A stretch of DNA of 64,000 nt from an uncultured Gammaproteobacteria bacterium (GCA_902628335.1 CACOMO010000001.1:109313-173312); one strand, 5' to 3'. Shown: positions 1 through 64,000, counted from the first letter of the stretch. Notes: generated from the sequence alone by a model not told the origin. Program-made: numbers and translations.

Positions 1-1089
1 TTCAGCATATAATGCTCTCATTACCTCTTCCGATGCAACATTTGAGAAACTAGTACTATTAGCGTCCTGTACTTCAATGGATACACCATCTTGACTCTCG
101 CTCATTATCAAACTGAATTGTTCTCTCTCCGCTGAACCTCTCCAAAAAGCCAAGAAGCCAAACATGCTGTCATTTTCCTCGACATTAACCTCACGGGCAG
201 ATAAGAGGATAATTCCATCTGATTCTTTTGTATTTAATAGTTGAACCCCAATAGTCTCCAGTGTTCTGATAGTCTGAGGCCAAACTCTCTCATAAATGTC
301 AGAAATAAATAAAGTATGAATGCCATTTTCATCTATATTCAAGGAGGCTTTATTTCTCAGTCCTGTTGATTTAACAACATTATACCCTCTTGATTTAGCC
401 TCTTCACCACCCAAAAATATATATAGCCTAGAAAGCATCTCAGATTCTATCTCAGGATCTCTTGGCCGATTTTGCCATCTAAACTCTGTCTCTCCATCTG
501 ACATATATTCTTTCCCATAATGTGTGACTAAAATATTGATTTTTTCATCTTGCTCAAGGATTCGAGTTTTAAAACTATCTCTTGTTTCCGGAGAGACTAG
601 TAATGGTACATACCTTCCAACATATCTTTGAATTGTACCCAGTTGTGCTTCACTGAGGTTTTCTAGATATACAGTCTTAATTGATCCAAGCGTGTAATCC
701 CTTTGACTAAGTCCAAAACCCTCTGATCTCCAAAAGCTAACAAGCTTATCCCATAAAACTCTTTTTTCTATATTTTTAAGCGATAACATCGAATCTCTTC
801 CATTTCTAATTAATTCAATATTTTCTAGCTTTGTATCTACAGTGAAAAGCTTGGCTTCATTATTTTTGACAAAATCTGGAATATCAAGAGCATTTCTCTC
901 TCTTGGACTTATAAGGTCAGGTGGAACTTCGAGGTCGAATTGTGTATCTTGGTATTGACTGTCTCTTTTGTAAACGACTAGATCTTCTCTTTCAGGTGCA
1001 GTTAAATCTGATACATACTCTGTTACTGATGCGCAACCTGATAAGAATATTACTAACAAAGTAAATATGAATGGATTAAAATTATACAC
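1..1089 (-). CDS. bamC: Outer-membrane assembly lipoprotein BamC (NlpB)-like, partial; the C-terminus lies beyond the window edge
   Basis: Absent from the ORF track because there is no stop in the window. I checked the minus-strand frame by hand and it is open for all 363 codons from 1089 to 1. The GTG start at 1089 overlaps the dapA stop (GTGTATAA). The N-terminus VYNFNPFIFTLLVIFLSGCAS carries a lipobox (LSGC). Its position directly downstream of dapA matches dapA-bamC synteny in gammaproteobacteria. Confidence 0.6.
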   Translation of the reverse strand, partial: MYNFNPFIFTLLVIFLSGCASVTEYVSDLTAPEREDLVVYKRDSQYQDTQFDLEVPPDLISPRERNALDIPDFVKNNEAKLFTVDTKLENIELIRNGRDSMLSLKNIEKRVLWDKLVSFWRSEGFGLSQRDYTLGSIKTVYLENLSEAQLGTIQRYVGRYVPLLVSPETRDSFKTRILEQDEKINILVTHYGKEYMSDGETEFRWQNRPRDPEIESEMLSRLYIFLGGEEAKSRGYNVVKSTGLRNKASLNIDENGIHTLFISDIYERVWPQTIRTLETIGVQLLNTKESDGIILLSAREVNVEENDSMFGFLAFWRGSAEREQFSLIMSESQDGVSIEVQDANSTSFSNVASEEVMRALYAE

Positions 1090-1990
1090 TAAGATTTTCC
1101 TCCTTAGCTTTACTATTTATGATAGCATCCTCCAGAACTTTATGATATTTTGGGTCCAACCATGTCAATGGGAGTCTAATTCCCTTCTCTATTAGACTCA
1201 TATTGTTCAACGCCCACTTTGTAGGTATAGGATTGGATTCCAGGAATAATGAGTCATGGAGAGTATCAACTGTATTATTGATTCTTTCTGCTTCATTTTT
1301 ATCTCCATTAATCGCACTTTTGCACATCCTATGCATCTGATTAGGTGCTACATTAGCGGTTACTGAGATATTTCCCATGAAGCCAAGCAACATATCTCTC
1401 ATAGAGGTTTTGTCATCACCGGTGAATATTGAAATATTTTCCGAGCATTTTTCAAGTAATTCTCTTGATCTATCCTCTGCACCTGTAGCTTCTTTTATCC
1501 CTATAATGTTTGGGTGACTGGATAATCTGTAAACAGTATCAGGCAACATATCCACAGAGGTCCTACCAGGAACATTGTATAAGATTTGGGGTATGGGAAC
1601 AGAATCAGCTATTTTTTTATAATGCTCATATAGGCCATTTTGAGTTGGTTTATTATAATATGGCGTGACTAGAAGACAGGCATCAGCTCCTAGCTCTTTA
1701 GCTTTTTTTGTTAACTCTATTGCTTCAGATGTTGAATTTGCCCCAGTGCCAGCAATAACTGGTAATCTACCATTCACTATTTCAAGAGTTTTTTTAATGA
1801 CACTCTCATGCTCTTTGAAATCAAGAGTAGCTGATTCACCAGTTGTCCCCACAGAGACAATTACGTCAGTTTTATTTAAAATATGAAATTCAATAAGTCT
1901 CTCTAGTGACTTATAATCAATCTCACCATTAAGCAGCATAGGAGTCGCTATTGCTACCATGCTACCTTTAATATGAGAATTGTTGTTCAT
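1082..1990 (-). CDS. dapA: 4-hydroxy-tetrahydrodipicolinate synthase
   Basis: 302 aa. Contains the VGTTGESATL motif and the Schiff-base Lys context IIGIKEATG. The start ATG overlaps the upstream gene's stop (ATGA). Confidence 0.95.
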   Translation of the reverse strand: MNNNSHIKGSMVAIATPMLLNGEIDYKSLERLIEFHILNKTDVIVSVGTTGESATLDFKEHESVIKKTLEIVNGRLPVIAGTGANSTSEAIELTKKAKELGADACLLVTPYYNKPTQNGLYEHYKKIADSVPIPQILYNVPGRTSVDMLPDTVYRLSSHPNIIGIKEATGAEDRSRELLEKCSENISIFTGDDKTSMRDMLLGFMGNISVTANVAPNQMHRMCKSAINGDKNEAERINNTVDTLHDSLFLESNPIPTKWALNNMSLIEKGIRLPLTWLDPKYHKVLEDAIINSKAKEENLSV

Positions 1991-3048
1991 GATTTTATTT
2001 CGACTCTAGGCCAGATAGTTAGTAGCGTATTAAACAGAACGGCAAGTGGAATTGCAAAAAAAACACCCCATATTCCCCAGATTGTACCAAAAAAAAGAAT
2101 AGATATAAGAATTGCTAACGGATGAAGGTTTACAGCATCAGAAAATAATACTGGTACAACAACATTACCATCAATAATTTGAATCAAAGTATGGGCTATA
2201 ATTACGTACCAAAAATCAGATGATGTCCCCCACTGGAAGAAAGCTACAATCACTATAGGAATTGTCACAGCAATAGCCCCAACGTATGGAATAATAACAG
2301 ATATGCCGCATAAAAATCCTAGAAGCAAGGAGTAATTTAAACCTAGAATCGCGAAAAAGAAAGTAGATGCAACCCAAACTATGATAATTTCTATCAATTT
2401 GCATCTTATGTAATTACCAAGCTTGAGATCTAATTCTGCATACGCCTTTCTAGAGAGATCTAACTTTTCAGGAAAGAACTTCTTAAACCAATCATTAATT
2501 CTTTCCTTGTCATACAGCAAAAAGAAAATCATAATCGGAACAATAATAATATAAACTATAGTCTCTATTAAACTACCTGCGGAAGATAGTGAAAAAGAAA
2601 TAATCGAGGAACCTAACATCGTAATTTCTGAATTTATGGCAGATAAAATCTCTGATATTTGACTTTGTGAAAATAAACTAAACTGACTATTGCCAGAACT
2701 AAGAAGTATATCCTTGCCACGTTCTAGCATAGATGGTAATGACTTAATGAAAAGTGAAATCTGATTAAGCATTAAGGGCACAAGAATTATAACTGTCATA
2801 AATGATAGAATCAAAAAAGATATGTAAACAGATAAGACCGCGCTAATCCGTTTTAGATTATATTTATCTGAAATCGCTTTTACTATTCCCTCTAACATAT
2901 AAGCTAGAATTATTGCAACAAGAATTGGAACAACAGTCGCTAGCAATATATAGGTGATTAGAGTAATAAAAAAAATCAGCAATGCAAGTGCTACTTGATT
3001 TGGATCAGTCAGATGAGTGTTATACCAGTCCTTGAAAAAATTTAACAT
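1987..3048 (-). CDS. AI-2E family (PerM/YdiK-like) inner-membrane transporter
   Basis: 353 aa polytopic membrane protein. Its length and C-terminal pattern (GTIWGIWGVFFAIPL) are typical of the AI-2E/UPF0118 family. Confidence 0.75.
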   Translation of the reverse strand: MLNFFKDWYNTHLTDPNQVALALLIFFITLITYILLATVVPILVAIILAYMLEGIVKAISDKYNLKRISAVLSVYISFLILSFMTVIILVPLMLNQISLFIKSLPSMLERGKDILLSSGNSQFSLFSQSQISEILSAINSEITMLGSSIISFSLSSAGSLIETIVYIIIVPIMIFFLLYDKERINDWFKKFFPEKLDLSRKAYAELDLKLGNYIRCKLIEIIIVWVASTFFFAILGLNYSLLLGFLCGISVIIPYVGAIAVTIPIVIVAFFQWGTSSDFWYVIIAHTLIQIIDGNVVVPVLFSDAVNLHPLAILISILFFGTIWGIWGVFFAIPLAVLFNTLLTIWPRVEIKS

Positions 3049-3138
3049 CTACTACATTCGCGATTAATTAGCTTTATATATAATAACCATATTCATGTTA
3101 AACTAAAATGATAATTTAAAATTTATAATAAAATAACA

Positions 3139-4398
3139 ATGAAAACCTCAAATTTTCCAATTTTTACAGTGAAAAGTGACCCCTCAGATGCAGAGGTGGT
3201 CAGTCATAAGCTTATGATAAAATCTGGTATGATTCGTAAACTGTCATCGGGTCAATATACTTGGCTACCGTTAGGTCTTAGAGTGATTGATAAAATTCAG
3301 GATATAGTAAGAAACGAATTAAACAGAATTGATTGCAGAGAAATCTTGATGCCTCTTATACAACCTAATGAACTATGGAAAGAGTCAGGGAGATGGAGTG
3401 AATATGGACCAGAACTTTTGAGATTTAAAGATAGACATGAGCGAGAATTCTGTTTTGGTCCAACATTTGAAGAAGTCATTACTGATCTTTTGAGACAAGA
3501 TTTATCTAGCTATAAGCAATTACCTATTAATTTATTTCAAATATCAACGAAATTCAGAGATGAAATAAGACCGAGGTTTGGAGTAATGCGATCCAGAGAA
3601 TTCATAATGAAAGATGCATACTCATTTCATGCATCCGCCAGTTGTCTGGATATTTCATATTCTAAATATATGAAGGCTTATAAAAATATTTTTAATTCGC
3701 TTATGTTGGATTTTACAATGGTAGATGCGGACAGTGGAAATATTGGTGGAAGTGAATCACATGAATTCCATGTTATAGCAAATACCGGTGAAGATGATCT
3801 TCTCTTAGATGATTCAAATAATGGTATGAATATTGAGATAGCGAAAGAGAAATATCAAGAAGAAAACTTAGAAAAAATTGTCGGTAAAAGTGGTATGACA
3901 CTTAAAAAAGGAATCGAGGTTGGTCATATTTTCAAACTTGGCACGAAATACTCTAAACCAATGAATTTGAGATTTACAGATGAGAATTCAAAAATCAATG
4001 ATGTTTTTATGGGTTGCTATGGTATTGGAATAAGTAGGGTTGTGGCAGCAGCTATAGAGCAGAATTATGATGATAAAGGTATAATCTGGCCTAAGACAAT
4101 GAGTCCATTTCAAGTTGCGTTAATTGAACTTGATTCTAAAAAGAATACAGGAATCAGGGAATATACTGAAAATATTTACAAAGCTCTCAAAAATAACGGA
4201 GTAGATGTCATACACGATAATCGTGATCTTAAACTTGGTAATAAATTAGCTGACTGGGAGCTGATAGGAATCCCAAATATACTCATAATCGGTCAAAAAG
4301 AGACAGAGAATAAGAATATAACACTCAAAAGAAGGGACGAAGAAGAGAAACGAGAGGTAGCATCCGAGTTCATCAACGATTCTTCGCTGACCGTCTAA
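3139..4398 (+). CDS. proS: Proline--tRNA ligase, bacterial type, lacking the INS editing domain
   Basis: Class II motifs are present: motif 2 RPRFGVMRSREFIMKDAYSFH and motif 3 GCYGIGISRVVAAAIEQ. A C-terminal anticodon-binding domain is also present. The protein is only 419 aa, with about 34 aa between HEFHVIANTGEDDL and GIEVGHIFKLGTKYS. Confidence 0.9.
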   Translation: MKTSNFPIFTVKSDPSDAEVVSHKLMIKSGMIRKLSSGQYTWLPLGLRVIDKIQDIVRNELNRIDCREILMPLIQPNELWKESGRWSEYGPELLRFKDRHEREFCFGPTFEEVITDLLRQDLSSYKQLPINLFQISTKFRDEIRPRFGVMRSREFIMKDAYSFHASASCLDISYSKYMKAYKNIFNSLMLDFTMVDADSGNIGGSESHEFHVIANTGEDDLLLDDSNNGMNIEIAKEKYQEENLEKIVGKSGMTLKKGIEVGHIFKLGTKYSKPMNLRFTDENSKINDVFMGCYGIGISRVVAAAIEQNYDDKGIIWPKTMSPFQVALIELDSKKNTGIREYTENIYKALKNNGVDVIHDNRDLKLGNKLADWELIGIPNILIIGQKETENKNITLKRRDEEEKREVASEFINDSSLTV

Positions 4399-4703
4399 TC
4401 ATCTAAAAATCTATAGTTACCTTTTTGTTTATTATGTTGCTCAATTGACATTTTTGCTTGATTTAGAGCTTGCTCAGCAAAATTTATTGATTTTTTATAG
4501 TCTTTATCTGCATGAGCTTTAGATGCTTTTTTGATGAGTTTTCGAACATCTCTCCACTCGTTCTTTAGTTTAATCGCAATCTTGTTAGTAGATTTTGCTT
4601 CTTTAATTAGTGCTGATGATTTTTCTTCAAGCGTATTTGACATAGCAAAGTTTACACTGAAAATTTGTAGTAGTATTATTAAGAAATAGGATATAATTTT
4701 CAT
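4395..4703 (-). CDS. Hypothetical small secreted, Lys-rich helical protein
   Basis: 102 aa. Has an N-terminal signal-like segment (MKIISYFLIILLQIFSVNFAMS). I recognise no family. It overlaps the proS stop by 4 nt in convergent orientation. Confidence 0.45.
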   Translation of the reverse strand: MKIISYFLIILLQIFSVNFAMSNTLEEKSSALIKEAKSTNKIAIKLKNEWRDVRKLIKKASKAHADKDYKKSINFAEQALNQAKMSIEQHNKQKGNYRFLDD

Positions 4704-4748
4704 CTTCTTACAATAACTTTAGCGTTTATTTTCTCCCGTATATAGAAT

Positions 4749-5315
4749 ATGCTATCAAATATGACAAGCATTCTTATTATATATTATTCTAGAAATGGCT
4801 CAACGAAAAAAATGGCACGATTAATATCACGTGGGATAGAGACTACTAAAGGCGTTGAATCAAGAATAAGAACTGTAGATAGTAAAAACGACGATGATCC
4901 CCTTGTTGAAAAATCTGATCTTGCTAGTTGTGATGGTCTAATTGTAGGAAGTCCTACTCATTTTGGAAACATGGCAGCTCCTATGAAAGAATTCATCGAC
5001 TCAACAACAGAAGAGTGGTTCAATGGAACACTTATCAACAAACCAGCTGGTGTATTTACATCAACTTCAAGCATGCACGGTGGTCAAGAGACTACTTTAT
5101 TAAGTATGATGTTACCACTTATACATCATGGAATGATCATAGTTGGAGTTCCATATAGTGAAAATAAACTTAACTCGACTCTATCTGGAGGTACTCCATA
5201 TGGACCTACTCATGTAGCTTTAAAAAATTCATCAGATATTTCTGAAGATGAAAAAGAGATTTGTATAAATTACGGTAAAAGATTTGCTAGCATATGCATG
5301 AAAAATAAAAGTTGA
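4749..5315 (+). CDS. wrbA: NAD(P)H:quinone oxidoreductase, WrbA/flavodoxin-like
   Basis: Has an FMN-binding N-terminus (ILIIYYSRNGSTKKMA) and the GSPTHFGNMAAPMKEFID motif. An alternative start is M5 at 4761. Confidence 0.85.
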   Translation: MLSNMTSILIIYYSRNGSTKKMARLISRGIETTKGVESRIRTVDSKNDDDPLVEKSDLASCDGLIVGSPTHFGNMAAPMKEFIDSTTEEWFNGTLINKPAGVFTSTSSMHGGQETTLLSMMLPLIHHGMIIVGVPYSENKLNSTLSGGTPYGPTHVALKNSSDISEDEKEICINYGKRFASICMKNKS

Positions 5316-5322
5316 TATCCAT

Positions 5323-6021
5323 TTAATCATAAGTTCTTTGAATAATACTCTTTACAAATGGTACAGTTACCTTTTTTTTAAGTGCTAGTGAATTTTCATC
5401 CAAGCTCTTAAGAACATTACAAAGAAAAAACAGATCTCTTGGATAATGATTCATAATATACTGACATACATTCTCATCTATAGTCCAACCTATCTCTTTA
5501 GTAATCTTTTTTACAACTTCTATTTTTTGATCATCACTAATCTCATTAATACTAAATATTAAATTTGACTTAAGCCTGGACTTGAGATCATTTTTTGTAA
5601 AATCTATCTCTTCTGTTGATTTGACTGTAGAAATCAAAATTGATTTTTTCAACAGTATGAACTCATTTATGTAATAAAAAAGTAAATCCTCAGTATTTCC
5701 CATCTTTAATATTTCCTCGAAGTCATCGATGATGAGGTATTTAGTATTGTGGATGTCAATATCACTCAATAGCTTAAAATTACTCTGATCTATGTAGATT
5801 TTATTATCAATAATTCTTTCACAGACCGCTTTACAAAGATGTGATTTTCCAGTTGATTTTTTGCCGTACAAGTAGATTAGTTGTCCCGTATTATTTTCAG
5901 CAAATATTTTTAAAACATCAATTAATTGTTGATTACTTCCTGCAATGTAATTTTCAAGAGTTTTTTTGTTACAAAACGAGAAGTTAATTGGAATCTGATC
6001 GTGTTTGCTAGTTTTATCCAT
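5323..6021 (-). CDS. hda: DnaA-inactivating protein Hda (DnaA family AAA+)
   Basis: 232 aa. Contains a Walker A motif (GKKSTGKSHL) and DnaA domain III-like architecture. Its size is typical of Hda. Confidence 0.8.
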   Translation of the reverse strand: MDKTSKHDQIPINFSFCNKKTLENYIAGSNQQLIDVLKIFAENNTGQLIYLYGKKSTGKSHLCKAVCERIIDNKIYIDQSNFKLLSDIDIHNTKYLIIDDFEEILKMGNTEDLLFYYINEFILLKKSILISTVKSTEEIDFTKNDLKSRLKSNLIFSINEISDDQKIEVVKKITKEIGWTIDENVCQYIMNHYPRDLFFLCNVLKSLDENSLALKKKVTVPFVKSIIQRTYD

Positions 6022-6079
6022 ATAATTTTGTGTATAGACTCATAGATTAATATATAATTATATCTCAAGCCAATAAACT

Positions 6080-7108
6080 ATGAAAAAAATAAAGAAAAAG
6101 CTGACGTATATAAATTCAGGCGTAAACATAAGAGCCGCAGAAAATCTGATCAGTCCTCTAAAAAAGGGCGGTAGTTCAAAGAATAGTCAAATTCTGTCAA
6201 TAATTGGCGGATTCGCAAGCTTATATCAAGTAGATATTAAAAAATATCCTAACCCTGTTATAGTATGTGGTACAGATGGCGTAGGGACTAAGCTTAAAAT
6301 TGCAATGAAATTGAACAAACACTCTGGTATTGGTCAAGATCTACTAGCAATGTGTGTTAACGATGTAATAACATGCGGAGCAGACCCTATTCTTTTCTTG
6401 GATTATTTAGCAACTAGTAAAATTAATGTAAAATTTCATCAGAGAGTGTTACTTGGTATAAAAAAAGCTTGTGAAGAGATTAATGTCATTCTTGCTGGTG
6501 GTGAAACAGCTGAAATGCCAGGTTTCTATAAGGGTAATGAATATGACCTAGCAGGATTTTGTATTGGGATTATAGAAAAGAGCAAAATTATTAATACTAA
6601 AAGAATCATGCAAAATGATATTATTTTAGGTATTGAGTCGAGTGGTTTGCACTCCAATGGGTATTCACTCGTTAATAAATTAGTTGCAAAAAAATTACTT
6701 TCTCTAAATCAGATGTTCAATAAATCAAAAATCGGAAATACATTGCTTAGGCCTACAAAAATCTACAGTGATATTATTAGAAAAATTAGAGATAGGCTTA
6801 AAGGTTGTGCTCACATCACTGGAGGTGGAATTACAGAAAATCTCTCCAGGATATTACCTGATGGGAGAAGTGCATTGATAAAGATTGATTCATGGAAGAG
6901 GCAAAATATCTTTAAATTAATTCAAGATAAAGCTAATCTTAGTGATCAAGATATGCTTGGAACTTTTAATTGTGGGATCGGTATGATAATTGTGGTAGAT
7001 AAAAAAAACAAAGATAGTGTGATTAAAGATTGTGATAAATTAAATTATAAAATATTTGAAATAGGCAACATCACTAAAGAGTCTCGATCAAAAATAATTT
7101 ATGAGTAA
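6080..7108 (+). CDS. purM: Phosphoribosylformylglycinamidine cyclo-ligase (AIR synthetase)
   Basis: 342 aa with the GTDGVGTKL motif. Conserved purM-purN pairing. Confidence 0.95.
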   Translation: MKKIKKKLTYINSGVNIRAAENLISPLKKGGSSKNSQILSIIGGFASLYQVDIKKYPNPVIVCGTDGVGTKLKIAMKLNKHSGIGQDLLAMCVNDVITCGADPILFLDYLATSKINVKFHQRVLLGIKKACEEINVILAGGETAEMPGFYKGNEYDLAGFCIGIIEKSKIINTKRIMQNDIILGIESSGLHSNGYSLVNKLVAKKLLSLNQMFNKSKIGNTLLRPTKIYSDIIRKIRDRLKGCAHITGGGITENLSRILPDGRSALIKIDSWKRQNIFKLIQDKANLSDQDMLGTFNCGIGMIIVVDKKNKDSVIKDCDKLNYKIFEIGNITKESRSKIIYE

Positions 7109-7727
7109 ATTGAATTGTCAAATATTTCTATCAGGAAATGGATCAAATCTGAAAAACATCATTCAGAAAGTTGATTCAGGTTTCTTACAAAATATACATA
7201 TTCACACTGTAATTACAGATAACCCCGGAGCTGAGGGTCTAAGATATGCACATGAGAGAAATATCTCAACGAAAATAATTAGTGATGTCTATGGTTATGA
7301 GGATATCTCACTTGATATTAAAAAATATAATATTGATTTAATTGTTCTAGCTGGATTTATGAAAATTCTTCCGAAATACTTTGTAGAACATCATGATGGT
7401 AAAATAATAAATTTACATCCATCATTGCTACCTAAACACAGAGGTTTAGACACTCATAAACGCGTTATTCAGTCAGGTGATAGTCTACATGGTGCATCAG
7501 TTCACTTTGTTACAGAGAAACTCGATGAAGGACCTGTTTTTATTCAAGGAGTGATTGAAGTTAAAGAGTCTGATACAGTATCTTCATTAAAAAAAAGTGT
7601 CCATAATATAGAATATCAAATACTGCCTATAGCAATGAGATGGTTTAGTGAACAGCTCATTGAAAAGAATGGTAAATATTTTAATTTCAGGGGCGTACTG
7701 GAAAAAGAACCAATAAGGTATTTATGA
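7101..7727 (+). CDS. purN: Phosphoribosylglycinamide formyltransferase
   Basis: 208 aa with the IINLHPSLLPKHRGLDTH motif. Overlaps purM by 8 nt. Confidence 0.95.
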   Translation: MSKLNCQIFLSGNGSNLKNIIQKVDSGFLQNIHIHTVITDNPGAEGLRYAHERNISTKIISDVYGYEDISLDIKKYNIDLIVLAGFMKILPKYFVEHHDGKIINLHPSLLPKHRGLDTHKRVIQSGDSLHGASVHFVTEKLDEGPVFIQGVIEVKESDTVSSLKKSVHNIEYQILPIAMRWFSEQLIEKNGKYFNFRGVLEKEPIRYL

Positions 7728-8452
7728 AGAGGATCTTAACCTACGTGATTCCAATTATTGTTCTCGTATTTAATTTTGTAAATGCAAATAATGTTTTTTC
7801 CATGGATCTAGTGAGCAAGCACAGTTATGTAATTACGAAAGGTAATATACAATTTGCTAAAACAATAAACTCCTTTTACAAAAGTAATGGTAAATCAGTA
7901 TTTGAAGTATATAGTTCGACATCTGGAATTTTTAAATTTAAGAAAGACATTAGAAAAGAAATGTCAATATTCAAGATTTTAGACAATAGAATCATCTCAG
8001 AGGAGTACTCTTTCTCAAGACAAAAAAAAGATACATATGAGACATATCTGACAAAAATCTCCAGAGATGAAACGAAACAATCTAGCACTATCGTTGAGAA
8101 AAACGATCAAAATGAGACTTTATATCACCCGTATCTCAAAAATGTCCACGATAGACTCTCTGTACAGCTAGATTATAAAAATAAAATTAAGTCTGGAAAA
8201 TATAATCAAGTATATACGGTTCTGGATAAAGGAAGAGTGAGAGAGTACAGGTTTAGCAAAGAATCTCTAGACGTGATATCAACTATTTTTGGTGATACAA
8301 AGTGCATTGTGGTCAAACGAATTATCAAAGATAATAAGCGAAGCACACTTACTTGGTATGCTATAGATCATGATTTGATTCCTGTAATGATAAAACAGTA
8401 TCGCAAGGACAATCTGCAATTTACTGTGAAATTAGATAGTATAAATGACTAA
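7724..8452 (+). CDS. DUF3108-like secreted protein
   Basis: 242 aa with a signal peptide. Its position after purMN matches many gammaproteobacteria. The family assignment is from memory of its general composition only. Confidence 0.55.
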
Positions 8453-9645
8453 GGTTTATTTTTTAATCTAAGAGCGTTGATTTTTATAAAACCTTCAGCA
8501 TCTTTTTGATTATAATTGCCAGAATCTTTTTCAAAAGTAGACAAATCCTCGCTGTAAAGAGAGTTTGGTGATTGTCTTCCACAAACTATAACATTACCTT
8601 TTAAAAGTTTGATCTTTACTGAGCCAGAAACATTTTCCTGTGATTGATCAATTATTGTTTGTAAACTCTTTCTTTCTGGGCTAAACCAGTACCCATTATA
8701 GATTAATCTAGAGTAACGATTAACCAAATCTTCCTTTAGATGAAGTAATTCTCTATCTAGTGTAATTGACTCAATAGCTCTATGAGCCTTTGCATAAATC
8801 GTTCCAGCAGGCGTCTCATAACAACCACGTGACTTTATCCCGACATATCTATTTTCAACTATGTCTGACCTACCAATGCCATGTTTACCAGCAATTAAAT
8901 TGAGTTTTGCAAATATCTTAGCAGGTGACATTTTTCTAGAGTTTAATTTAATCACGTCCCCACGTTCAAACTCCAGGGTAATTGTATCTGCTTTAGCTGG
9001 CGCAGATGCAATCGAAGAAGTTCTAAGCCACATTTTTTCTTCAGGTTCACTCCATGGATCCTCAAGAATTCCACCTTCATAAGATGTGTGCAATATATTT
9101 GCGTCCATTGAATATGGACTTTTCTTACCTTGATCAAAATCAATGCTAATTTTATTCATCCGAGCATATCTTACTAAATCTTTTCTGGAGGAAAATGCCC
9201 ATTCTCTCCATGGTGCAATAATTTTAATTTTTGGGTTTAGGGCGTATGCGGATAGCTCAAATCTAACCTGATCATTACCTTTACCTGTAGATCCATGACA
9301 AATTGCGTCAGCCCTCTCTTTTTTAGCAATTTCTACGAGTCTTTTACTTATCAGAGGTCTCGCAATTGAGGTACCAAGAAAATATTCTCCTTCATATACT
9401 GCATTAGCTCTGAGCATTGGATAAACATAGTCTTTTACAAATTCCTCTTTTAGATCCTCTATATAGATTTTTTTTATACCAAGTTTTTTTGCTTTTTGTC
9501 TTGCATCCTTCGTTTCATCACCTTGGCCGATATCTGCTGTGAATGTAACGACTTCACATTCATACTTTTCCATCAGCCATTTAGCGATCACTGAAGTATC
9601 CAGGCCGCCTGAATAGGCTAGTATGACTTTTCTAGGTTTCAACAT
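8449..9645 (-). CDS. argG: Argininosuccinate synthase
   Basis: Contains the ATP-binding motif [10 protein letters not shown] trimmed the start to ATG 9645 ([14 protein letters not shown]). The track's 17-aa extension lies inside moaE. Confidence 0.93.
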
Positions 9646-10099
9646 TATCAACTGTCGCTTGTTTATCTTGCTGAACCCATCTGAAACCCTTTTCATTACT
9701 CTCTTTTTTCCAAAATGGTGCTTCGGACTTAAGAGCTTCCATTATATCTCTCGTTGCATCAAATGCACTATCTCTGTGCTCTGACCAAGTTGCAACTATA
9801 ACAATAGGGTCAGTTGGTTTTAACTCTCCTACTCTGTGTATAACAAGTCCATCAAAGATTTTATGTTTTTTTATCGCATCCTCTACAATTTTTGACAAAT
9901 ATTTCTCTGTCATATCTGGATAATGCTCAAGGAACAAACTCTCTACTGTTTCATCGTCATTAAAATCTCTTACGGTACCTAAGAAAACAGAAGAAGCACC
10001 TATATTTGAGTTATTCTGTAATTCATTTCTCTTGAACTCTACAATTTCTTGCCATGGATCGAATTTTTCATCTAAAATTTTAATTTTCATTTTAACCAC
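9632..10099 (-). CDS. moaE: Molybdopterin synthase catalytic subunit
   Basis: 155 aa MoaE-like protein. Overlaps moaD by 8 nt. Confidence 0.88.
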
Positions 10100-10325
10100 C
10101 GGTTACAGGAGGGAAATAAGCCACCTCATCACCATCCTTTAGTTTATATGAGCTATTAACATATTCATGATTAACTGCCATCAGTACAATACCACTATAT
10201 GGTTTGTCTGCAGTAAGCTGCTCGAATAGTTTGCCCACTGTCATATCATCATTAACTTGAATGTTCGCAATACCTATACCCATATCATCTTTAATGCTTG
10301 CAAAATATCTAACACAAATATTCAT
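10092..10325 (-). CDS. moaD: Molybdopterin synthase sulfur-carrier subunit
   Basis: 77 aa of ubiquitin-like size, ending in the obligatory C-terminal GG (PPVTGG). Confidence 0.85.
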   Translation of the reverse strand: MNICVRYFASIKDDMGIGIANIQVNDDMTVGKLFEQLTADKPYSGIVLMAVNHEYVNSSYKLKDGDEVAYFPPVTGG

Positions 10326-10396
10326 GATGTGATTTGTATAATAGTATAAATCTCCTTATTATCAAACAAATATTGTATGTTGATCCAATAATCGAG

Positions 10397-10660
10397 CTAT
10401 TTAACTTTGCTTCCTTGTTTCGTGAGTATAACGCCAATCAGAATTGAGAGATAACATATAACTGCTAGAGACCAATCGCCTAACACTATACCTGGGTAAA
10501 GTGGAATGAGTGGAAAGAACATCAAACTTACTACGCTACCGACAATTACATGAAAGACGCCATAATCCGGGAAAACCTGAATCAGTATTCCGTAAGCAGC
10601 AAAGTATCCGGCAACTACTGCTATAAGATAAAATATATAGCCAAATAAACTAAAAATCAT
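10397..10660 (-). CDS. Hypothetical small membrane protein (about 3 TM) embedded in the Moco operon
   Basis: 87 aa, strongly hydrophobic. Same strand as moaA and moaD and located between them. I recognise no family. Confidence 0.45.
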   Translation of the reverse strand: MIFSLFGYIFYLIAVVAGYFAAYGILIQVFPDYGVFHVIVGSVVSLMFFPLIPLYPGIVLGDWSLAVICYLSILIGVILTKQGSKVK

Positions 10661-10692
10661 AACTTATTATCTAATAACAAGAGCTCAACTCA

Positions 10693-11700
10693 CTAGCCTC
10701 CAATGTATGACATTTCAATCTTGTTCTCGCGATCATTTCCTATTCTGTGTGTTTTTCTGAGAACGGAATATTGATCTATTCTCTTAGACCATATATCTTG
10801 AATATCATTTTTTAATTTTAACTCACTAGAACTTGACCGCAATCTCTTTAACACATTATATCCATGTGTTGCAAACAAGCACGTGTAAAAAAATCCATCA
10901 GCTGATAATCTAGCTCTATTACAAGATCCGCAGAAAGGTCGCGTAATAGAGGAAATAAACCCAACTTTTGCACTTAAATTTTTAAGTTGCCATTTAGTAG
11001 ATGTCGAATTTTTTTCATCCACTAACTTAGTTAATGTATAATGTCTAGATATATCATTATATATACTTTCAGATGAGTAAACTTTTTCTAAATTCCATTC
11101 ATTGGTCTCCCCTACATCCATAAATTCTATAAATCTTATTTCTACATTCAGATTCTTAAACTTATTGATAATATCTAATATTTCTTGGGAATTAATGTTC
11201 TTCATAACAACAACATTGATTTTAGCAGATCCAAAAACATCAATTGCTATATATATTGCGTCAATAACTTTGCTGATATTTGAATGAGGATTTATTTTTC
11301 TATTAATTGAGCATTTAAGAGAATCAAGACTGATTGTAACACTATCTAACCCATTTTTTTTAAGCAGCTCTGCCTTGTTATAATTTAAAAGAGCCCCATT
11401 AGTTGTAAGTGCAACATGATCAATTCCCAAACCTTTTATTTTTCCAATTAAATTTTCTATATTTCTTCTAAGCAGAGGTTCTCCTCCTGTAAGTCTTATT
11501 TTCTTCAAGTTGAAATTCGTTAAAATTGAAATAAAAGATAATATTTCCTCAAAAGTGAGTAATTCAGATTTCCTAAGATACTTATAATCACTATTGAATA
11601 TATCTTTTGGCATACAATATGAACAGCGATAATTACATCTATCTGTGAGCGATATCCGAAGATATTCGAATGATCTTTTTAATTTATCATTTATCATCAC
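10693..11700 (-). CDS. moaA: GTP 3',8-cyclase (radical SAM)
   Basis: Radical-SAM motif CNYRCSYC near the N-terminus, a second C-terminal Cys cluster (CGSCNRARLSADG) and a terminal GG. Confidence 0.95.
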   Translation of the reverse strand: MMINDKLKRSFEYLRISLTDRCNYRCSYCMPKDIFNSDYKYLRKSELLTFEEILSFISILTNFNLKKIRLTGGEPLLRRNIENLIGKIKGLGIDHVALTTNGALLNYNKAELLKKNGLDSVTISLDSLKCSINRKINPHSNISKVIDAIYIAIDVFGSAKINVVVMKNINSQEILDIINKFKNLNVEIRFIEFMDVGETNEWNLEKVYSSESIYNDISRHYTLTKLVDEKNSTSTKWQLKNLSAKVGFISSITRPFCGSCNRARLSADGFFYTCLFATHGYNVLKRLRSSSSELKLKNDIQDIWSKRIDQYSVLRKTHRIGNDRENKIEMSYIGG

Positions 11701-12466
11701 ACACCTTACATTGCTTGTCTTTATTCAGTTTGATAATTCTAAAATCATTATTCTTTAAATCGATCGTTAGGAGTCTACTCTCCAATCGTTCGCCAATATC
11801 TAGAAGAATTTTTATGCACTCTGAAGCTTGCATAGATCCTACAACACCAGTTAAAGCTGCAAATACTCCGGAGTCAACACAAGCATTACTCTCTGATACA
11901 TTCTCATACAAGCAATTGTAACATGGTTGATCTGTGAGATCGTTACGGAAAACAATTATCTGTCCACTAAATTGTATAGCGGCCCCCATAATAAGTGGAA
12001 TTCTATTGTCCAGAGATATTTTATTTATTAGTGATCTCGTTTTAAAATTGTCAGTAGCATCAATGATGAGGTCTACATCATGAAGATAATTAACATCAGA
12101 GTTACTCGCTAATCGTTCGCTAATTGCGTTTATCTTCATATCGGAGTTAAGTTTCTGCATCTTTATTTTAGCTATATCTACTTTTTTCTTATCGAGATCA
12201 TCCATACTATAGAGTATTTGTCTCTGTAGATTAGTTACATCAATAGTATCATCATCTACAAGTGTAATTTGGCCAATCCCTGAAGATGCTAGATAGTAAG
12301 CAATAGGCGATCCAAGGCCACCCAAGCCAATTAACACAACATGCTTTTCCTTGAGCAAAGCTTGTCCCTCCACATCGATATCATCCAGCAGTATATGTTT
12401 ATTGAAACGAAGTAGCTCCTTATCTGTGAGTGGCGTATGTTTCTTAATTTTTATTTTTGTTCTCAT
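11687..12466 (-). CDS. moeB: Molybdopterin-synthase adenylyltransferase (ThiF/MoeB family)
   Basis: Nucleotide-binding motif GLGGLGSP plus CxxC pairs (CYNC, CKVC). Overlaps moaA by 14 nt. Confidence 0.85.
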   Translation of the reverse strand: MRTKIKIKKHTPLTDKELLRFNKHILLDDIDVEGQALLKEKHVVLIGLGGLGSPIAYYLASSGIGQITLVDDDTIDVTNLQRQILYSMDDLDKKKVDIAKIKMQKLNSDMKINAISERLASNSDVNYLHDVDLIIDATDNFKTRSLINKISLDNRIPLIMGAAIQFSGQIIVFRNDLTDQPCYNCLYENVSESNACVDSGVFAALTGVVGSMQASECIKILLDIGERLESRLLTIDLKNNDFRIIKLNKDKQCKVCDDK

Positions 12467-12746
12467 TAAATTTTTTTAGCTGCTCTTCGGTTGCGGGTTT
12501 TTGGTATTGTTTTTTGTACTCATCATATGGCATGCCGTATATATATTCACGAGCAGCATCATAATCGATCTCTTGACCTAGTTTTTTAGCCTCTTCAGAA
12601 TACCATTTAGATATACAATTTCTGCAAAAATTTGCTAAATTCATCAAATCTATATTCTGCACATTTGGATTATCTCTCAAGTGATTCAAGATTCTTTGAA
12701 ATGTTGCTGCCTCAATTTCAACCTTGTCATTATCTTTGATAGACAT
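12444..12746 (-). CDS. DUF1244-like small protein
   Basis: 100 aa. The FCRNCISKWY segment is typical of DUF1244. It is the first gene of the minus-strand Moco/argG operon. Confidence 0.6.
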   Translation of the reverse strand: MSIKDNDKVEIEAATFQRILNHLRDNPNVQNIDLMNLANFCRNCISKWYSEEAKKLGQEIDYDAAREYIYGMPYDEYKKQYQKPATEEQLKKFNENKNKN

Positions 12747-12815
12747 ATATTAACCTCCAAATAAATTTATATTATTTCAGTATATATAATCTCAAGGGCT
12801 TTTAAATAGATATGT

Positions 12816-13703
12816 CTAAGCTTTTTTAAAATCGCTTTGCGATAGTTTAATTCCGTAGATTACAACTAATAGACCTATAAGATAATTGATAAAAACTCCC
12901 TCATTGAGGAATATTACACCAAAGAAAATGGACCAAATTGGAATCAAGTAATTCATTATTGATATGAATGATGCACCGGATGTTTGAAGAATTTGAAAAT
13001 AGATGATAGTGGCGATAGCAGTGCAAAAAATACCTAGCATTAAAATACTGATCAGGTGAGGATAGGATATCTCGCTGTTGAGCGGTGTATCAAATGAAAA
13101 CAGATATATAAACATTATCACTGCAGAATATAGTATTGTTCCAGTCGATGCGTTGAGAGGATCAGTAACTTTATTCTTTTTTCCATAGACTGCAGAACAT
13201 GAATACAGTATCGCCCCACTCATGACCATCACCTCTGATAGTATATTTTCAGACACGCTGGGTAGTAGAAATATTTCTGGCATAATTAGAATAATAATTC
13301 CGAAAAAAGCAATTACGAAACCTACTATCTTTTTTTTCGTGAGAAATTCATCATCTAGAAAAATATGTGATAACAATATGGTAGATATTGGCATTGTAGC
13401 CATTAGTATTCCAGCTAGTGAGCTGTCAATGCCTATTTGACCATATGAGATCAGTAGGAAAGGTGCCACTATTCCTACAATACTCATAAAGCTATAATAT
13501 TTCCAGTCTTTTGCCTCTATAGTAATTGACCCATTTCTTATTAGTAGTATAAAAAAAAGGAGTAATGCTCCAATTATCAATCTACCAGCAACTATAATCT
13601 CTGGAGTATAAACTTCTAGGGAATATTTATTTAGAGTAAATGCTCCTCCCCATATCGCTGATAGAATAAGTAAAAGAATCCAATTAATTGTATATATATT
13701 CAT
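12816..13703 (-). CDS. EamA/DMT-family transporter
   Basis: 295 aa with about 10 TM segments in two EamA-like halves. Confidence 0.8.
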   Translation of the reverse strand: MNIYTINWILLLILSAIWGGAFTLNKYSLEVYTPEIIVAGRLIIGALLLFFILLIRNGSITIEAKDWKYYSFMSIVGIVAPFLLISYGQIGIDSSLAGILMATMPISTILLSHIFLDDEFLTKKKIVGFVIAFFGIIILIMPEIFLLPSVSENILSEVMVMSGAILYSCSAVYGKKNKVTDPLNASTGTILYSAVIMFIYLFSFDTPLNSEISYPHLISILMLGIFCTAIATIIYFQILQTSGASFISIMNYLIPIWSIFFGVIFLNEGVFINYLIGLLVVIYGIKLSQSDFKKA

Positions 13704-13748
13704 CTTGAGTTATTCTTAAAATTAATTTGATGTAGTATTTTAATATTT

Positions 13749-14408
13749 ATGAAGCTTTTATCAATAAATATATCGGAACCAAAAAAAATAATTTTTAATG
13801 GCAAAGAGCTTATCACAAGTATCTACAAGACGCCTGTTAATAAAGAGGTTGAAGTTGGGCAACTAGGAATAGAGGGGGATCGACAGGCTGATCTCCAGGT
13901 GCATGGCGGTTATGACAAAGCTGTATACGCTTACTCTCATACACATTATTCCCATTGGTCTGATATCATGAAAAAATCCTTCGGAGAATTTGGGTTAGTA
14001 GGAGAAAACCTTACTATAGATAACTTTGATGAGAACGACGTATTTATTGGCGATGAATATCAAATAGGTACAACACTCTTACAAATCTCACAACCAAGAA
14101 TACCTTGCTATAAAATCGGGATCAAAATGAACAGTAGAGAATTTCCAAAATTATTCTCACAAAGTGGTTTACTTGGATCATATATGAGAGTAAAAGAGAC
14201 AGGTAGTATTAATATAGGTGATTCAGTAGAGCTGTCCAAACGTGATGATAGTAGCATGTCTATTTTTGAAATATCTCAACTTCTATTTGTTGATCTGAAG
14301 AATATCGAGGGTATGAAAAGGGCAATTGGACTGAAATATCTATCAGAAGAAATAAAAGAGAAATTCAGGGAAAGACTCATGAAACTTGGAGATTTTTCAT
14401 CCCTCTGA
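13749..14408 (+). CDS. MOSC-domain protein (YiiM-like)
   Basis: 219 aa. Contains the HGGYDKAVYAY and QPRIPCYKIG segments characteristic of YiiM-type MOSC proteins. Confidence 0.8.
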   Translation: MKLLSINISEPKKIIFNGKELITSIYKTPVNKEVEVGQLGIEGDRQADLQVHGGYDKAVYAYSHTHYSHWSDIMKKSFGEFGLVGENLTIDNFDENDVFIGDEYQIGTTLLQISQPRIPCYKIGIKMNSREFPKLFSQSGLLGSYMRVKETGSINIGDSVELSKRDDSSMSIFEISQLLFVDLKNIEGMKRAIGLKYLSEEIKEKFRERLMKLGDFSSL

Positions 14409-14411
14409 ATT

Positions 14412-14600
14412 ATGAAAATATCAAACATAAAGGTTGTGGATGATGATGTAAATATTGTAGCATGTGTGGGAGATGCTGAAACAGGTGCGCATCCAAAAGT
14501 GTACCTCAACATCCGTGATGAAGATGGTAAAATTGAGTGTTATTATTGTGGAAAAACGTTTATATACAAGTCTAAAATGAGAAAAGGTAGATATGTTTGA
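14412..14600 (+). CDS. Zinc-finger (zf-CHCC-like) small protein
   Basis: 62 aa. The pattern HPKVYL...IECYYCGKTF resembles the zf-CHCC / NDUFS6-like domain. Confidence 0.55.
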   Translation: MKISNIKVVDDDVNIVACVGDAETGAHPKVYLNIRDEDGKIECYYCGKTFIYKSKMRKGRYV

Positions 14601-15048
14601 AAAAAGAAAGTCAATTAAACAAGTAGAGGAAGGTCAAGACCTCTGTCCAAAGTTTGATAATAATGGACTAATACCCGTTGTAACGACTGATTTTAAGACA
14701 GGGAATCTCCTAATGCATGCTTATATGAATAAAGAGGCATTGGAGCTCACTATTAAAAAGAAAGAGGCTTATTACTATAGTAGGAGTCGAAAATGTGTAT
14801 GGCATAAAGGTGGAACTAGTGGATTCATTCAAGAAGTTAAGTCAATCATGATAGACGATGACCAAGATTGTGTTTGGTTGAAAGTTGATGTAAAAGGTCA
14901 AGCTAGTTGCCATGTTGGCTATAACTCCTGTTTTTATAGAGTAGTTACAGTCGATAAGAATAAAATACGACTAGATTTTACTGAAAAAGAGAAAGTATTT
15001 GATCCAGATGAGGTTTATGGAGACGCACCTAATCCAACAATATTGTAA
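14593..15048 (+). CDS. hisI: Phosphoribosyl-AMP cyclohydrolase (monofunctional HisI)
   Basis: Contains YYYSRSRKCVWHKGGTSG and the DQDCVWLKVD...ASCHVGYNSCFY metal-binding Cys pattern. No HisE domain is fused. Confidence 0.88.
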   Translation: MFEKRKSIKQVEEGQDLCPKFDNNGLIPVVTTDFKTGNLLMHAYMNKEALELTIKKKEAYYYSRSRKCVWHKGGTSGFIQEVKSIMIDDDQDCVWLKVDVKGQASCHVGYNSCFYRVVTVDKNKIRLDFTEKEKVFDPDEVYGDAPNPTIL

Positions 15049-15053
15049 ACCAG

Positions 15054-15281
15054 TTATCTCACTTTTTCGCTGAAAAATCTCGCAATTATGCCCGTCAAAT
15101 AAAGATTGATTATCAAATATACTGGACCAAAAGCCATAGATACGTAAAAATAATATATTGAAGGTATCGGGCTGTAATTAGAAAAGTAACTGTAAGTAAG
15201 ATGAATAAATATCAAAAGTGGAGTAAGTATAAGAGCGCCCAATATCACATCAAACAAAATATTTCTCAATGAACTCATCAA
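15054..15281 (-). CDS. Hypothetical small membrane protein (2 TM)
   Basis: 75 aa hydrophobic ORF. No family recognised. It could be a chance ORF in AT-rich DNA. Confidence 0.3.
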   Translation of the reverse strand: MMSSLRNILFDVILGALILTPLLIFIHLTYSYFSNYSPIPSIYYFYVSMAFGPVYLIINLYLTGIIARFFSEKVR

Positions 15282-16141
15282 ACAAAAAACCTCATAATAT
15301 TAATATAACAAAAAAAGATGCTTGGCAAATAGTTTTGCAAGCAAAAAATCAACTTTCTCATAGAAAGAAGCAAAAAACGTATACGATAAAATATATTACT
15401 AATAAACATAACCTTATGTGCACATTTTCCATTATTAAAAGAAGATTGGTTAAAAAAAACTTCTCTTGTGAAGAACATATTGAAAGTATGATCAATATGT
15501 ATTTGAGATTAATCTTTGCTGATAGTACTCCTTATTTTATTGGTCATCTAGCACAGAGTCTAGATGGTTTCATAGCTACTAAAACTGGTGAATCAAAATA
15601 TATTAGTTCTAAAGAAAATCTGGAACACGTCCATATGCTACGGTGTATTAGCGATGTGATAATTGTAGGTTCAAAAACAGTACAGAAAGATGATCCAAAA
15701 CTAACAGCTAGATTAGTCAAAGGAAATAATCCAATGAGATTAATACTAGACAAAAAAAATGAATTAGACAATAAATATAATGTATTCTCCAATAAGGATG
15801 GCTTAGGATTTAAAATTATCTCATCTAAAATCAAAAATAATAATGATCATGTGTTTTCCCTTCCCCTCCAGAAAGGATATTTTAAGTTTAATGATCTAAA
15901 GAATTTATTACATAAATTAAATAAAAAGATTATTTTTGTTGAGGGTGGTGGATCATTATTATCTAGATTTTTTGATAGTGGTTTTTTAAATCAATTACAA
16001 ATTTGTATGTGTCCGATAATATTAGGGTCTGGTAAAAATAGCTTCCTTATAAAAGTACATAAAAATATTCCGGAATTAAATTATAGACAGGTCAAATATC
16101 ATAGAATGGGTCCTGATATCTTATGTGATATCACTTTCTAA
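15269..16141 (+). CDS. RibD C-terminal-domain (DHFR-like) reductase family protein
   Basis: Contains the GHLAQSLDGFIATKTGES motif typical of the RibD_C reductase fold, and VEGGGSLLSRF near the C-terminus. An N-terminal extension of about 85 aa is of unknown status. Internal Met candidates lie at 15488 and 15497. Confidence 0.7.
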   Translation: MNSSNKKPHNINITKKDAWQIVLQAKNQLSHRKKQKTYTIKYITNKHNLMCTFSIIKRRLVKKNFSCEEHIESMINMYLRLIFADSTPYFIGHLAQSLDGFIATKTGESKYISSKENLEHVHMLRCISDVIIVGSKTVQKDDPKLTARLVKGNNPMRLILDKKNELDNKYNVFSNKDGLGFKIISSKIKNNNDHVFSLPLQKGYFKFNDLKNLLHKLNKKIIFVEGGGSLLSRFFDSGFLNQLQICMCPIILGSGKNSFLIKVHKNIPELNYRQVKYHRMGPDILCDITF

Positions 16142-17015
16142 TTGATAAAAGAAAATATAGCCCTGGCAAAGAACAGAGAAGGTTTAGAATGCCGTACATT
16201 ATTGCAACGCTAATACTGGATGAAGCTGACAATCCTAACAAAAATGCAATCAATAAAGCTGTCGCCTCTCTGACTCCCCATCCACCAATGCTAACTGGTA
16301 ATGTCATAGAAAACAATATAATAGGAGTAAACACAAAGAATGAAAAATAATCTATAGAAAGACCTATAGCTTCCGCTGAAATTATATAAATTATAATATA
16401 AGAAAGTACTACAAAAAACGATATTATGGTGTGATTCCAAAAGATTATTCCTGAGAATATTCTTTTAAAATTAAGCATAATTTCATTAGAACGAATTTTA
16501 TTAAAGTAGATTTTTTTAATAATAAAATAAAATATCAAAATAGCTAATGTGACTGGTATAACAGTATAAAAAAATGCAAGATACTTTTCGTTGAAAAGGA
16601 AAAATAGTGTTAGTGAAAAAAGGAAGATAAAGAACATCATGATTTGTCCTGACAATCTCTCGAAAACAATGCCTTGTACTGATTTACTGAGGTTAATTAC
16701 CCTGTGAGTAGATTCACGAGCACAATAAGCTCTGTATATATCACCAGCAACTCCACCCGGTAGAACATTATTAATAAAGCTAGAGATATAATAAAATCTA
16801 AGGCAATAAAAAAAGTTCATCTCAGTGCCATTTTTAGATGAGATATACATCCATCGGTATGCAGATAAGATGTATTGAAAAAAACTTATTAACAAAACCA
16901 GTAAAATATATTGATAGTTTATTACACTGAGTGTTTTCTGTATATCCTTACCATATGTTGCAATGACGTAGTACAGTAAACCAAAAGAAAGTATATACTT
17001 TAAAATATTTTTCAT
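16131..17015 (-). CDS. Flippase-like membrane protein (lysyl-PG synthase TM-region / UPF0104 family)
   Basis: 294 aa with about 8 TM segments. Motifs LPGGVAGDIYRAY and GGWGVREA are typical of the MprF-N-terminal/UPF0104 family. Confidence 0.72.
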   Translation of the reverse strand: MKNILKYILSFGLLYYVIATYGKDIQKTLSVINYQYILLVLLISFFQYILSAYRWMYISSKNGTEMNFFYCLRFYYISSFINNVLPGGVAGDIYRAYCARESTHRVINLSKSVQGIVFERLSGQIMMFFIFLFSLTLFFLFNEKYLAFFYTVIPVTLAILIFYFIIKKIYFNKIRSNEIMLNFKRIFSGIIFWNHTIISFFVVLSYIIIYIISAEAIGLSIDYFSFFVFTPIILFSMTLPVSIGGWGVREATALLIAFLLGLSASSSISVAIMYGILNLLCSLPGLYFLLSIRK

Positions 17016-17023
17016 TTCACTAC

Positions 17024-17884
17024 TTATGTCTCAATAATAATATCATTGTGACCTACTCTAGTTTCAAGAGAGCCACTATTGATCAATTTTATTTTTGAAA
17101 TGTACCATTTTTCAAGTATTTTATTATCAGTATACTTATTTCTTTTCAGAGGTTTATATAAGGTCTCAAGGTATTTATGATGAAAGTTTTTGTTATCATC
17201 AGTATTAGATAATAACCTCCATGATGAATCATAAATTGTAATTTTGAATTTTTTTTTCTTTGATAGTTGTTTTACTTTATCGATACTTCTATAACCCAGT
17301 GATATATCACCTGCCTTGATACTCTGTTGCTCTCTATTAAATTCATTTACTATATATTTGTCATAAGAGTTTTTGTCATTCCAATTTATCTTACCGTTGA
17401 AACATAATGTCATAGCGATAACTTTGTCACATTTGATCTTATTGAACAGTTTTTTTAGGTAATTAAACGACAATAAATCTATTAATGCTGACATGCTTAA
17501 TACATCAAAGTTGTTTATTAAATTGATTGATAAACTTAGGTCTTTATTTAATGTTTTAAATCCAAAAGTTAAATTACTAACTGGATCCTCAACTTTGAAT
17601 TCTTTTTTTGATACTTTCTTTATTATGAGTTTTCTATTCTTGCAAAATCTTGAGGTGATCCTCTGAGTATTATTTAATAACCTTTGGTCATGATCAAGTA
17701 GCATCATATTCTCAAAAAATATATTGTTCGCCAAGCACCATCTACTGAAAGCACCAGTTCCTGCTCCAATATCAAGTATCCTATCGGATTGTCTAATAAA
17801 TTTTTTTAAATTTTTATTTCTGGATAAAATATCATACGGTTCCCTTAAGGCTAGCCATGTACTAGTAAAATGATCTTTTTTCAT
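17024..17884 (-). CDS. Class I SAM-dependent methyltransferase
   Basis: 286 aa with SAM motif I (ILDIGAGTGAFS). Confidence 0.75.
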   Translation of the reverse strand: MKKDHFTSTWLALREPYDILSRNKNLKKFIRQSDRILDIGAGTGAFSRWCLANNIFFENMMLLDHDQRLLNNTQRITSRFCKNRKLIIKKVSKKEFKVEDPVSNLTFGFKTLNKDLSLSINLINNFDVLSMSALIDLLSFNYLKKLFNKIKCDKVIAMTLCFNGKINWNDKNSYDKYIVNEFNREQQSIKAGDISLGYRSIDKVKQLSKKKKFKITIYDSSWRLLSNTDDNKNFHHKYLETLYKPLKRNKYTDNKILEKWYISKIKLINSGSLETRVGHNDIIIET

Positions 17885-18858
17885 AAGCTTTTTCTTATTT
17901 TTTTCGCTGCATCTGACCAGGTATAAAGTGTATTTTGACTTTTAACATCTACTGAATTGCGTGATAATTTTTCATTTATTTTTTTACTAATGTTGTCTAG
18001 GTTTTTAAGATCAACAAAATCAATAGAATAATTACTTAATACTTCTCGCAATACAGGGAGATCGGTTGTAATAATTTCAAGACCTGCAGCCGCACATTCT
18101 GCAATAGACATCCCAAAACCCTCATATTCAGTCAACGAAATAAAAAATTTGGATTTCTTTATCTCAGCTATCATCTGAGCAGGCTTCACACTACCCAAGA
18201 ATTTTATTCTATCCTTCATTTTATTTTTTATTATCAACTTTTTTAAATATTCATAATAGTTTCGATCCATATCATAATTACCAATTATAGTTAATGTCCA
18301 ATCCTCGGAAACTCTCTCAAGCACCTCAAATAAAATATGATATCCCTTTCTTGGGATGACATTACCAACTGATAAGATATTCTTTGATTCTTTATCAATC
18401 TGTTGGTTATAAAATCTTCTGTCTATACCTGGATATGCTACACAAATATCTTTATAAGTATCCAAATATTTCGATAGTACCTTTCTCATTGTTTTACTAA
18501 CCGTAATAAGTGATTCTGCATCGTTAAACGCTTTTCTTTCAGATAAATATAAGTTTATATTAGACATTTGATTATTTGATACTTCCATAGAGCATGGGTG
18601 ATGGATAAGTATATTTAACCTATTTGTTATTTTAATTTTAATTTTATTAGCTAGATAACCATCAAGGAGTATGTCTGATCTTTTTGGGATAATGTTAATT
18701 TTTTTATGCAATGATATTGTGCTTATGTTGTAGGGAACTCTCACTTCCTTTATTAGTACTCGATTTTTCTTTAAGTGTAGCAAAATATTTTTATCATATA
18801 AGGTGCCACCTGTTATGGAATTATCAAACTCAGGAATAATGAAGTATACTTCCCTCAC
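17881..18858 (-). CDS. Glycosyltransferase family 4 (GT-B)
   Basis: 325 aa with the C-terminal EGFGMSIAECAAAGLEIITTD (E-x7-E region) typical of GT4. Confidence 0.85.
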   Translation of the reverse strand: MREVYFIIPEFDNSITGGTLYDKNILLHLKKNRVLIKEVRVPYNISTISLHKKINIIPKRSDILLDGYLANKIKIKITNRLNILIHHPCSMEVSNNQMSNINLYLSERKAFNDAESLITVSKTMRKVLSKYLDTYKDICVAYPGIDRRFYNQQIDKESKNILSVGNVIPRKGYHILFEVLERVSEDWTLTIIGNYDMDRNYYEYLKKLIIKNKMKDRIKFLGSVKPAQMIAEIKKSKFFISLTEYEGFGMSIAECAAAGLEIITTDLPVLREVLSNYSIDFVDLKNLDNISKKINEKLSRNSVDVKSQNTLYTWSDAAKKIRKSL

Positions 18859-19250
18859 TTAAATAATTTTTCAAAAGATGCTGAAGCTACGTGGGATTCG
18901 TTCAGTATTATTTTAACAGAGTGCAGATGAGATACTCCTTGTGAATGATCCTTAAGTTTAGAAATTATCAAGTTTACAATAAATTCAGCTAGGAATTCTG
19001 TTGTGGTGAGATCTTCTCTGAACTCTGATTCTTCATCTAAGTTTCTAAAATTAAGTTTATCCAAGCACTCTTTGAGAATTTGTGTTGCTAAATCTATATC
19101 AATTACAATATTATTTTCAAGTAAATTTCTCGCAGATATAATTAAATCTACTACATACGTAGCCCCATGAAGATTTTGTGCTCTGCCGAAAGACGGATGT
19201 CTTAAACTATGAGCAATAAATACATGATCTCTTACTTTGACGGTATACAT
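18855..19250 (-). CDS. 6-pyruvoyl-tetrahydropterin synthase/QueD-like (COG0720) protein with a degenerate active site
   Basis: 131 aa. FIAHSL...AQNLHGATYVV aligns to the FEAAHRL...CGRLHGHSF region of QueD. The catalytic Cys and the second His of HGH are both Ala here. Confidence 0.7.
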   Translation of the reverse strand: MYTVKVRDHVFIAHSLRHPSFGRAQNLHGATYVVDLIISARNLLENNIVIDIDLATQILKECLDKLNFRNLDEESEFREDLTTTEFLAEFIVNLIISKLKDHSQGVSHLHSVKIILNESHVASASFEKLFK

Positions 19251-19254
19251 AGAT

Positions 19255-20232
19255 TTAATATTTTACAACCTTACAAAGAAAATTGTTATGGTTTTTTTTA
19301 TCAGAGAAGAATTTATCTAAAATATTAAAATTAATATGCTTCTTTTCTATTAGATGATCTAGGTCACTATCGGTGTTTGATAGTATGTCTAGTGCAATTT
19401 TTCTGCGATCTTGATTGGTTATATCACTACGAGCTGGCGATATTTTTGATACTTGAGACATAATCAGTCTAGCCCTCTTTGAAAAAAAATTCTCCCCTAG
19501 TGCTATTTCTGATTTCTTATCTCCATACCAACTTAGGATACATATAGTAGAATTGACATTAATATTATTCTTTAATGAATTCAGAACTTTATGATCCCCT
19601 GTACATTCGTAAATAAATCTCGCATCAAATTTTTTTGGGATCGTATCAAGAAATTTCAAACCTAACTTTTTCGCAATGTTACTCTTTGATGGATCTTTAT
19701 CCACCACAAACAAACTTACACCTGGAACTTTACTGACAAGGTAGGCTGTAAGCAATCCAACAATCCCAGCTCCAATCACTAGAATTCGATCACCAGCACT
19801 CGGTAATGTGTCCCAAATTGCATTTATGGCTGTTTCCAGGTTAGGGATCAATAAACAACGGGTTAGTGGTATTTTTTTTGGGATGACAAGCACTTCATTA
19901 CGATCGATCTTATAGTAATCTTGATGCGGATATAACGAAAAGATATTGCTACCCAAATATGACTTATCTCCATCAATAACTCTGCCAACATTTATATATC
20001 CATATTTAATGTCATTGCCAAAGTCTCCCTCTTGATGAGGGCACTTCATTAGATTTTTTTGACTTTTTGGAACTTTCCCTGAGTAGACTAATTTTTCTGT
20101 GCCATAACTAATACCAGAAAAAAGTGTTTTTATAACTAACTCAGTACTACTGATCGATGATATTTCACCAGATTTAAAATAACCTTTATTTTTTTTGTTT
20201 ATCCAGTATGATTTTGTTTTATATATTTTCAT
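19255..20232 (-). CDS. Medium-chain dehydrogenase/reductase (ADH-like), apparently zinc-independent
   Basis: 325 aa. Has a Rossmann motif (ILVIGAGIVGLLTA) and a GroES-like N-terminal half. I did not see the canonical GHE Zn-ligand motif. Confidence 0.78.
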   Translation of the reverse strand: MKIYKTKSYWINKKNKGYFKSGEISSISSTELVIKTLFSGISYGTEKLVYSGKVPKSQKNLMKCPHQEGDFGNDIKYGYINVGRVIDGDKSYLGSNIFSLYPHQDYYKIDRNEVLVIPKKIPLTRCLLIPNLETAINAIWDTLPSAGDRILVIGAGIVGLLTAYLVSKVPGVSLFVVDKDPSKSNIAKKLGLKFLDTIPKKFDARFIYECTGDHKVLNSLKNNINVNSTICILSWYGDKKSEIALGENFFSKRARLIMSQVSKISPARSDITNQDRRKIALDILSNTDSDLDHLIEKKHINFNILDKFFSDKKNHNNFLCKVVKY

Positions 20233-20261
20233 ATGCTTATAGAATACTATTATAAATATTT

Positions 20262-20966
20262 ATGATAAGTATACTATTAAAACTTTTGTCTTTATCCATA
20301 ATTACCTCTACTGTGATTATTTCAATTATGATTGATGTAGAAATATCAAGAGAAATTATTACTTATAATATTTTTCTGCAAATATTTTCAGCGTGTTTAG
20401 TCTCCATGAGTATGTATAAGTTCAATTTACGAAATGTAAATATTGCAAATTATATTACATATTCTCGATTAGTCATTATGATCACATTACTAGTTTTAGT
20501 AATATTTAAAGATGATATTTATAATATATATTATTCATTATATTTCACGTTCTTTTCTTTTTTAGTGTTTATTATGGATTGGTTAGATGGTTATGTTGCT
20601 AGAAAATATAGACAAATTACAGAGTTTGGGTTCTTGTTTGACCAAGAAGTAGATAATCTTTTCTTATTCATACTTGTGCTATCAATCACAATCTCTAATA
20701 ATGAATTATACTTTCTATGGATTATTCCATTATTCAGATATATCTTTCTCCTTATGAAGCAGATATTTGTTTGGATGAGATCAGAGCTCTATGAGAGTTT
20801 TAGACGAAAATTTATATGTGTAGTTACTACTTTTACATTGATTATATGTAATCTTGAAATTTTATCATTTTTTTTAATAGAACTTCTTAGTATAATTAGT
20901 GTATCAATCATAGTACTTTCGTTTATGAAAGATATTTTATGGTTATACAGGAGGAATAATGCTTAG
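20262..20966 (+). CDS. CDP-alcohol phosphatidyltransferase family protein
   Basis: Carries the complete D-x2-DG-x2-AR-x8-G-x3-D-x3-D signature (DWLDGYVARKYRQITEFGFLFDQEVD). Alternative starts are M49 (20406) and M51 (20412), just before the NIANYITYSR segment. Confidence 0.85.
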   Translation: MISILLKLLSLSIITSTVIISIMIDVEISREIITYNIFLQIFSACLVSMSMYKFNLRNVNIANYITYSRLVIMITLLVLVIFKDDIYNIYYSLYFTFFSFLVFIMDWLDGYVARKYRQITEFGFLFDQEVDNLFLFILVLSITISNNELYFLWIIPLFRYIFLLMKQIFVWMRSELYESFRRKFICVVTTFTLIICNLEILSFFLIELLSIISVSIIVLSFMKDILWLYRRNNA

Positions 20967-21543
20967 ATTAACTACATTCTTAATATTAATATTTACATCT
21001 CTACAACTACTCGCCGATGAAGATAAATACATAATAGATGATTCTCATTTTAGCCTTGGTTTTTTAGTGGAGCATGCAGGTTACTCCAAAACTCTTGGTT
21101 TATTCAAACATATTGAGGGGGATTTTATTTATGACGAATCCTCAAATAGTGTTAAAAATTTATCAATTACCGTTAATACTGATAGTGTTTTCACTAATCA
21201 TGACAAAAGAGACTCTCATTTAAGAAGCCCAGATTTTCTAAACACGGATCAATATCCGACGATGACTTTTGAGGTCAAGGAATATGCGTTAAATGACACG
21301 CCTGGGCAAATTATGGGTAATTTGACGCTTCTGGGTATTACAAAACCAATCAATCTTGATTTTAATATAAATAAAATAGCTCAATATCCGTTCAGGATAG
21401 GTCTTAGTAAACCCATGGTAATGGGCGTGTCTGCGAGTACAAGTTTTAAAAGATCCGACTATGGGATGAGTTATGGTTTAGAAAAAGAACTTGTAGGGGA
21501 TGAGATTGAGTTAATAATTGAGTTTGAAGCTCGGCGACAATAA
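20959..21543 (+). CDS. YceI-family periplasmic lipid/polyisoprenoid-binding protein
   Basis: 194 aa with a signal peptide. Contains HFSLGFLVEH, the RDSHLRSPDFLNTDQYPTMTF motif and a YceI-type C-terminus (IELIIEFEA). Overlaps the CAPT gene by 8 nt. Confidence 0.85.
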   Translation: MLRLTTFLILIFTSLQLLADEDKYIIDDSHFSLGFLVEHAGYSKTLGLFKHIEGDFIYDESSNSVKNLSITVNTDSVFTNHDKRDSHLRSPDFLNTDQYPTMTFEVKEYALNDTPGQIMGNLTLLGITKPINLDFNINKIAQYPFRIGLSKPMVMGVSASTSFKRSDYGMSYGLEKELVGDEIELIIEFEARRQ

Positions 21544-21544
21544 C

Positions 21545-22213
21545 ATGCGCCTGAAAGAAATACAACTCAACTCTAAAGAGTTAAGAGACTATATTGATCT
21601 TGTTGGATACGAAAAAGATCAAACGCTGAGTGATCTTAGGGAGGCTACCAAATCACTCGGTGATGCATCTATAATGCAGATAGGATCTAGTCAAGGTAAA
21701 CTCATTGAAATCATATGTAGATTAGGAAAATTTAGCAAGTGTATAGAAATAGGAGTATTCACTGGATATAGTTCTATTTGTATTGCCAAAGGTATGGTCG
21801 ATCATGGTAAATTATATGCTATTGATCCATCAGAACAATATACAAAAATAGCACGTGATTTTTGGAAGAAAGCTGGTGTTGATAATAAAATAGAACTAAT
21901 TCTAAATAAGGGTAATGAGGCCCTTGATAATTTATTAGGTGAAGGTCAAAAAGAAGAATATGATCTCGTGTTTATCGATGCAGATAAAGCTAACTATATT
22001 GATTATTATGAAAAATCGATGGTATTGATCAAACCAGGGGGTCTGGTAATTATAGATAATACTGTTTGGAAGGGCAAGGTACTTGATCATAGTGATCAAT
22101 CTGAAAGTACATCTACTATTAGGAAACTTAATGATATAATAGCGAGTGATGAACGCGTAAGACATTGTATGTTAACAATGTATGATGGGATGACAATATG
22201 TCAGAAAAAATAA
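21545..22213 (+). CDS. Family-3 (CCoAOMT/TrmR-like) SAM-dependent O-methyltransferase
   Basis: Contains IEIGVFTGYSS, DLVFIDADKANY and GGLVIIDNTVWKG (metal-binding D/D/N pattern). I chose the ATG at 21545, 1 nt after the yceI stop. The track start at 21518 lies inside yceI. Confidence 0.85.
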   Translation: MRLKEIQLNSKELRDYIDLVGYEKDQTLSDLREATKSLGDASIMQIGSSQGKLIEIICRLGKFSKCIEIGVFTGYSSICIAKGMVDHGKLYAIDPSEQYTKIARDFWKKAGVDNKIELILNKGNEALDNLLGEGQKEEYDLVFIDADKANYIDYYEKSMVLIKPGGLVIIDNTVWKGKVLDHSDQSESTSTIRKLNDIIASDERVRHCMLTMYDGMTICQKK

Positions 22214-22896
22214 TAGATGTATTGAGTTTTTACAAATTCATAAAACTGCAATCATTAGAAGTTTTAAAAAAAGAAATTTGGCGTTTTATGTCAGATAGAA
22301 ATATTCAAGGTACTATAATACTGTCACCTGAAGGGATAAATATAAATATATGTGGTACCAAGGATAATATTAAAGAGTCAAAAAAATTTCTCCTCAAAAG
22401 ATTGAAAATTAGTAAGGTTTTTTTTAACGAAGATAAGATTAATGGAATGGCTTTCACTAAGTTGAAAGTTAAGATTAAAAGAGAAATTATTAAACTAGGT
22501 TTTCATTTACAGCCGGACCTGATACTAGATCATGAGCATATTGATTCATCAAGATGGGATAAATTGATGTTAAATGATACAATTATCATTGATACAAGGA
22601 ATAAATTTGAGTATCTAATGGGTAGTTTTAGAAATTCAATTAATCTAGATTTATACAATTTTAGTGACCTAGAAAATAAAATTAACACGCTCTCGTTGCC
22701 TGCAAAATCTAAAGATATAGGAATATTCTGTACAGGTGGCATAAGGTGTGAAAAAGCTTCACTGGTTTTAAGAAAACTAGGATATAAAAAAATCTATCAA
22801 CTGCATGGTGGCATTATCAATTATCTAAGAGAAAAGCCAAACAGTAAAAACTGGCAAGGCGAGTGTTTTGTTTTCGATGATAGAATTACTTATTAG
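22198..22896 (+). CDS. trhO: Rhodanese-domain tRNA U34 hydroxylase TrhO (YceA/YbfQ, UPF0176), short form
   Basis: Has a UPF0176 N-terminal domain plus a rhodanese domain with an active-site loop (FCTGGIRCEKAS). Overlaps the O-methyltransferase gene by 16 nt. At 232 aa it lacks the C-terminal extension of E. coli YceA. Confidence 0.78.
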   Translation: MSEKIIDVLSFYKFIKLQSLEVLKKEIWRFMSDRNIQGTIILSPEGININICGTKDNIKESKKFLLKRLKISKVFFNEDKINGMAFTKLKVKIKREIIKLGFHLQPDLILDHEHIDSSRWDKLMLNDTIIIDTRNKFEYLMGSFRNSINLDLYNFSDLENKINTLSLPAKSKDIGIFCTGGIRCEKASLVLRKLGYKKIYQLHGGIINYLREKPNSKNWQGECFVFDDRITY

Positions 22897-22902
22897 AAAT
22901 AA

Positions 22903-23889
22903 TTAATTAATCAATATTTTATCTACTAAAATCTCGGTATTATCGTAATTTTTAAGGCTTATCAAGTCAGACTGGTAAACAGTTTTCATCTCAGTGCTAA
23001 CAAAATCCTCATTACTAGTTTTTATGAGAAGAGTAACCTCTGTAGGTAATTGATCAGTGTTATTTATCATTATGTTATTATCTGATATGAGAATCTCCGA
23101 AACTATTTGTGCACTTTTCATCCGTTTGACGGCAAATGGAGCTTGTTTATCTGATCGTAGTATAAAAAAAATATTTTTAGATTGCTGAAGAGTTGAAATA
23201 ACATCCTCGGATAATTTTATCTTCACCATATGAGTGATTTGTGTGTTTTTGTTTAGGTCATCTAGAGCTTTCTGGTATGAATCTTTGTTAACAATATTTG
23301 GATTTTCAATAACTTTGCTAAGAACAAGTTTAGTTGTTTCAACATCATTAATTTCAAATAAGTAATTAAGATACATATTAAAAGCATTCACATCGTTATA
23401 GTTAGTTATAATGAGTTTTTCGTATGTATTAATTATCTCGAGCTTATTTTTTTTTGCGTCAATTTTTCTAAGTACAAATATATAATCTAATAATAAATCG
23501 GGATCATTACTGTTCATCGATATAGCTTTCTTAAAGAATTGTGCAGACTGAGAAAATTCATTAATTAACATATAGGACTTACCTAGCATTATATTTCCTT
23601 TCAGATTGTTTGGCTCATTTCTTACCTGCTCCTCTAGAATTGGAATATTATTTTTTATGATTTTTATGTTTTCTCTTATTTTCATATTCCTTTCGGATAA
23701 TTTAGAATATTCATCTTTAAGGTGAATGCCGGAGTCTATCTGGAAAACAACAATTAATCCGGCAGTAATGACAAAGAGAGGTAGGACTAACCTTAAATTT
23801 TTCAAGTTGATTTGAGATTTCTCTCCATAGTTTTTATATAAATAGAAAATATATATGATGCTAATTAGGGAGAATATAACAAAAATCAT
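22903..23889 (-). CDS. ccmI: Cytochrome c maturation TPR protein CcmI (CycH-like)
   Basis: Has an N-terminal TM segment, a second TM, and TPR-like repeats (GKSYMLINEFSQSAQFFKKAISMNSNDPD). The start is set to ATG 23889, overlapping the ccmH stop (TAATG). The track's 22 extra residues lie inside ccmH. Confidence 0.68.
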   Translation of the reverse strand: MIFVIFSLISIIYIFYLYKNYGEKSQINLKNLRLVLPLFVITAGLIVVFQIDSGIHLKDEYSKLSERNMKIRENIKIIKNNIPILEEQVRNEPNNLKGNIMLGKSYMLINEFSQSAQFFKKAISMNSNDPDLLLDYIFVLRKIDAKKNKLEIINTYEKLIITNYNDVNAFNMYLNYLFEINDVETTKLVLSKVIENPNIVNKDSYQKALDDLNKNTQITHMVKIKLSEDVISTLQQSKNIFFILRSDKQAPFAVKRMKSAQIVSEILISDNNIMINNTDQLPTEVTLLIKTSNEDFVSTEMKTVYQSDLISLKNYDNTEILVDKILIN

Positions 23890-24296
23890 TATCTCACTCC
23901 CTTCTTGAATAATAGAAATGTAATAATTATCATAAACAATAATGGTCCAAACCATAAGACTATATTCTGCTTATTCACTGGAGGGTCATATAAGATAAAA
24001 CTACTGTATCTATCAGCCATAAATTGTTTTATTTCGCTTTCACTTTTTCCATCTTTGATCATTTCTTTTATTTTGTTTCGCAAATCAACTGCCAGAGGTG
24101 CCTCTGATTCAGCTATATTTTGATTTTGGCATACCATACACCTGACTTCTTTAATTAAGGAGTTGTATAGTGACTTTTCATCTAACTGTAAATCAGAGAT
24201 TGTTATCGATGAATATGAGAGTATTACGATACTAAAACTTATTTTGATTAGCTTTCTGGATTTTTGGAAGAATATTGTTTTTAAATATTTGCTCAT
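23889..24296 (-). CDS. ccmH: Cytochrome c-type biogenesis protein CcmH
   Basis: Contains the RCMVCQNQ (CxxC) motif. ATG 24296 is preceded by TAGGTG at 6-nt spacing. The track begins at GTG 24305. It overlaps the ccmG 3' end by about 65 nt. Confidence 0.85.
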   Translation of the reverse strand: MSKYLKTIFFQKSRKLIKISFSIVILSYSSITISDLQLDEKSLYNSLIKEVRCMVCQNQNIAESEAPLAVDLRNKIKEMIKDGKSESEIKQFMADRYSSFILYDPPVNKQNIVLWFGPLLFMIIITFLLFKKGVR

Positions 24297-24756
24297 CAAT
24301 TGCACCTATAAATTTGTCTATGATAATTCCTTTTTTGTCAATTATAAACGTTTCTGGAACTCCATAAACCCCCATTTCAAGACCTAGTTCACCATTTATG
24401 TCATGAATATTAAATAGGTATGGATTACCATAAATTGCTAACCAACCTAATGCGTCACTCCGATTATCTTTATAATTTATACCAATTATATCTATGCCTT
24501 GTTGTTGAATATTCTTTAGAAGCATGTGTTCTCTTGTACATTCTAAGCACCAGCTAGCCCATACATTTATAAGAAAAGCCTTCTTAGGAAAGTATCGAGA
24601 GCTTACTAGATTACCCGTCTTAAGTTCCTCTAGATTAAAACTAGGCATTGACTTGCCAACAAGAGGAGAGTCAACATCTTTTGTATCAATAAATAACCCT
24701 AGTGATAAAGTAACAAAAAAGATAAGGAAAATTAGTAAAACCACACTTTTTTTCAA
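24232..24756 (-). CDS. ccmG: Thiol:disulfide interchange protein CcmG/DsbE
   Basis: 174 aa with an N-terminal TM anchor, thioredoxin motif WASWCLEC and GVYGVPETFIID. Confidence 0.9.
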   Translation of the reverse strand: MKKSVVLLIFLIFFVTLSLGLFIDTKDVDSPLVGKSMPSFNLEELKTGNLVSSRYFPKKAFLINVWASWCLECTREHMLLKNIQQQGIDIIGINYKDNRSDALGWLAIYGNPYLFNIHDINGELGLEMGVYGVPETFIIDKKGIIIDKFIGAIDEQIFKNNILPKIQKANQNKF

Positions 24757-24760
24757 ATCA

Positions 24761-26680
24761 TTATCCTCTTGCTAATTTTTCATTTCTCCTAAAAATTATA
24801 CTAAGTATTGCGCCGATTACCATTAATAACGCACCAAGCCAAATCAAACGTATTAGTGGTTTGTGGTAGATTCTGACGGACCATTTAGTCTCTGATACAA
24901 CATTACCTAAGGTTATATAGAGGTCACGAGTGAAGCCAGGAGATATACCTGCCTCAGTCATAGGCATATCACTGGAAAAGTATAGACGTTTTTCAGGGTA
25001 CAAAACAGATTCAGGAGAACCATCTTTAACAACAATAAACTCTGCTCTAACTGATTTATAATTTGGACCTTCAAATTCCTCCAAATCCGAAAAAGTGAAC
25101 TCATAGTCTTTAAGTTTTACTGTATCACCTAACTGTATTACTTCCTCCCTCTCTATTTTGTTATTCTCAACGATTGTTGCACCGAGAACAAATACTGCTA
25201 AACCAAAATGAGCTAATAACATCCCTGAGTTTTTTAATAAAAAATTAAAACTTTTTAGATCCTTATATCTTCGATAAATAAAAAATGTGAGATTAATGCT
25301 GATCCAAAAAAATATAAACAAACCAAGGAGTACAAATATATTCGGTGATGATGTTATGAAACCGCTTATTAATGTGAAAAGAGCTACTATAAAGATGCTA
25401 ATGAAGAAATATCTGATTAATTTTTGATTTTGATTATTTCTGAAAAAAACATATATGGGAATATATCCAGCTAATAAAACTAGTGGTGTCATTATCGGTA
25501 GAAATACTGCATTATAATATGGCGTTCCAACGGAGATTTTTTCTAAGCCCAAAAGATCTAGGACTAGTGGGTATATAGTTCCGAGGAGAATTGTAAAAGT
25601 TGCCGTAACAAGGAGTATATTGTTAATCAGGAAAAAACTCTCCTTCGACACAAGTTTAAATGAAAATGGATCATGCATTTTTGAAGAATTCCTCATGTAA
25701 ATTATAAGAGATATTCCAAGAATTAAAGCTAGGAAAATTAGTATGAATGCTCCACGTGCAGGGTCATTAGCAAATGAATGAACCGAAATCAAGATACCTG
25801 ATCTAACCAAAAAGGTACCCAGTATACTGAGTGTAAATGCAAAAATTGCGAGTATTATCGTCCAGTTTTTGAACATTGACTTCTGCTCACAAATGATTAA
25901 CGAGTGAATTAAAGCAGTTGTTACTAACCATGGCATAAATGAAGCGTTTTCTACAGGGTCCCAGAACCACCATCCGCCCCATCCTAGTTCATAGTATGCC
26001 CACCAACTCCCAAGAGCTATGCCAAGTGTCAAAAAAGCCCATGACATTAAAGCCCATGGTCTAATCCATCGAGCCCACTCTTTTTTAAACTCTTGATAAA
26101 TACAGCATGTGAGTGCAAACGCAAAAACAACGGAAAGTCCTACATATCCCATATATAACATGGGTGGATGAATGATCAAGCCAAAATCTTGTAATAAGGG
26201 GTTAAGATCTTTTCCGTCGATTGGGACTGAGAGATTTCTCTCAAATGGATTCGATGTGAAGACTAAAAAGGCAAGGAAGCCAATGTTCAAAAGTCCCATT
26301 ATTGTTAAGAAAGTTCTTCTAAAGTCAGAATCTAAGGTTTTGCTATAAACGCTTGCTAGAAACATCCAAAGACTCAAAATTAAGCACCATAACAACATCG
26401 AACCTTCATGACCTGCCCATGTTGCTGAGATTTTATAATAATATGGAAGTGCAGAATTTGAATTGGACGAAATATACCTCAAAGAAAAATCATCAAGTAC
26501 AAATGATACTGCAAGACAAATAAAAGACGATAAAACCAGAGGAAACTGTAATTTTGATGTTGATAAAATAAGACTATCATATTCTGATTTCTGCCCTGCA
26601 AGTAGAGGTCTAGAAATAACCATTAATGTTATATTCAACAGTGCGAGTAAAATTAAAAAATAACCTATATATGCAAACAT
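24761..26680 (-). CDS. ccmF: Cytochrome c heme lyase subunit CcmF
   Basis: 639 aa polytopic protein with the WWD signature WGGWWFWDPVENASFMPWL. Confidence 0.95.
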   Translation of the reverse strand: MFAYIGYFLILLALLNITLMVISRPLLAGQKSEYDSLILSTSKLQFPLVLSSFICLAVSFVLDDFSLRYISSNSNSALPYYYKISATWAGHEGSMLLWCLILSLWMFLASVYSKTLDSDFRRTFLTIMGLLNIGFLAFLVFTSNPFERNLSVPIDGKDLNPLLQDFGLIIHPPMLYMGYVGLSVVFAFALTCCIYQEFKKEWARWIRPWALMSWAFLTLGIALGSWWAYYELGWGGWWFWDPVENASFMPWLVTTALIHSLIICEQKSMFKNWTIILAIFAFTLSILGTFLVRSGILISVHSFANDPARGAFILIFLALILGISLIIYMRNSSKMHDPFSFKLVSKESFFLINNILLVTATFTILLGTIYPLVLDLLGLEKISVGTPYYNAVFLPIMTPLVLLAGYIPIYVFFRNNQNQKLIRYFFISIFIVALFTLISGFITSSPNIFVLLGLFIFFWISINLTFFIYRRYKDLKSFNFLLKNSGMLLAHFGLAVFVLGATIVENNKIEREEVIQLGDTVKLKDYEFTFSDLEEFEGPNYKSVRAEFIVVKDGSPESVLYPEKRLYFSSDMPMTEAGISPGFTRDLYITLGNVVSETKWSVRIYHKPLIRLIWLGALLMVIGAILSIIFRRNEKLARG

Positions 26681-26684
26681 ATTT

Positions 26685-27140
26685 TTACCTTATTGATTTA
26701 CTCGTTCTCTCTATCTCTGACTCGTTTATTTGAAGGCTATCTGTCAACTCTGGAGGCATATAGGTTTCGTCGTGTTTTGCTAAAACTTCTTCAGCAACAA
26801 AAATACCGTCATTATTAATCTTGCCTCTCATAACTACACCTTGACCCTCTCTAAATAAATCTGGGAGAATGCCTGTATATGTGATGTTCAATTCATTACT
26901 AAAATCAGTAATTATAAAATCTATTTTCGTTGTTTCCTCGTACCTTACGATACTATTTTCTAAAACAACTCCACCTACTCTAAAAACATATCCATCAGGT
27001 ATATTGCCAGCTTTGATCTGGGTTGGACTTCTGTAAAATAGTAGATTATCACTAAAAGTTTGTATGAATAAAACAAATAGCAAACTGATTAATATAAGAA
27101 TCGTAGAAACAAACATCACTCTCCTAGATCTCCTTTTCAT
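26685..27140 (-). CDS. ccmE: Heme chaperone CcmE
   Basis: 151 aa with an N-terminal anchor, an OB-fold region and the heme-binding His context (LAKHDETYMPPE). Confidence 0.9.
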   Translation of the reverse strand: MKRRSRRVMFVSTILILISLLFVLFIQTFSDNLLFYRSPTQIKAGNIPDGYVFRVGGVVLENSIVRYEETTKIDFIITDFSNELNITYTGILPDLFREGQGVVMRGKINNDGIFVAEEVLAKHDETYMPPELTDSLQINESEIERTSKSIR

Positions 27141-27262
27141 TGTTGATTAGATATATCCTTTTTGATAGCCTTGTGAGTCAAAAATAAGATAATCAAATTC
27201 AATATCATCGCCGCTAATACGATGAAATATGAGGAAAATATATATACGAAATAGTCTTTCAT
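27137..27262 (-). CDS. ccmD: Heme exporter protein CcmD (41 aa, below the track's size cutoff)
   Basis: Hand translation gives MKDYFVYIFSSYFIVLAAMILNLIILFLTHKAIKKDISNQQ. It has a single TM followed by a basic tail. The stop overlaps the ccmE start (ATGA), which is the canonical position. Confidence 0.7.
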   Translation of the reverse strand: MKDYFVYIFSSYFIVLAAMILNLIILFLTHKAIKKDISNQQ

Positions 27263-27420
27263 AGAGCAAATATTAACCCATCTATTGCTAAATAAAAACT
27301 CTATTAATAGTATTCTTTTGATTAATTCTAAGGCTTTAAGGCACTAATATAATTCTGGTATAACAGTCTTTTCACTTATCATTTTGGCATGATAAATGCA
27401 TCTAATTAGTAAAAGTGTTG

Positions 27421-27469
27421 GGTGCATGCATTGGCAATATTTACTCCTCATTTTAATCATGCATGCACC
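27421..27469. repeat. Perfect 11-bp inverted repeat (GGTGCATGCAT / ATGCATGCACC) with a 27-nt spacer in a 278-nt noncoding gap
   Basis: Read directly. Positions 27421-27431 are the reverse complement of 27459-27469. The arms are GC-richer than the surrounding DNA, and each contains the palindrome TGCATGCA. Confidence 0.6.
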
Positions 27470-27540
27470 TTATGAGTGCTAGATGTTATTAAATGATCAT
27501 CGATTGATTATTTGATGGCTTATTTGTTATTATTTTATAC

Positions 27541-27783
27541 ATGTCTGATTATTTCATATGCTCTATTTGTGAAAAGGAATTCCCAGATAGCTTATCTAAG
27601 GATTCCTCTGCATATACGAAAAATAAATCACTAAGCTCAATGGGTAACTCGAATAAGTCTCAAAATCTTTGTTGTGTAGGTTGCTTTTTTACATATGTTG
27701 CTCCGATCAAAAAAGACGAGTCGGTGAAAAAAAAGCAAAATAACAAAATAAAAAATAACCTTAAGGTAATCAAGGGGCGTTAG
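27541..27783 (+). CDS. Hypothetical Cys-rich (CxxC...CCxxC) Lys-rich small protein
   Basis: 80-aa ORF: MSDYFICSICEKEF...CCVGCF... followed by a basic tail. No SD sequence. Its last 10 nt overlap the 5' end of tRNA-Lys. Coding status is uncertain. Confidence 0.3.
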   Translation: MSDYFICSICEKEFPDSLSKDSSAYTKNKSLSSMGNSNKSQNLCCVGCFFTYVAPIKKDESVKKKQNNKIKNNLKVIKGR

Positions 27784-27846
27784 CTCAGTTGGTAGAGCAG
27801 TGGACTCTTAATCCATTGGTCAAAGGTTCGAACCCTTTACGCCCTA
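27774..27846 (+). tRNA. tRNA-Lys (anticodon CUU)
   Basis: Hand-folded cloverleaf: GGGGCGT TA GCTC AGTTGGTA GAGC A GTGGA CTCTTAA TCCAT TGGTC AAAGG TTCGAAC CCTTT ACGCCCT A. It is close to E. coli tRNA-Lys apart from the anticodon. CCA is not encoded. Confidence 0.9.
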
Positions 27847-27850
27847 TATC

Positions 27851-29527
27851 TTACGATTTCATATGGTGTTTAACATCTACCGGTTTAATTAAATAATTAG
27901 CCACTAAAGCTATGGCTAGAAGAAAAGCCATTAAGAACATAGTTGAGTTATACAGGGTACTTGTAGGATCAGCTGTCCCCTCAGGAGCAATAGACATTAG
28001 TTTTGGTATTGTGACTGTCTTAGTTAATATGAGCTGGGAAATATTCTCTATGCCATCTCCAAATAAATCTTTGAATCTCTGGGGATCTACTTTTTGTGAG
28101 AGGTCTATAATCGCGCTTTCAATTGAGTTGGACCTTAAAGTAGTAATCGCCAAAGGTCCGATCACACCAGCAGTGCTCCATGCAGTTAATAACCTTCCAT
28201 GTATGCCACCCACATATTTAGTTCCAAAGATATCTGCAAGGTATGCAGGTATCGTCGCAAAACCACCACCATACATTGTAAAAATAATCATTGTTGCTGC
28301 ATAAAAATAAATTAACAACACAACGCTCGGATTTATGCTCATCTCTGATGCAGCAAATGGAATCGATGTATAGAGTAATATACCTAAGATAAAAAATATG
28401 TAATAAGTATTTTTTCTACCAATATAGTCAGATGTACTTGCCCAAAAAAATCTTCCAACCATATTGAAAGCACTTATCATCAAAACATAAGTTGCAGCAA
28501 ATGATGCATTTACTATTGTCGGTAAAGCAGTACTGAAGATGTCGCTCATCATTGTTTTCGCAACTCCAAGAACTCCTATTCCTGCGGTTACATTGAAACA
28601 CAATACAATCCATAAAAAATAAAATTGAGGTGTTTTCAAGGCTTGATCTATGTGAACATTCTCCGATGTTACAGGCGATGAATTATTTTTTCTTTTACTT
28701 TCATCCCATCCTTCTGGCTTCCAATTCTCAACTGGTATTCGATATCCAAACGATGCAATCGCCATAATTATGAAATACCCAATCCCCAGGGTCACAAAGG
28801 TCTTACCTGCACCTGTGTCACCAGTCCCAACAATATATGCTCCTGCAGAATAGTCAGAGTTTTTTGCCTCAGAGGCAGTCACAATAACGACTTCTGTTAG
28901 AACCCCATTTATGTCAGCGAATCTTACACCATCTATTGTTTTTAGGATAAGATCACTTGTGCTACCAAGATATACGGGTGCGACATGGAATAAATCAAGT
29001 AAATATGAAATTAGTGGCGCTCCGATCATTGCTCCTCCGCCGAAACCCATTATAGCCATCCCAGTTGCCATCCCTCTTCTATCAGGGAACCACCTGATTA
29101 ATGTTGAGACAGGGGATACATAGCCTAAGCCGAGCCCACAACCACCAAGCACGCCGTATCCTAAATAGACTAAGCTTAGCTCGTGAAAAAATATACCAAT
29201 ACTTCCAACTAGGAATCCGCCACCCCATAGACATGCGGCTGTAAAACCAACCAACCTTGGTCCAACCTCCTCTAACCATTTTCCTGCAAATGCGGCAGCC
29301 AAACCCAAAAAAATTATTGCAGTTGAAAAAATCCAAACAACATCACCCAAAGTCCAGTCACCTGCAGAACTAGATGCAACACCGAGAATTTTTGTCAGTG
29401 CTGGGTTAAACATACTCCAAGCATAAACAGATCCTATACATAGGTGAATGGATATCGAAATTGGTGGCACTAACCAGCGATTAAAATCATCGCCCGCTGT
29501 AATGTTAGCTTTAGAAAAAGTACTCAA
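27851..29527 (-). CDS. MFS transporter, oxalate/formate antiporter (OFA)-like, with large extra loops
   Basis: 558 aa. Has an OFA-type N-terminus (RWLVPPISISIHLCIGSVYAWSMF) and the FPDRRGMATG loop. It carries two long soluble inserts (about 55 and about 70 aa) beyond a standard 12-TM MFS. Confidence 0.82.
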   Translation of the reverse strand: MSTFSKANITAGDDFNRWLVPPISISIHLCIGSVYAWSMFNPALTKILGVASSSAGDWTLGDVVWIFSTAIIFLGLAAAFAGKWLEEVGPRLVGFTAACLWGGGFLVGSIGIFFHELSLVYLGYGVLGGCGLGLGYVSPVSTLIRWFPDRRGMATGMAIMGFGGGAMIGAPLISYLLDLFHVAPVYLGSTSDLILKTIDGVRFADINGVLTEVVIVTASEAKNSDYSAGAYIVGTGDTGAGKTFVTLGIGYFIIMAIASFGYRIPVENWKPEGWDESKRKNNSSPVTSENVHIDQALKTPQFYFLWIVLCFNVTAGIGVLGVAKTMMSDIFSTALPTIVNASFAATYVLMISAFNMVGRFFWASTSDYIGRKNTYYIFFILGILLYTSIPFAASEMSINPSVVLLIYFYAATMIIFTMYGGGFATIPAYLADIFGTKYVGGIHGRLLTAWSTAGVIGPLAITTLRSNSIESAIIDLSQKVDPQRFKDLFGDGIENISQLILTKTVTIPKLMSIAPEGTADPTSTLYNSTMFLMAFLLAIALVANYLIKPVDVKHHMKS

Positions 29528-29583
29528 ATTTACCCCTCTTAATAATTATAGCACGAAGCGCTGCTTCATTGTATTGGACTATT

Positions 29584-30129
29584 TTATCTTCTTAATTTCT
29601 CAGACATTTTTAAAAAATCTAAATCACTATACATGTAGGAAACCTCATCAAGCATAGGAACACCGTATTTCTGTTTCCAATCAAAGTGATAAGTCAATAA
29701 TTTTTCATCAGGTTTGATTAAAAACTTCACTGAGTATTTATCATTATTAGGACCAGGCAGCTTAATATTTCTTGCATAATGAAAGCCATCAGTAAGATTG
29801 ATGTGTGGTAATAGCCTAATGATGTTTTTTTTCTTTGTTCTAAGGTTAATTATATGAGCTGAAACATCAAGATAAGGAATGTGTGATCCTGGCAGTTGCC
29901 CCTCAATATTAATCTTGTTACTCCAAGTAATTAACGCCTCAATGTGAATATCTGTTTCTGATTCCTTTAAATTTTCAACCGATGGATGAGAGTAAACCTG
30001 ATCTTTAGGAGCTGCTTCAAAGATGATTTGGTAGTCACCATAGCTCTCCTCTCCTATAATCATCTCTTCGGCACTCAGATTCATCGAGGTAAAAATCAGT
30101 GGTAAAATAAAAATGTAAGATAATTTCAT
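29584..30129 (-). CDS. Periplasmic P19/FetP/FtrA-family iron(copper)-binding protein
   Basis: Has a signal peptide (MKLSYIFILPLIFTSMNLSA) and the segments DIHIEALI, GSHIPYLDVSAHI and TDGFHYARNIKL, which resemble the P19/FetP metal site. The start is trimmed to M8 (30129). Confidence 0.72.
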   Translation of the reverse strand: MKLSYIFILPLIFTSMNLSAEEMIIGEESYGDYQIIFEAAPKDQVYSHPSVENLKESETDIHIEALITWSNKINIEGQLPGSHIPYLDVSAHIINLRTKKKNIIRLLPHINLTDGFHYARNIKLPGPNNDKYSVKFLIKPDEKLLTYHFDWKQKYGVPMLDEVSYMYSDLDFLKMSEKLRR

Positions 30130-30224
30130 AACATGCATCCCTAACTCCATTTAGTTACTTGTGACAATATTTCATAATTATTTTCTGATATTTTTGTGAA
30201 TGATTCAATATATATAATTAAATC

Positions 30225-33023
30225 CTATCCTGTATTTCTCATGCCAATTGCAATAGCATGTATAGTCCTCAATAACATATCAAAACTTTTTTTATTATCA
30301 GCTGTGGATTCTCTATGTTTTTTTATCAACATAACTTGTATGTAATTAAGAGGATCAAGATATGGCTTCCTTCTATTCAGCGATAGCGAGAGTTTTTTAT
30401 TATCAGCAAGCAGTTCTTCTGAATTCATTACCTCTAAAAGCATTGTTACTGTCAATTCATATTCTTTCTCAATATCATCAATGATACTAGCTGCAGTAGT
30501 TTTATTCTGAACCAATTGCGCATAATCTCTTGCAATACTAAGATCTGCTTTAGAAAGTGCCATTTGAATATTTTCTAACAAAACTCTAAAAAAGGGCCAT
30601 TTTGTGTACATATCTTTGAGCGTATCTAATCTGTCTTTTGAATCTCCCGAAGAATTCCTTAATGCAGTTCCTAGACCATACCACGCAGGGAGTGTGTGCC
30701 TAGAGAGAGACCAACCAAATACCCAAGGGATAGCTCTGATTGAGTATTTAGATCTCTCTGTCATTTTTCTATGTGTTGGTCTAGAGCCAATATTCAGTTC
30801 CCCAAGTTCTTTAACCGGTGTTGCCTCATAGAAATAATCCATGATCCCTTCTTTATCATCTGTGAGGTCTCTGTACTTTCTCTCTCCAGCGTGTGACATT
30901 TCTTTCATAATTTCCTCGAAATTATTATCATCTCGAGTTTCATCCACAATAAGGTGTCGACTAGCTTTTATTAGTCCGCCTACAGCTAGCTCTAGTTCGT
31001 ATGATGCTGACTGCGGTACAGCATATTTATATGACAGAACCTCACCTTGTTCGGTTATTTTAATCATTCCATTTACTGTTTTCTCAGGTTGGGCCATGAT
31101 GGCATTATGAGTTGGTCCTCCACCTCTACCAACGGTCCCTCCTCTTCCATGGAAAAGCTGACATTCAACATCATATTTATTCGATATATTTAACACCTCT
31201 TGCTGAGCCTTATATAAACTCCAAGATGAAGATAAAATACCACCATCCTTACATGAGTCAGAATAACCAAGCATGACCTCTTGGAATTTCCTCCCATCAA
31301 TTGATATGAGGTTGTTGTAGGATTTATTACTGAATAAAGAGTCCAATATTTCCTCAATTTTTGAGAGATCTTCAATAGTCTCAAATAAAGGCGTGATTTT
31401 AATAAATGATTTTAGCGTATTCTTTTTATTATCAACTAACCCGACTAATTTAGCTAGCACGAGGACTTCTAAAACATGGCTAGCATGATGCGTCATTGAG
31501 ATTATATAGTTACCAAGTGCACTAGTGCTAATTTTCTCTCGTAATATCTTTACTGTAGAAAAAACATCAATGACTTTTTTCGAATCAGTATCTAGTTTAT
31601 CGTACAATGATTTTGTGTCGATATCCGACTTTAGTAAAGACTCAAGACCAACAATGCGGTCTTGCTCAGTGAGCTCATTATAACTGTCCTTGCCTAGTAT
31701 TTTGAAAATTTCAGCGATGGTATCTGTGTGCTTAGTTGACTCTTCTCTAATATCTAAACTAACTAGATGTAAACCAAATGTTTCAACTAACCTGATAAAA
31801 TCATTAAGACCATAATCAAGTAAAATTTGATCGTGATCTGAAATCAGAGAATCTCGAACAAGATATAAGTCATTTAATAAATCTTTCTCAGATATATATG
31901 CATCTTTCACTTCTTTATCGATATTATTTTTGTAATTAGAGATTACTTTTAATTTTTGTTGTAGCCTATATCTAATAATTTTTAGTTTTCTTCTATAAGG
32001 CTCTTTTGCAAAATCTTGTGTTGAATCTCTTAGAGCTCCCGGTAGATATTGTTCATCATCTTGTAATGATTTTTCAAATTCTTTAGAGGGTTTTGTTAAT
32101 TGAATTGAATGTGTGAGAAGAGTTGAGAGCTTTTGAGCCCTTCTCACATATTCATGTAAAGCTGTTTCCGCATGCATACATACTGACTCTCTTGTAATAT
32201 CAGGCGTTACAAAAGGATTTCCATCTCTGTCACCACCAATCCAAGAACCAAACTTGATGAATGATGGAACTTTTACTGCTTCCGTATGATAAATTCTTTT
32301 TACAGCCTTTTCTAAATCTTTGTAAACTTCTGGAATAGCTTTAAATAGCGATGTTCGAAAATAATATAGACCATTCTCTACCTCATCAATGACGGTAGGT
32401 TTTTTTAATCTTACTTCATCCGTTCTCCATAAAATTAATATTTGCGCTTGAAGTTTATCAATAATTTCATCTCTAGCAATAGAGCTACCTTTATAGTTTT
32501 GAAGTTCTAATATGCTATTAAAAATTCTCCTCATTGCCTCCATTTTACTTCTTCTTTTCGCTTCAGTAGGATGTGCTGTGAAGACTGGCGAATAGTGCAG
32601 TGAATCAAAGAGTTGCTGTAATTTATTAACATCGATATCAGAATCTTTAAATTCCCTGATAGTTTGATCAAAAGAACCCTCCCAAGACTCGAATCCTCTT
32701 TTTAATCTATCTAGTCTGTGGATATGCAGGTATGCCTCTTCCGCCACGTTGACAAGCGCAAAATATTTAGAGAATGATCTAATGACATTAGTCAGTGTTG
32801 TATCATCAAGCTTCTCGATGTACCTTATTAGTTGATCATGTTTCGTCTTATCATTATCACTGTGTAGTTTGATAAATCCTCTTCTAAGTTTCTCGACTGC
32901 AATATATACATTACTACCAGCATGAGTTCTGATAATATTCCCAAGAAGTTTTCCTAAAAGCTTTACGGTTGATCGGAGTTGTGCGTCGCTGATTACATCA
33001 AAAGTCTTTAAAAACTGACTCAT
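30225..33023 (-). CDS. ppc: Phosphoenolpyruvate carboxylase
   Basis: 932 aa with VFTAHPTE, GYSDSCKDGG, FHGRGGTVGRGGGP and the C-terminal GMRNTG. Confidence 0.97.
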   Translation of the reverse strand: MSQFLKTFDVISDAQLRSTVKLLGKLLGNIIRTHAGSNVYIAVEKLRRGFIKLHSDNDKTKHDQLIRYIEKLDDTTLTNVIRSFSKYFALVNVAEEAYLHIHRLDRLKRGFESWEGSFDQTIREFKDSDIDVNKLQQLFDSLHYSPVFTAHPTEAKRRSKMEAMRRIFNSILELQNYKGSSIARDEIIDKLQAQILILWRTDEVRLKKPTVIDEVENGLYYFRTSLFKAIPEVYKDLEKAVKRIYHTEAVKVPSFIKFGSWIGGDRDGNPFVTPDITRESVCMHAETALHEYVRRAQKLSTLLTHSIQLTKPSKEFEKSLQDDEQYLPGALRDSTQDFAKEPYRRKLKIIRYRLQQKLKVISNYKNNIDKEVKDAYISEKDLLNDLYLVRDSLISDHDQILLDYGLNDFIRLVETFGLHLVSLDIREESTKHTDTIAEIFKILGKDSYNELTEQDRIVGLESLLKSDIDTKSLYDKLDTDSKKVIDVFSTVKILREKISTSALGNYIISMTHHASHVLEVLVLAKLVGLVDNKKNTLKSFIKITPLFETIEDLSKIEEILDSLFSNKSYNNLISIDGRKFQEVMLGYSDSCKDGGILSSSWSLYKAQQEVLNISNKYDVECQLFHGRGGTVGRGGGPTHNAIMAQPEKTVNGMIKITEQGEVLSYKYAVPQSASYELELAVGGLIKASRHLIVDETRDDNNFEEIMKEMSHAGERKYRDLTDDKEGIMDYFYEATPVKELGELNIGSRPTHRKMTERSKYSIRAIPWVFGWSLSRHTLPAWYGLGTALRNSSGDSKDRLDTLKDMYTKWPFFRVLLENIQMALSKADLSIARDYAQLVQNKTTAASIIDDIEKEYELTVTMLLEVMNSEELLADNKKLSLSLNRRKPYLDPLNYIQVMLIKKHRESTADNKKSFDMLLRTIHAIAIGMRNTG

Positions 33024-33198
33024 ATTGTATTAATGTTACCCTCTATGATTTAGCACTCACAATACCTCTAAAAAACTATATGTACAAGCTTGACAAATCA
33101 TTATTTAGTTAAATTTTGTAAAAAAATATACTGTGCGTAATGATTAAAATCAGTGCATATTTGCTACACTGTGATTAGTTGTTAAATAAGGATGGAAT

Positions 33199-33501
33199 AT
33201 GTCAAAAGAAGAATATGAAGAACTGATTAGGCAATGGCACAAAGACAGAAATCTAATAGAAGGGAGCACTGATAAAGATCAATATTTAAAGCTCATTCAA
33301 GAAGCAGGTGAGTTATCAGACAGCTTGTGCAAAGGGAAAGATATACGTGATGATGTTGGTGATATGTTAGTAGTGTTGATAAATATCTTAACGAGAAATA
33401 AGTTAACACTATCTGAGTGTCTTGCTGTAGCTTACGATGATATTAAAGATCGTAAAGGTAAAATGGTAGATGGAGTATTTATCAAAGAGGGTGATAGTTA
33501 A
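33199..33501 (+). CDS. MazG-like all-alpha nucleotide pyrophosphohydrolase domain protein
   Basis: 100 aa. The pattern LIQEAGELSD...DDVGDMLVVLINI is the E-x2-E...D-x2-D MazG-type pattern. Preceded by an SD (AAGGA). Confidence 0.65.
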   Translation: MSKEEYEELIRQWHKDRNLIEGSTDKDQYLKLIQEAGELSDSLCKGKDIRDDVGDMLVVLINILTRNKLTLSECLAVAYDDIKDRKGKMVDGVFIKEGDS

Positions 33502-33505
33502 ATTC

Positions 33506-33579
33506 TGGTCATGGGTGGACTTGAACCACCGACCGCAGCGTTATGAGTGCTGTGCTCTAACCAACTGAGCTACATGACC
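33506..33579 (-). tRNA. tRNA-Met (anticodon CAU), elongator-like
   Basis: The reverse complement folds as GGTCATG TA GCTC AGTTGGTTA GAGC A CAGCA CTCATAA CGCTG CGGTC GGTGG TTCAAGT CCACC CATGACC A. G1-C72 is paired, and the D-arm and anticodon loop resemble E. coli elongator tRNA-Met. tRNA-Ile2 (lysidine) cannot be excluded. Confidence 0.85.
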
Positions 33580-33584
33580 ATGTT

Positions 33585-34652
33585 TTAAACATTAAACCTA
33601 AAATATATCACATCTCCTTCTTCTACAAGATAATCTTTCCCTTCTTGTCTCCATACACCATTGTTCTTTGATCCCTGCTCTCCATTAAATTTAATGTAAT
33701 CATCGTATGCTATTGTCTCAGCCCTTATAAATCCTTTTTGTATATCAGAATGTATGATGCCTGAACACTGGGAAGCGTTATATGTTTTTCTTGCTGCCCA
33801 CGCTCTGCTCTCCTTCTCACCAGAAGTAAAAAAAGTTTTCAAATCAAGCAGTTCATAACCTGTTTTTATTATCCTCTCAAGTGCTGTTTCCTGCATACCT
33901 AAATCTTGAAGAAATATTTGCTGTTCTTCTAGATTTAAACCAGCGATCTCTTGCTCTATGATTGCGTTTATAGGTACCATATTATCTATTTGGTTATCAA
34001 GTTTAAATTTATTAGCTCTCTCAATATTCTCATCTATATTTGCAATTACGAACATAGGTTTTTTAGTAAGGAGTTTTAGATCTGTTAGATTGTTGAGAAT
34101 TTCTGTGTAATCAAATTGTCGAGCAGGTTTTTCTTCGGATAGATGTTGAATTAAACTATCTAAGTCTTTAATTAATTCTAATTTGTTATTAAGTGGTCTC
34201 TTTGATTTTTTCAAATTATCGGAGTATTTTTGCGTCACAGATAAATCAGATAGAATTAATTCTAAATTTATATCTTGAAAATCAGATTCTGGATTTGGTG
34301 ACCCGTTCACGTGTATAACGTCATCATCTCTAAAAAATCTAACAACATGAGCAATGACATCTGTCTGTTTTATATGAGTTAAGAATTCATTTCCCAATCC
34401 TTCTCCAGTTGAAGCTCCCTTGATTAGACCTGCTATATCAACAAATTCAATTGCCGCATTTATAATTTTTTTTGATTTATTAATTGCTGCTAGCTTAGCA
34501 AGCCGAGAATCAGGCACCTCAACAAAAGCGTTATTTGGATCAATCGTACAGAAAGGATAATTATCAGCTGATATACTTTGTTTAGTAAGTAAATTAAATA
34601 TAGATGACTTACCTACATTAGGCATTCCTACTAAGCCACACTTGAAGCTCAT
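33585..34652 (-). CDS. ychF: Ribosome-binding ATPase YchF
   Basis: 355 aa with P-loop GLVGMPNVGKSS and a TGS-like C-terminus. Confidence 0.95.
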   Translation of the reverse strand: MSFKCGLVGMPNVGKSSIFNLLTKQSISADNYPFCTIDPNNAFVEVPDSRLAKLAAINKSKKIINAAIEFVDIAGLIKGASTGEGLGNEFLTHIKQTDVIAHVVRFFRDDDVIHVNGSPNPESDFQDINLELILSDLSVTQKYSDNLKKSKRPLNNKLELIKDLDSLIQHLSEEKPARQFDYTEILNNLTDLKLLTKKPMFVIANIDENIERANKFKLDNQIDNMVPINAIIEQEIAGLNLEEQQIFLQDLGMQETALERIIKTGYELLDLKTFFTSGEKESRAWAARKTYNASQCSGIIHSDIQKGFIRAETIAYDDYIKFNGEQGSKNNGVWRQEGKDYLVEEGDVIYFRFNV

Positions 34653-34655
34653 AGA

Positions 34656-35237
34656 TTACTTACCATTATTTTGATTCATTAGTTTTGAAAAGTTACCACT
34701 TAATAGGTCATTTTTTTCTGATATTAATTTCAAAATAGATGTGTCTATCTTATCTCTATCATCTTGAGAGGGCTTACCTAGTACGTAACTAACTGTTTGT
34801 TCTCTATCTTGTGGCTTACCTATGCCGACTCTTAATCTCCAAAAATCTCTCGATCCTATTTTTTCTATGATACTATTTAATCCATTATGTCCGCCGCTTC
34901 CTCCTGCAAATTTGATCCTAATTTGACCAACTTGTAAATCTAAATCATCATAAGCGATTAAAATATTATCTGGTCCTATATTCTTATTCTTTATATATTT
35001 TTGTAAAGGATTACCGCTGTCGTTTATATAAGTTAATGGTTTCATTATAAAAATCTTGCTTGTATTAGTATCGATTTCAGATATCTCCGAATCAAATTTT
35101 TTTGTAAAAATAAAATCTTTATCGAAGCTACTAGATAACTGATCAGCAAACCAAAAACCTACATTATGTCTCGTGTTTAGTAAATGATTATCTGGATTTC
35201 CTAGACCAACGATTAATTTAAGATTACATTGAGTCAT
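34656..35237 (-). CDS. pth: Peptidyl-tRNA hydrolase
   Basis: 193 aa with LIVGLGNP...TRHNVGF and GGHNGLNS motifs. Confidence 0.95.
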   Translation of the reverse strand: MTQCNLKLIVGLGNPDNHLLNTRHNVGFWFADQLSSSFDKDFIFTKKFDSEISEIDTNTSKIFIMKPLTYINDSGNPLQKYIKNKNIGPDNILIAYDDLDLQVGQIRIKFAGGSGGHNGLNSIIEKIGSRDFWRLRVGIGKPQDREQTVSYVLGKPSQDDRDKIDTSILKLISEKNDLLSGNFSKLMNQNNGK

Positions 35238-35258
35238 GATTGAGTTAATTTTTAGACT

Positions 35259-35951
35259 TTATTCCTTGCTTTCTTTCTCGTCCTTAACTTCTTTAGATTT
35301 ATCATCATCAGACTCTTTTGCAGCCACTTCAGTTGCTTCTTCCGTTTGCTCAACCTCATCTTCGATGACTTCTTCAACAGGTTTGTAACATTTGACGATC
35401 GCGGTATCGTGCTCTTTATCTTCACCCCCGTGAACAAAATCCACACCCTCTGGTAATTTCACATCAGTGATGTGAAGACTTTGATTTATATCTAAGTTGG
35501 CGACATCTACCTCTAAACTCTCTGGGATATCCCCTGGTAGACAGGAAACCTCTATTTCAGTAATTATATGCGAAATAATACCTCCAGATATCTTTATTCC
35601 AATACAAGACTCCTCATTAATAAATTTGACAGGAACGTTGACCGCAATTTTTTTGTTCTTATCTACTGCAAGAAAGTCAATATGAGTAATATTGGATTTC
35701 TGTGGATCTCTCTGGACATCTTTGAGAATAACCTCAATATTTTTTTTATCGATAACTATATCAATAACATTGCTGTAAAATTGAGGGTCACTGCTTTGCT
35801 TAGTTAATTCAAAACTGTTAATCAGTATGGATTGGTTGTTTTTTTCACCGTATACTTCCGCTGGAATTAAATTATCCTTACGATATCTCTTGGCAGCTCT
35901 TTTGCCAAGATTCTCTCTTATTGTCGCATTTAAATTAAATTGTGATGCCAT
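35259..35951 (-). CDS. rplY: 50S ribosomal protein L25 / general stress protein Ctc (long form)
   Basis: 230 aa with the L25/Ctc N- and C-domains and an acidic/Lys-rich tail. Conserved prs-rplY-pth-ychF order. Confidence 0.9.
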   Translation of the reverse strand: MASQFNLNATIRENLGKRAAKRYRKDNLIPAEVYGEKNNQSILINSFELTKQSSDPQFYSNVIDIVIDKKNIEVILKDVQRDPQKSNITHIDFLAVDKNKKIAVNVPVKFINEESCIGIKISGGIISHIITEIEVSCLPGDIPESLEVDVANLDINQSLHITDVKLPEGVDFVHGGEDKEHDTAIVKCYKPVEEVIEDEVEQTEEATEVAAKESDDDKSKEVKDEKESKE

Positions 35952-35982
35952 ATATTACTCTCTTAAAGAAGTTGATTATACA

Positions 35983-36936
35983 CTAATCCATAAAGAGTGT
36001 ACTAACAGATTCTTTATTATGTATCCTTCTTATTGTCTCAGCGAGCATCTCTGATACTGTAATCTGTCTAATTTGGTTAACCTCTTTTGCAGACCCGTTT
36101 AAAGGTATGGTATCAGTGACGATTATCTCGTCCAACATAGACTTTTTAATGTTATCGTAAGCTTTGCCTGAAAAAACAGGGTGGGTTATGTAAGAATATA
36201 CTGCTTCTGCGCCCCTCTCTTTTAGCGCTTTGGCTGCACCACAAAGAGTTCCCGCTGTATCTACGATGTCATCAACCATTATACAGGTGCTGTCTTTGAC
36301 ATCTCCAATGATTTGCATAACTTCGGATACATTTGCCTCAGGTCTTCTTTTATCAACAATAGCCAGCTCACAATTCAACTGTTTTGCTAGCGCCCTTGCA
36401 CGAACAACACCACCAATATCTGGTGAGACAATGACAGGTTTCTTAAATTTCCTTTTGTATATATCAGCCACAAATAAAGGAGTAGCATAAATGTTATCAA
36501 CTGGTATATCAAAAAATCCCTGTATTTGATCGGAATGAAGATCAACTGTGAGTAATCGATCTATGTCCATACTCGCTATCATATTTGCAACAACCTTAGC
36601 TGATATCGGCACACGTGCGGACCTAACTCTTCTATCTTGTCTAGAATATCCAAAATAAGGTATTACTGCAGTTATTCTATCTACAGACGATCTTCTGAGG
36701 GCATCTGACATAATCATTAGCTCCATGAGATTATCATTTGTAGGCTTGCATGTAGGTTGAACTATGAAAATATCCTGTCCCCTTACATTCTCTTGAATCT
36801 CTACAGATATCTCTCCATCACTAAATGTAGTAACACTTGCTTTCCCCACAGTGATGTTCAAGTGCTTAGCGACATCATCGGCTAGTTTTTTATTTGAGTT
36901 ACCGGCAAATATCATCAGTGGCTGTTCATTTTTCAC
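35983..36936 (-). CDS. prs: Ribose-phosphate pyrophosphokinase
   Basis: Contains [23 protein letters not shown] and DDIVDTAGT motifs. The start is re-set to GTG 36936, preceded by AAGGTGA at 5-nt spacing, with ATG 36915 as an alternative. The track start at 37023 reads through tRNA-Gln. Confidence 0.93.
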
Positions 36937-36950
36937 AATAATCACCTTCT

Positions 36951-37022
36951 CTGGGGTGGAAGGATTCGAACCTCCGAATGACGGGATCAAAACCCGCTGC
37001 CTTACCGCTTGGCGACACCCCA
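36951..37022 (-). tRNA. tRNA-Gln (anticodon UUG)
   Basis: The reverse complement is TGGGGTG TC GCCAAGCGGTAAGGCA GCGGG TTTTGAT CCCGT CATTC GGAGG TTCGAAT CCTTC CACCCCA G. It is nearly collinear with E. coli tRNA-Gln. Confidence 0.9.
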
Positions 37023-37131
37023 AGATAAATTTGCTTATAATATATCAAGAGTATCTCAGATTTTCTAGGTCCTTCATAACTATTATGTCATCATAACACA
37101 AATCTCATTACCATAATAATAGTTGTGAGAA

Positions 37132-37932
37132 TCAGAGGGAAGATACCAACTTCGTGTCATATTTTTGTGGGAGTTTTTTTAATATCTCTTTTGCTCTTTC
37201 ATAATCATGCTCTGGTAAGAAAATTGTGCCTCCTGTGCCAGTCATGTGAGCTTGTCCAAAATTCGATAAAGTTCTTGCTGCTTTTTTAATACTTGGATAA
37301 TTTTTGAATACATAATATTCAAATGAGTTCGATGTATTTCCATTCAAAAAATCCTCATATGAACAATCGCTACTTTTATCATGAAGTTTTATACTTTGAT
37401 ATATGTCTTTGGTTGAGATAGCGTGTTTACTAAAAATAAGAATAAATGCACAAGATTGTATGTGAATATTTGTTATAATATCACCTTTTCCCTCAACCCA
37501 TGCATTCTGCTGATTAACAAAAAAAGGTACATCACAGCCTAGTTCGGATGCTAATGATAGTAATTTATGTTTTTTCATATCCAGCTTGTACATACTGTTA
37601 ATAGCTCTAAGTGTTGTTGCGGCATTTGAACTTCCTCCTCCTAACCCTGACCCAAGAGGAATCTGTTTTTTTAATTCAATATCTAGACCTATATTCTTTT
37701 TGGGATATTTTTTTTTAATTAATGAAATTGTATCGAACATTATATTCTTCCGCTCTAATTCTCTTATGTTCGATTTTATAAGTATTTTGTCATCTTTTCT
37801 TTTCTTGAAAGAAATACTGTCGGATAAATCTATTAATTGAAACAAACTCTGGATATCATGATATCCATCAGCTCTTTTTTTCAGAACATGGATAAATCTA
37901 TTTACTTTTGCATATGATTTATATTGATTCAT
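37132..37932 (-). CDS. ispE: 4-diphosphocytidyl-2-C-methyl-D-erythritol kinase
   Basis: Contains AKVNRFIHVLKKRADGYHDIQS and the GHMP motif PLGSGLGGGSSNAA. The start is trimmed to M15 (37932), overlapping the upstream gene by 14 nt. Confidence 0.9.
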   Translation of the reverse strand: MNQYKSYAKVNRFIHVLKKRADGYHDIQSLFQLIDLSDSISFKKRKDDKILIKSNIRELERKNIMFDTISLIKKKYPKKNIGLDIELKKQIPLGSGLGGGSSNAATTLRAINSMYKLDMKKHKLLSLASELGCDVPFFVNQQNAWVEGKGDIITNIHIQSCAFILIFSKHAISTKDIYQSIKLHDKSSDCSYEDFLNGNTSNSFEYYVFKNYPSIKKAARTLSNFGQAHMTGTGGTIFLPEHDYERAKEILKKLPQKYDTKLVSSL

Positions 37933-39616
37933 CTTTTTTAAGAGATTTAAGTTTTTCAACAAATTCAGAATCATAACTATCAGATGATATAACAGTTTGT
38001 ATTATCTTTTCATACTCATCAAAGAGAGAATTTTTTAAAAGTATTATACAGTGGTGTTCTACAATTTCCGGATCTTTGTCTTTCATAAAAGCAACTTTGG
38101 AGTATTTTAAAGCCTGAGAGTAGTCTCCTTGTTTATACAATACCCAACTCATACTATCAATTATCGCAGCGTTACCTGGGTCATGGCTATATGCCTCGGA
38201 AACATAATATGATGCGTCATCATATCTATCTGTGTGTATCGTGAGACTATAACCCAGTGCATTTAGAGTATTAGTATTCTTGCTATCAATACTGAGAATC
38301 TTCAAAAGGTCGTCTTCCATATGATCTATTTTATTCATAGATTCATATGCCATAGCTCTAGAGTACAATACGCTTATATCTCCGGGATTATCATCTAAGT
38401 ATCTAGACGTTATAGTAACTATGTCCTCAAATTTTTCCTTTTCTCTCAAAATTGAGATACTTTTCATCAAAATCCTCACCTGGTCAGCTTTAAGCTTTAG
38501 GTTGCCTCTAATCTCATCGAGATAGCTCAATGCTTTACTTGGCCCATTAAGTTTATCTAATGATGTCGCGATATTTATGTATGCAGGAATCTTTAAAGTA
38601 TAATCTTGAATTCTCTCAAAATGATATACTGACTCGACATAATTTTCTTTTTTAAGATAGAGTAGACCTCTCAAATATTCTATACGGTCATTGTTGACAA
38701 CTATAGTTGATAAGTATTTTTCCGAGAGATCATAGTAATTGTGATCATATAATAAACTAGAAATATCAAATAGAATATCAACATCAGTTGGCGAGATATC
38801 TACGATAGACTGTATTAATGGTTTTGCTTGAACAATTTTCTTTTGTGCCAGATAACTCTCAAGTAACTCTAGGCTAACTTGTTTATCTATTAGTTTTTTA
38901 CCATCCAAATATGTCTTTAGAACTTGCTCTGCCGATTCAGGTTCGTCAATCTGTAAATATGAGCTAGCAAGTAATCTAACAAGATTTCTATCGTTGTATG
39001 TTTGAATGTTGTTAATAAGATCAATGACCTCTTGTGACATATTATATGAATAAATTAACTCGATATACGAAATGGCTAAATCTCTTGAATAATTTGAATC
39101 TAGCTCTTTTTTTAGAAAACTCATTACGTTTAATCTATTTTTATTATCAATTAGATAAAAAAATAATCGAGAGAAATCTATTTTTGAAGATGATTCAGTT
39201 AAAACGAGATAATCTCTATAAAAACTTTGTGCTGCTACAAAGTCTCCATTCTCTAGAGATGAGATTAGACCAAACTTCAACGATTCCCGAGATTTTTCAA
39301 GTTTGTTCCAATATCTTGAAATTGTATGAGCATCGTCATATTGGTAACGTGATATTGCGAGCTTTGACATTTCTGAGAATAATTTAATGTCTCTAGTGAC
39401 CTGAATATCTCTCAAAAATACATTCAAAGCTTGTGTCTGCTGATTTTTCTGTAATGCAATCCTAAGGTATATTGAATTGAATAATCTTTGATATTTAGGA
39501 TCATCAAAGTTTTTAATAGATATTATCCCAGTTTCATTTGAATCAGTATCGTGACTGGAGGTGCATCCTGCTAGACTAACTATGAAAAAAAAAGCTAAAA
39601 ATTTCAAATATTTCAT
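37919..39616 (-). CDS. TPR-repeat lipoprotein (counterpart of the TPR gene between hemA and lolB in Pseudomonas)
   Basis: About 565 aa. Has a lipobox (MKYLKFLAFFFIVSLAGCTSS) and multiple TPR-like repeats. Its position is divergent from hemA. The start is trimmed to M8 (39616). Confidence 0.72.
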   Translation of the reverse strand: MKYLKFLAFFFIVSLAGCTSSHDTDSNETGIISIKNFDDPKYQRLFNSIYLRIALQKNQQTQALNVFLRDIQVTRDIKLFSEMSKLAISRYQYDDAHTISRYWNKLEKSRESLKFGLISSLENGDFVAAQSFYRDYLVLTESSSKIDFSRLFFYLIDNKNRLNVMSFLKKELDSNYSRDLAISYIELIYSYNMSQEVIDLINNIQTYNDRNLVRLLASSYLQIDEPESAEQVLKTYLDGKKLIDKQVSLELLESYLAQKKIVQAKPLIQSIVDISPTDVDILFDISSLLYDHNYYDLSEKYLSTIVVNNDRIEYLRGLLYLKKENYVESVYHFERIQDYTLKIPAYINIATSLDKLNGPSKALSYLDEIRGNLKLKADQVRILMKSISILREKEKFEDIVTITSRYLDDNPGDISVLYSRAMAYESMNKIDHMEDDLLKILSIDSKNTNTLNALGYSLTIHTDRYDDASYYVSEAYSHDPGNAAIIDSMSWVLYKQGDYSQALKYSKVAFMKDKDPEIVEHHCIILLKNSLFDEYEKIIQTVISSDSYDSEFVEKLKSLKKDESI

Positions 39617-39675
39617 GATAATAGTATAATATAGCACATAAGGAATTAAACAGGTTGAATACTGGAGAGAGAGCC

Positions 39676-40917
39676 ATGACCATCAATGTACTTGGTATTA
39701 ACCATAAAACAACACCTATAGGAATTAGGGAAAAGTTAGTTTTTGATAAAAAATCTGTCTCTCAGGCACTTAAAGACATTAATAAAATTAAGGGTGTAAA
39801 TGAAGTAGTCGTACTTTCAACTTGCAACAGGACAGAAATATACACAGAAAATGATAAGGACAATTCTCAAGTCATTACATGGCTAAGAAACCAGAATTCT
39901 TCCGTAGATATTACTTCTTACACATATAACCACTATGATGATGACGCAATAAAACATCTATTCAATGTAACTTCTGGAATTGATTCTATGGTGATCGGTG
40001 AAAACGAAATTCTGGGCCAAGTGAAAAATGCTTTCAAGATTGCCGATGATCAAAATACTGTCAAGACAACGCTCAAACGCTTATTCGAGTATTCATTTAA
40101 TGTCGCAAAACAGGTCAGAACTGACACAGACATAGGCTCTAATCCAGTATCCTTTATGTTTACTGCTATGAGCCTTATAAAAAAGATCTTCAGTAAACTT
40201 GAGTCAAAGAGTGCTACGGTTCTGGGTTCAGGACACATGAGTCAACTTGCTATTAAATACCTACAATCTCACGGTATATCCAATATTAGACTCACTAACC
40301 ATACACCTGAAAAAGGTAAAAAGGTCGCTGATGACAATAACTGTGTATACTCAAAAATTCAATACTTGGGCAATCTTATTTCTTCAAGTGATATAGTTAT
40401 CTCTTCAACATCAAGCTCAACTCCAGTAATCGGTAAAGGTTTAATAGAAAGTTGTCTTAAATCAGCTACAAACCTTCCGCTTGTAATTATTGATCTAGGT
40501 GTTCCAAGAGATGTCGAGCCTGAAATTGCAAAACTGGATAATGTATATTTGTATAGTATTGATGATTTAGGGAAAGCAATAAAAAACAATTTTAAAATAA
40601 GAGAGAATGCATTAGATGAGGCAAATAAGATAATCTCCTTTAAAATCTCTGAATTTAAAAAATGGCTAAATACGAATCAATCAAATGATCTTATAAGAAC
40701 ATACAGGAACTACATAGATGATATTACTCTTGGTGCTGTCATCAAAGCAAAAAAGCAAATCCAATCAGGTGAAAATTTAGATCGATGTCTGATGCAATTA
40801 GCAGATTCATTAAAAAATAAATTAACTCATCAGACAACTTCACAAATGAGAGATCTACTACCACTTCTAGATGAAATTACCGCTAAGAAAGCAAAAGAAA
40901 TTTTTAAGAAAAAATAA
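39676..40917 (+). CDS. hemA: Glutamyl-tRNA reductase
   Basis: Begins MTINVLGINHKTTPIGIREK, with the active-site motif STCNRTEIY. ATG 39676 is preceded by GGAGAG. The track start at 39655 is a TTG 7 codons upstream. Confidence 0.9.
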   Translation: MTINVLGINHKTTPIGIREKLVFDKKSVSQALKDINKIKGVNEVVVLSTCNRTEIYTENDKDNSQVITWLRNQNSSVDITSYTYNHYDDDAIKHLFNVTSGIDSMVIGENEILGQVKNAFKIADDQNTVKTTLKRLFEYSFNVAKQVRTDTDIGSNPVSFMFTAMSLIKKIFSKLESKSATVLGSGHMSQLAIKYLQSHGISNIRLTNHTPEKGKKVADDNNCVYSKIQYLGNLISSSDIVISSTSSSTPVIGKGLIESCLKSATNLPLVIIDLGVPRDVEPEIAKLDNVYLYSIDDLGKAIKNNFKIRENALDEANKIISFKISEFKKWLNTNQSNDLIRTYRNYIDDITLGAVIKAKKQIQSGENLDRCLMQLADSLKNKLTHQTTSQMRDLLPLLDEITAKKAKEIFKKK

Positions 40918-40933
40918 ACTTCGTCAATAGATC

Positions 40934-42022
40934 ATGGACTTAGAAAATATTGAAAAAGAATTCTCTGGTCACTCAAAAGTTTTTATAGCATTAAAGGAAA
41001 TTTTTCTAAGGCATCAGGAAATTAATACATTGCTTGAAGATCCAAAAACATACGAGGATCACAAGCTGTCAGAAAAGCTTAATAAAGAAAGAGCTGAATT
41101 AGATAGACCTGCAAAACACTTTAAAGAATATGCCGAATTAGTAGAAACAATTATTAATACAAAAAATATCATCGATAATGAAAGCGATGAGGATATCAAG
41201 CAACTCGCTAAAGACGAGATCTTGAAAGATCAAGAGTTGAAGCAAAAACTTGAAATTATATTAACTGATTTAATTACTAAGACTGATCCTAATGATTCAA
41301 GGGATATTTTTTTAGAGATACGCGCAGGGACAGGTGGTGACGAAGCGGCAATATTTGCAGGTGATTTATATAGAATGTATACAAAATTTACAGAGAAAAA
41401 TTCCTGGTCTAGTGAAATTATTTCGTTGACTGAGGGTGATCATGGAGGCTACAAAGAAATTATTATCAAGATCACTGGTTCAAATGTATATGGTGAAATG
41501 AAATTTGAATCAGGAACTCACAGAGTCCAAAGAGTACCTGAAACTGAAACACAAGGAAGAGTTCACACCTCCGCTGCAACGATCGCTGTTTTACCTGTCG
41601 TCCAGACTATCGATGAAGTCCAAATCAATAATAACGATCTCAGAATCGATACTTACAGAGCCTCAGGGGCTGGAGGACAACATGTTAATAAAACTGATTC
41701 AGCTGTTAGAATCACTCATCTTCCAACAGGTACTGTCGCTGAATGTCAAGATGGAAGATCTCAGCACAAAAATAAATCTCAGGCACTAGAAATTCTATAC
41801 TCGAAATTATTAGTACAGGAACAAGATCAACAAAAACGTGAAACAGCTGAGGAGAGGAAATCACTTGTAGGGAGTGGCGACCGATCGGAGAGAATAAGAA
41901 CATATAATTTTCCACAAGGGAGAGTTACAGATCATAGGATAAACCTTACTCTATATAAACTAGAGCAAATTCTTGAGGGTAATATTGAGCCTGTAGTCGA
42001 TGAACTTAAAAAATCTCTTTAA
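40934..42022 (+). CDS. prfA: Peptide chain release factor 1
   Basis: 362 aa with the GGQ motif ([11 protein letters not shown]) and the P-x-T tripeptide region ([10 protein letters not shown]). Confidence 0.95.
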
Positions 42023-42027
42023 TTAGT

Positions 42028-42873
42028 ATGCAAAGATTAACAATAGAACAAAATCTTGAGAACTCTAAAACGAGAGTGAAAAAAAATGATATAGAATATT
42101 GCTTAATGGATTGTTTAGGTAAAGATAGAGCATTCTTACATACACAAAAAAAATATTTACTTACTGATGAGGAACAAATTAAATTTAATGCGCAAGTTGA
42201 TAAACTTAAAAAATCAATCCCACTTGCATATATCACAGGTTTTCAACCTTTTTATAACAATAATTTTGTAGTCACTCCTCATGTTCTTATTCCAAGACCT
42301 GAGACAGAAATTCTTGTAGAGGAAGTTATTAAAACTGGAGAGAAAATATACGCTGAAAAACAATCAGTTAAGATTCTAGATTTAGGTGCTGGATCTGGTT
42401 GTATTGGATTATCGATCGCTGCTGAAAAACCAAAATGGAATATATGCTTAAGTGATTTTAAAAAAGAAATAGCGAATATAATATATGAGAATAAAATTCG
42501 GTTAAATATAAAAAACTGCGTTATCACGGTAGGAAATTGGCTTACCGCATTCTCGGAAGATAGTTTTGATATCATAGTGTCTAATCCACCATATATTGAT
42601 AAGACATCAGATATGATTGGGGATAATGTAAGAGAATTTGAACCTAGTTATGCTCTTTTTGCAGATAATAGTGGGTTATCATACATTAAAGAAATAATAG
42701 TATCGTCAAAAATGTCTCTTAAAAATAATGGTTACCTATTCATCGAAAATGGCTTTGATCAATCAGAAGAAATTAGATGCTTTCTGGACAAACACGATTT
42801 TAAAGACATTAAAGTTTTATTAGATTATAATGACATCTGCAGATTTATTAAATGCAGGCACAAAAATGGATAA
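42028..42873 (+). CDS. prmC: Release-factor glutamine N5-methyltransferase
   Basis: 281 aa with ILDLGAGSGCIG and NPPYI motifs. Conserved prfA-prmC pair. Confidence 0.9.
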   Translation: MQRLTIEQNLENSKTRVKKNDIEYCLMDCLGKDRAFLHTQKKYLLTDEEQIKFNAQVDKLKKSIPLAYITGFQPFYNNNFVVTPHVLIPRPETEILVEEVIKTGEKIYAEKQSVKILDLGAGSGCIGLSIAAEKPKWNICLSDFKKEIANIIYENKIRLNIKNCVITVGNWLTAFSEDSFDIIVSNPPYIDKTSDMIGDNVREFEPSYALFADNSGLSYIKEIIVSSKMSLKNNGYLFIENGFDQSEEIRCFLDKHDFKDIKVLLDYNDICRFIKCRHKNG

Positions 42874-43147
42874 AAAAACAGTTTCAAAAATTGCTGATTT
42901 AGCAAAGATACACATTGACGATAGTCAAATTGATAATATCGTTAATAATCTCGAAAAAATTCTGGATTTAGTTGACGAAATGAATTCAGTCAATACAGAA
43001 AACATTGCGCCCATGTCACACCCACTAAATCTTAAACAAGGATTGAGAGTGGATGAAGTTACTGAAAATAATTTACGTGATACATTTCAGAAGAATAGTA
43101 GTTCTTCCGAGAATGGTTATTATAAAGTTCCAAAAATCATAGATTAG
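42866..43147 (+). CDS. gatC: Asp/Glu-tRNA amidotransferase subunit C
   Basis: 93 aa from ATG 42866 ([17 protein letters not shown]). Overlaps prmC by 8 nt. The track extension lies inside prmC. Confidence 0.85.
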
Positions 43148-43148
43148 T

Positions 43149-44596
43149 ATGAACGAAAAAACACTAATAGAGTTAAGAGAAGATATTAGATCAAAAAAAA
43201 TCAGTTCAACTGAGCTTACTAAATTTTATCTGAATCGAATAAGAAAACATGACAAAAAACTAAATAGTTTCATAACTGTAACAGAGGAGCATGCTTTAAA
43301 CAGAGCTAAGATTGCTGATGCAGAAATTGCAAAAGGTGAAGTAAAAAAATTAACTGGAATACCGATTGCTCAGAAGGACATATTTTGTACGAAAGGGGTC
43401 AAAACAACTTGTGGCTCCAAGATGTTAAGTAATTTTATAAGCCCTTATGACGCCACAGTAATAGAGAAATTAAACAACGAAGGTTCCATCATGATCGGAA
43501 AAACTAATATGGATGAATTTGCTATGGGTTCTTCAAATGAAACTAGTCACTTTGGAAATGTTCATAATCCTTGGGATCTCAAGTGTGTACCTGGAGGTTC
43601 GTCTGGAGGATCAGCAGCATCCGTTGCAGCGGGTTTAACTCCATGCGCTACTGGCACCGACACTGGAGGGTCAATACGTCAACCTGCTTCTCTCACTGGA
43701 ATATGTGGATTAAAACCGACCTATGGAAGAGTGTCAAGATACGGAATGATTGCTTTTGCATCCAGTCTTGATCAAGCTGGAATTTTTGCTAGAACCGCAG
43801 AGGATTGTGCGCTACTACTCAGTTGTATGTCAGGTTATGACAGCAAAGATTCTACATCATCAAAAAAAGATATACCCGATTATTTAGAAGAATGTCGTAA
43901 TTTAAATTCAACAAAAAAAATTGGGGTCCCAGTTGAATTTTTACAAGATTTAGATGGAGGCGTTGCAAAAGTTTTTCATGAAGCAGTAAAAGAGTTAGAA
44001 AAAATGAATTATGAGATCGTTGACATAAGCTTAAAATCCTCCAAGTTAGGTGTGTCCGCTTATCAAGTCGTAGCCCCTGCAGAATGTTCGTCGAATCTAT
44101 CAAGGTATGATGGCGTAAGATTTGGTCACAGAGCAGATAACGTAAAGGACATCTCAGAACTTTATAAAAAATCAAGGTCTGAGGGCTTTGGTAATGAAGT
44201 CAAAAGAAGGATTTTGGTTGGAACGTACGCTCTTTCTGCCGGTTATTACGATGCATATTACCTAAAAGCTCAAAAAATAAGAAGCCTAATATCAAGTGAA
44301 TTTAATGCTGCCTTTAAGAATGTTGACTTAATAATTGGGCCAACAGCTCCTGATGTTGCATTTAAAATTGGTGAGAAATTAAATGATCCGATTGCAATGT
44401 ATTTATCTGACGTCTATACAGTTAGCACTAATCTTGCAGGTCTTCCAGCAATATCGATTCCAATGGGCTTCAAAAATAACCTGCCTCTTGGATTGCAAGT
44501 AATAGGTAACCATTTTGAAGAATCACGGTTATTATCTCTTGCTCGTCAATTTCAAGAAGTGACTGACTGGCACAAAAGACAGCCGGGTGAGTTTAA

Positions 44597-44600
<4 letters not shown>
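43149..44600 (+). CDS. gatA: Asp/Glu-tRNA amidotransferase subunit A
   Basis: 483 aa with the amidase signature [12 protein letters not shown]...[12 protein letters not shown]. Confidence 0.95.
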
Positions 44601-47091
<2,491 letters not shown>

Positions 47092-47109
47092 CGAGACTGT
47101 ACAATCCTC

Positions 47110-47958
47110 ATGGAACGAATCTATAAGAAAAGCACTAAAGATTTTTATACCTTAATTCTATTATCATTATTATCTATTTCTATGATCATTATTGATCACA
47201 AGTATAATCAGGCTGATTATGCTCGTTCGTTTATTAACGATATTATTATTTACCCACTCTACAATATTTCATCTCTTCCAAGGAATGTCATCATTTCATT
47301 TATGCAGGAGTATCAAGATATAGACATGCTTGAAAATGAAATAAAAAAACTCAAAGCAGAAAATATGTCTTTAAAGATTAAATTACAAGAATTTGATTCA
47401 CTCAAAGAAGAGAATGAGAGGCTTCTTGCCATTGAGAAAAAATCACTTGCTTCGACAAAAAAGCAAAAGATTGCGAAAGTTTTAAATAATTCCGCTAGCC
47501 CAACAAGGAAAATTGCAATTATAGACAAAGGACAGAATGATGGCTTATATAAAGGACAGAACGTAATAGGCATCAATGGATTAATTGGTCAAATAGTAGA
47601 ATTAAATACAATGTCATCTAAAATCATTCTAATCAATGATATTAATCATAATGTGCCTGGAACAATAAGTAGAACTGGTGAAAAGGTTATTGTAGCTGGT
47701 AGTAGCAGGAGTAGCAATCTCATGGTGCAATTCACTCCGATAGATACTGAGATTAAAATTGGCGATATAGTCACTACCTCTGGTGTTGCAGGAAGATTTA
47801 AATCGAATATTCCCATTGGTAAAGTGGTCTCCATTACGAAAGACCCTGAAAAAAAATTTAGTGACATCGATGTGAAAGCTTTTGAAAATTTGGATAACCT
47901 ATCAGATGTCATATTAATATGGGACTATCAACCATCAATAGAAACTGAGAATGAATAG
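47110..47958 (+). CDS. mreC: Rod-shape-determining protein MreC
   Basis: 282 aa with an N-terminal TM, a coiled coil (ENEIKKLKAENMSLKIKLQE) and a beta-rich C-terminal domain. Follows mreB. Confidence 0.85.
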   Translation: MERIYKKSTKDFYTLILLSLLSISMIIIDHKYNQADYARSFINDIIIYPLYNISSLPRNVIISFMQEYQDIDMLENEIKKLKAENMSLKIKLQEFDSLKEENERLLAIEKKSLASTKKQKIAKVLNNSASPTRKIAIIDKGQNDGLYKGQNVIGINGLIGQIVELNTMSSKIILINDINHNVPGTISRTGEKVIVAGSSRSSNLMVQFTPIDTEIKIGDIVTTSGVAGRFKSNIPIGKVVSITKDPEKKFSDIDVKAFENLDNLSDVILIWDYQPSIETENE

Positions 47959-48418
47959 CCCACTAGTTATAATATTATCAACTTTTTTATCTGTAATTCT
48001 AACGATCTCAACATTTCCCCTTGGTTACTTTTCACCAGATTGGATTTTTTTGGTCATCGTCTACTGGATTATTGCAGTACCAAATATGTATAATTTTTTT
48101 GTAATTTGGCTCATAGGCATAATCACAGATGTAGCATTAGGTTCAACATTAGGTATGAATGCTTTAATGTATGTATTCCTCTCGTTCATCGTCAAAAGAT
48201 TATATAAGTCCTTGAGATACTTTACGGTTATCCAACAAAGTATTATAGTTTTAATTTTAATGATACTAAAAATAACTTTTCTTTTGTGGATTGATGCCAT
48301 GCTGAGTAGTGATATTTATTCAGCTTACATGTACTGGACAACACTTACAAGCGCATTTATTTGGCCAGTCATATTTTATAGTTTAAGATATTTTAGAAGA
48401 AGATATAATATTGCATGA
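47951..48418 (+). CDS. mreD: Rod-shape-determining protein MreD
   Basis: 155 aa multi-TM protein. Overlaps mreC by 8 nt, in the canonical position. Confidence 0.75.
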   Translation: MNSPLVIILSTFLSVILTISTFPLGYFSPDWIFLVIVYWIIAVPNMYNFFVIWLIGIITDVALGSTLGMNALMYVFLSFIVKRLYKSLRYFTVIQQSIIVLILMILKITFLLWIDAMLSSDIYSAYMYWTTLTSAFIWPVIFYSLRYFRRRYNIA

Positions 48419-49095
48419 TAAAAGTTACGTTCGATAACGAATGTGCAGATCAAGGACAAAATATTAAAAATATTATTGATCAGTCACATCTAGCTAATAT
48501 TGAACAAGATCTAGAATTAAGTATCAATCTGAAAAATATATCATTTCTGAATTATGAAACGTCACCTCCATCAAAAGTCCAGATTACTGAAACCGAGAAT
48601 ATAAAAGGTAGTTCGCTGATTTATAAATTATTCCCAGAAAAGAATGCAAGAATTCTAGACTGCACTGGTGGTTTTGGCAAAGATGCCCTGGAATTTTCAA
48701 AATTGGGCTATAAAGTAACTATGATTGAGGAGAACCCTCTTGTTATATCTATGCTCAGAAACTTCTTCGATAATAATAAAAAAATTAATATTACCCTAAA
48801 GTATGGGAACTCTCTAGATTATTTGAGACTGTCACCTAATACTTTCGATTATATTTTCATTGATTCTATGTTTAAAAAGATAAAAAATAAATCTAAACCG
48901 AAAAAGAAAATGGAAATTCTACAATACATATGTAAAGAGAGAATATGTCGTTTTAACCTTATTAAAGAGGCTTTAAATTGTTCTTGCAAGAGAATTGTTA
49001 TCAAAGAAAGTTTAAATTCATCTTTGAAATATAATTATGATTACTCTATCGCAACAAAACTAGTCAGATATAATATACTGAAAGGTAATACATAG
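48415..49095 (+). CDS. rsmJ: SAM-dependent 16S rRNA m2G1516 methyltransferase RsmJ-like
   Basis: 226 aa. The segment ILDCTGGFGKDALEFSKLGYKVTMIEENP resembles the RsmJ (DUF548) SAM pocket. Confidence 0.65.
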   Translation: MIKVTFDNECADQGQNIKNIIDQSHLANIEQDLELSINLKNISFLNYETSPPSKVQITETENIKGSSLIYKLFPEKNARILDCTGGFGKDALEFSKLGYKVTMIEENPLVISMLRNFFDNNKKINITLKYGNSLDYLRLSPNTFDYIFIDSMFKKIKNKSKPKKKMEILQYICKERICRFNLIKEALNCSCKRIVIKESLNSSLKYNYDYSIATKLVRYNILKGNT

Positions 49096-49101
49096 GTAGT
49101 C

Positions 49102-49581
49102 ATGGTCGTACAATCTTTTTTTTCTAAGAAACTTAACGTGATAATCAAAAACCTTAAGTTTAGTAAAATAATATATATATCAGAAAAGTGTGATGAATAT
49201 ATAATTAATTCTCTAGCAAACAGTATTGAGTCAGTGGAAATAAGAAAACATATCAACCAGATAAAAGACTCCATCAATAAAAAGGATCTTATCATATTAG
49301 AAGTAGATGAAATACAGTTTAGTAAAGAAATGCTTTTTGATATAGCTAATCTCAGAACCTATCATCAAACAAATCTAATAGTTCTTGTGAAACATCAGAA
49401 TAATCTTACAAACAATAAATTTCATGAAACTCTCATGTCATATGGATTTAAAAAACTTTTTGGTGAGAAATTACAAAATATATTTTATGATCTTTATGAA
49501 TATAATATAATTGATTATAAAATAAAGCCAGAGTGGCTCAATAGTGACTACTGGGCTAATCCTGAGTTATGGAAAAAGTAA
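49102..49581 (+). CDS. Conserved-looking hypothetical protein
   Basis: 159 aa. The C-terminal YKIKPEWLNSDYWANPELW segment resembles a motif I recall from gammaproteobacterial hypotheticals. The family is not certain. Confidence 0.45.
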   Translation: MVVQSFFSKKLNVIIKNLKFSKIIYISEKCDEYIINSLANSIESVEIRKHINQIKDSINKKDLIILEVDEIQFSKEMLFDIANLRTYHQTNLIVLVKHQNNLTNNKFHETLMSYGFKKLFGEKLQNIFYDLYEYNIIDYKIKPEWLNSDYWANPELWKK

Positions 49582-49800
49582 ATGGAAGAAAATATTAAAA
49601 AAGAAATTATGGATCAACTAGCTGATTCAGAAGTGATAGTAGAAGGCGGTGATTCAAAATTCACTGTGCATGTCAAAAGCGACAGCTTTATTGGAAAAAC
49701 AATTATCCAGCAACACAAAATAATTTATGCTATTTTGAATAAGTATATTGAGACAGGAGAAATTCACGCATTGACTTTAAAAACTAAACCTAAAACATGA
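49582..49800 (+). CDS. BolA/IbaG-family protein
   Basis: 72 aa with a BolA-type HALTLKT C-terminal motif. The start abuts the upstream stop. Confidence 0.72.
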   Translation: MEENIKKEIMDQLADSEVIVEGGDSKFTVHVKSDSFIGKTIIQQHKIIYAILNKYIETGEIHALTLKTKPKT

Positions 49801-50879
49801 AGTCAGTAAATATTTCTCATACAATTAAGCTTAACAGAAAAATAATACACATTGATATGGACTCCTTCTACGCGTCTGTTGAAATAGCCGAGAAACCACA
49901 TTTGAGAGAAAAACCAGTAGCTGTTGCTGGAAGTAGTGCATCACGAGGTGTAATAACAACATGTAACTATGAAGCCAGGAAATATGGTGTAAGATCTGCT
50001 ATGCCATCTATTACAGCAAAAAAGCTATGTCCCGAAATAATATTTATCCCTGTGCATATGGAAAAATATAGAAGTATTTCCAAAGAAATCCATAAAATAT
50101 TTAAATGCTATACAAAAATTATTGAACCAATATCTCTAGATGAGGCATATTTAGATGTAACAAATGCCAAATATTGTGGGGGTAATCCGATACAGATGGC
50201 ATCACAGATACGAGGTAAGATATTCAATGATTTAAAAATAACAGCATCCGCAGGGATAGCTCCTAATAAATTTTTATCTAAAATTGCTAGTGAATGGAAT
50301 AAGCCTAATGGTCAGTATTGTATTACAGATAATATGATAGATAAATTCATGCTGTCCCTACCAATAAGGAAAATAGTAGGAGTAGGAGAAAAAACAGAAA
50401 AAAAACTCAACAGTATTGGAGTTAAAACATGTGGGGATTTACAAAAAATCACTTTAATAAATCTGGAATCTAACTTTGGAAAATTTGGTTATACTTTGTT
50501 TGATCTTTGTCGAGGAATAGATACTAGAGATGTAGAATCTGATAGAGAATCTAAAAGTCTAAGTGTAGAGGATACTTATGCAATTGATTTAAAATCAAAA
50601 GAAAAATGTATGATCGAACTTTCAAAAATATATGAGAAACTTCAGCAAAGATTATGTGAGGATAAATACACTGATAAGAAAATTAAATCCTGTTTCATAA
50701 AAGTCAAATATAATGATTTCAAAGTAACTAGTCACCAAACTGTGTGCGTGATACCAAAAATTGAAAACTACATGAAATTACTCGATAAGGCAATAGAAAA
50801 AAAGAATAAACCGATAAGACTACTAGGTGTAGGTGTGATCTTCGATAACAGACCTCAACTTAACTTAAATATCTACTAA
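49797..50879 (+). CDS. dinB: DNA polymerase IV (Y-family)
   Basis: 360 aa with IIHIDMDSFYASVE, SLDEAYLDVT and GVGEKTEKKL motifs. Confidence 0.9.
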   Translation: MKSVNISHTIKLNRKIIHIDMDSFYASVEIAEKPHLREKPVAVAGSSASRGVITTCNYEARKYGVRSAMPSITAKKLCPEIIFIPVHMEKYRSISKEIHKIFKCYTKIIEPISLDEAYLDVTNAKYCGGNPIQMASQIRGKIFNDLKITASAGIAPNKFLSKIASEWNKPNGQYCITDNMIDKFMLSLPIRKIVGVGEKTEKKLNSIGVKTCGDLQKITLINLESNFGKFGYTLFDLCRGIDTRDVESDRESKSLSVEDTYAIDLKSKEKCMIELSKIYEKLQQRLCEDKYTDKKIKSCFIKVKYNDFKVTSHQTVCVIPKIENYMKLLDKAIEKKNKPIRLLGVGVIFDNRPQLNLNIY

Positions 50880-50942
50880 ATATTACTAGCAATATTATTT
50901 TTTTTTACATATGATAAATATTACTTGATTAAGGGGATATAA

Positions 50943-52238
50943 ATGAAATTTGAAACAATTGCTGTCCATGGAGGGTACTCACCTGAGCCAACTACAAATG
51001 CAGTGGCAGTGCCAATTTATCAGACAACTTCATATTCGTTCAGAGATACCCAACACGGTGCAGATTTATTCGATCTGAAAGAGGCGGGTAATATCTACAC
51101 TCGTATAATGAACCCAACTTCTGATGTGCTAGAAAACAGAGTAGCGGCACTCGAGGGGGGTGTTGGAGCCCTTGCTCTTGCATCAGGATCAGCAGCTACA
51201 ACTTACGCCATCATGACCATATGCGAGGCAGGAGATAATATAGTTAGCACCAGCACTTTATATGGAGGAACTTGGACATTATTTGCACATCAACTTCCTA
51301 GATTCGGAGTAGATGTAAAATTTGGTGATCATGACAAAATAGATCAGATGGAGAAGTTGATTGACTCAAAAACAAAAGCAATTTTTTGCGAGTCTATCGG
51401 TAATCCTGCTGCAAATGTGGTTGATGTTCCCAAGATGGCTAAACTCGCCCATAAACATAATATACCACTTATCGTAGACAACACTGTCCCAACACCATAC
51501 ATTTTTAGGCCCATTGAGCATGGTGCAGATATAGTTGTTCATTCTCTCACTAAATACATGGGGGGGCATGGTACAACAATTGGAGGGATCATAGTAGATT
51601 CAGGAAATTTCCCATGGGATAAAAATAAACGCAAATTTAAAAGATTAAATACACCCGATATGTCCTATCATGGCGTAGTGTTCACGGAGGCAGCTGGAAA
51701 AGCGGCATTTATCGTGGCTGCTAGAACTGTAGCGCTCAGAAACATGGGGGCAGCTATTTCTCCATTTAACAGCTTTCTGATACTTCAAGGGATTGAAAGT
51801 TTAGCGGTTAGGATGGATAGACATTGTGATAATGCTGTCAAAGTATCCAATTTCCTTTTAAAAAACCCAAATGTTACATGGGTCAATTATCCTGGGATTC
51901 CAAGTAGTCCAGATTTCCCTCTAGTCAAAAAAATTATGGGTGGGAAAGCCTCAAGTGTTCTAAGTTTTGGTATTAAAGGTGGGAGAGTTAACGGCGGTAA
52001 ATTCATTGATAATTTAAATCTTGTTACTAGACTAGTTAATATTGGTGATGCTAAATCATTAGCATGTCACCCTGCTTCAACAACTCATAGACAATTGTCA
52101 AAAAATGAACTCAAAAAAGCAGGTGTTCCAGAAGACCTAGTGAGGTTATCAATAGGGATAGAAAATATCGACGATATTATTGATGATTTATCACAAGCTC
52201 TCGATGCCGTGTTCAAAAAAAATAAGAAAAAGAAATAA
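50943..52238 (+). CDS. metY: O-acetylhomoserine aminocarboxypropyltransferase (sulfhydrylase), PLP-dependent
   Basis: 431 aa with NPTSDVLENRVAALEGG and the PLP-Lys context HSLTKYMGGHG. Preceded by an SD (AAGGGG). Confidence 0.88.
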   Translation: MKFETIAVHGGYSPEPTTNAVAVPIYQTTSYSFRDTQHGADLFDLKEAGNIYTRIMNPTSDVLENRVAALEGGVGALALASGSAATTYAIMTICEAGDNIVSTSTLYGGTWTLFAHQLPRFGVDVKFGDHDKIDQMEKLIDSKTKAIFCESIGNPAANVVDVPKMAKLAHKHNIPLIVDNTVPTPYIFRPIEHGADIVVHSLTKYMGGHGTTIGGIIVDSGNFPWDKNKRKFKRLNTPDMSYHGVVFTEAAGKAAFIVAARTVALRNMGAAISPFNSFLILQGIESLAVRMDRHCDNAVKVSNFLLKNPNVTWVNYPGIPSSPDFPLVKKIMGGKASSVLSFGIKGGRVNGGKFIDNLNLVTRLVNIGDAKSLACHPASTTHRQLSKNELKKAGVPEDLVRLSIGIENIDDIIDDLSQALDAVFKKNKKKK

Positions 52239-54044
<1,806 letters not shown>

Positions 54045-54093
54045 TCATGTTTTAATTGACTTATGCTACAACAATACTAAACTTACCAATGAA

Positions 54094-54732
54094 ATGAAAG
54101 AACTGAATAGCAACGATGATAAAATCAAGAATTATATGAGAACATTTAATATAATCGATGAGAATGTGCTCGATGTAATTTGTGATGTAAGAAAAGAAAT
54201 TTTTGCTCCTAATGAATACAAATCTTTTGCTTATTCAGATTTTCAAATCCCTCTTGACCACTCTGAATTTATGCTAACATCAAATGTTGAAGGTACGATT
54301 TTACAGGCTATGAAAATATCAAATAATGACTCTGCTGTAATTCTAGGTTCAGGTACAGGTTATTTAGCTGCTTGTGTTTCGAGATTAGCAAACAAAGTCT
54401 TGGCTATTGACATATATGATGATTTTGTTCGTTACTCCAGAAAAAATTGCACTGATAATGGGATCAATAATATTGATTTTGAATGTAAAGATGTTAATAA
54501 TTCTTGGGAAATAATAAAGAATTTTAGCATAATAATAACAACTTTTAGCATTGAATCACCAGATGTTATTACAAATAATATGTCGAATAACTCCAGAGCT
54601 TTCATATTTACGGGTGAGCGAAATTCCCCTATAAAATCTGGTAAAATCATTTCCAAAACAGAAAATAATGGGTACACTAGAGAACATATTATACAAACAA
54701 ACGTGAAACACATAATCAAAGGAATGAATTAA
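54094..54732 (+). CDS. Protein-L-isoaspartate O-methyltransferase-family protein
   Basis: 212 aa with SAM motif VILGSGTGYLAACVS. It is the kind of PCMT-like gene found next to tolC in several gammaproteobacteria. Confidence 0.65.
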   Translation: MKELNSNDDKIKNYMRTFNIIDENVLDVICDVRKEIFAPNEYKSFAYSDFQIPLDHSEFMLTSNVEGTILQAMKISNNDSAVILGSGTGYLAACVSRLANKVLAIDIYDDFVRYSRKNCTDNGINNIDFECKDVNNSWEIIKNFSIIITTFSIESPDVITNNMSNNSRAFIFTGERNSPIKSGKIISKTENNGYTREHIIQTNVKHIIKGMN

Positions 54733-54733
54733 A

Positions 54734-55060
54734 ATGATTGAAAAAACACCTGAGGAAATTAAACAATTAATTGATGATAAAGAAGAAGTAAAAATTATTG
54801 ATGTTAGAGAAGATTGGGAATACGAGATATGTCATCTCGATAATTCAATTCATATACCGTTACTTCAAGTAGAAGAAAAAGCAGAAACACTAAATAAAGA
54901 GGATACACACATAATAGTATGTCACCATGGAATTAGAAGCAGAATGATTGGAAAATATCTTGAGGGCGTAGGATTCAAAAATATAATTAATCTGTCTACC
55001 GGTTTAGAAGGCTGGGCAAATGACGTCGACAAATCGATGAAAAAATATGAGCGTAAATAA
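54734..55060 (+). CDS. Single-domain rhodanese sulfurtransferase (GlpE-like)
   Basis: 108 aa with the active-site loop VCHHGIRS. Confidence 0.8.
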   Translation: MIEKTPEEIKQLIDDKEEVKIIDVREDWEYEICHLDNSIHIPLLQVEEKAETLNKEDTHIIVCHHGIRSRMIGKYLEGVGFKNIINLSTGLEGWANDVDKSMKKYERK

Positions 55061-56360
55061 AAATTATCTAAATATATTATTTTTATTGTTATTAACTAAC
55101 AATGCTCATGCTGCTGATCTAGTAGATGTGTATAAGAGAGCTCTTCAATACAATCATGATTACAGGATTATCAAAAATGATAGGGAGATATCAATACAAC
55201 AATATAATCAAACTGCAGCTTCTATATTGCCAGAAATTAATTTTCAGGCTGGGACGACAGAAACCAGCATAAATCGATATATTGGTCCAGGAGACAATAC
55301 TGATTTTAATACTGATAGCTATAGCCTAACACTCCAGCAACCTATATTTCGTCTGGCTTTTTTTGATGAATTAGAAAAATCTGATGCAATTACACAAAAA
55401 TCTCAAAAGCAATTATCATTACAAAAGAAAAGGATTACAATAAAAACTACAGAACTCTATTTCAAGCTTATCTCTTATTCTAATTATCTTCGAGAAAAGA
55501 ACGAGCTTTTAAAGCTCTCAGAAAAAAAATTTTCTAATGCGAGTAAATTATATTCTAATGGCTCAATTACAGAAACCGAGTTTCTAAAATACAAATCTGA
55601 TGTTGAGTCATCTAGGATCTCTCAGGAAATGGCACAAAATGATCAAGAAAATGCAAGAAGAGATCTATACATTTTTGTCGGTAAAAAAATATCAGATGTT
55701 CACAGTGTAGATACAGAAATTGAGATATTAAATAATCAATATGAAGTGTCCAATGTACTTAAACAGGCGATCTCAAAATATGAAATTATACAAATAGCTA
55801 ATTATGACTTAGACATCTCGCAAAATACATTTGAATCAAATAAATCTCAACATTTTCCTACTCTAGATCTGATTGCATCTTACGACTACACTGATGTCAC
55901 AGGCGGGGCAAGGTTTGGAGCAAACAAAAGAGAATCTAGCTCTATCGGATTAACGATGACACTCCCTATTTATCAGGGAGGTTACCAATCAGCAAAAGTA
56001 AATGAATCAAGATACAGATTAGAAAATGCTCAGATCAAATACGAACAAACACTCAAAATATTAGAAAAAGAAATTTCTGATAAGATCGCAAAATATAGTA
56101 TACAAAGAAGCCTAGTGCATAATAAAAAAGAAAAATATGACTTGTATAATCTAAAATATGTTGCAGCTAAAGAAGGATTCAGAACGGGAGTTTACACAGA
56201 TACCGAGCTACAACAATCCAGAATAGAGTTAATTAACGCAAAAAATAGGTATGTTGACTCTATTTTGAATTTTATTTTACTAGACCTAGATATTAAGCAG
56301 TATACATCTGAGATTGGGATTGATGAAATCAAAGAAATAAACTCAATATTGGTCTGGTAA
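55047..56360 (+). CDS. tolC: TolC-family outer-membrane channel
   Basis: 437 aa with a signal peptide (LLLLTNNAHA), the N-terminal motif DLVDVYKRALQYNHDY and a two-repeat OEP architecture. Confidence 0.8.
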   Translation: MSVNKNYLNILFLLLLTNNAHAADLVDVYKRALQYNHDYRIIKNDREISIQQYNQTAASILPEINFQAGTTETSINRYIGPGDNTDFNTDSYSLTLQQPIFRLAFFDELEKSDAITQKSQKQLSLQKKRITIKTTELYFKLISYSNYLREKNELLKLSEKKFSNASKLYSNGSITETEFLKYKSDVESSRISQEMAQNDQENARRDLYIFVGKKISDVHSVDTEIEILNNQYEVSNVLKQAISKYEIIQIANYDLDISQNTFESNKSQHFPTLDLIASYDYTDVTGGARFGANKRESSSIGLTMTLPIYQGGYQSAKVNESRYRLENAQIKYEQTLKILEKEISDKIAKYSIQRSLVHNKKEKYDLYNLKYVAAKEGFRTGVYTDTELQQSRIELINAKNRYVDSILNFILLDLDIKQYTSEIGIDEIKEINSILVW

Positions 56361-56373
56361 ATAAAAGTTCTAA

Positions 56374-57597
56374 ATGTTTTTATACAACCTACTAGTTTAT
56401 ATCCTCTCACCAATTATAATTATTAAAATTCTCCTAGATTCTTTACAAAGAAATAATAATAGTAATTTTATAAGACAGAGGCTAGGCTTACTTTCATTCG
56501 AAATCAATAATGATACCATCTGGCTTCATGCATCATCTGTGGGAGAGACTAAAATAGCATTAAAACTATTGAAAATTTTCAGGGAGAGAAATTTAAACGA
56601 TAAAATTGTCATAACTACTACAACAAAATCATCCAAGTCAATATTAGATAAATCAAATCAGGATTTCAAACACTATTACCTCCCGTTTGATTTTCTTTTC
56701 ACTATGAACAGATTTATTAAAGCAATCAATCCTAAAATCTGTATAATTATGGAAACAGAAATTTGGCCAAACATGATCCAGATATGTGCTAAACAGAAAA
56801 CGCCTATAATTATTGTTAATGCTCGCTTATCAAAAAAAACCCTTAATTCAAATAAAATTATTAAGAAAATATATGCAAATACTTTAAACCTTGTAAATGG
56901 TATATATTGCAAATCTGAGCGAGAAAAAGAAAAATATCTTCTACTTGGTGCTAGTCAAAATAAGGTATCTGTTTTAGGTAATATAAAACTTTGCGAGTCA
57001 CCTAATAAAATTGAAAACGCGAGACCAATTGAGAGAAAATACGTCCTTGCTGCGTCAACTCATCCTGGCGAGGAAAGACAAATTATTACTGAGTGGCTTA
57101 AAATTAATGATAAGAGAACATTGCTGGTTGTTGTTCCAAGACATCCAGAAAGGTTGGGAGACATCCTATCCGATATACCTCTAAGCTTAGTACGAATTGC
57201 AATAAGAAGTAAAAAAGATAAAATTCGAAATAATACGCAAATATATATTGCAGATACTATTGGAGAACTTGAGGATTTTATGCAACATTGTGAATTTGTA
57301 TTTATGGGTGGATCACTTGTCGATCATGGCGGACAGAATTTTCTTGAGGCAGCGTCTCTAGGCAAATCAATTATAGTAGGACCATACATGTATAATTTTA
57401 TTGATGAAACAGAGGAATTTCTTAAAAATAATTCTATGATCATGGTCAAGAACTCAAAATCACTTAAACATGTTTTCGAAAGACTCCTCAAATCTAAACA
57501 AAGAAGAGATTTATTTGGAATTAATGCTGTGAACCTTTTAAAGAAAAAAACAAAAGTTTTAGATGACTATTACTTGATGATTAGAAAGTATATTTAG
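56374..57597 (+). CDS. waaA: 3-deoxy-D-manno-octulosonic acid (Kdo) transferase
   Basis: 407 aa with an N-terminal anchor, IWLHASSVGE and METEIWPN motifs. Confidence 0.9.
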   Translation: MFLYNLLVYILSPIIIIKILLDSLQRNNNSNFIRQRLGLLSFEINNDTIWLHASSVGETKIALKLLKIFRERNLNDKIVITTTTKSSKSILDKSNQDFKHYYLPFDFLFTMNRFIKAINPKICIIMETEIWPNMIQICAKQKTPIIIVNARLSKKTLNSNKIIKKIYANTLNLVNGIYCKSEREKEKYLLLGASQNKVSVLGNIKLCESPNKIENARPIERKYVLAASTHPGEERQIITEWLKINDKRTLLVVVPRHPERLGDILSDIPLSLVRIAIRSKKDKIRNNTQIYIADTIGELEDFMQHCEFVFMGGSLVDHGGQNFLEAASLGKSIIVGPYMYNFIDETEEFLKNNSMIMVKNSKSLKHVFERLLKSKQRRDLFGINAVNLLKKKTKVLDDYYLMIRKYI

Positions 57598-57603
57598 AAA
57601 CTT

Positions 57604-58323
57604 TTACATTGACGAGTACCCTTCAAGAAGTGATTTCCAGTATTTATTCAAATGATCTCTGAAGCCTAATTTTATAAGTGATTGCCTCAGTCTTGATAAA
57701 TTTTTTCTCATAAGCCTAGGAAAAAGTCTCTGACTGATCCCAATCAATGATTTATCAAAATCAATTATATAAATATTAGATATATCAACTGATGAACTAT
57801 TGTATTTATCTAATGGTACTTCATTTACTTTTACTAAGATGTTATGGGCATTTAGGTCTCCATGATAGACACTCAACCTGTGCATTAACGATATTTGTTG
57901 TCCAATGCTAGCAAAAAGTTCATGATGTGCATTATTTTTAATATATTCAGATAACGTAACAGTATCTTTTAATCTCTCAACAATTAAACTTGCTTTATAA
58001 ATTATAATATTTTCATTTGTTATCCATCCTATTATGGGTTTACAAGTATTAAAATTATTTTTATATAAAAAATTAAGGATATAAAATTCAGCATAAGATC
58101 GAGTTTTTGTTAATCCAAAAAGTGGTGTCATATATTTATCACCTAAAAATGTCATAAGTCCCTTTCGTATGAAATGCTTTTTTATCCACATTTCATCGTT
58201 AATAACCTCAATATTCAAATTTTGATCTTTACTATGAACTACATCATTTATTAGCTCATTGACGTCTAAATCAATGTCTTCATCATAAAAAATGATGTTA
58301 TTATGAATTTTTTTGATTATCAT
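57604..58323 (-). CDS. kdkA: Kdo kinase (KdkA / LPS-kinase family)
   Basis: About 239 aa with the kinase catalytic loop HGDLNAHNILV and IIDFDKS. Adjacent to waaA. The start is set at ATG 58323, with 58356 as an alternative. Confidence 0.68.
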   Translation of the reverse strand: MIIKKIHNNIIFYDEDIDLDVNELINDVVHSKDQNLNIEVINDEMWIKKHFIRKGLMTFLGDKYMTPLFGLTKTRSYAEFYILNFLYKNNFNTCKPIIGWITNENIIIYKASLIVERLKDTVTLSEYIKNNAHHELFASIGQQISLMHRLSVYHGDLNAHNILVKVNEVPLDKYNSSSVDISNIYIIDFDKSLIGISQRLFPRLMRKNLSRLRQSLIKLGFRDHLNKYWKSLLEGYSSM

Positions 58324-58332
58324 AAATATTGC

Positions 58333-59367
58333 ATGTACAAAGAAAAGTGCCCTCAAAAATCTATATGTCTCTTAAGGTTATCCTCCTTAGGAGATGTTAC
58401 TCATATGATCCCTATTATAAATACATTAAAAGAAGAGAATCATAAAACAAATATTACATGGATTATTAATAAAACAGAATATGAATTAGTCAAAAATATT
58501 GAAAATATTAACTTTATTGTTATAGATAAACAGAATCTATTTAAAAGCCTCAAACAATTATATAAGTTGAGAAGATCAGTAACTTTCGACATTTTTCTTC
58601 ATATGCAAGTTTCTTTAAGATCAAATATATTGAGTATGATAATAAAAGCAAATAGAAAAATCGGCTATAATAAGTCTCTATCAAAAAATCTTCACTCCCT
58701 ACTCAACTATGAAGAAATTGAATGTGAGAGAGATGTCCATGTTCTGGATAATTTTTTTTGTTTTTTGAAGAAGATTTCTATCAATAAAAGAAAACTAGAT
58801 TGGTCTGTAAATATTATAAAAAACAATTTACAAAAAAAATTACTAGATTCTAAGTATACAGTAATAAATCCATTTACAAGCTCACGTAGATTCAATTATA
58901 GAGAATGGGATTTAGAGAATTATAAGATTATCTCAGAATTTTTATACAATAAATATCAAACAAGAACAGTAGTTGTTGGGGGTTCAAGTGAATATGAAAT
59001 GAAAAAGTCTAAAACTTTTTGTGGTGTGCACTACATTGAAAATTTTGTTGGCAAAACTAATTTGGAAGAATTATACAACATACTTAAAAACTGCCACACA
59101 TACATTGGTCCTGATTCAGGCACTCTTCATATTGCATCAATGCTTAATAAACCTGTAATTGGTTTATATGCAACCTCTAATCCTAAGAGAACAGGTCCTT
59201 ATCAAAACATGGAATACACAATAAATAAATATACAGATGCATTAAAGACATTTGAGAATAAAAGTGAAGATGATGTTAAGTGGGGCTTTAGGGTTAGGAA
59301 TAAAAAAGCGATGTCTTTAATCAAAATTGATGATGTTAAAACTATGATTGATAAGGTTATGACTTGA
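58333..59367 (+). CDS. Glycosyltransferase family 9 (LPS heptosyltransferase)
   Basis: Has a GT9 N-terminus (ICLLRLSSLGDVTHMIPII) and the C-terminal GPDSGTLHIASML. The start is set at ATG 58333, with the track start at 58303. Confidence 0.8.
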   Translation: MYKEKCPQKSICLLRLSSLGDVTHMIPIINTLKEENHKTNITWIINKTEYELVKNIENINFIVIDKQNLFKSLKQLYKLRRSVTFDIFLHMQVSLRSNILSMIIKANRKIGYNKSLSKNLHSLLNYEEIECERDVHVLDNFFCFLKKISINKRKLDWSVNIIKNNLQKKLLDSKYTVINPFTSSRRFNYREWDLENYKIISEFLYNKYQTRTVVVGGSSEYEMKKSKTFCGVHYIENFVGKTNLEELYNILKNCHTYIGPDSGTLHIASMLNKPVIGLYATSNPKRTGPYQNMEYTINKYTDALKTFENKSEDDVKWGFRVRNKKAMSLIKIDDVKTMIDKVMT

Positions 59368-59848
59368 TATTATCTAATTTGTTGATTAAATCTGTTGTTG
59401 ATTTCCCTTCTACCAAATCTACTAGGATAATTTTTTTACCAATCTTCTCAAGACATACTTGCCCAGCTACATACTTGTCCTTATAATCGGCACCCTTAAC
59501 AAGAATATCTGGAAGAATTGAACAAATTATCTCTTCTGGTGTCTTCTCATTAAAAATAATGATATGATCCACATTTTCAACAGCAGATAGTACATGTGCC
59601 CTGTCAATCTCATTATTAATTGGTCTTTTGTTACCTTTATTTAATTTGACTGATGAATCACTGTTCAAAGCTACAATTAGAAGATCTCCTAATCTCCTTG
59701 CTTCGTTCAGAAGAAAAATATGACCTGTATGTAAGATATCAAAACAACCATTTGTCATTACAATTTTTTTTCCATTCTCCCTGTAGTCATTGCATAATCT
59801 GACAAGACTATTTAGAGAAGTGATTAGTTTGTCATTGTTTTGATACAC
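59357..59848 (-). CDS. hldC: D-glycero-beta-D-manno-heptose-1-phosphate adenylyltransferase (HldE domain II as a separate protein)
   Basis: 163 aa cytidylyltransferase fold with NGCFDILHTGH. Confidence 0.85.
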   Translation of the reverse strand: MYQNNDKLITSLNSLVRLCNDYRENGKKIVMTNGCFDILHTGHIFLLNEARRLGDLLIVALNSDSSVKLNKGNKRPINNEIDRAHVLSAVENVDHIIIFNEKTPEEIICSILPDILVKGADYKDKYVAGQVCLEKIGKKIILVDLVEGKSTTDLINKLDNIKS

Positions 59849-60758
59849 TTTCTAACTCATTTTGACTGACACTTGTAGATCCTAACTTCAATACAGATAG
59901 GCTAGCGGCAATATTTGATAATCTTACTGATTCCGTCACGTCCTCTCCTGCAATAATACATGAAGACAAAATTGAAATTACGGTATCTCCTGCCCCAGTT
60001 ACATCAAAAACGTCTTTTTTAATAGAATCAAAAAATTGTACTCCCTCCTCAGAGAATAATGTCATACCATCCTTACCTCTCGTAACCAGCAAATATTTTA
60101 TTTTTAACTGATCTCTCAGTTTTTTCCCATTATCCTCGAACTCGGCTGAATTTTTTGATTTACCCATAATTAGTTCGAATTCAGATAAGTTGGGTTTTAT
60201 TAATGTTGATGATTTATAAACGTTAAAATCACTCCCTTTAGGATCTACGAATGTCATTAGTCCAAGATCATTAGCGTCTCGAATAATGCCACGAATAATA
60301 GGTTTAACGACACCTTTGTCATAATCAGAAATTACTATACCGTCACAACTTTTTAAATGTTCTTTTATATTCTCATATGCACTCTTCATTTTATCTGAGA
60401 TATTAACATCCTCATGATCAATACGAAGAAGTTGTTGATTCTGATCAATTACTCTCAATTTCAAAGTTGTTCTTATTTTTGTATCAATGATCGGGTAGAA
60501 AGTAATATTTGTTTCAGAAATTATAGATTTTAGTGAATCACTTATCTCATCATCGCCAACTAAGCCTACGAGAATAACGTCCATACCAAAATCAGCTAGA
60601 TTTTTTGCTACATTTGCAGCTCCACCAGGTTTATCAAAAGTTTCTGTAATATCAACAACTGGAACAGGTGCCTCTGGTGATATCCTATTAACTTGACCTG
60701 TCCAATATCTGTCTAACATTACATCGCCAAGAACTAATATTTTCTTTCTTTTAATCAT
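59832..60758 (-). CDS. hldA: D-glycero-beta-D-manno-heptose-7-phosphate kinase (HldE domain I as a separate protein)
   Basis: 308 aa PfkB/ribokinase fold with VLGDVMLDRYW and TGAGDTV. Overlaps hldC by 17 nt. Confidence 0.85.
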   Translation of the reverse strand: MIKRKKILVLGDVMLDRYWTGQVNRISPEAPVPVVDITETFDKPGGAANVAKNLADFGMDVILVGLVGDDEISDSLKSIISETNITFYPIIDTKIRTTLKLRVIDQNQQLLRIDHEDVNISDKMKSAYENIKEHLKSCDGIVISDYDKGVVKPIIRGIIRDANDLGLMTFVDPKGSDFNVYKSSTLIKPNLSEFELIMGKSKNSAEFEDNGKKLRDQLKIKYLLVTRGKDGMTLFSEEGVQFFDSIKKDVFDVTGAGDTVISILSSCIIAGEDVTESVRLSNIAASLSVLKLGSTSVSQNELESVSKQ

Positions 60759-60770
60759 AGATAGGATAGA

Positions 60771-61691
60771 TCAAACTAAACTCAACCAGTTATTATATTT
60801 TGAGATTTTACCATGAATCAAATCAAAGTAACTACTCTGAAGTTTTTTCGTTATGGGTCCTGGCTTCCCATTAGCAATAGATCGATCATTTACCTGTATA
60901 ATTGGCGTGACCTCTGCTGCTGTGCCCGTGAAAAAAGCCTCGTCACAATCGAATACCTCTTCAGTCTTGATCATTCGTTCTTCGGTTTGAATGTTAAGGT
61001 CTTTTGCTATATCGATTATTGTTTTTCTTGTAATTCCATCTAGAACCGTTACTAGATCAGGTGTGATAAGCTTATTATCTTTTACAAGAAAAAAATTTTC
61101 GCCCGACCCTTCATTAACAGAATCATCTGAACCAAGAATTAATGCTTCATCAAAACCGGATTTAAGCGCATCCGTAAGGGCTAACATCGAATTAAGATAG
61201 TTGCCAGTAGCTTTAGCTTTATAAAGCATAGCTTCTGGCTCTCTCTTTGGAAACTGAGAAATTTTAACTTTTATCCCATTGGTAATTTTTTCTGCCCCAA
61301 GATAAGGTCCCCAGTCCCATGATGCAATAGCAACATGAACTTTCAGATTGTCCGCACGTAAACCCATCCCCTCATTACCATAAAAACAAATTGGTCTGAT
61401 GTATGCATTCTCAAGTTTATTTGCTTTAACAGATTCTTTTTGAATATTCATTAACTCGTCTTGAGAGTAAGGAATGTCCATTCCTATGAGACGAGCGGAC
61501 TGAAAAAGCCTCTCGGTGTGATCTTGTAATCTAAAAATACATGTCCCCTCATCTGTTTTATATGCTCTGACACCTTCAAAAACACCAGTTCCATAATGTA
61601 ATGTGTGAGTGAGAACATGGATATTTGCATCTTTCCAATCACAGAAAGCTCCATCAAGCCATATTTTCCCTTTAATATCAGAAATTATCAT
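60771..61691 (-). CDS. ilvE: Branched-chain-amino-acid aminotransferase (class IV)
   Basis: 306 aa with HYGTGVFEGVRAY and the EGSGENFF motif. Confidence 0.9.
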   Translation of the reverse strand: MIISDIKGKIWLDGAFCDWKDANIHVLTHTLHYGTGVFEGVRAYKTDEGTCIFRLQDHTERLFQSARLIGMDIPYSQDELMNIQKESVKANKLENAYIRPICFYGNEGMGLRADNLKVHVAIASWDWGPYLGAEKITNGIKVKISQFPKREPEAMLYKAKATGNYLNSMLALTDALKSGFDEALILGSDDSVNEGSGENFFLVKDNKLITPDLVTVLDGITRKTIIDIAKDLNIQTEERMIKTEEVFDCDEAFFTGTAAEVTPIIQVNDRSIANGKPGPITKKLQSSYFDLIHGKISKYNNWLSLV

Positions 61692-61820
61692 TAGTTTTTA
61701 GCGACATATAAATGAAAAGCATATCATGTCTTAAATCTCGAAAGTACTTCTATTTTTAATAAAATTATTACGCAAATTATGCTTTCTTGTATATTTTTAA
61801 TTAGATTTTTTGGTGTATAA

Positions 61821-61835
61821 TGAGAATCATTCTCA
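61821..61835. promoter_or_regulatory. Fur box (7-1-7 TGAGAAT C ATTCTCA) overlapping a TATAAT -10 element
   Basis: AATGAGAATCATTCTCATT (61819-61837) is a perfect 9-1-9 palindrome. Its core differs from the TGATAATnATTATCA consensus by one base per arm. TATAAT sits at 61816-61821. The site lies 30-50 nt upstream of an Fe(3+) ABC binding-protein gene. Confidence 0.7.
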
Positions 61836-61865
61836 TTTTTAAGCTGTAATTTGCTCGGAGGCAAT

Positions 61866-62933
61866 ATGATAATCATTATAAAAACTAGTAATCGACAAGA
61901 AAGAAGCTATCGAAACATATTAATAATAATATTATCCGTTTTTATTAGTCTCTCATTAATAGCTACAAGTGTATCTGCTGATGAGGTAAATGTTTATAGT
62001 GCAAGGAAAGGATATCTCTTACAACCCCTGGTAGATGCATTTCAAAATGATAATAATATAAAAGTTAATGTGATTTCTGGTAAAGCTAAAGTATTACAAA
62101 AAAGAATTAAACAAGAAGGTAAAAACACAAGAGCAGATGTTCTACTAACTGTTGACGCAGGAAACCTCTATAAAGCAAAGAAGGATGGACTATTAAAGCG
62201 TATATCATCATCTAAATTGAATAATCTAATCCCAAGATATCTTAGAGATGATGGTGGGTATTGGTATGGACTATCGATTAGATCGAGAGTAATCATGTAT
62301 AATCCAGAAAAAGTTAAAGCCTCAGATCTATCAACATATGAGGATTTAGCAAACGAGAAATGGGAGAACAGGATATGTATCAGATCATCAAGTAACATAT
62401 ATAATCAATCATTACTAGCATCTATCATTTCGAACTTAGGCGAAAATAACGCAGAAGAATGGGCAAGAGGTGTGAAAAGTAATTTCTCAAAAGATCCGAA
62501 AGGTAACGATAGAACCCAAATGACGTCAGTCGTTATGGGTGAATGTGATGTAACAATAGCAAATACATATTATTTAGGAAAATGGATTTCATCCGAGCAA
62601 GACAATGAGAGAAAATACGCTGAAAAAATATCAGTTTTCTTTCCTAATCAACAAACCAGTGGTGCACACATAAACATAAGTGGCGCAGCTGTCACAAAAT
62701 ACTCTAAGAACACGGGAAATGCCATAAAATTCATTGAGTTTTTAGCAAGCGATGAAGCTCAAAAGCTTTACGCGCAAGCCAATCATGAATACCCTATAAG
62801 AGATAGTATACCTGTTAGTAGTATTGTTGAATCATGGGGATACCCATTCAAAAAGGATACTTTGAATCTAGACGAACTAGGTAAAAATAACAGAAAAGCT
62901 GTAATGATATTTGACAGAGTCGGTTGGAAGTAG
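61866..62933 (+). CDS. Fe(3+) ABC transporter periplasmic binding protein (FbpA/AfuA/FutA-like)
   Basis: Has a signal peptide and the mature N-terminus DEVNVYSARKGYLLQPLVDAF typical of the ferric-binding family. ATG 61866 is preceded by GGAGG. Confidence 0.85.
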   Translation: MIIIIKTSNRQERSYRNILIIILSVFISLSLIATSVSADEVNVYSARKGYLLQPLVDAFQNDNNIKVNVISGKAKVLQKRIKQEGKNTRADVLLTVDAGNLYKAKKDGLLKRISSSKLNNLIPRYLRDDGGYWYGLSIRSRVIMYNPEKVKASDLSTYEDLANEKWENRICIRSSSNIYNQSLLASIISNLGENNAEEWARGVKSNFSKDPKGNDRTQMTSVVMGECDVTIANTYYLGKWISSEQDNERKYAEKISVFFPNQQTSGAHINISGAAVTKYSKNTGNAIKFIEFLASDEAQKLYAQANHEYPIRDSIPVSSIVESWGYPFKKDTLNLDELGKNNRKAVMIFDRVGWK

Positions 62934-62939
62934 AGAAAA

Positions 62940-64000
62940 GTGAGACAACTAGGTTTTTATAATGATAGGATTATACTTTTATTGATAATTACTATAGTTT
63001 TAATTCCTATTCTTACGGTTTTTTCTTTTCTCTTTTATCCATCTGGTGACCTGTGGACACACTTGAGAGCGACATTAATAGATGATTATATCTTTAACAC
63101 GATTTTTATAACATTTTTTGTATCATTATTCACAGTCATCATTGGTGTGTCATCAGCATGGCTAGTTGTAATGTACAGCTTCCCAGGAAAGCATATCTTT
63201 AAGTGGTTATTAGTTATGCCAATTGCAATTCCTGCTTACATATCAGCTTATATATACGCAGGATTGACCGAACCATCTGGTTTTCTATTTGATTTTCTAG
63301 ATAACAATTTCAATTTAGGCAGGGAGCTTTTTCATCTTATAGACATAAGAAATATTTATGGGTCAATATTTGTCTTAAGTATTAGCCTATACCCATATGT
63401 ATATCTTCTGTGTTACTCATCTTTTAGGGAGCAATCATATTGCGCACTTGAGGTAGGGAAATCACTAGGTTTAAACGATATTAACAGTTTTAACCGTATT
63501 GGGCTTCCCCTTGCCAGACCAGCAATAGTTGCTGGATTAAGTCTAGTTGTTATGGAATCTGTCGCTGAGTTCGGAACTATGGATTATTATGGAGTAGCAA
63601 CATTTACAACAGGAATTTATCGTACGTGGTTTGCACTAGGTGATGAATCAAGTGCCCTTCATCTTGCATCCATACTTTTATCATTTGTATTTATATTGAT
63701 AATAATAGAAAAATATTCGCGTGGAAGCAGAGCATATTATCACTCATCTCAAAAAAATAAAATACCACTTGAAATAAAATTACATGGAAAAAAAGCATTA
63801 CTAGTATCATTGTGGTGTACCTTAGTAATACTACTAGGTTTTATTATACCAATCGTTCAATTGATAATCTGGCTCTTGAGCACATTTGATTATGCGCTAA
63901 GAGAGAATTTCTTAAATATCATAATGAATTCAATTTTCATAGCGAGTATATCAGCAGTCTTGATAGTTCTTATTTCTATTTACTCCTCATACAAAAATAG
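62940..64000 (+). CDS. Fe(3+) ABC transporter permease (FbpB-like), partial; continues beyond the window
   Basis: Not in the track because there is no stop in the window. I checked the frame from GTG 62940 by hand and it is open to 64000. The translation contains EVGKSLGLNDINSFNRIGLPLARPAIVAGLSLVVMESVAEFGT, an EAA-loop-type ABC permease motif. Confidence 0.8.
   Translation, partial: MRQLGFYNDRIILLLIITIVLIPILTVFSFLFYPSGDLWTHLRATLIDDYIFNTIFITFFVSLFTVIIGVSSAWLVVMYSFPGKHIFKWLLVMPIAIPAYISAYIYAGLTEPSGFLFDFLDNNFNLGRELFHLIDIRNIYGSIFVLSISLYPYVYLLCYSSFREQSYCALEVGKSLGLNDINSFNRIGLPLARPAIVAGLSLVVMESVAEFGTMDYYGVATFTTGIYRTWFALGDESSALHLASILLSFVFILIIIEKYSRGSRAYYHSSQKNKIPLEIKLHGKKALLVSLWCTLVILLGFIIPIVQLIIWLLSTFDYALRENFLNIIMNSIFIASISAVLIVLISIYSSYKN

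Follow-up and report, generated by a model that had tools for sequence, protein, structure and literature searches.

A widespread PTPS-IV gene cluster in a marine gammaproteobacterium as a candidate pathway for a glycosylated, GTP-derived and possibly lipid-linked compound

Described relatives of the cluster

The closest described counterpart of the cluster reported here is the SCO6650/SCO6655 neighbourhood of Streptomyces, which holds a T-fold protein of solved structure (3D7J) and a GTP cyclohydrolase II (GCH II) paralogue. Work by Spoonamore et al. in 2006/2008 is reported to have identified the formylated pyrimidine FAPy as the product of SCO6655 and to have found that SCO6650 lacks both zinc and PTPS activity. 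Our study revealed that a 64-kb window (the whole stretch of DNA analysed) from an AT-rich marine gammaproteobacterium carries a streamlined copy of this widespread cluster, with an orthologous gene set. The Streptomyces order is a CDP-alcohol phosphatidyltransferase (CAPT; minus strand), then MDR dehydrogenase, PTPS-IV, GT4 glycosyltransferase, methyltransferase-like and LPG_synthase_TM genes, followed by a creatininase-family gene (minus strand) and GCH II, whereas in the window RibD_C and YceI genes are present in place of the cluster GCH II and creatininase genes. At the Tyr switch position the GCH II of Streptomyces carries Met, whereas other cluster copies keep Tyr.

PTPS-IV is already a named subfamily of COG0720 with the signature FGPAQ (PMC5445326, PMC5041015), and an independent neighbourhood study ties it to PF00925 and PF01872. 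The cluster has thus been noticed before, as its PTPS-like gene falls in this named subfamily and is orthologous to crystallized SCO6650. Our loci reproduced the PF01872 (RibD_C) and PF00925 neighbourhoods of the subfamily papers (Phillips 2012; Zallot 2016; AGeNNT 2017), whereas the MDR, GT4, CAPT, UPF0104 and LtaS-like partners are not mentioned there. Zallot et al., citing unpublished work, place PTPS-IV in archaeal F420 synthesis, a role that does not obviously fit the present gene set, which contains no Cof genes and is hosted by bacteria. The sequence-only reading of this DNA could not match the set to the pathways that it considered, and on this point it is supported: NCBIfam, PDB, PADLOC and literature searches returned no characterized pathway, and the literature search returned no paper giving the gene set a function.

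The early archaeal, fungal and rhizobial riboflavin steps (GCH II or ArfA, the ArfB/BrbF formamidase and the ArfC/Rib7 reductase) use the same three families in a matching order, namely GTP ring opening, creatininase-fold deformylation and ribosylamino reduction before any deamination. In particular, creatininase-family BrbF has been shown experimentally to deformylate a GTP-derived formylaminopyrimidine (PMC9478397). However, the cluster has no deaminase, lumazine synthase or riboflavin synthase, its RibD_C protein lies under all riboflavin equivalog cutoffs, and in the scheme proposed here the intermediates would be diverted to the MDR, PTPS-IV and GT4 proteins. Pterin glycoside pathways (BH4 glucosyltransferase BGluT/PgtA) also set a GT4-type enzyme beside a PTPS-family gene and a reductase, but they employ GTP cyclohydrolase I and an active PTPS-II, whereas here the PTPS triad is gone and the linked cyclohydrolase is of type II. 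PI/PIM synthesis (PgsA1 and PimA) and mycothiol MshA resemble the cluster in pairing a CAPT with a GT4, and the cluster GT4 is closest to enzymes glycosylating phosphorylated cyclitols or sugars; the cluster differs in having no inositol-phosphate synthase and in its predicted alcohol, a heterocycle made from GTP and bearing a polyol chain. MprF (lysyl-PG synthase/flippase) and E. coli ClsB-YbhN, the latter encoded in the ybhP-clsB-ybhN operon, likewise place a UPF0104/LPG_synthase_TM domain beside a phospholipid head-group enzyme.

Gene order and partners across genomes

Seven genes with 4-nt overlaps and a 29-nt divergent gap had been described from this sequence, and our ORF list reproduced all of them at the same coordinates, confirming the observation as real. 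A RibD_C-type reductase (15269–16141, plus strand; Pfam RibD_C 117.8 bits, 7e-34) converges, with an 11-nt overlap, on a minus-strand operon. Its first gene encodes a BchC-like MDR dehydrogenase (19255–20232; sub-threshold Pfam matches and a family profile), followed by the PTPS-like protein (18855–19250; Pfam PTPS 69.6 bits, 2.9e-19), a GT4 glycosyltransferase (17881–18858, GTG start; Pfam Glycos_transf_1 85.7 bits, 3.5e-24), a probable class-I SAM-dependent methyltransferase (17024–17884) and, as the last gene, a UPF0104 flippase-like membrane protein (16131–17015; Pfam LPG_synthase_TM 128.5 bits, 4.8e-37). The PTPS-like/GT4 and GT4/methyltransferase pairs overlap by 4 nt, and gaps of 4 and 8 nt separate the MDR from the PTPS-like gene and the methyltransferase from UPF0104. 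Across the 29-nt spacer (20233–20261, read directly from the sequence) lies the CAPT gene (20262–20966, plus strand; Pfam CDP-OH_P_transf 59.7 bits, 5.5e-16), the stop of which is overlapped by 8 nt by the start of a YceI-like periplasmic lipid/polyisoprenoid-binding protein (20959–21543, plus strand; Pfam YceI 1.2e-38) with a signal-peptide-like N-terminus, a probable accessory gene of the cluster. The RibD_C, UPF0104, GT4, PTPS and CAPT calls were upheld by matches above the Pfam gathering score, but the MDR and methyltransferase calls stand at superfamily level only. Promoters must sit within the coding regions flanking the spacer; promoter and terminator scans carry no information in DNA so rich in AT, with 70 promoter-like sites against 55.7±7.6 in shuffles.

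The comparison set comprised 23 close (SAR86-like) and 44 distant loci, with the divergence of CAPT and MDR counted by inspecting the coordinates of the distant loci. Among the SAR86-like MAGs the whole surrounding region was syntenic too (ccm genes, HisI, MOSC and Moa genes). The MDR–PTPS-like–GT4 set was found in 44 distant loci of Gamma-, Alpha- and Betaproteobacteria, Actinomycetota, Acidobacteriota and Gemmatimonadota, thus in no fewer than five phyla. The operon anatomy and the single functional unit proposed earlier hold. The soluble trio MDR–PTPS-IV–GT4 is the invariant core: MDR was present in 43/44 distant loci (directly before PTPS-IV in 41/44) and GT4 in 41/44 (directly after PTPS-IV in 39/44). 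RibD_C (32/44), the methyltransferase (30/44, in the same place after GT4 by family HMM) and a CAPT (23/44, in 22 of these divergent to MDR) were its usual companions. UPF0104 occurred in all SAR86-like loci and in 13/44 distant ones, including Streptomyces, Pseudonocardia, Spiribacter and Hydrocarboniphaga, while YceI adjoined CAPT or MDR in 8/44 (Alpha-, Beta- and Gammaproteobacteria) and was also seen in those SAR86-like loci whose contigs extend to that side.

New here are the partners added by relatives, namely GCH II (within the cluster in 20/44 distant loci; Pfam GTP_cyclohydro2 3e-57), a creatininase-family enzyme, possibly a formamidase (within the cluster in 18/44; Pfam Creatininase 7.9e-66), and a membrane LtaS/sulfatase-like protein of the alkaline-phosphatase/sulfatase superfamily, which adjoins the cluster in 18/44 distant loci from Actinomycetota, Proteobacteria and Acidobacteriota. 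None of the three was found anywhere in the 64-kb window.

The soluble enzymes and the proposed route

Judged by its sequence, the 18855–19250 product is a PTPS-IV T-fold protein (COG0720) and an orthologue of S. coelicolor SCO6650. The family profile matched 3D7J ('Uncharacterized protein SCO6650') over its full length at 1.9e-36, against 7e-4 for canonical PTPS, and the window protein shares 45 % identity with the SCO6650-type protein. It carries FGRAQNLHGATY, fitting the PTPS-IV signature FGPAQ; the window form is FGRAQ, relatives have FGPAK or FGPAQ, and the subfamily pattern is FGxAQ. Aligned to E. coli QueD, Cys27 is replaced by Ala24, His33 by Ala30 and Asp70-His71 by Asn67-Phe68, while His14, His28, Glu85 and Glu118 are retained. 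The protein lacks the Cys-Asp-His triad of PTPS/QueD and one zinc ligand; an identity as a PTPS or QueD enzyme was rejected on these replaced catalytic residues and the far closer match to 3D7J. The two glutamates anchoring a 2-amino-4-oxo-pyrimidine ring (Glu85/Glu118) are invariant.

The RibD_C protein has no deaminase domain by Pfam, has an extra N-terminal stretch of ~66–85 aa and scores under the equivalog cutoffs for RibD in NCBIfam. Among solved structures it comes closest to the 2,5-diamino-6-ribosylamino-4(3H)-pyrimidinone 5'-phosphate reductases of archaeal/fungal type (6p8c, 6e-18; 2azn, 2e-17), the motifs of which it shares; SLDG, DxPxLTxR and EGG are invariant among cluster relatives, and the protein is of the NADPH reductase type. 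The MDR protein reached 29.5 bits for Pfam Glu_dehyd_C (cutoff 34.9) and 3e-13 for NCBIfam TIGR01202 BchC, far under the cutoff, and its family profile aligns to solved MDRs only over residues ~106–240, the Rossmann half. The motifs GISxGTE, YPHQ, ETAxNAxWD and GAGxVG and Asp178 are invariant or near-invariant, and we predict a BchC-like NAD-dependent dehydrogenase without the catalytic-zinc Cys. The GT4, of GT-B fold and retaining class, has an invariant E246-x7-E254, and its profile matched sucrose-phosphate synthase best in the PDB (6kih, 3.5e-38), MshA next (6e-30), then PimB' (4e-24), BshA and PimA (5e-18). For the methyltransferase, Methyltransf_23/12 scored ~18 bits, below threshold, with a visible ILDIGAGTG motif, and the Streptomyces counterpart matched Methyltransf_25.

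Taken together, we favour, at slightly under even confidence, the reading that the cluster builds a sugar-decorated, GTP-derived pyrimidine/pterin-like compound that in the present lineage is joined to a membrane phospholipid. The lipid step and every enzymatic step of this scheme are predictions. GTP would be opened by GCH II, a housekeeping enzyme here and a cluster-encoded copy in many relatives, where the creatininase-family enzyme may sometimes act next, to yield 2,5-diamino-6-ribosylamino-4(3H)-pyrimidinone 5'-phosphate. The deaminase-less RibD_C protein would turn the ribosyl into a ribityl chain, keeping the 2-amino group; as the Streptomyces cluster has no RibD_C, this step is not universal. 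The zinc-less MDR enzyme could then oxidize a side-chain hydroxyl, and PTPS-IV, with the 2-amino-4-oxo ring held in place, would catalyse a tautomerization or a ring closure that might give a neopterin-like pterin. GT4 would add a sugar, its nearest relatives MshA and sucrose-phosphate synthase both acting on phosphorylated polyols or sugars, and the methyltransferase would methylate the glycosylated product. CAPT may join a head-group hydroxyl to phosphatidate from CDP-diacylglycerol, after which the putative flippase UPF0104 would bring the lipid across to the periplasmic leaflet for possible binding by YceI. Neither a phosphatase nor a cytidylyltransferase gene was found in the cluster, which counts against this scheme.

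Destination of the product and origin of its head group

The CAPT motif D106xxD109G110xxARx8G123x3D127xE129xD131 is intact and invariant across relatives. An assignment as PgsA was rejected (43 bits against a pgsA equivalog cutoff of 109), the PIP-synthase equivalog scored 18 bits against 170, and the PDB gave no close solved relative (PssA, CPT1, PgsA and AF2299 all at 1e-6 to 1e-4), which suggests a distinct, cluster-specific subfamily. UPF0104 scored 54.5 bits for the TIGR00374 flippase-like domain, above the 43.2 cutoff; unlike MprF, it carries no C-terminal aminoacyl-PG synthase domain by Pfam and NCBIfam (bifunc_MprF 17.8 bits against 600), and flippase activity of a stand-alone UPF0104 protein is putative. 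At least one membrane-type partner was present in 29/44 distant loci.

A destination in the membrane or envelope is plausible, since CAPT and MDR diverge in 22 of the 23 distant loci that carry CAPT, and UPF0104, membrane LtaS-like and periplasmic YceI proteins recur as well. However, in 17/44 distant loci (e.g. the Thalassobaculum group) the 8 kb on either side of the core hold no CAPT, flippase or LtaS-like gene, and in 15/44 YceI is missing too. The lipid step may therefore be lineage-specific, and the core product can exist without it, or the genes are located elsewhere. Since a CAPT can also link two soluble alcohols, as DIPP synthase does, its presence is not by itself proof of a lipid. 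These loci, the soluble nature of the invariant core and a GT4 profile that reaches tetrahydrobiopterin glucosyltransferase 9v0l (4e-12) as well as the small-molecule enzymes MshA and BshA would fit a soluble end product, a glycosylated, methylated GTP-derived pterin or pyrimidine serving, for instance, as a cofactor, UV screen or secreted signal similar to the pterin glycosides of cyanobacteria or Chlorobium, with CAPT, UPF0104 and YceI confined to export or a separate membrane role. We regard this as possible yet rather unlikely: the divergent position of CAPT is kept from SAR86-like MAGs to Streptomyces, several phyla have three membrane/lipid-handling families and periplasmic YceI recurring beside the core, and CAPT and UPF0104 proteins are not known to export soluble metabolites.

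The lipid might instead be a donor, its phospho-head group being handed over, on the outer face, to an envelope polymer (LPS/LOS, glucans or teichoic-acid-like) by an LtaS/EptA/OpgB-like enzyme, so that the end product would be a decorated envelope rather than a new bulk lipid. LtaS, EptA and OpgB draw on PG or PE as lipid donors in this manner, and in the 18 distant loci with a membrane LtaS-like neighbour the phospho-head group may indeed pass on to an envelope acceptor. This reading is unlikely, as such a gene was found neither in the window nor among the 23 SAR86-like loci, and the family gives sub-threshold or marginal Sulfatase matches and has no NCBIfam model, leaving its activity putative.

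For the lipid-linked compound that we favour, the head group is most likely GTP-derived, of ribitylaminopyrimidine or pterin type, and probably not the generic polyol or sugar first envisaged; this follows from the GCH II and creatininase genes of relatives together with PTPS-IV membership. A ribitol- or cyclitol-type alcohol unrelated to GTP, phosphatidyl-linked, glycosylated and flipped as in PI/PIM synthesis, would be favoured by the parallel of CAPT and GT4 with PI synthase and PimA, by PimA and PimB' among the GT4 matches, by MDR enzymes commonly acting on polyols and by the missing GTP cyclohydrolase of the window. We consider it improbable in view of the GCH II and creatininase genes inside relatives' clusters, the homology of RibD_C to ribosylaminopyrimidine reductases and the glutamates of the T-fold protein that would anchor a purine or pterin. 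The earlier argument that no GTP cyclohydrolase means no pterin link holds only for the window, since relatives carry GCH II in the cluster; in the window itself the GTP link would rest on orthology.

Accidental adjacency, or inherited synteny without shared function, is very improbable. The SAR86-like MAGs share their whole surroundings, and a comparison confined to close relatives could not tell shared function from inheritance, but the HisI, OMT and rhodanese flanks are gone from every one of the 44 distant loci, whereas the cluster genes are still present with their order partly rearranged. The adjacency is far beyond chance, and the neighbourhood, which the sequence-only reading had allowed might not be conserved, is kept across at least five phyla.

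Gene layout and occurrence of the cluster

The five minus-strand genes of the cluster, encoding an MDR protein (19255-20232), a PTPS-like protein (18855-19250), a GT4 glycosyltransferase (17881-18858), a methyltransferase (17024-17884) and a flippase-like UPF0104 protein (16131-17015), are tightly packed, neighbours either overlapping by 4 nt or standing 4 or 8 nt apart. On the plus strand, a RibD_C gene (15269-16141) converges on this operon with an 11-nt overlap, and a CDP-alcohol phosphatidyltransferase (CAPT) gene (20262-20966) diverges from the MDR gene across 29 nt; the CAPT stop is overlapped by 8 nt by a YceI gene (20959-21543), also on the plus strand. These positions and this packing were reproduced in the ORF list for all seven genes that the sequence-only reading had assembled into a candidate pathway for an uncharacterised membrane lipid or head group. 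Its family calls stood for five proteins, which exceeded the Pfam gathering score (RibD_C, LPG_synthase_TM for UPF0104, Glycos_transf_1 for GT4, PTPS and CDP-OH_P_transf for CAPT), and were upheld at superfamily level only for the MDR protein and the methyltransferase. No cluster protein passed the NCBIfam cutoff of a specific family, and the matches obtained were generic.

The cluster region has a G+C content of ~30 %, the same as the rest of the window, and thus shows no sign of being a foreign island. An anti-phage defence system was rejected, as PADLOC models gave zero matches for the eight cluster proteins. Rfam searches of the window and of seven distant loci revealed no riboswitch that might indicate a ligand class; the only matches in the window were three tRNA genes (27774-27846, 33506-33579 and 36951-37022), with no riboswitch near the cluster. 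In DNA this rich in AT, scans for promoters and terminators gave no useful information.

Relatives of the PTPS-like protein number in the thousands, the nearest of them from marine gammaproteobacterial MAGs, where the whole region around the cluster is syntenic. Synteny among close MAGs proves nothing by itself, and therefore one genome per GTDB species was scanned with conserved peptides of the PTPS-like family, which yielded 59 loci, to which two Streptomyces loci were added. All ORFs of these loci were searched with the window proteins and family HMMs, and genes up to 8 kb on either side of the PTPS-like gene were counted in the 44 loci outside the SAR86-like group (the distant loci). Stop-to-stop ORF clustering of the high-GC loci gave rise to numerous families that were antisense shadows, which were discarded. 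MDR was found in 43 of the 44 distant loci and GT4 in 41, followed by RibD_C (32/44), the methyltransferase (30/44), CAPT (23/44), UPF0104 (13/44) and YceI (8/44). These loci span Gammaproteobacteria (including Spiribacter and Hydrocarboniphaga), Alphaproteobacteria (including Thalassobaculum, Inquilinus and Rhodospirillaceae), Hydrogenophaga, Acidobacteriota, Gemmatimonadota and, among the Actinomycetota, Streptomyces, Pseudonocardia, Amycolatopsis and Nocardioides. The order MDR, PTPS-like, GT4 was collinear in 39-41 of the 44, and of the 23 distant loci that carry CAPT, 22 have it divergent from MDR.

Sequence features of the cluster proteins

The PTPS-like protein (Pfam PTPS, 69.6 bits) was found to belong to PTPS-IV, a branch without an assigned role within a much-studied enzyme family. 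Its family profile matched PDB 3D7J, 'Uncharacterized protein SCO6650' of Streptomyces coelicolor, over the full length (1.9e-36), compared to only ~1e-3 for canonical PTPS enzymes, and the window and Streptomyces proteins share 45 % identity. The segment FGRAQNLHGATY matches FGPAQ, the defining signature of PTPS-IV (COG0720), which reads FGRAQ in the window, FGPAK or FGPAQ in relatives and FGPAQ in SCO6650. The catalytic motifs of PTPS-I/II/III are CxxxHGH, CxxxxxHGH or ExxHGH (PMC5041015). The corresponding motif in the window protein is AQNLHGA. Residues were numbered against what we take to be the E. coli QueD sequence, which agrees in numbering with published residues. On this reference, the catalytic Cys, Asp and His of QueD are replaced by Ala24, Asn67 and Phe68 (Phe or Tyr at 68 across relatives), and of the zinc ligands H16, H31 and H33 the first two are kept as His14 and His28, both invariant in the family alignment, while the third is Ala30, which is nearly invariant (Val in 1 of 15 relatives). 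Glu85 (TTTEF) and Glu118 (NESH), which align to QueD E86 and E110 and anchor the 2-amino-4-oxo ring, are invariant. Loss of the triad and of the third zinc ligand, alongside retention of the ring-anchoring Glu residues, predicts a ring-binding T-fold protein that is incapable of PTPS or QueD chemistry.

Four library proteins (P0242, P0246, P0248 and P0253; 375-855 aa) carry three tandem PTPS-IV-like domains each, and may be covalently linked T-fold trimers; the longer of them have ~450 aa without a Pfam match. Two others look like fusions, of the MDR C-terminal part with PTPS-IV (P0299) and of PTPS-IV with Glycos_transf_1 (P0335), which would agree with the invariant MDR–PTPS-IV–GT4 core but may be artefacts of gene calling where genes overlap.

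The top PDB matches of RibD_C (Pfam 117.8 bits) are 2,5-diamino-6-ribosylamino-pyrimidinone-5'-phosphate (DAROPP) reductases of the archaeal/fungal type (6p8c, 2azn), and the SLDG, DDPKLTAR (DxPxLTxR) and VEGGG (EGG) motifs are conserved. It falls below the NCBIfam equivalog cutoffs for riboflavin synthesis (ribD_Cterm 120 vs 150, eubact_ribD 112 vs 156 and rib_reduct_arch 91 vs 186), has no deaminase domain and has no ribH, ribE or ribB nearby. At its N-terminus (15269-15520) lie ~66-85 extra residues without a Pfam match, the first 66 of which have no counterpart in an alignment with HMM-trimmed cluster RibD_C relatives; these could be the remnant of a lost deaminase domain or the result of a mis-called start.

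In the MDR protein the catalytic-zinc motif GxCGTD reads GIS(Y/R)GTE, with an invariant Ser42 in place of Cys, so that it lacks the catalytic zinc Cys of the zinc-dependent MDR alcohol/polyol dehydrogenases. It matches solved MDRs over the Rossmann half only, and its likeness to BchC (TIGR01202, 49.6 bits vs a cutoff of 291) is confined to the N-terminal GISxGTE region. GT4 is a GT-B protein (Glycos_transf_1, 85.7 bits) with invariant EX7E residues E246 and E254. Its family profile comes closest to sucrose-phosphate synthase and MshA, both of which add sugars to phosphorylated sugars or cyclitols, followed by PimB', BshA and PimA; a tetrahydrobiopterin glucosyltransferase was also detected.

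CAPT is a polytopic membrane protein in which the motif D(x)2DG(x)2AR(x)8G(x)3D(x)3D is intact (DWLDGYVARKYRQITEFGFLFDQEVD), with D106, D109, G110, G123, D127 and D131 invariant in 14 relatives. It exceeds the Pfam cutoff (59.7 bits vs 22) and falls below the NCBIfam equivalog cutoffs of pgsA (43.2 vs 109.1), ClsA (35.7 vs 240) and PIPSynth (18 vs 170), and no close relative was found in the PDB. Judged by these scores, it appears to lie outside every characterised subfamily. UPF0104 (294 aa) passes the cutoff for the flippase-like domain, with LPG_synthase_TM as its sole domain. Unlike MprF, in which the flippase-like TM domain is joined to a C-terminal aminoacyl-PG synthase domain, it has no synthase domain, and it scored 17.8 bits against bifunc_MprF (cutoff 600).

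A putative GTP-derived pathway and its product

A published neighbourhood network ties PTPS-IV to PF01872 (RibD_C) and PF00925 (PMC5445326). The supplement of that AGeNNT paper labels PF00925 as GTP cyclohydrolase I/FolE2 (PMC5445326); the Pfam name is GTP_cyclohydro2, and this neighbour should therefore read GTP cyclohydrolase II (GCH II). RibD_C is adjacent in the window, and GCH II (Pfam 3e-57) lies inside the cluster in 20 of the 44 distant loci. Two further families were each found in 18 of the 44: a creatininase-family protein inside the cluster (7.9e-66), and a membrane protein of ~520-550 aa with a sulfatase/alkaline-phosphatase-type domain and LtaS/EptA-like architecture. None of the three is encoded within the 64-kb window. 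The window copy is a compact member of the family, in which the lipid module is present and the GTP-opening enzymes are absent. Experiments on rhizobial riboflavin synthesis have established that a creatininase-family protein, BrbF, removes the formyl group from 2-amino-5-formylamino-6-ribosylamino-4(3H)-pyrimidinone 5'-phosphate and so yields the diamino compound, a deformylation that ArfB carries out in archaea (PMC9478397).

The LtaS-like proteins (examples at L025:7208-9238(-), L058:4850-6478(+), L050:5859-7439(-) and L056:13044-13964(+), L-numbers denoting relatives' loci) combine an N-terminal TM block with a C-terminal sulfatase/alkaline-phosphatase-like domain. They have no NCBIfam model, and their Pfam Sulfatase scores are sub-threshold or marginal (19-27 bits vs a cutoff of 25).

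The Streptomyces locus comprises CAPT and, beyond it, MDR, PTPS-IV, GT4, a methyltransferase-like ORF, LPG_synthase_TM, creatininase and GCH II, and is without RibD_C. Its GCH II, which is presumably SCO6655, carries Met at a position that is Tyr in E. coli RibA and in every other cluster copy. In work by Spoonamore and colleagues from 2006 and 2008, SCO6655 reportedly turned GTP into a formylated pyrimidine (FAPy), and SCO6650 is said to have had neither zinc nor PTPS activity. The studies of 2006-2008 reportedly provided the SCO6650 crystal structure and described SCO6655 as a GCH II with an altered product, assigning a physiological role to neither. The literature already touches this gene set through PTPS-IV, SCO6650 and SCO6655; searches of the accessible literature for the cluster gene combinations, COG0720, PTPS-IV and SCO66xx found no functional study of the set or of its link to membrane-lipid enzymes.

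In the pathway that we propose, the GCH II product of GTP would be converted to its ribityl form by RibD_C and then remodelled by MDR and the T-fold protein PTPS-IV. An attractive possibility is that C2' is oxidised and the ring then closes onto the 5-amino group, which would give a dihydropterin phosphate resembling neopterin and would amount to the GTP cyclohydrolase I reaction carried out in steps. The remodelled product would then receive a sugar from GT4 and a methyl group from the methyltransferase. Where a lineage has the membrane genes, as that of the window does, CAPT would attach this product to phosphatidate from CDP-diacylglycerol and UPF0104 would flip the lipid, which YceI or the LtaS-like enzyme may handle outside the membrane. 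That a conserved pathway acts on a GTP-derived 2-amino-4-oxo-pyrimidine or pterin-type substrate is, in our judgement, likely. The full statement, in which this GTP-derived pathway includes a phospholipid product, is plausible and falls slightly short of an even chance. It is less likely than not, yet a serious possibility, that the cluster defines a new class of membrane phospholipid whose head group is a glycosylated, methylated, GTP-derived ribitylaminopyrimidine or pterin, extending from surface-ocean gammaproteobacteria to Streptomyces; such a lipid would in effect place a pterin- or flavin-precursor-like chromophore or redox group, lipid-anchored, at the outer face of the cytoplasmic membrane.

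The end product might instead be a soluble glycoside. CAPT enzymes can join soluble alcohols too, and 17 of the 44 distant loci have no CAPT, UPF0104 or LtaS-like gene nearby (15 of these are also without YceI); against this stands the co-travel, across several phyla, of the MDR–PTPS-IV–GT4 core with a dedicated CAPT, an MprF-type flippase-like protein, an LtaS-like enzyme and YceI. Through this co-travel, a set of orphan 'pterin-like' enzymes gains a testable hypothesis, in which a membrane lipid or an envelope component would bear a head group derived from GTP. A less likely rival is a lipid-linked donor for envelope decoration. A generic polyol head group would agree with PimB' and PimA among the relatives of GT4, and agrees less well with the GCH II and creatininase genes of relatives, the DAROPP reductase matches of RibD_C and the ring-anchoring Glu residues of PTPS-IV. 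Chance adjacency can be dismissed, as the cluster genes recur in the 44 distant loci while the HisI, O-methyltransferase and rhodanese genes that flank them in the window occur in 0/44, which argues that the adjacency is not accidental and reflects function rather than inheritance.

If the GTP-derived phospholipid is real, it would represent new head-group chemistry for bacterial phospholipids, a second use for intermediates from the early steps of riboflavin synthesis and a potentially abundant lipid of uncultured AT-rich marine gammaproteobacteria. A new phospholipid class would also explain what PTPS-IV/SCO6650 and the FAPy-forming GCH II SCO6655 do. Were the product soluble, the cluster would still encode a new pterin- or pyrimidine-glycoside pathway.

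Neighbouring and inserted genes

HisI (14593-15048), the O-methyltransferase (21518-22213) and rhodanese/UPF0176 (22198-22896) were rejected as cluster members because they accompany it in SAR86-like synteny only. HisI is a stand-alone plus-strand gene, located 220 nt upstream of RibD_C on the same strand, and encodes PRA-CH only (150 bits vs an equivalog cutoff of 126); its position is kept in all close relatives and it is absent from all distant loci. Just upstream, at 11687-14408, lie ThiF/MoeB-like, DUF1244, EamA and MOSC genes, and in relatives the ThiF/MoeB-like–MOSC block is followed by MoaA, MoaD and MoaE (L001:16857-19696), a second GTP-to-pterin pathway beside the cluster. MoaA/D/E and MoeB were considered as a pterin link to the cluster and rejected, their linkage being conserved in close (SAR86-like) relatives only. 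An MFS transporter was similarly rejected as a conserved alternative exporter, since it occupies the CAPT position in the Thalassobaculum fulvum locus only.

The MDR/PTPS-IV junction contains an inserted LpqE-like/PCuAC gene in two marine MAG contigs (L004/L005 and L006; L004:9510-9968 and L006:1156-1614), and in Hydrocarboniphaga effusa an inserted ORF (L058:8224-9573) that appears HipA-like by eye. A CcmH/CycH-like ORF (22903-23955, minus strand) is listed as 350 aa, compared to 208-215 aa for its orthologues in relatives, and its true start probably lies further downstream.
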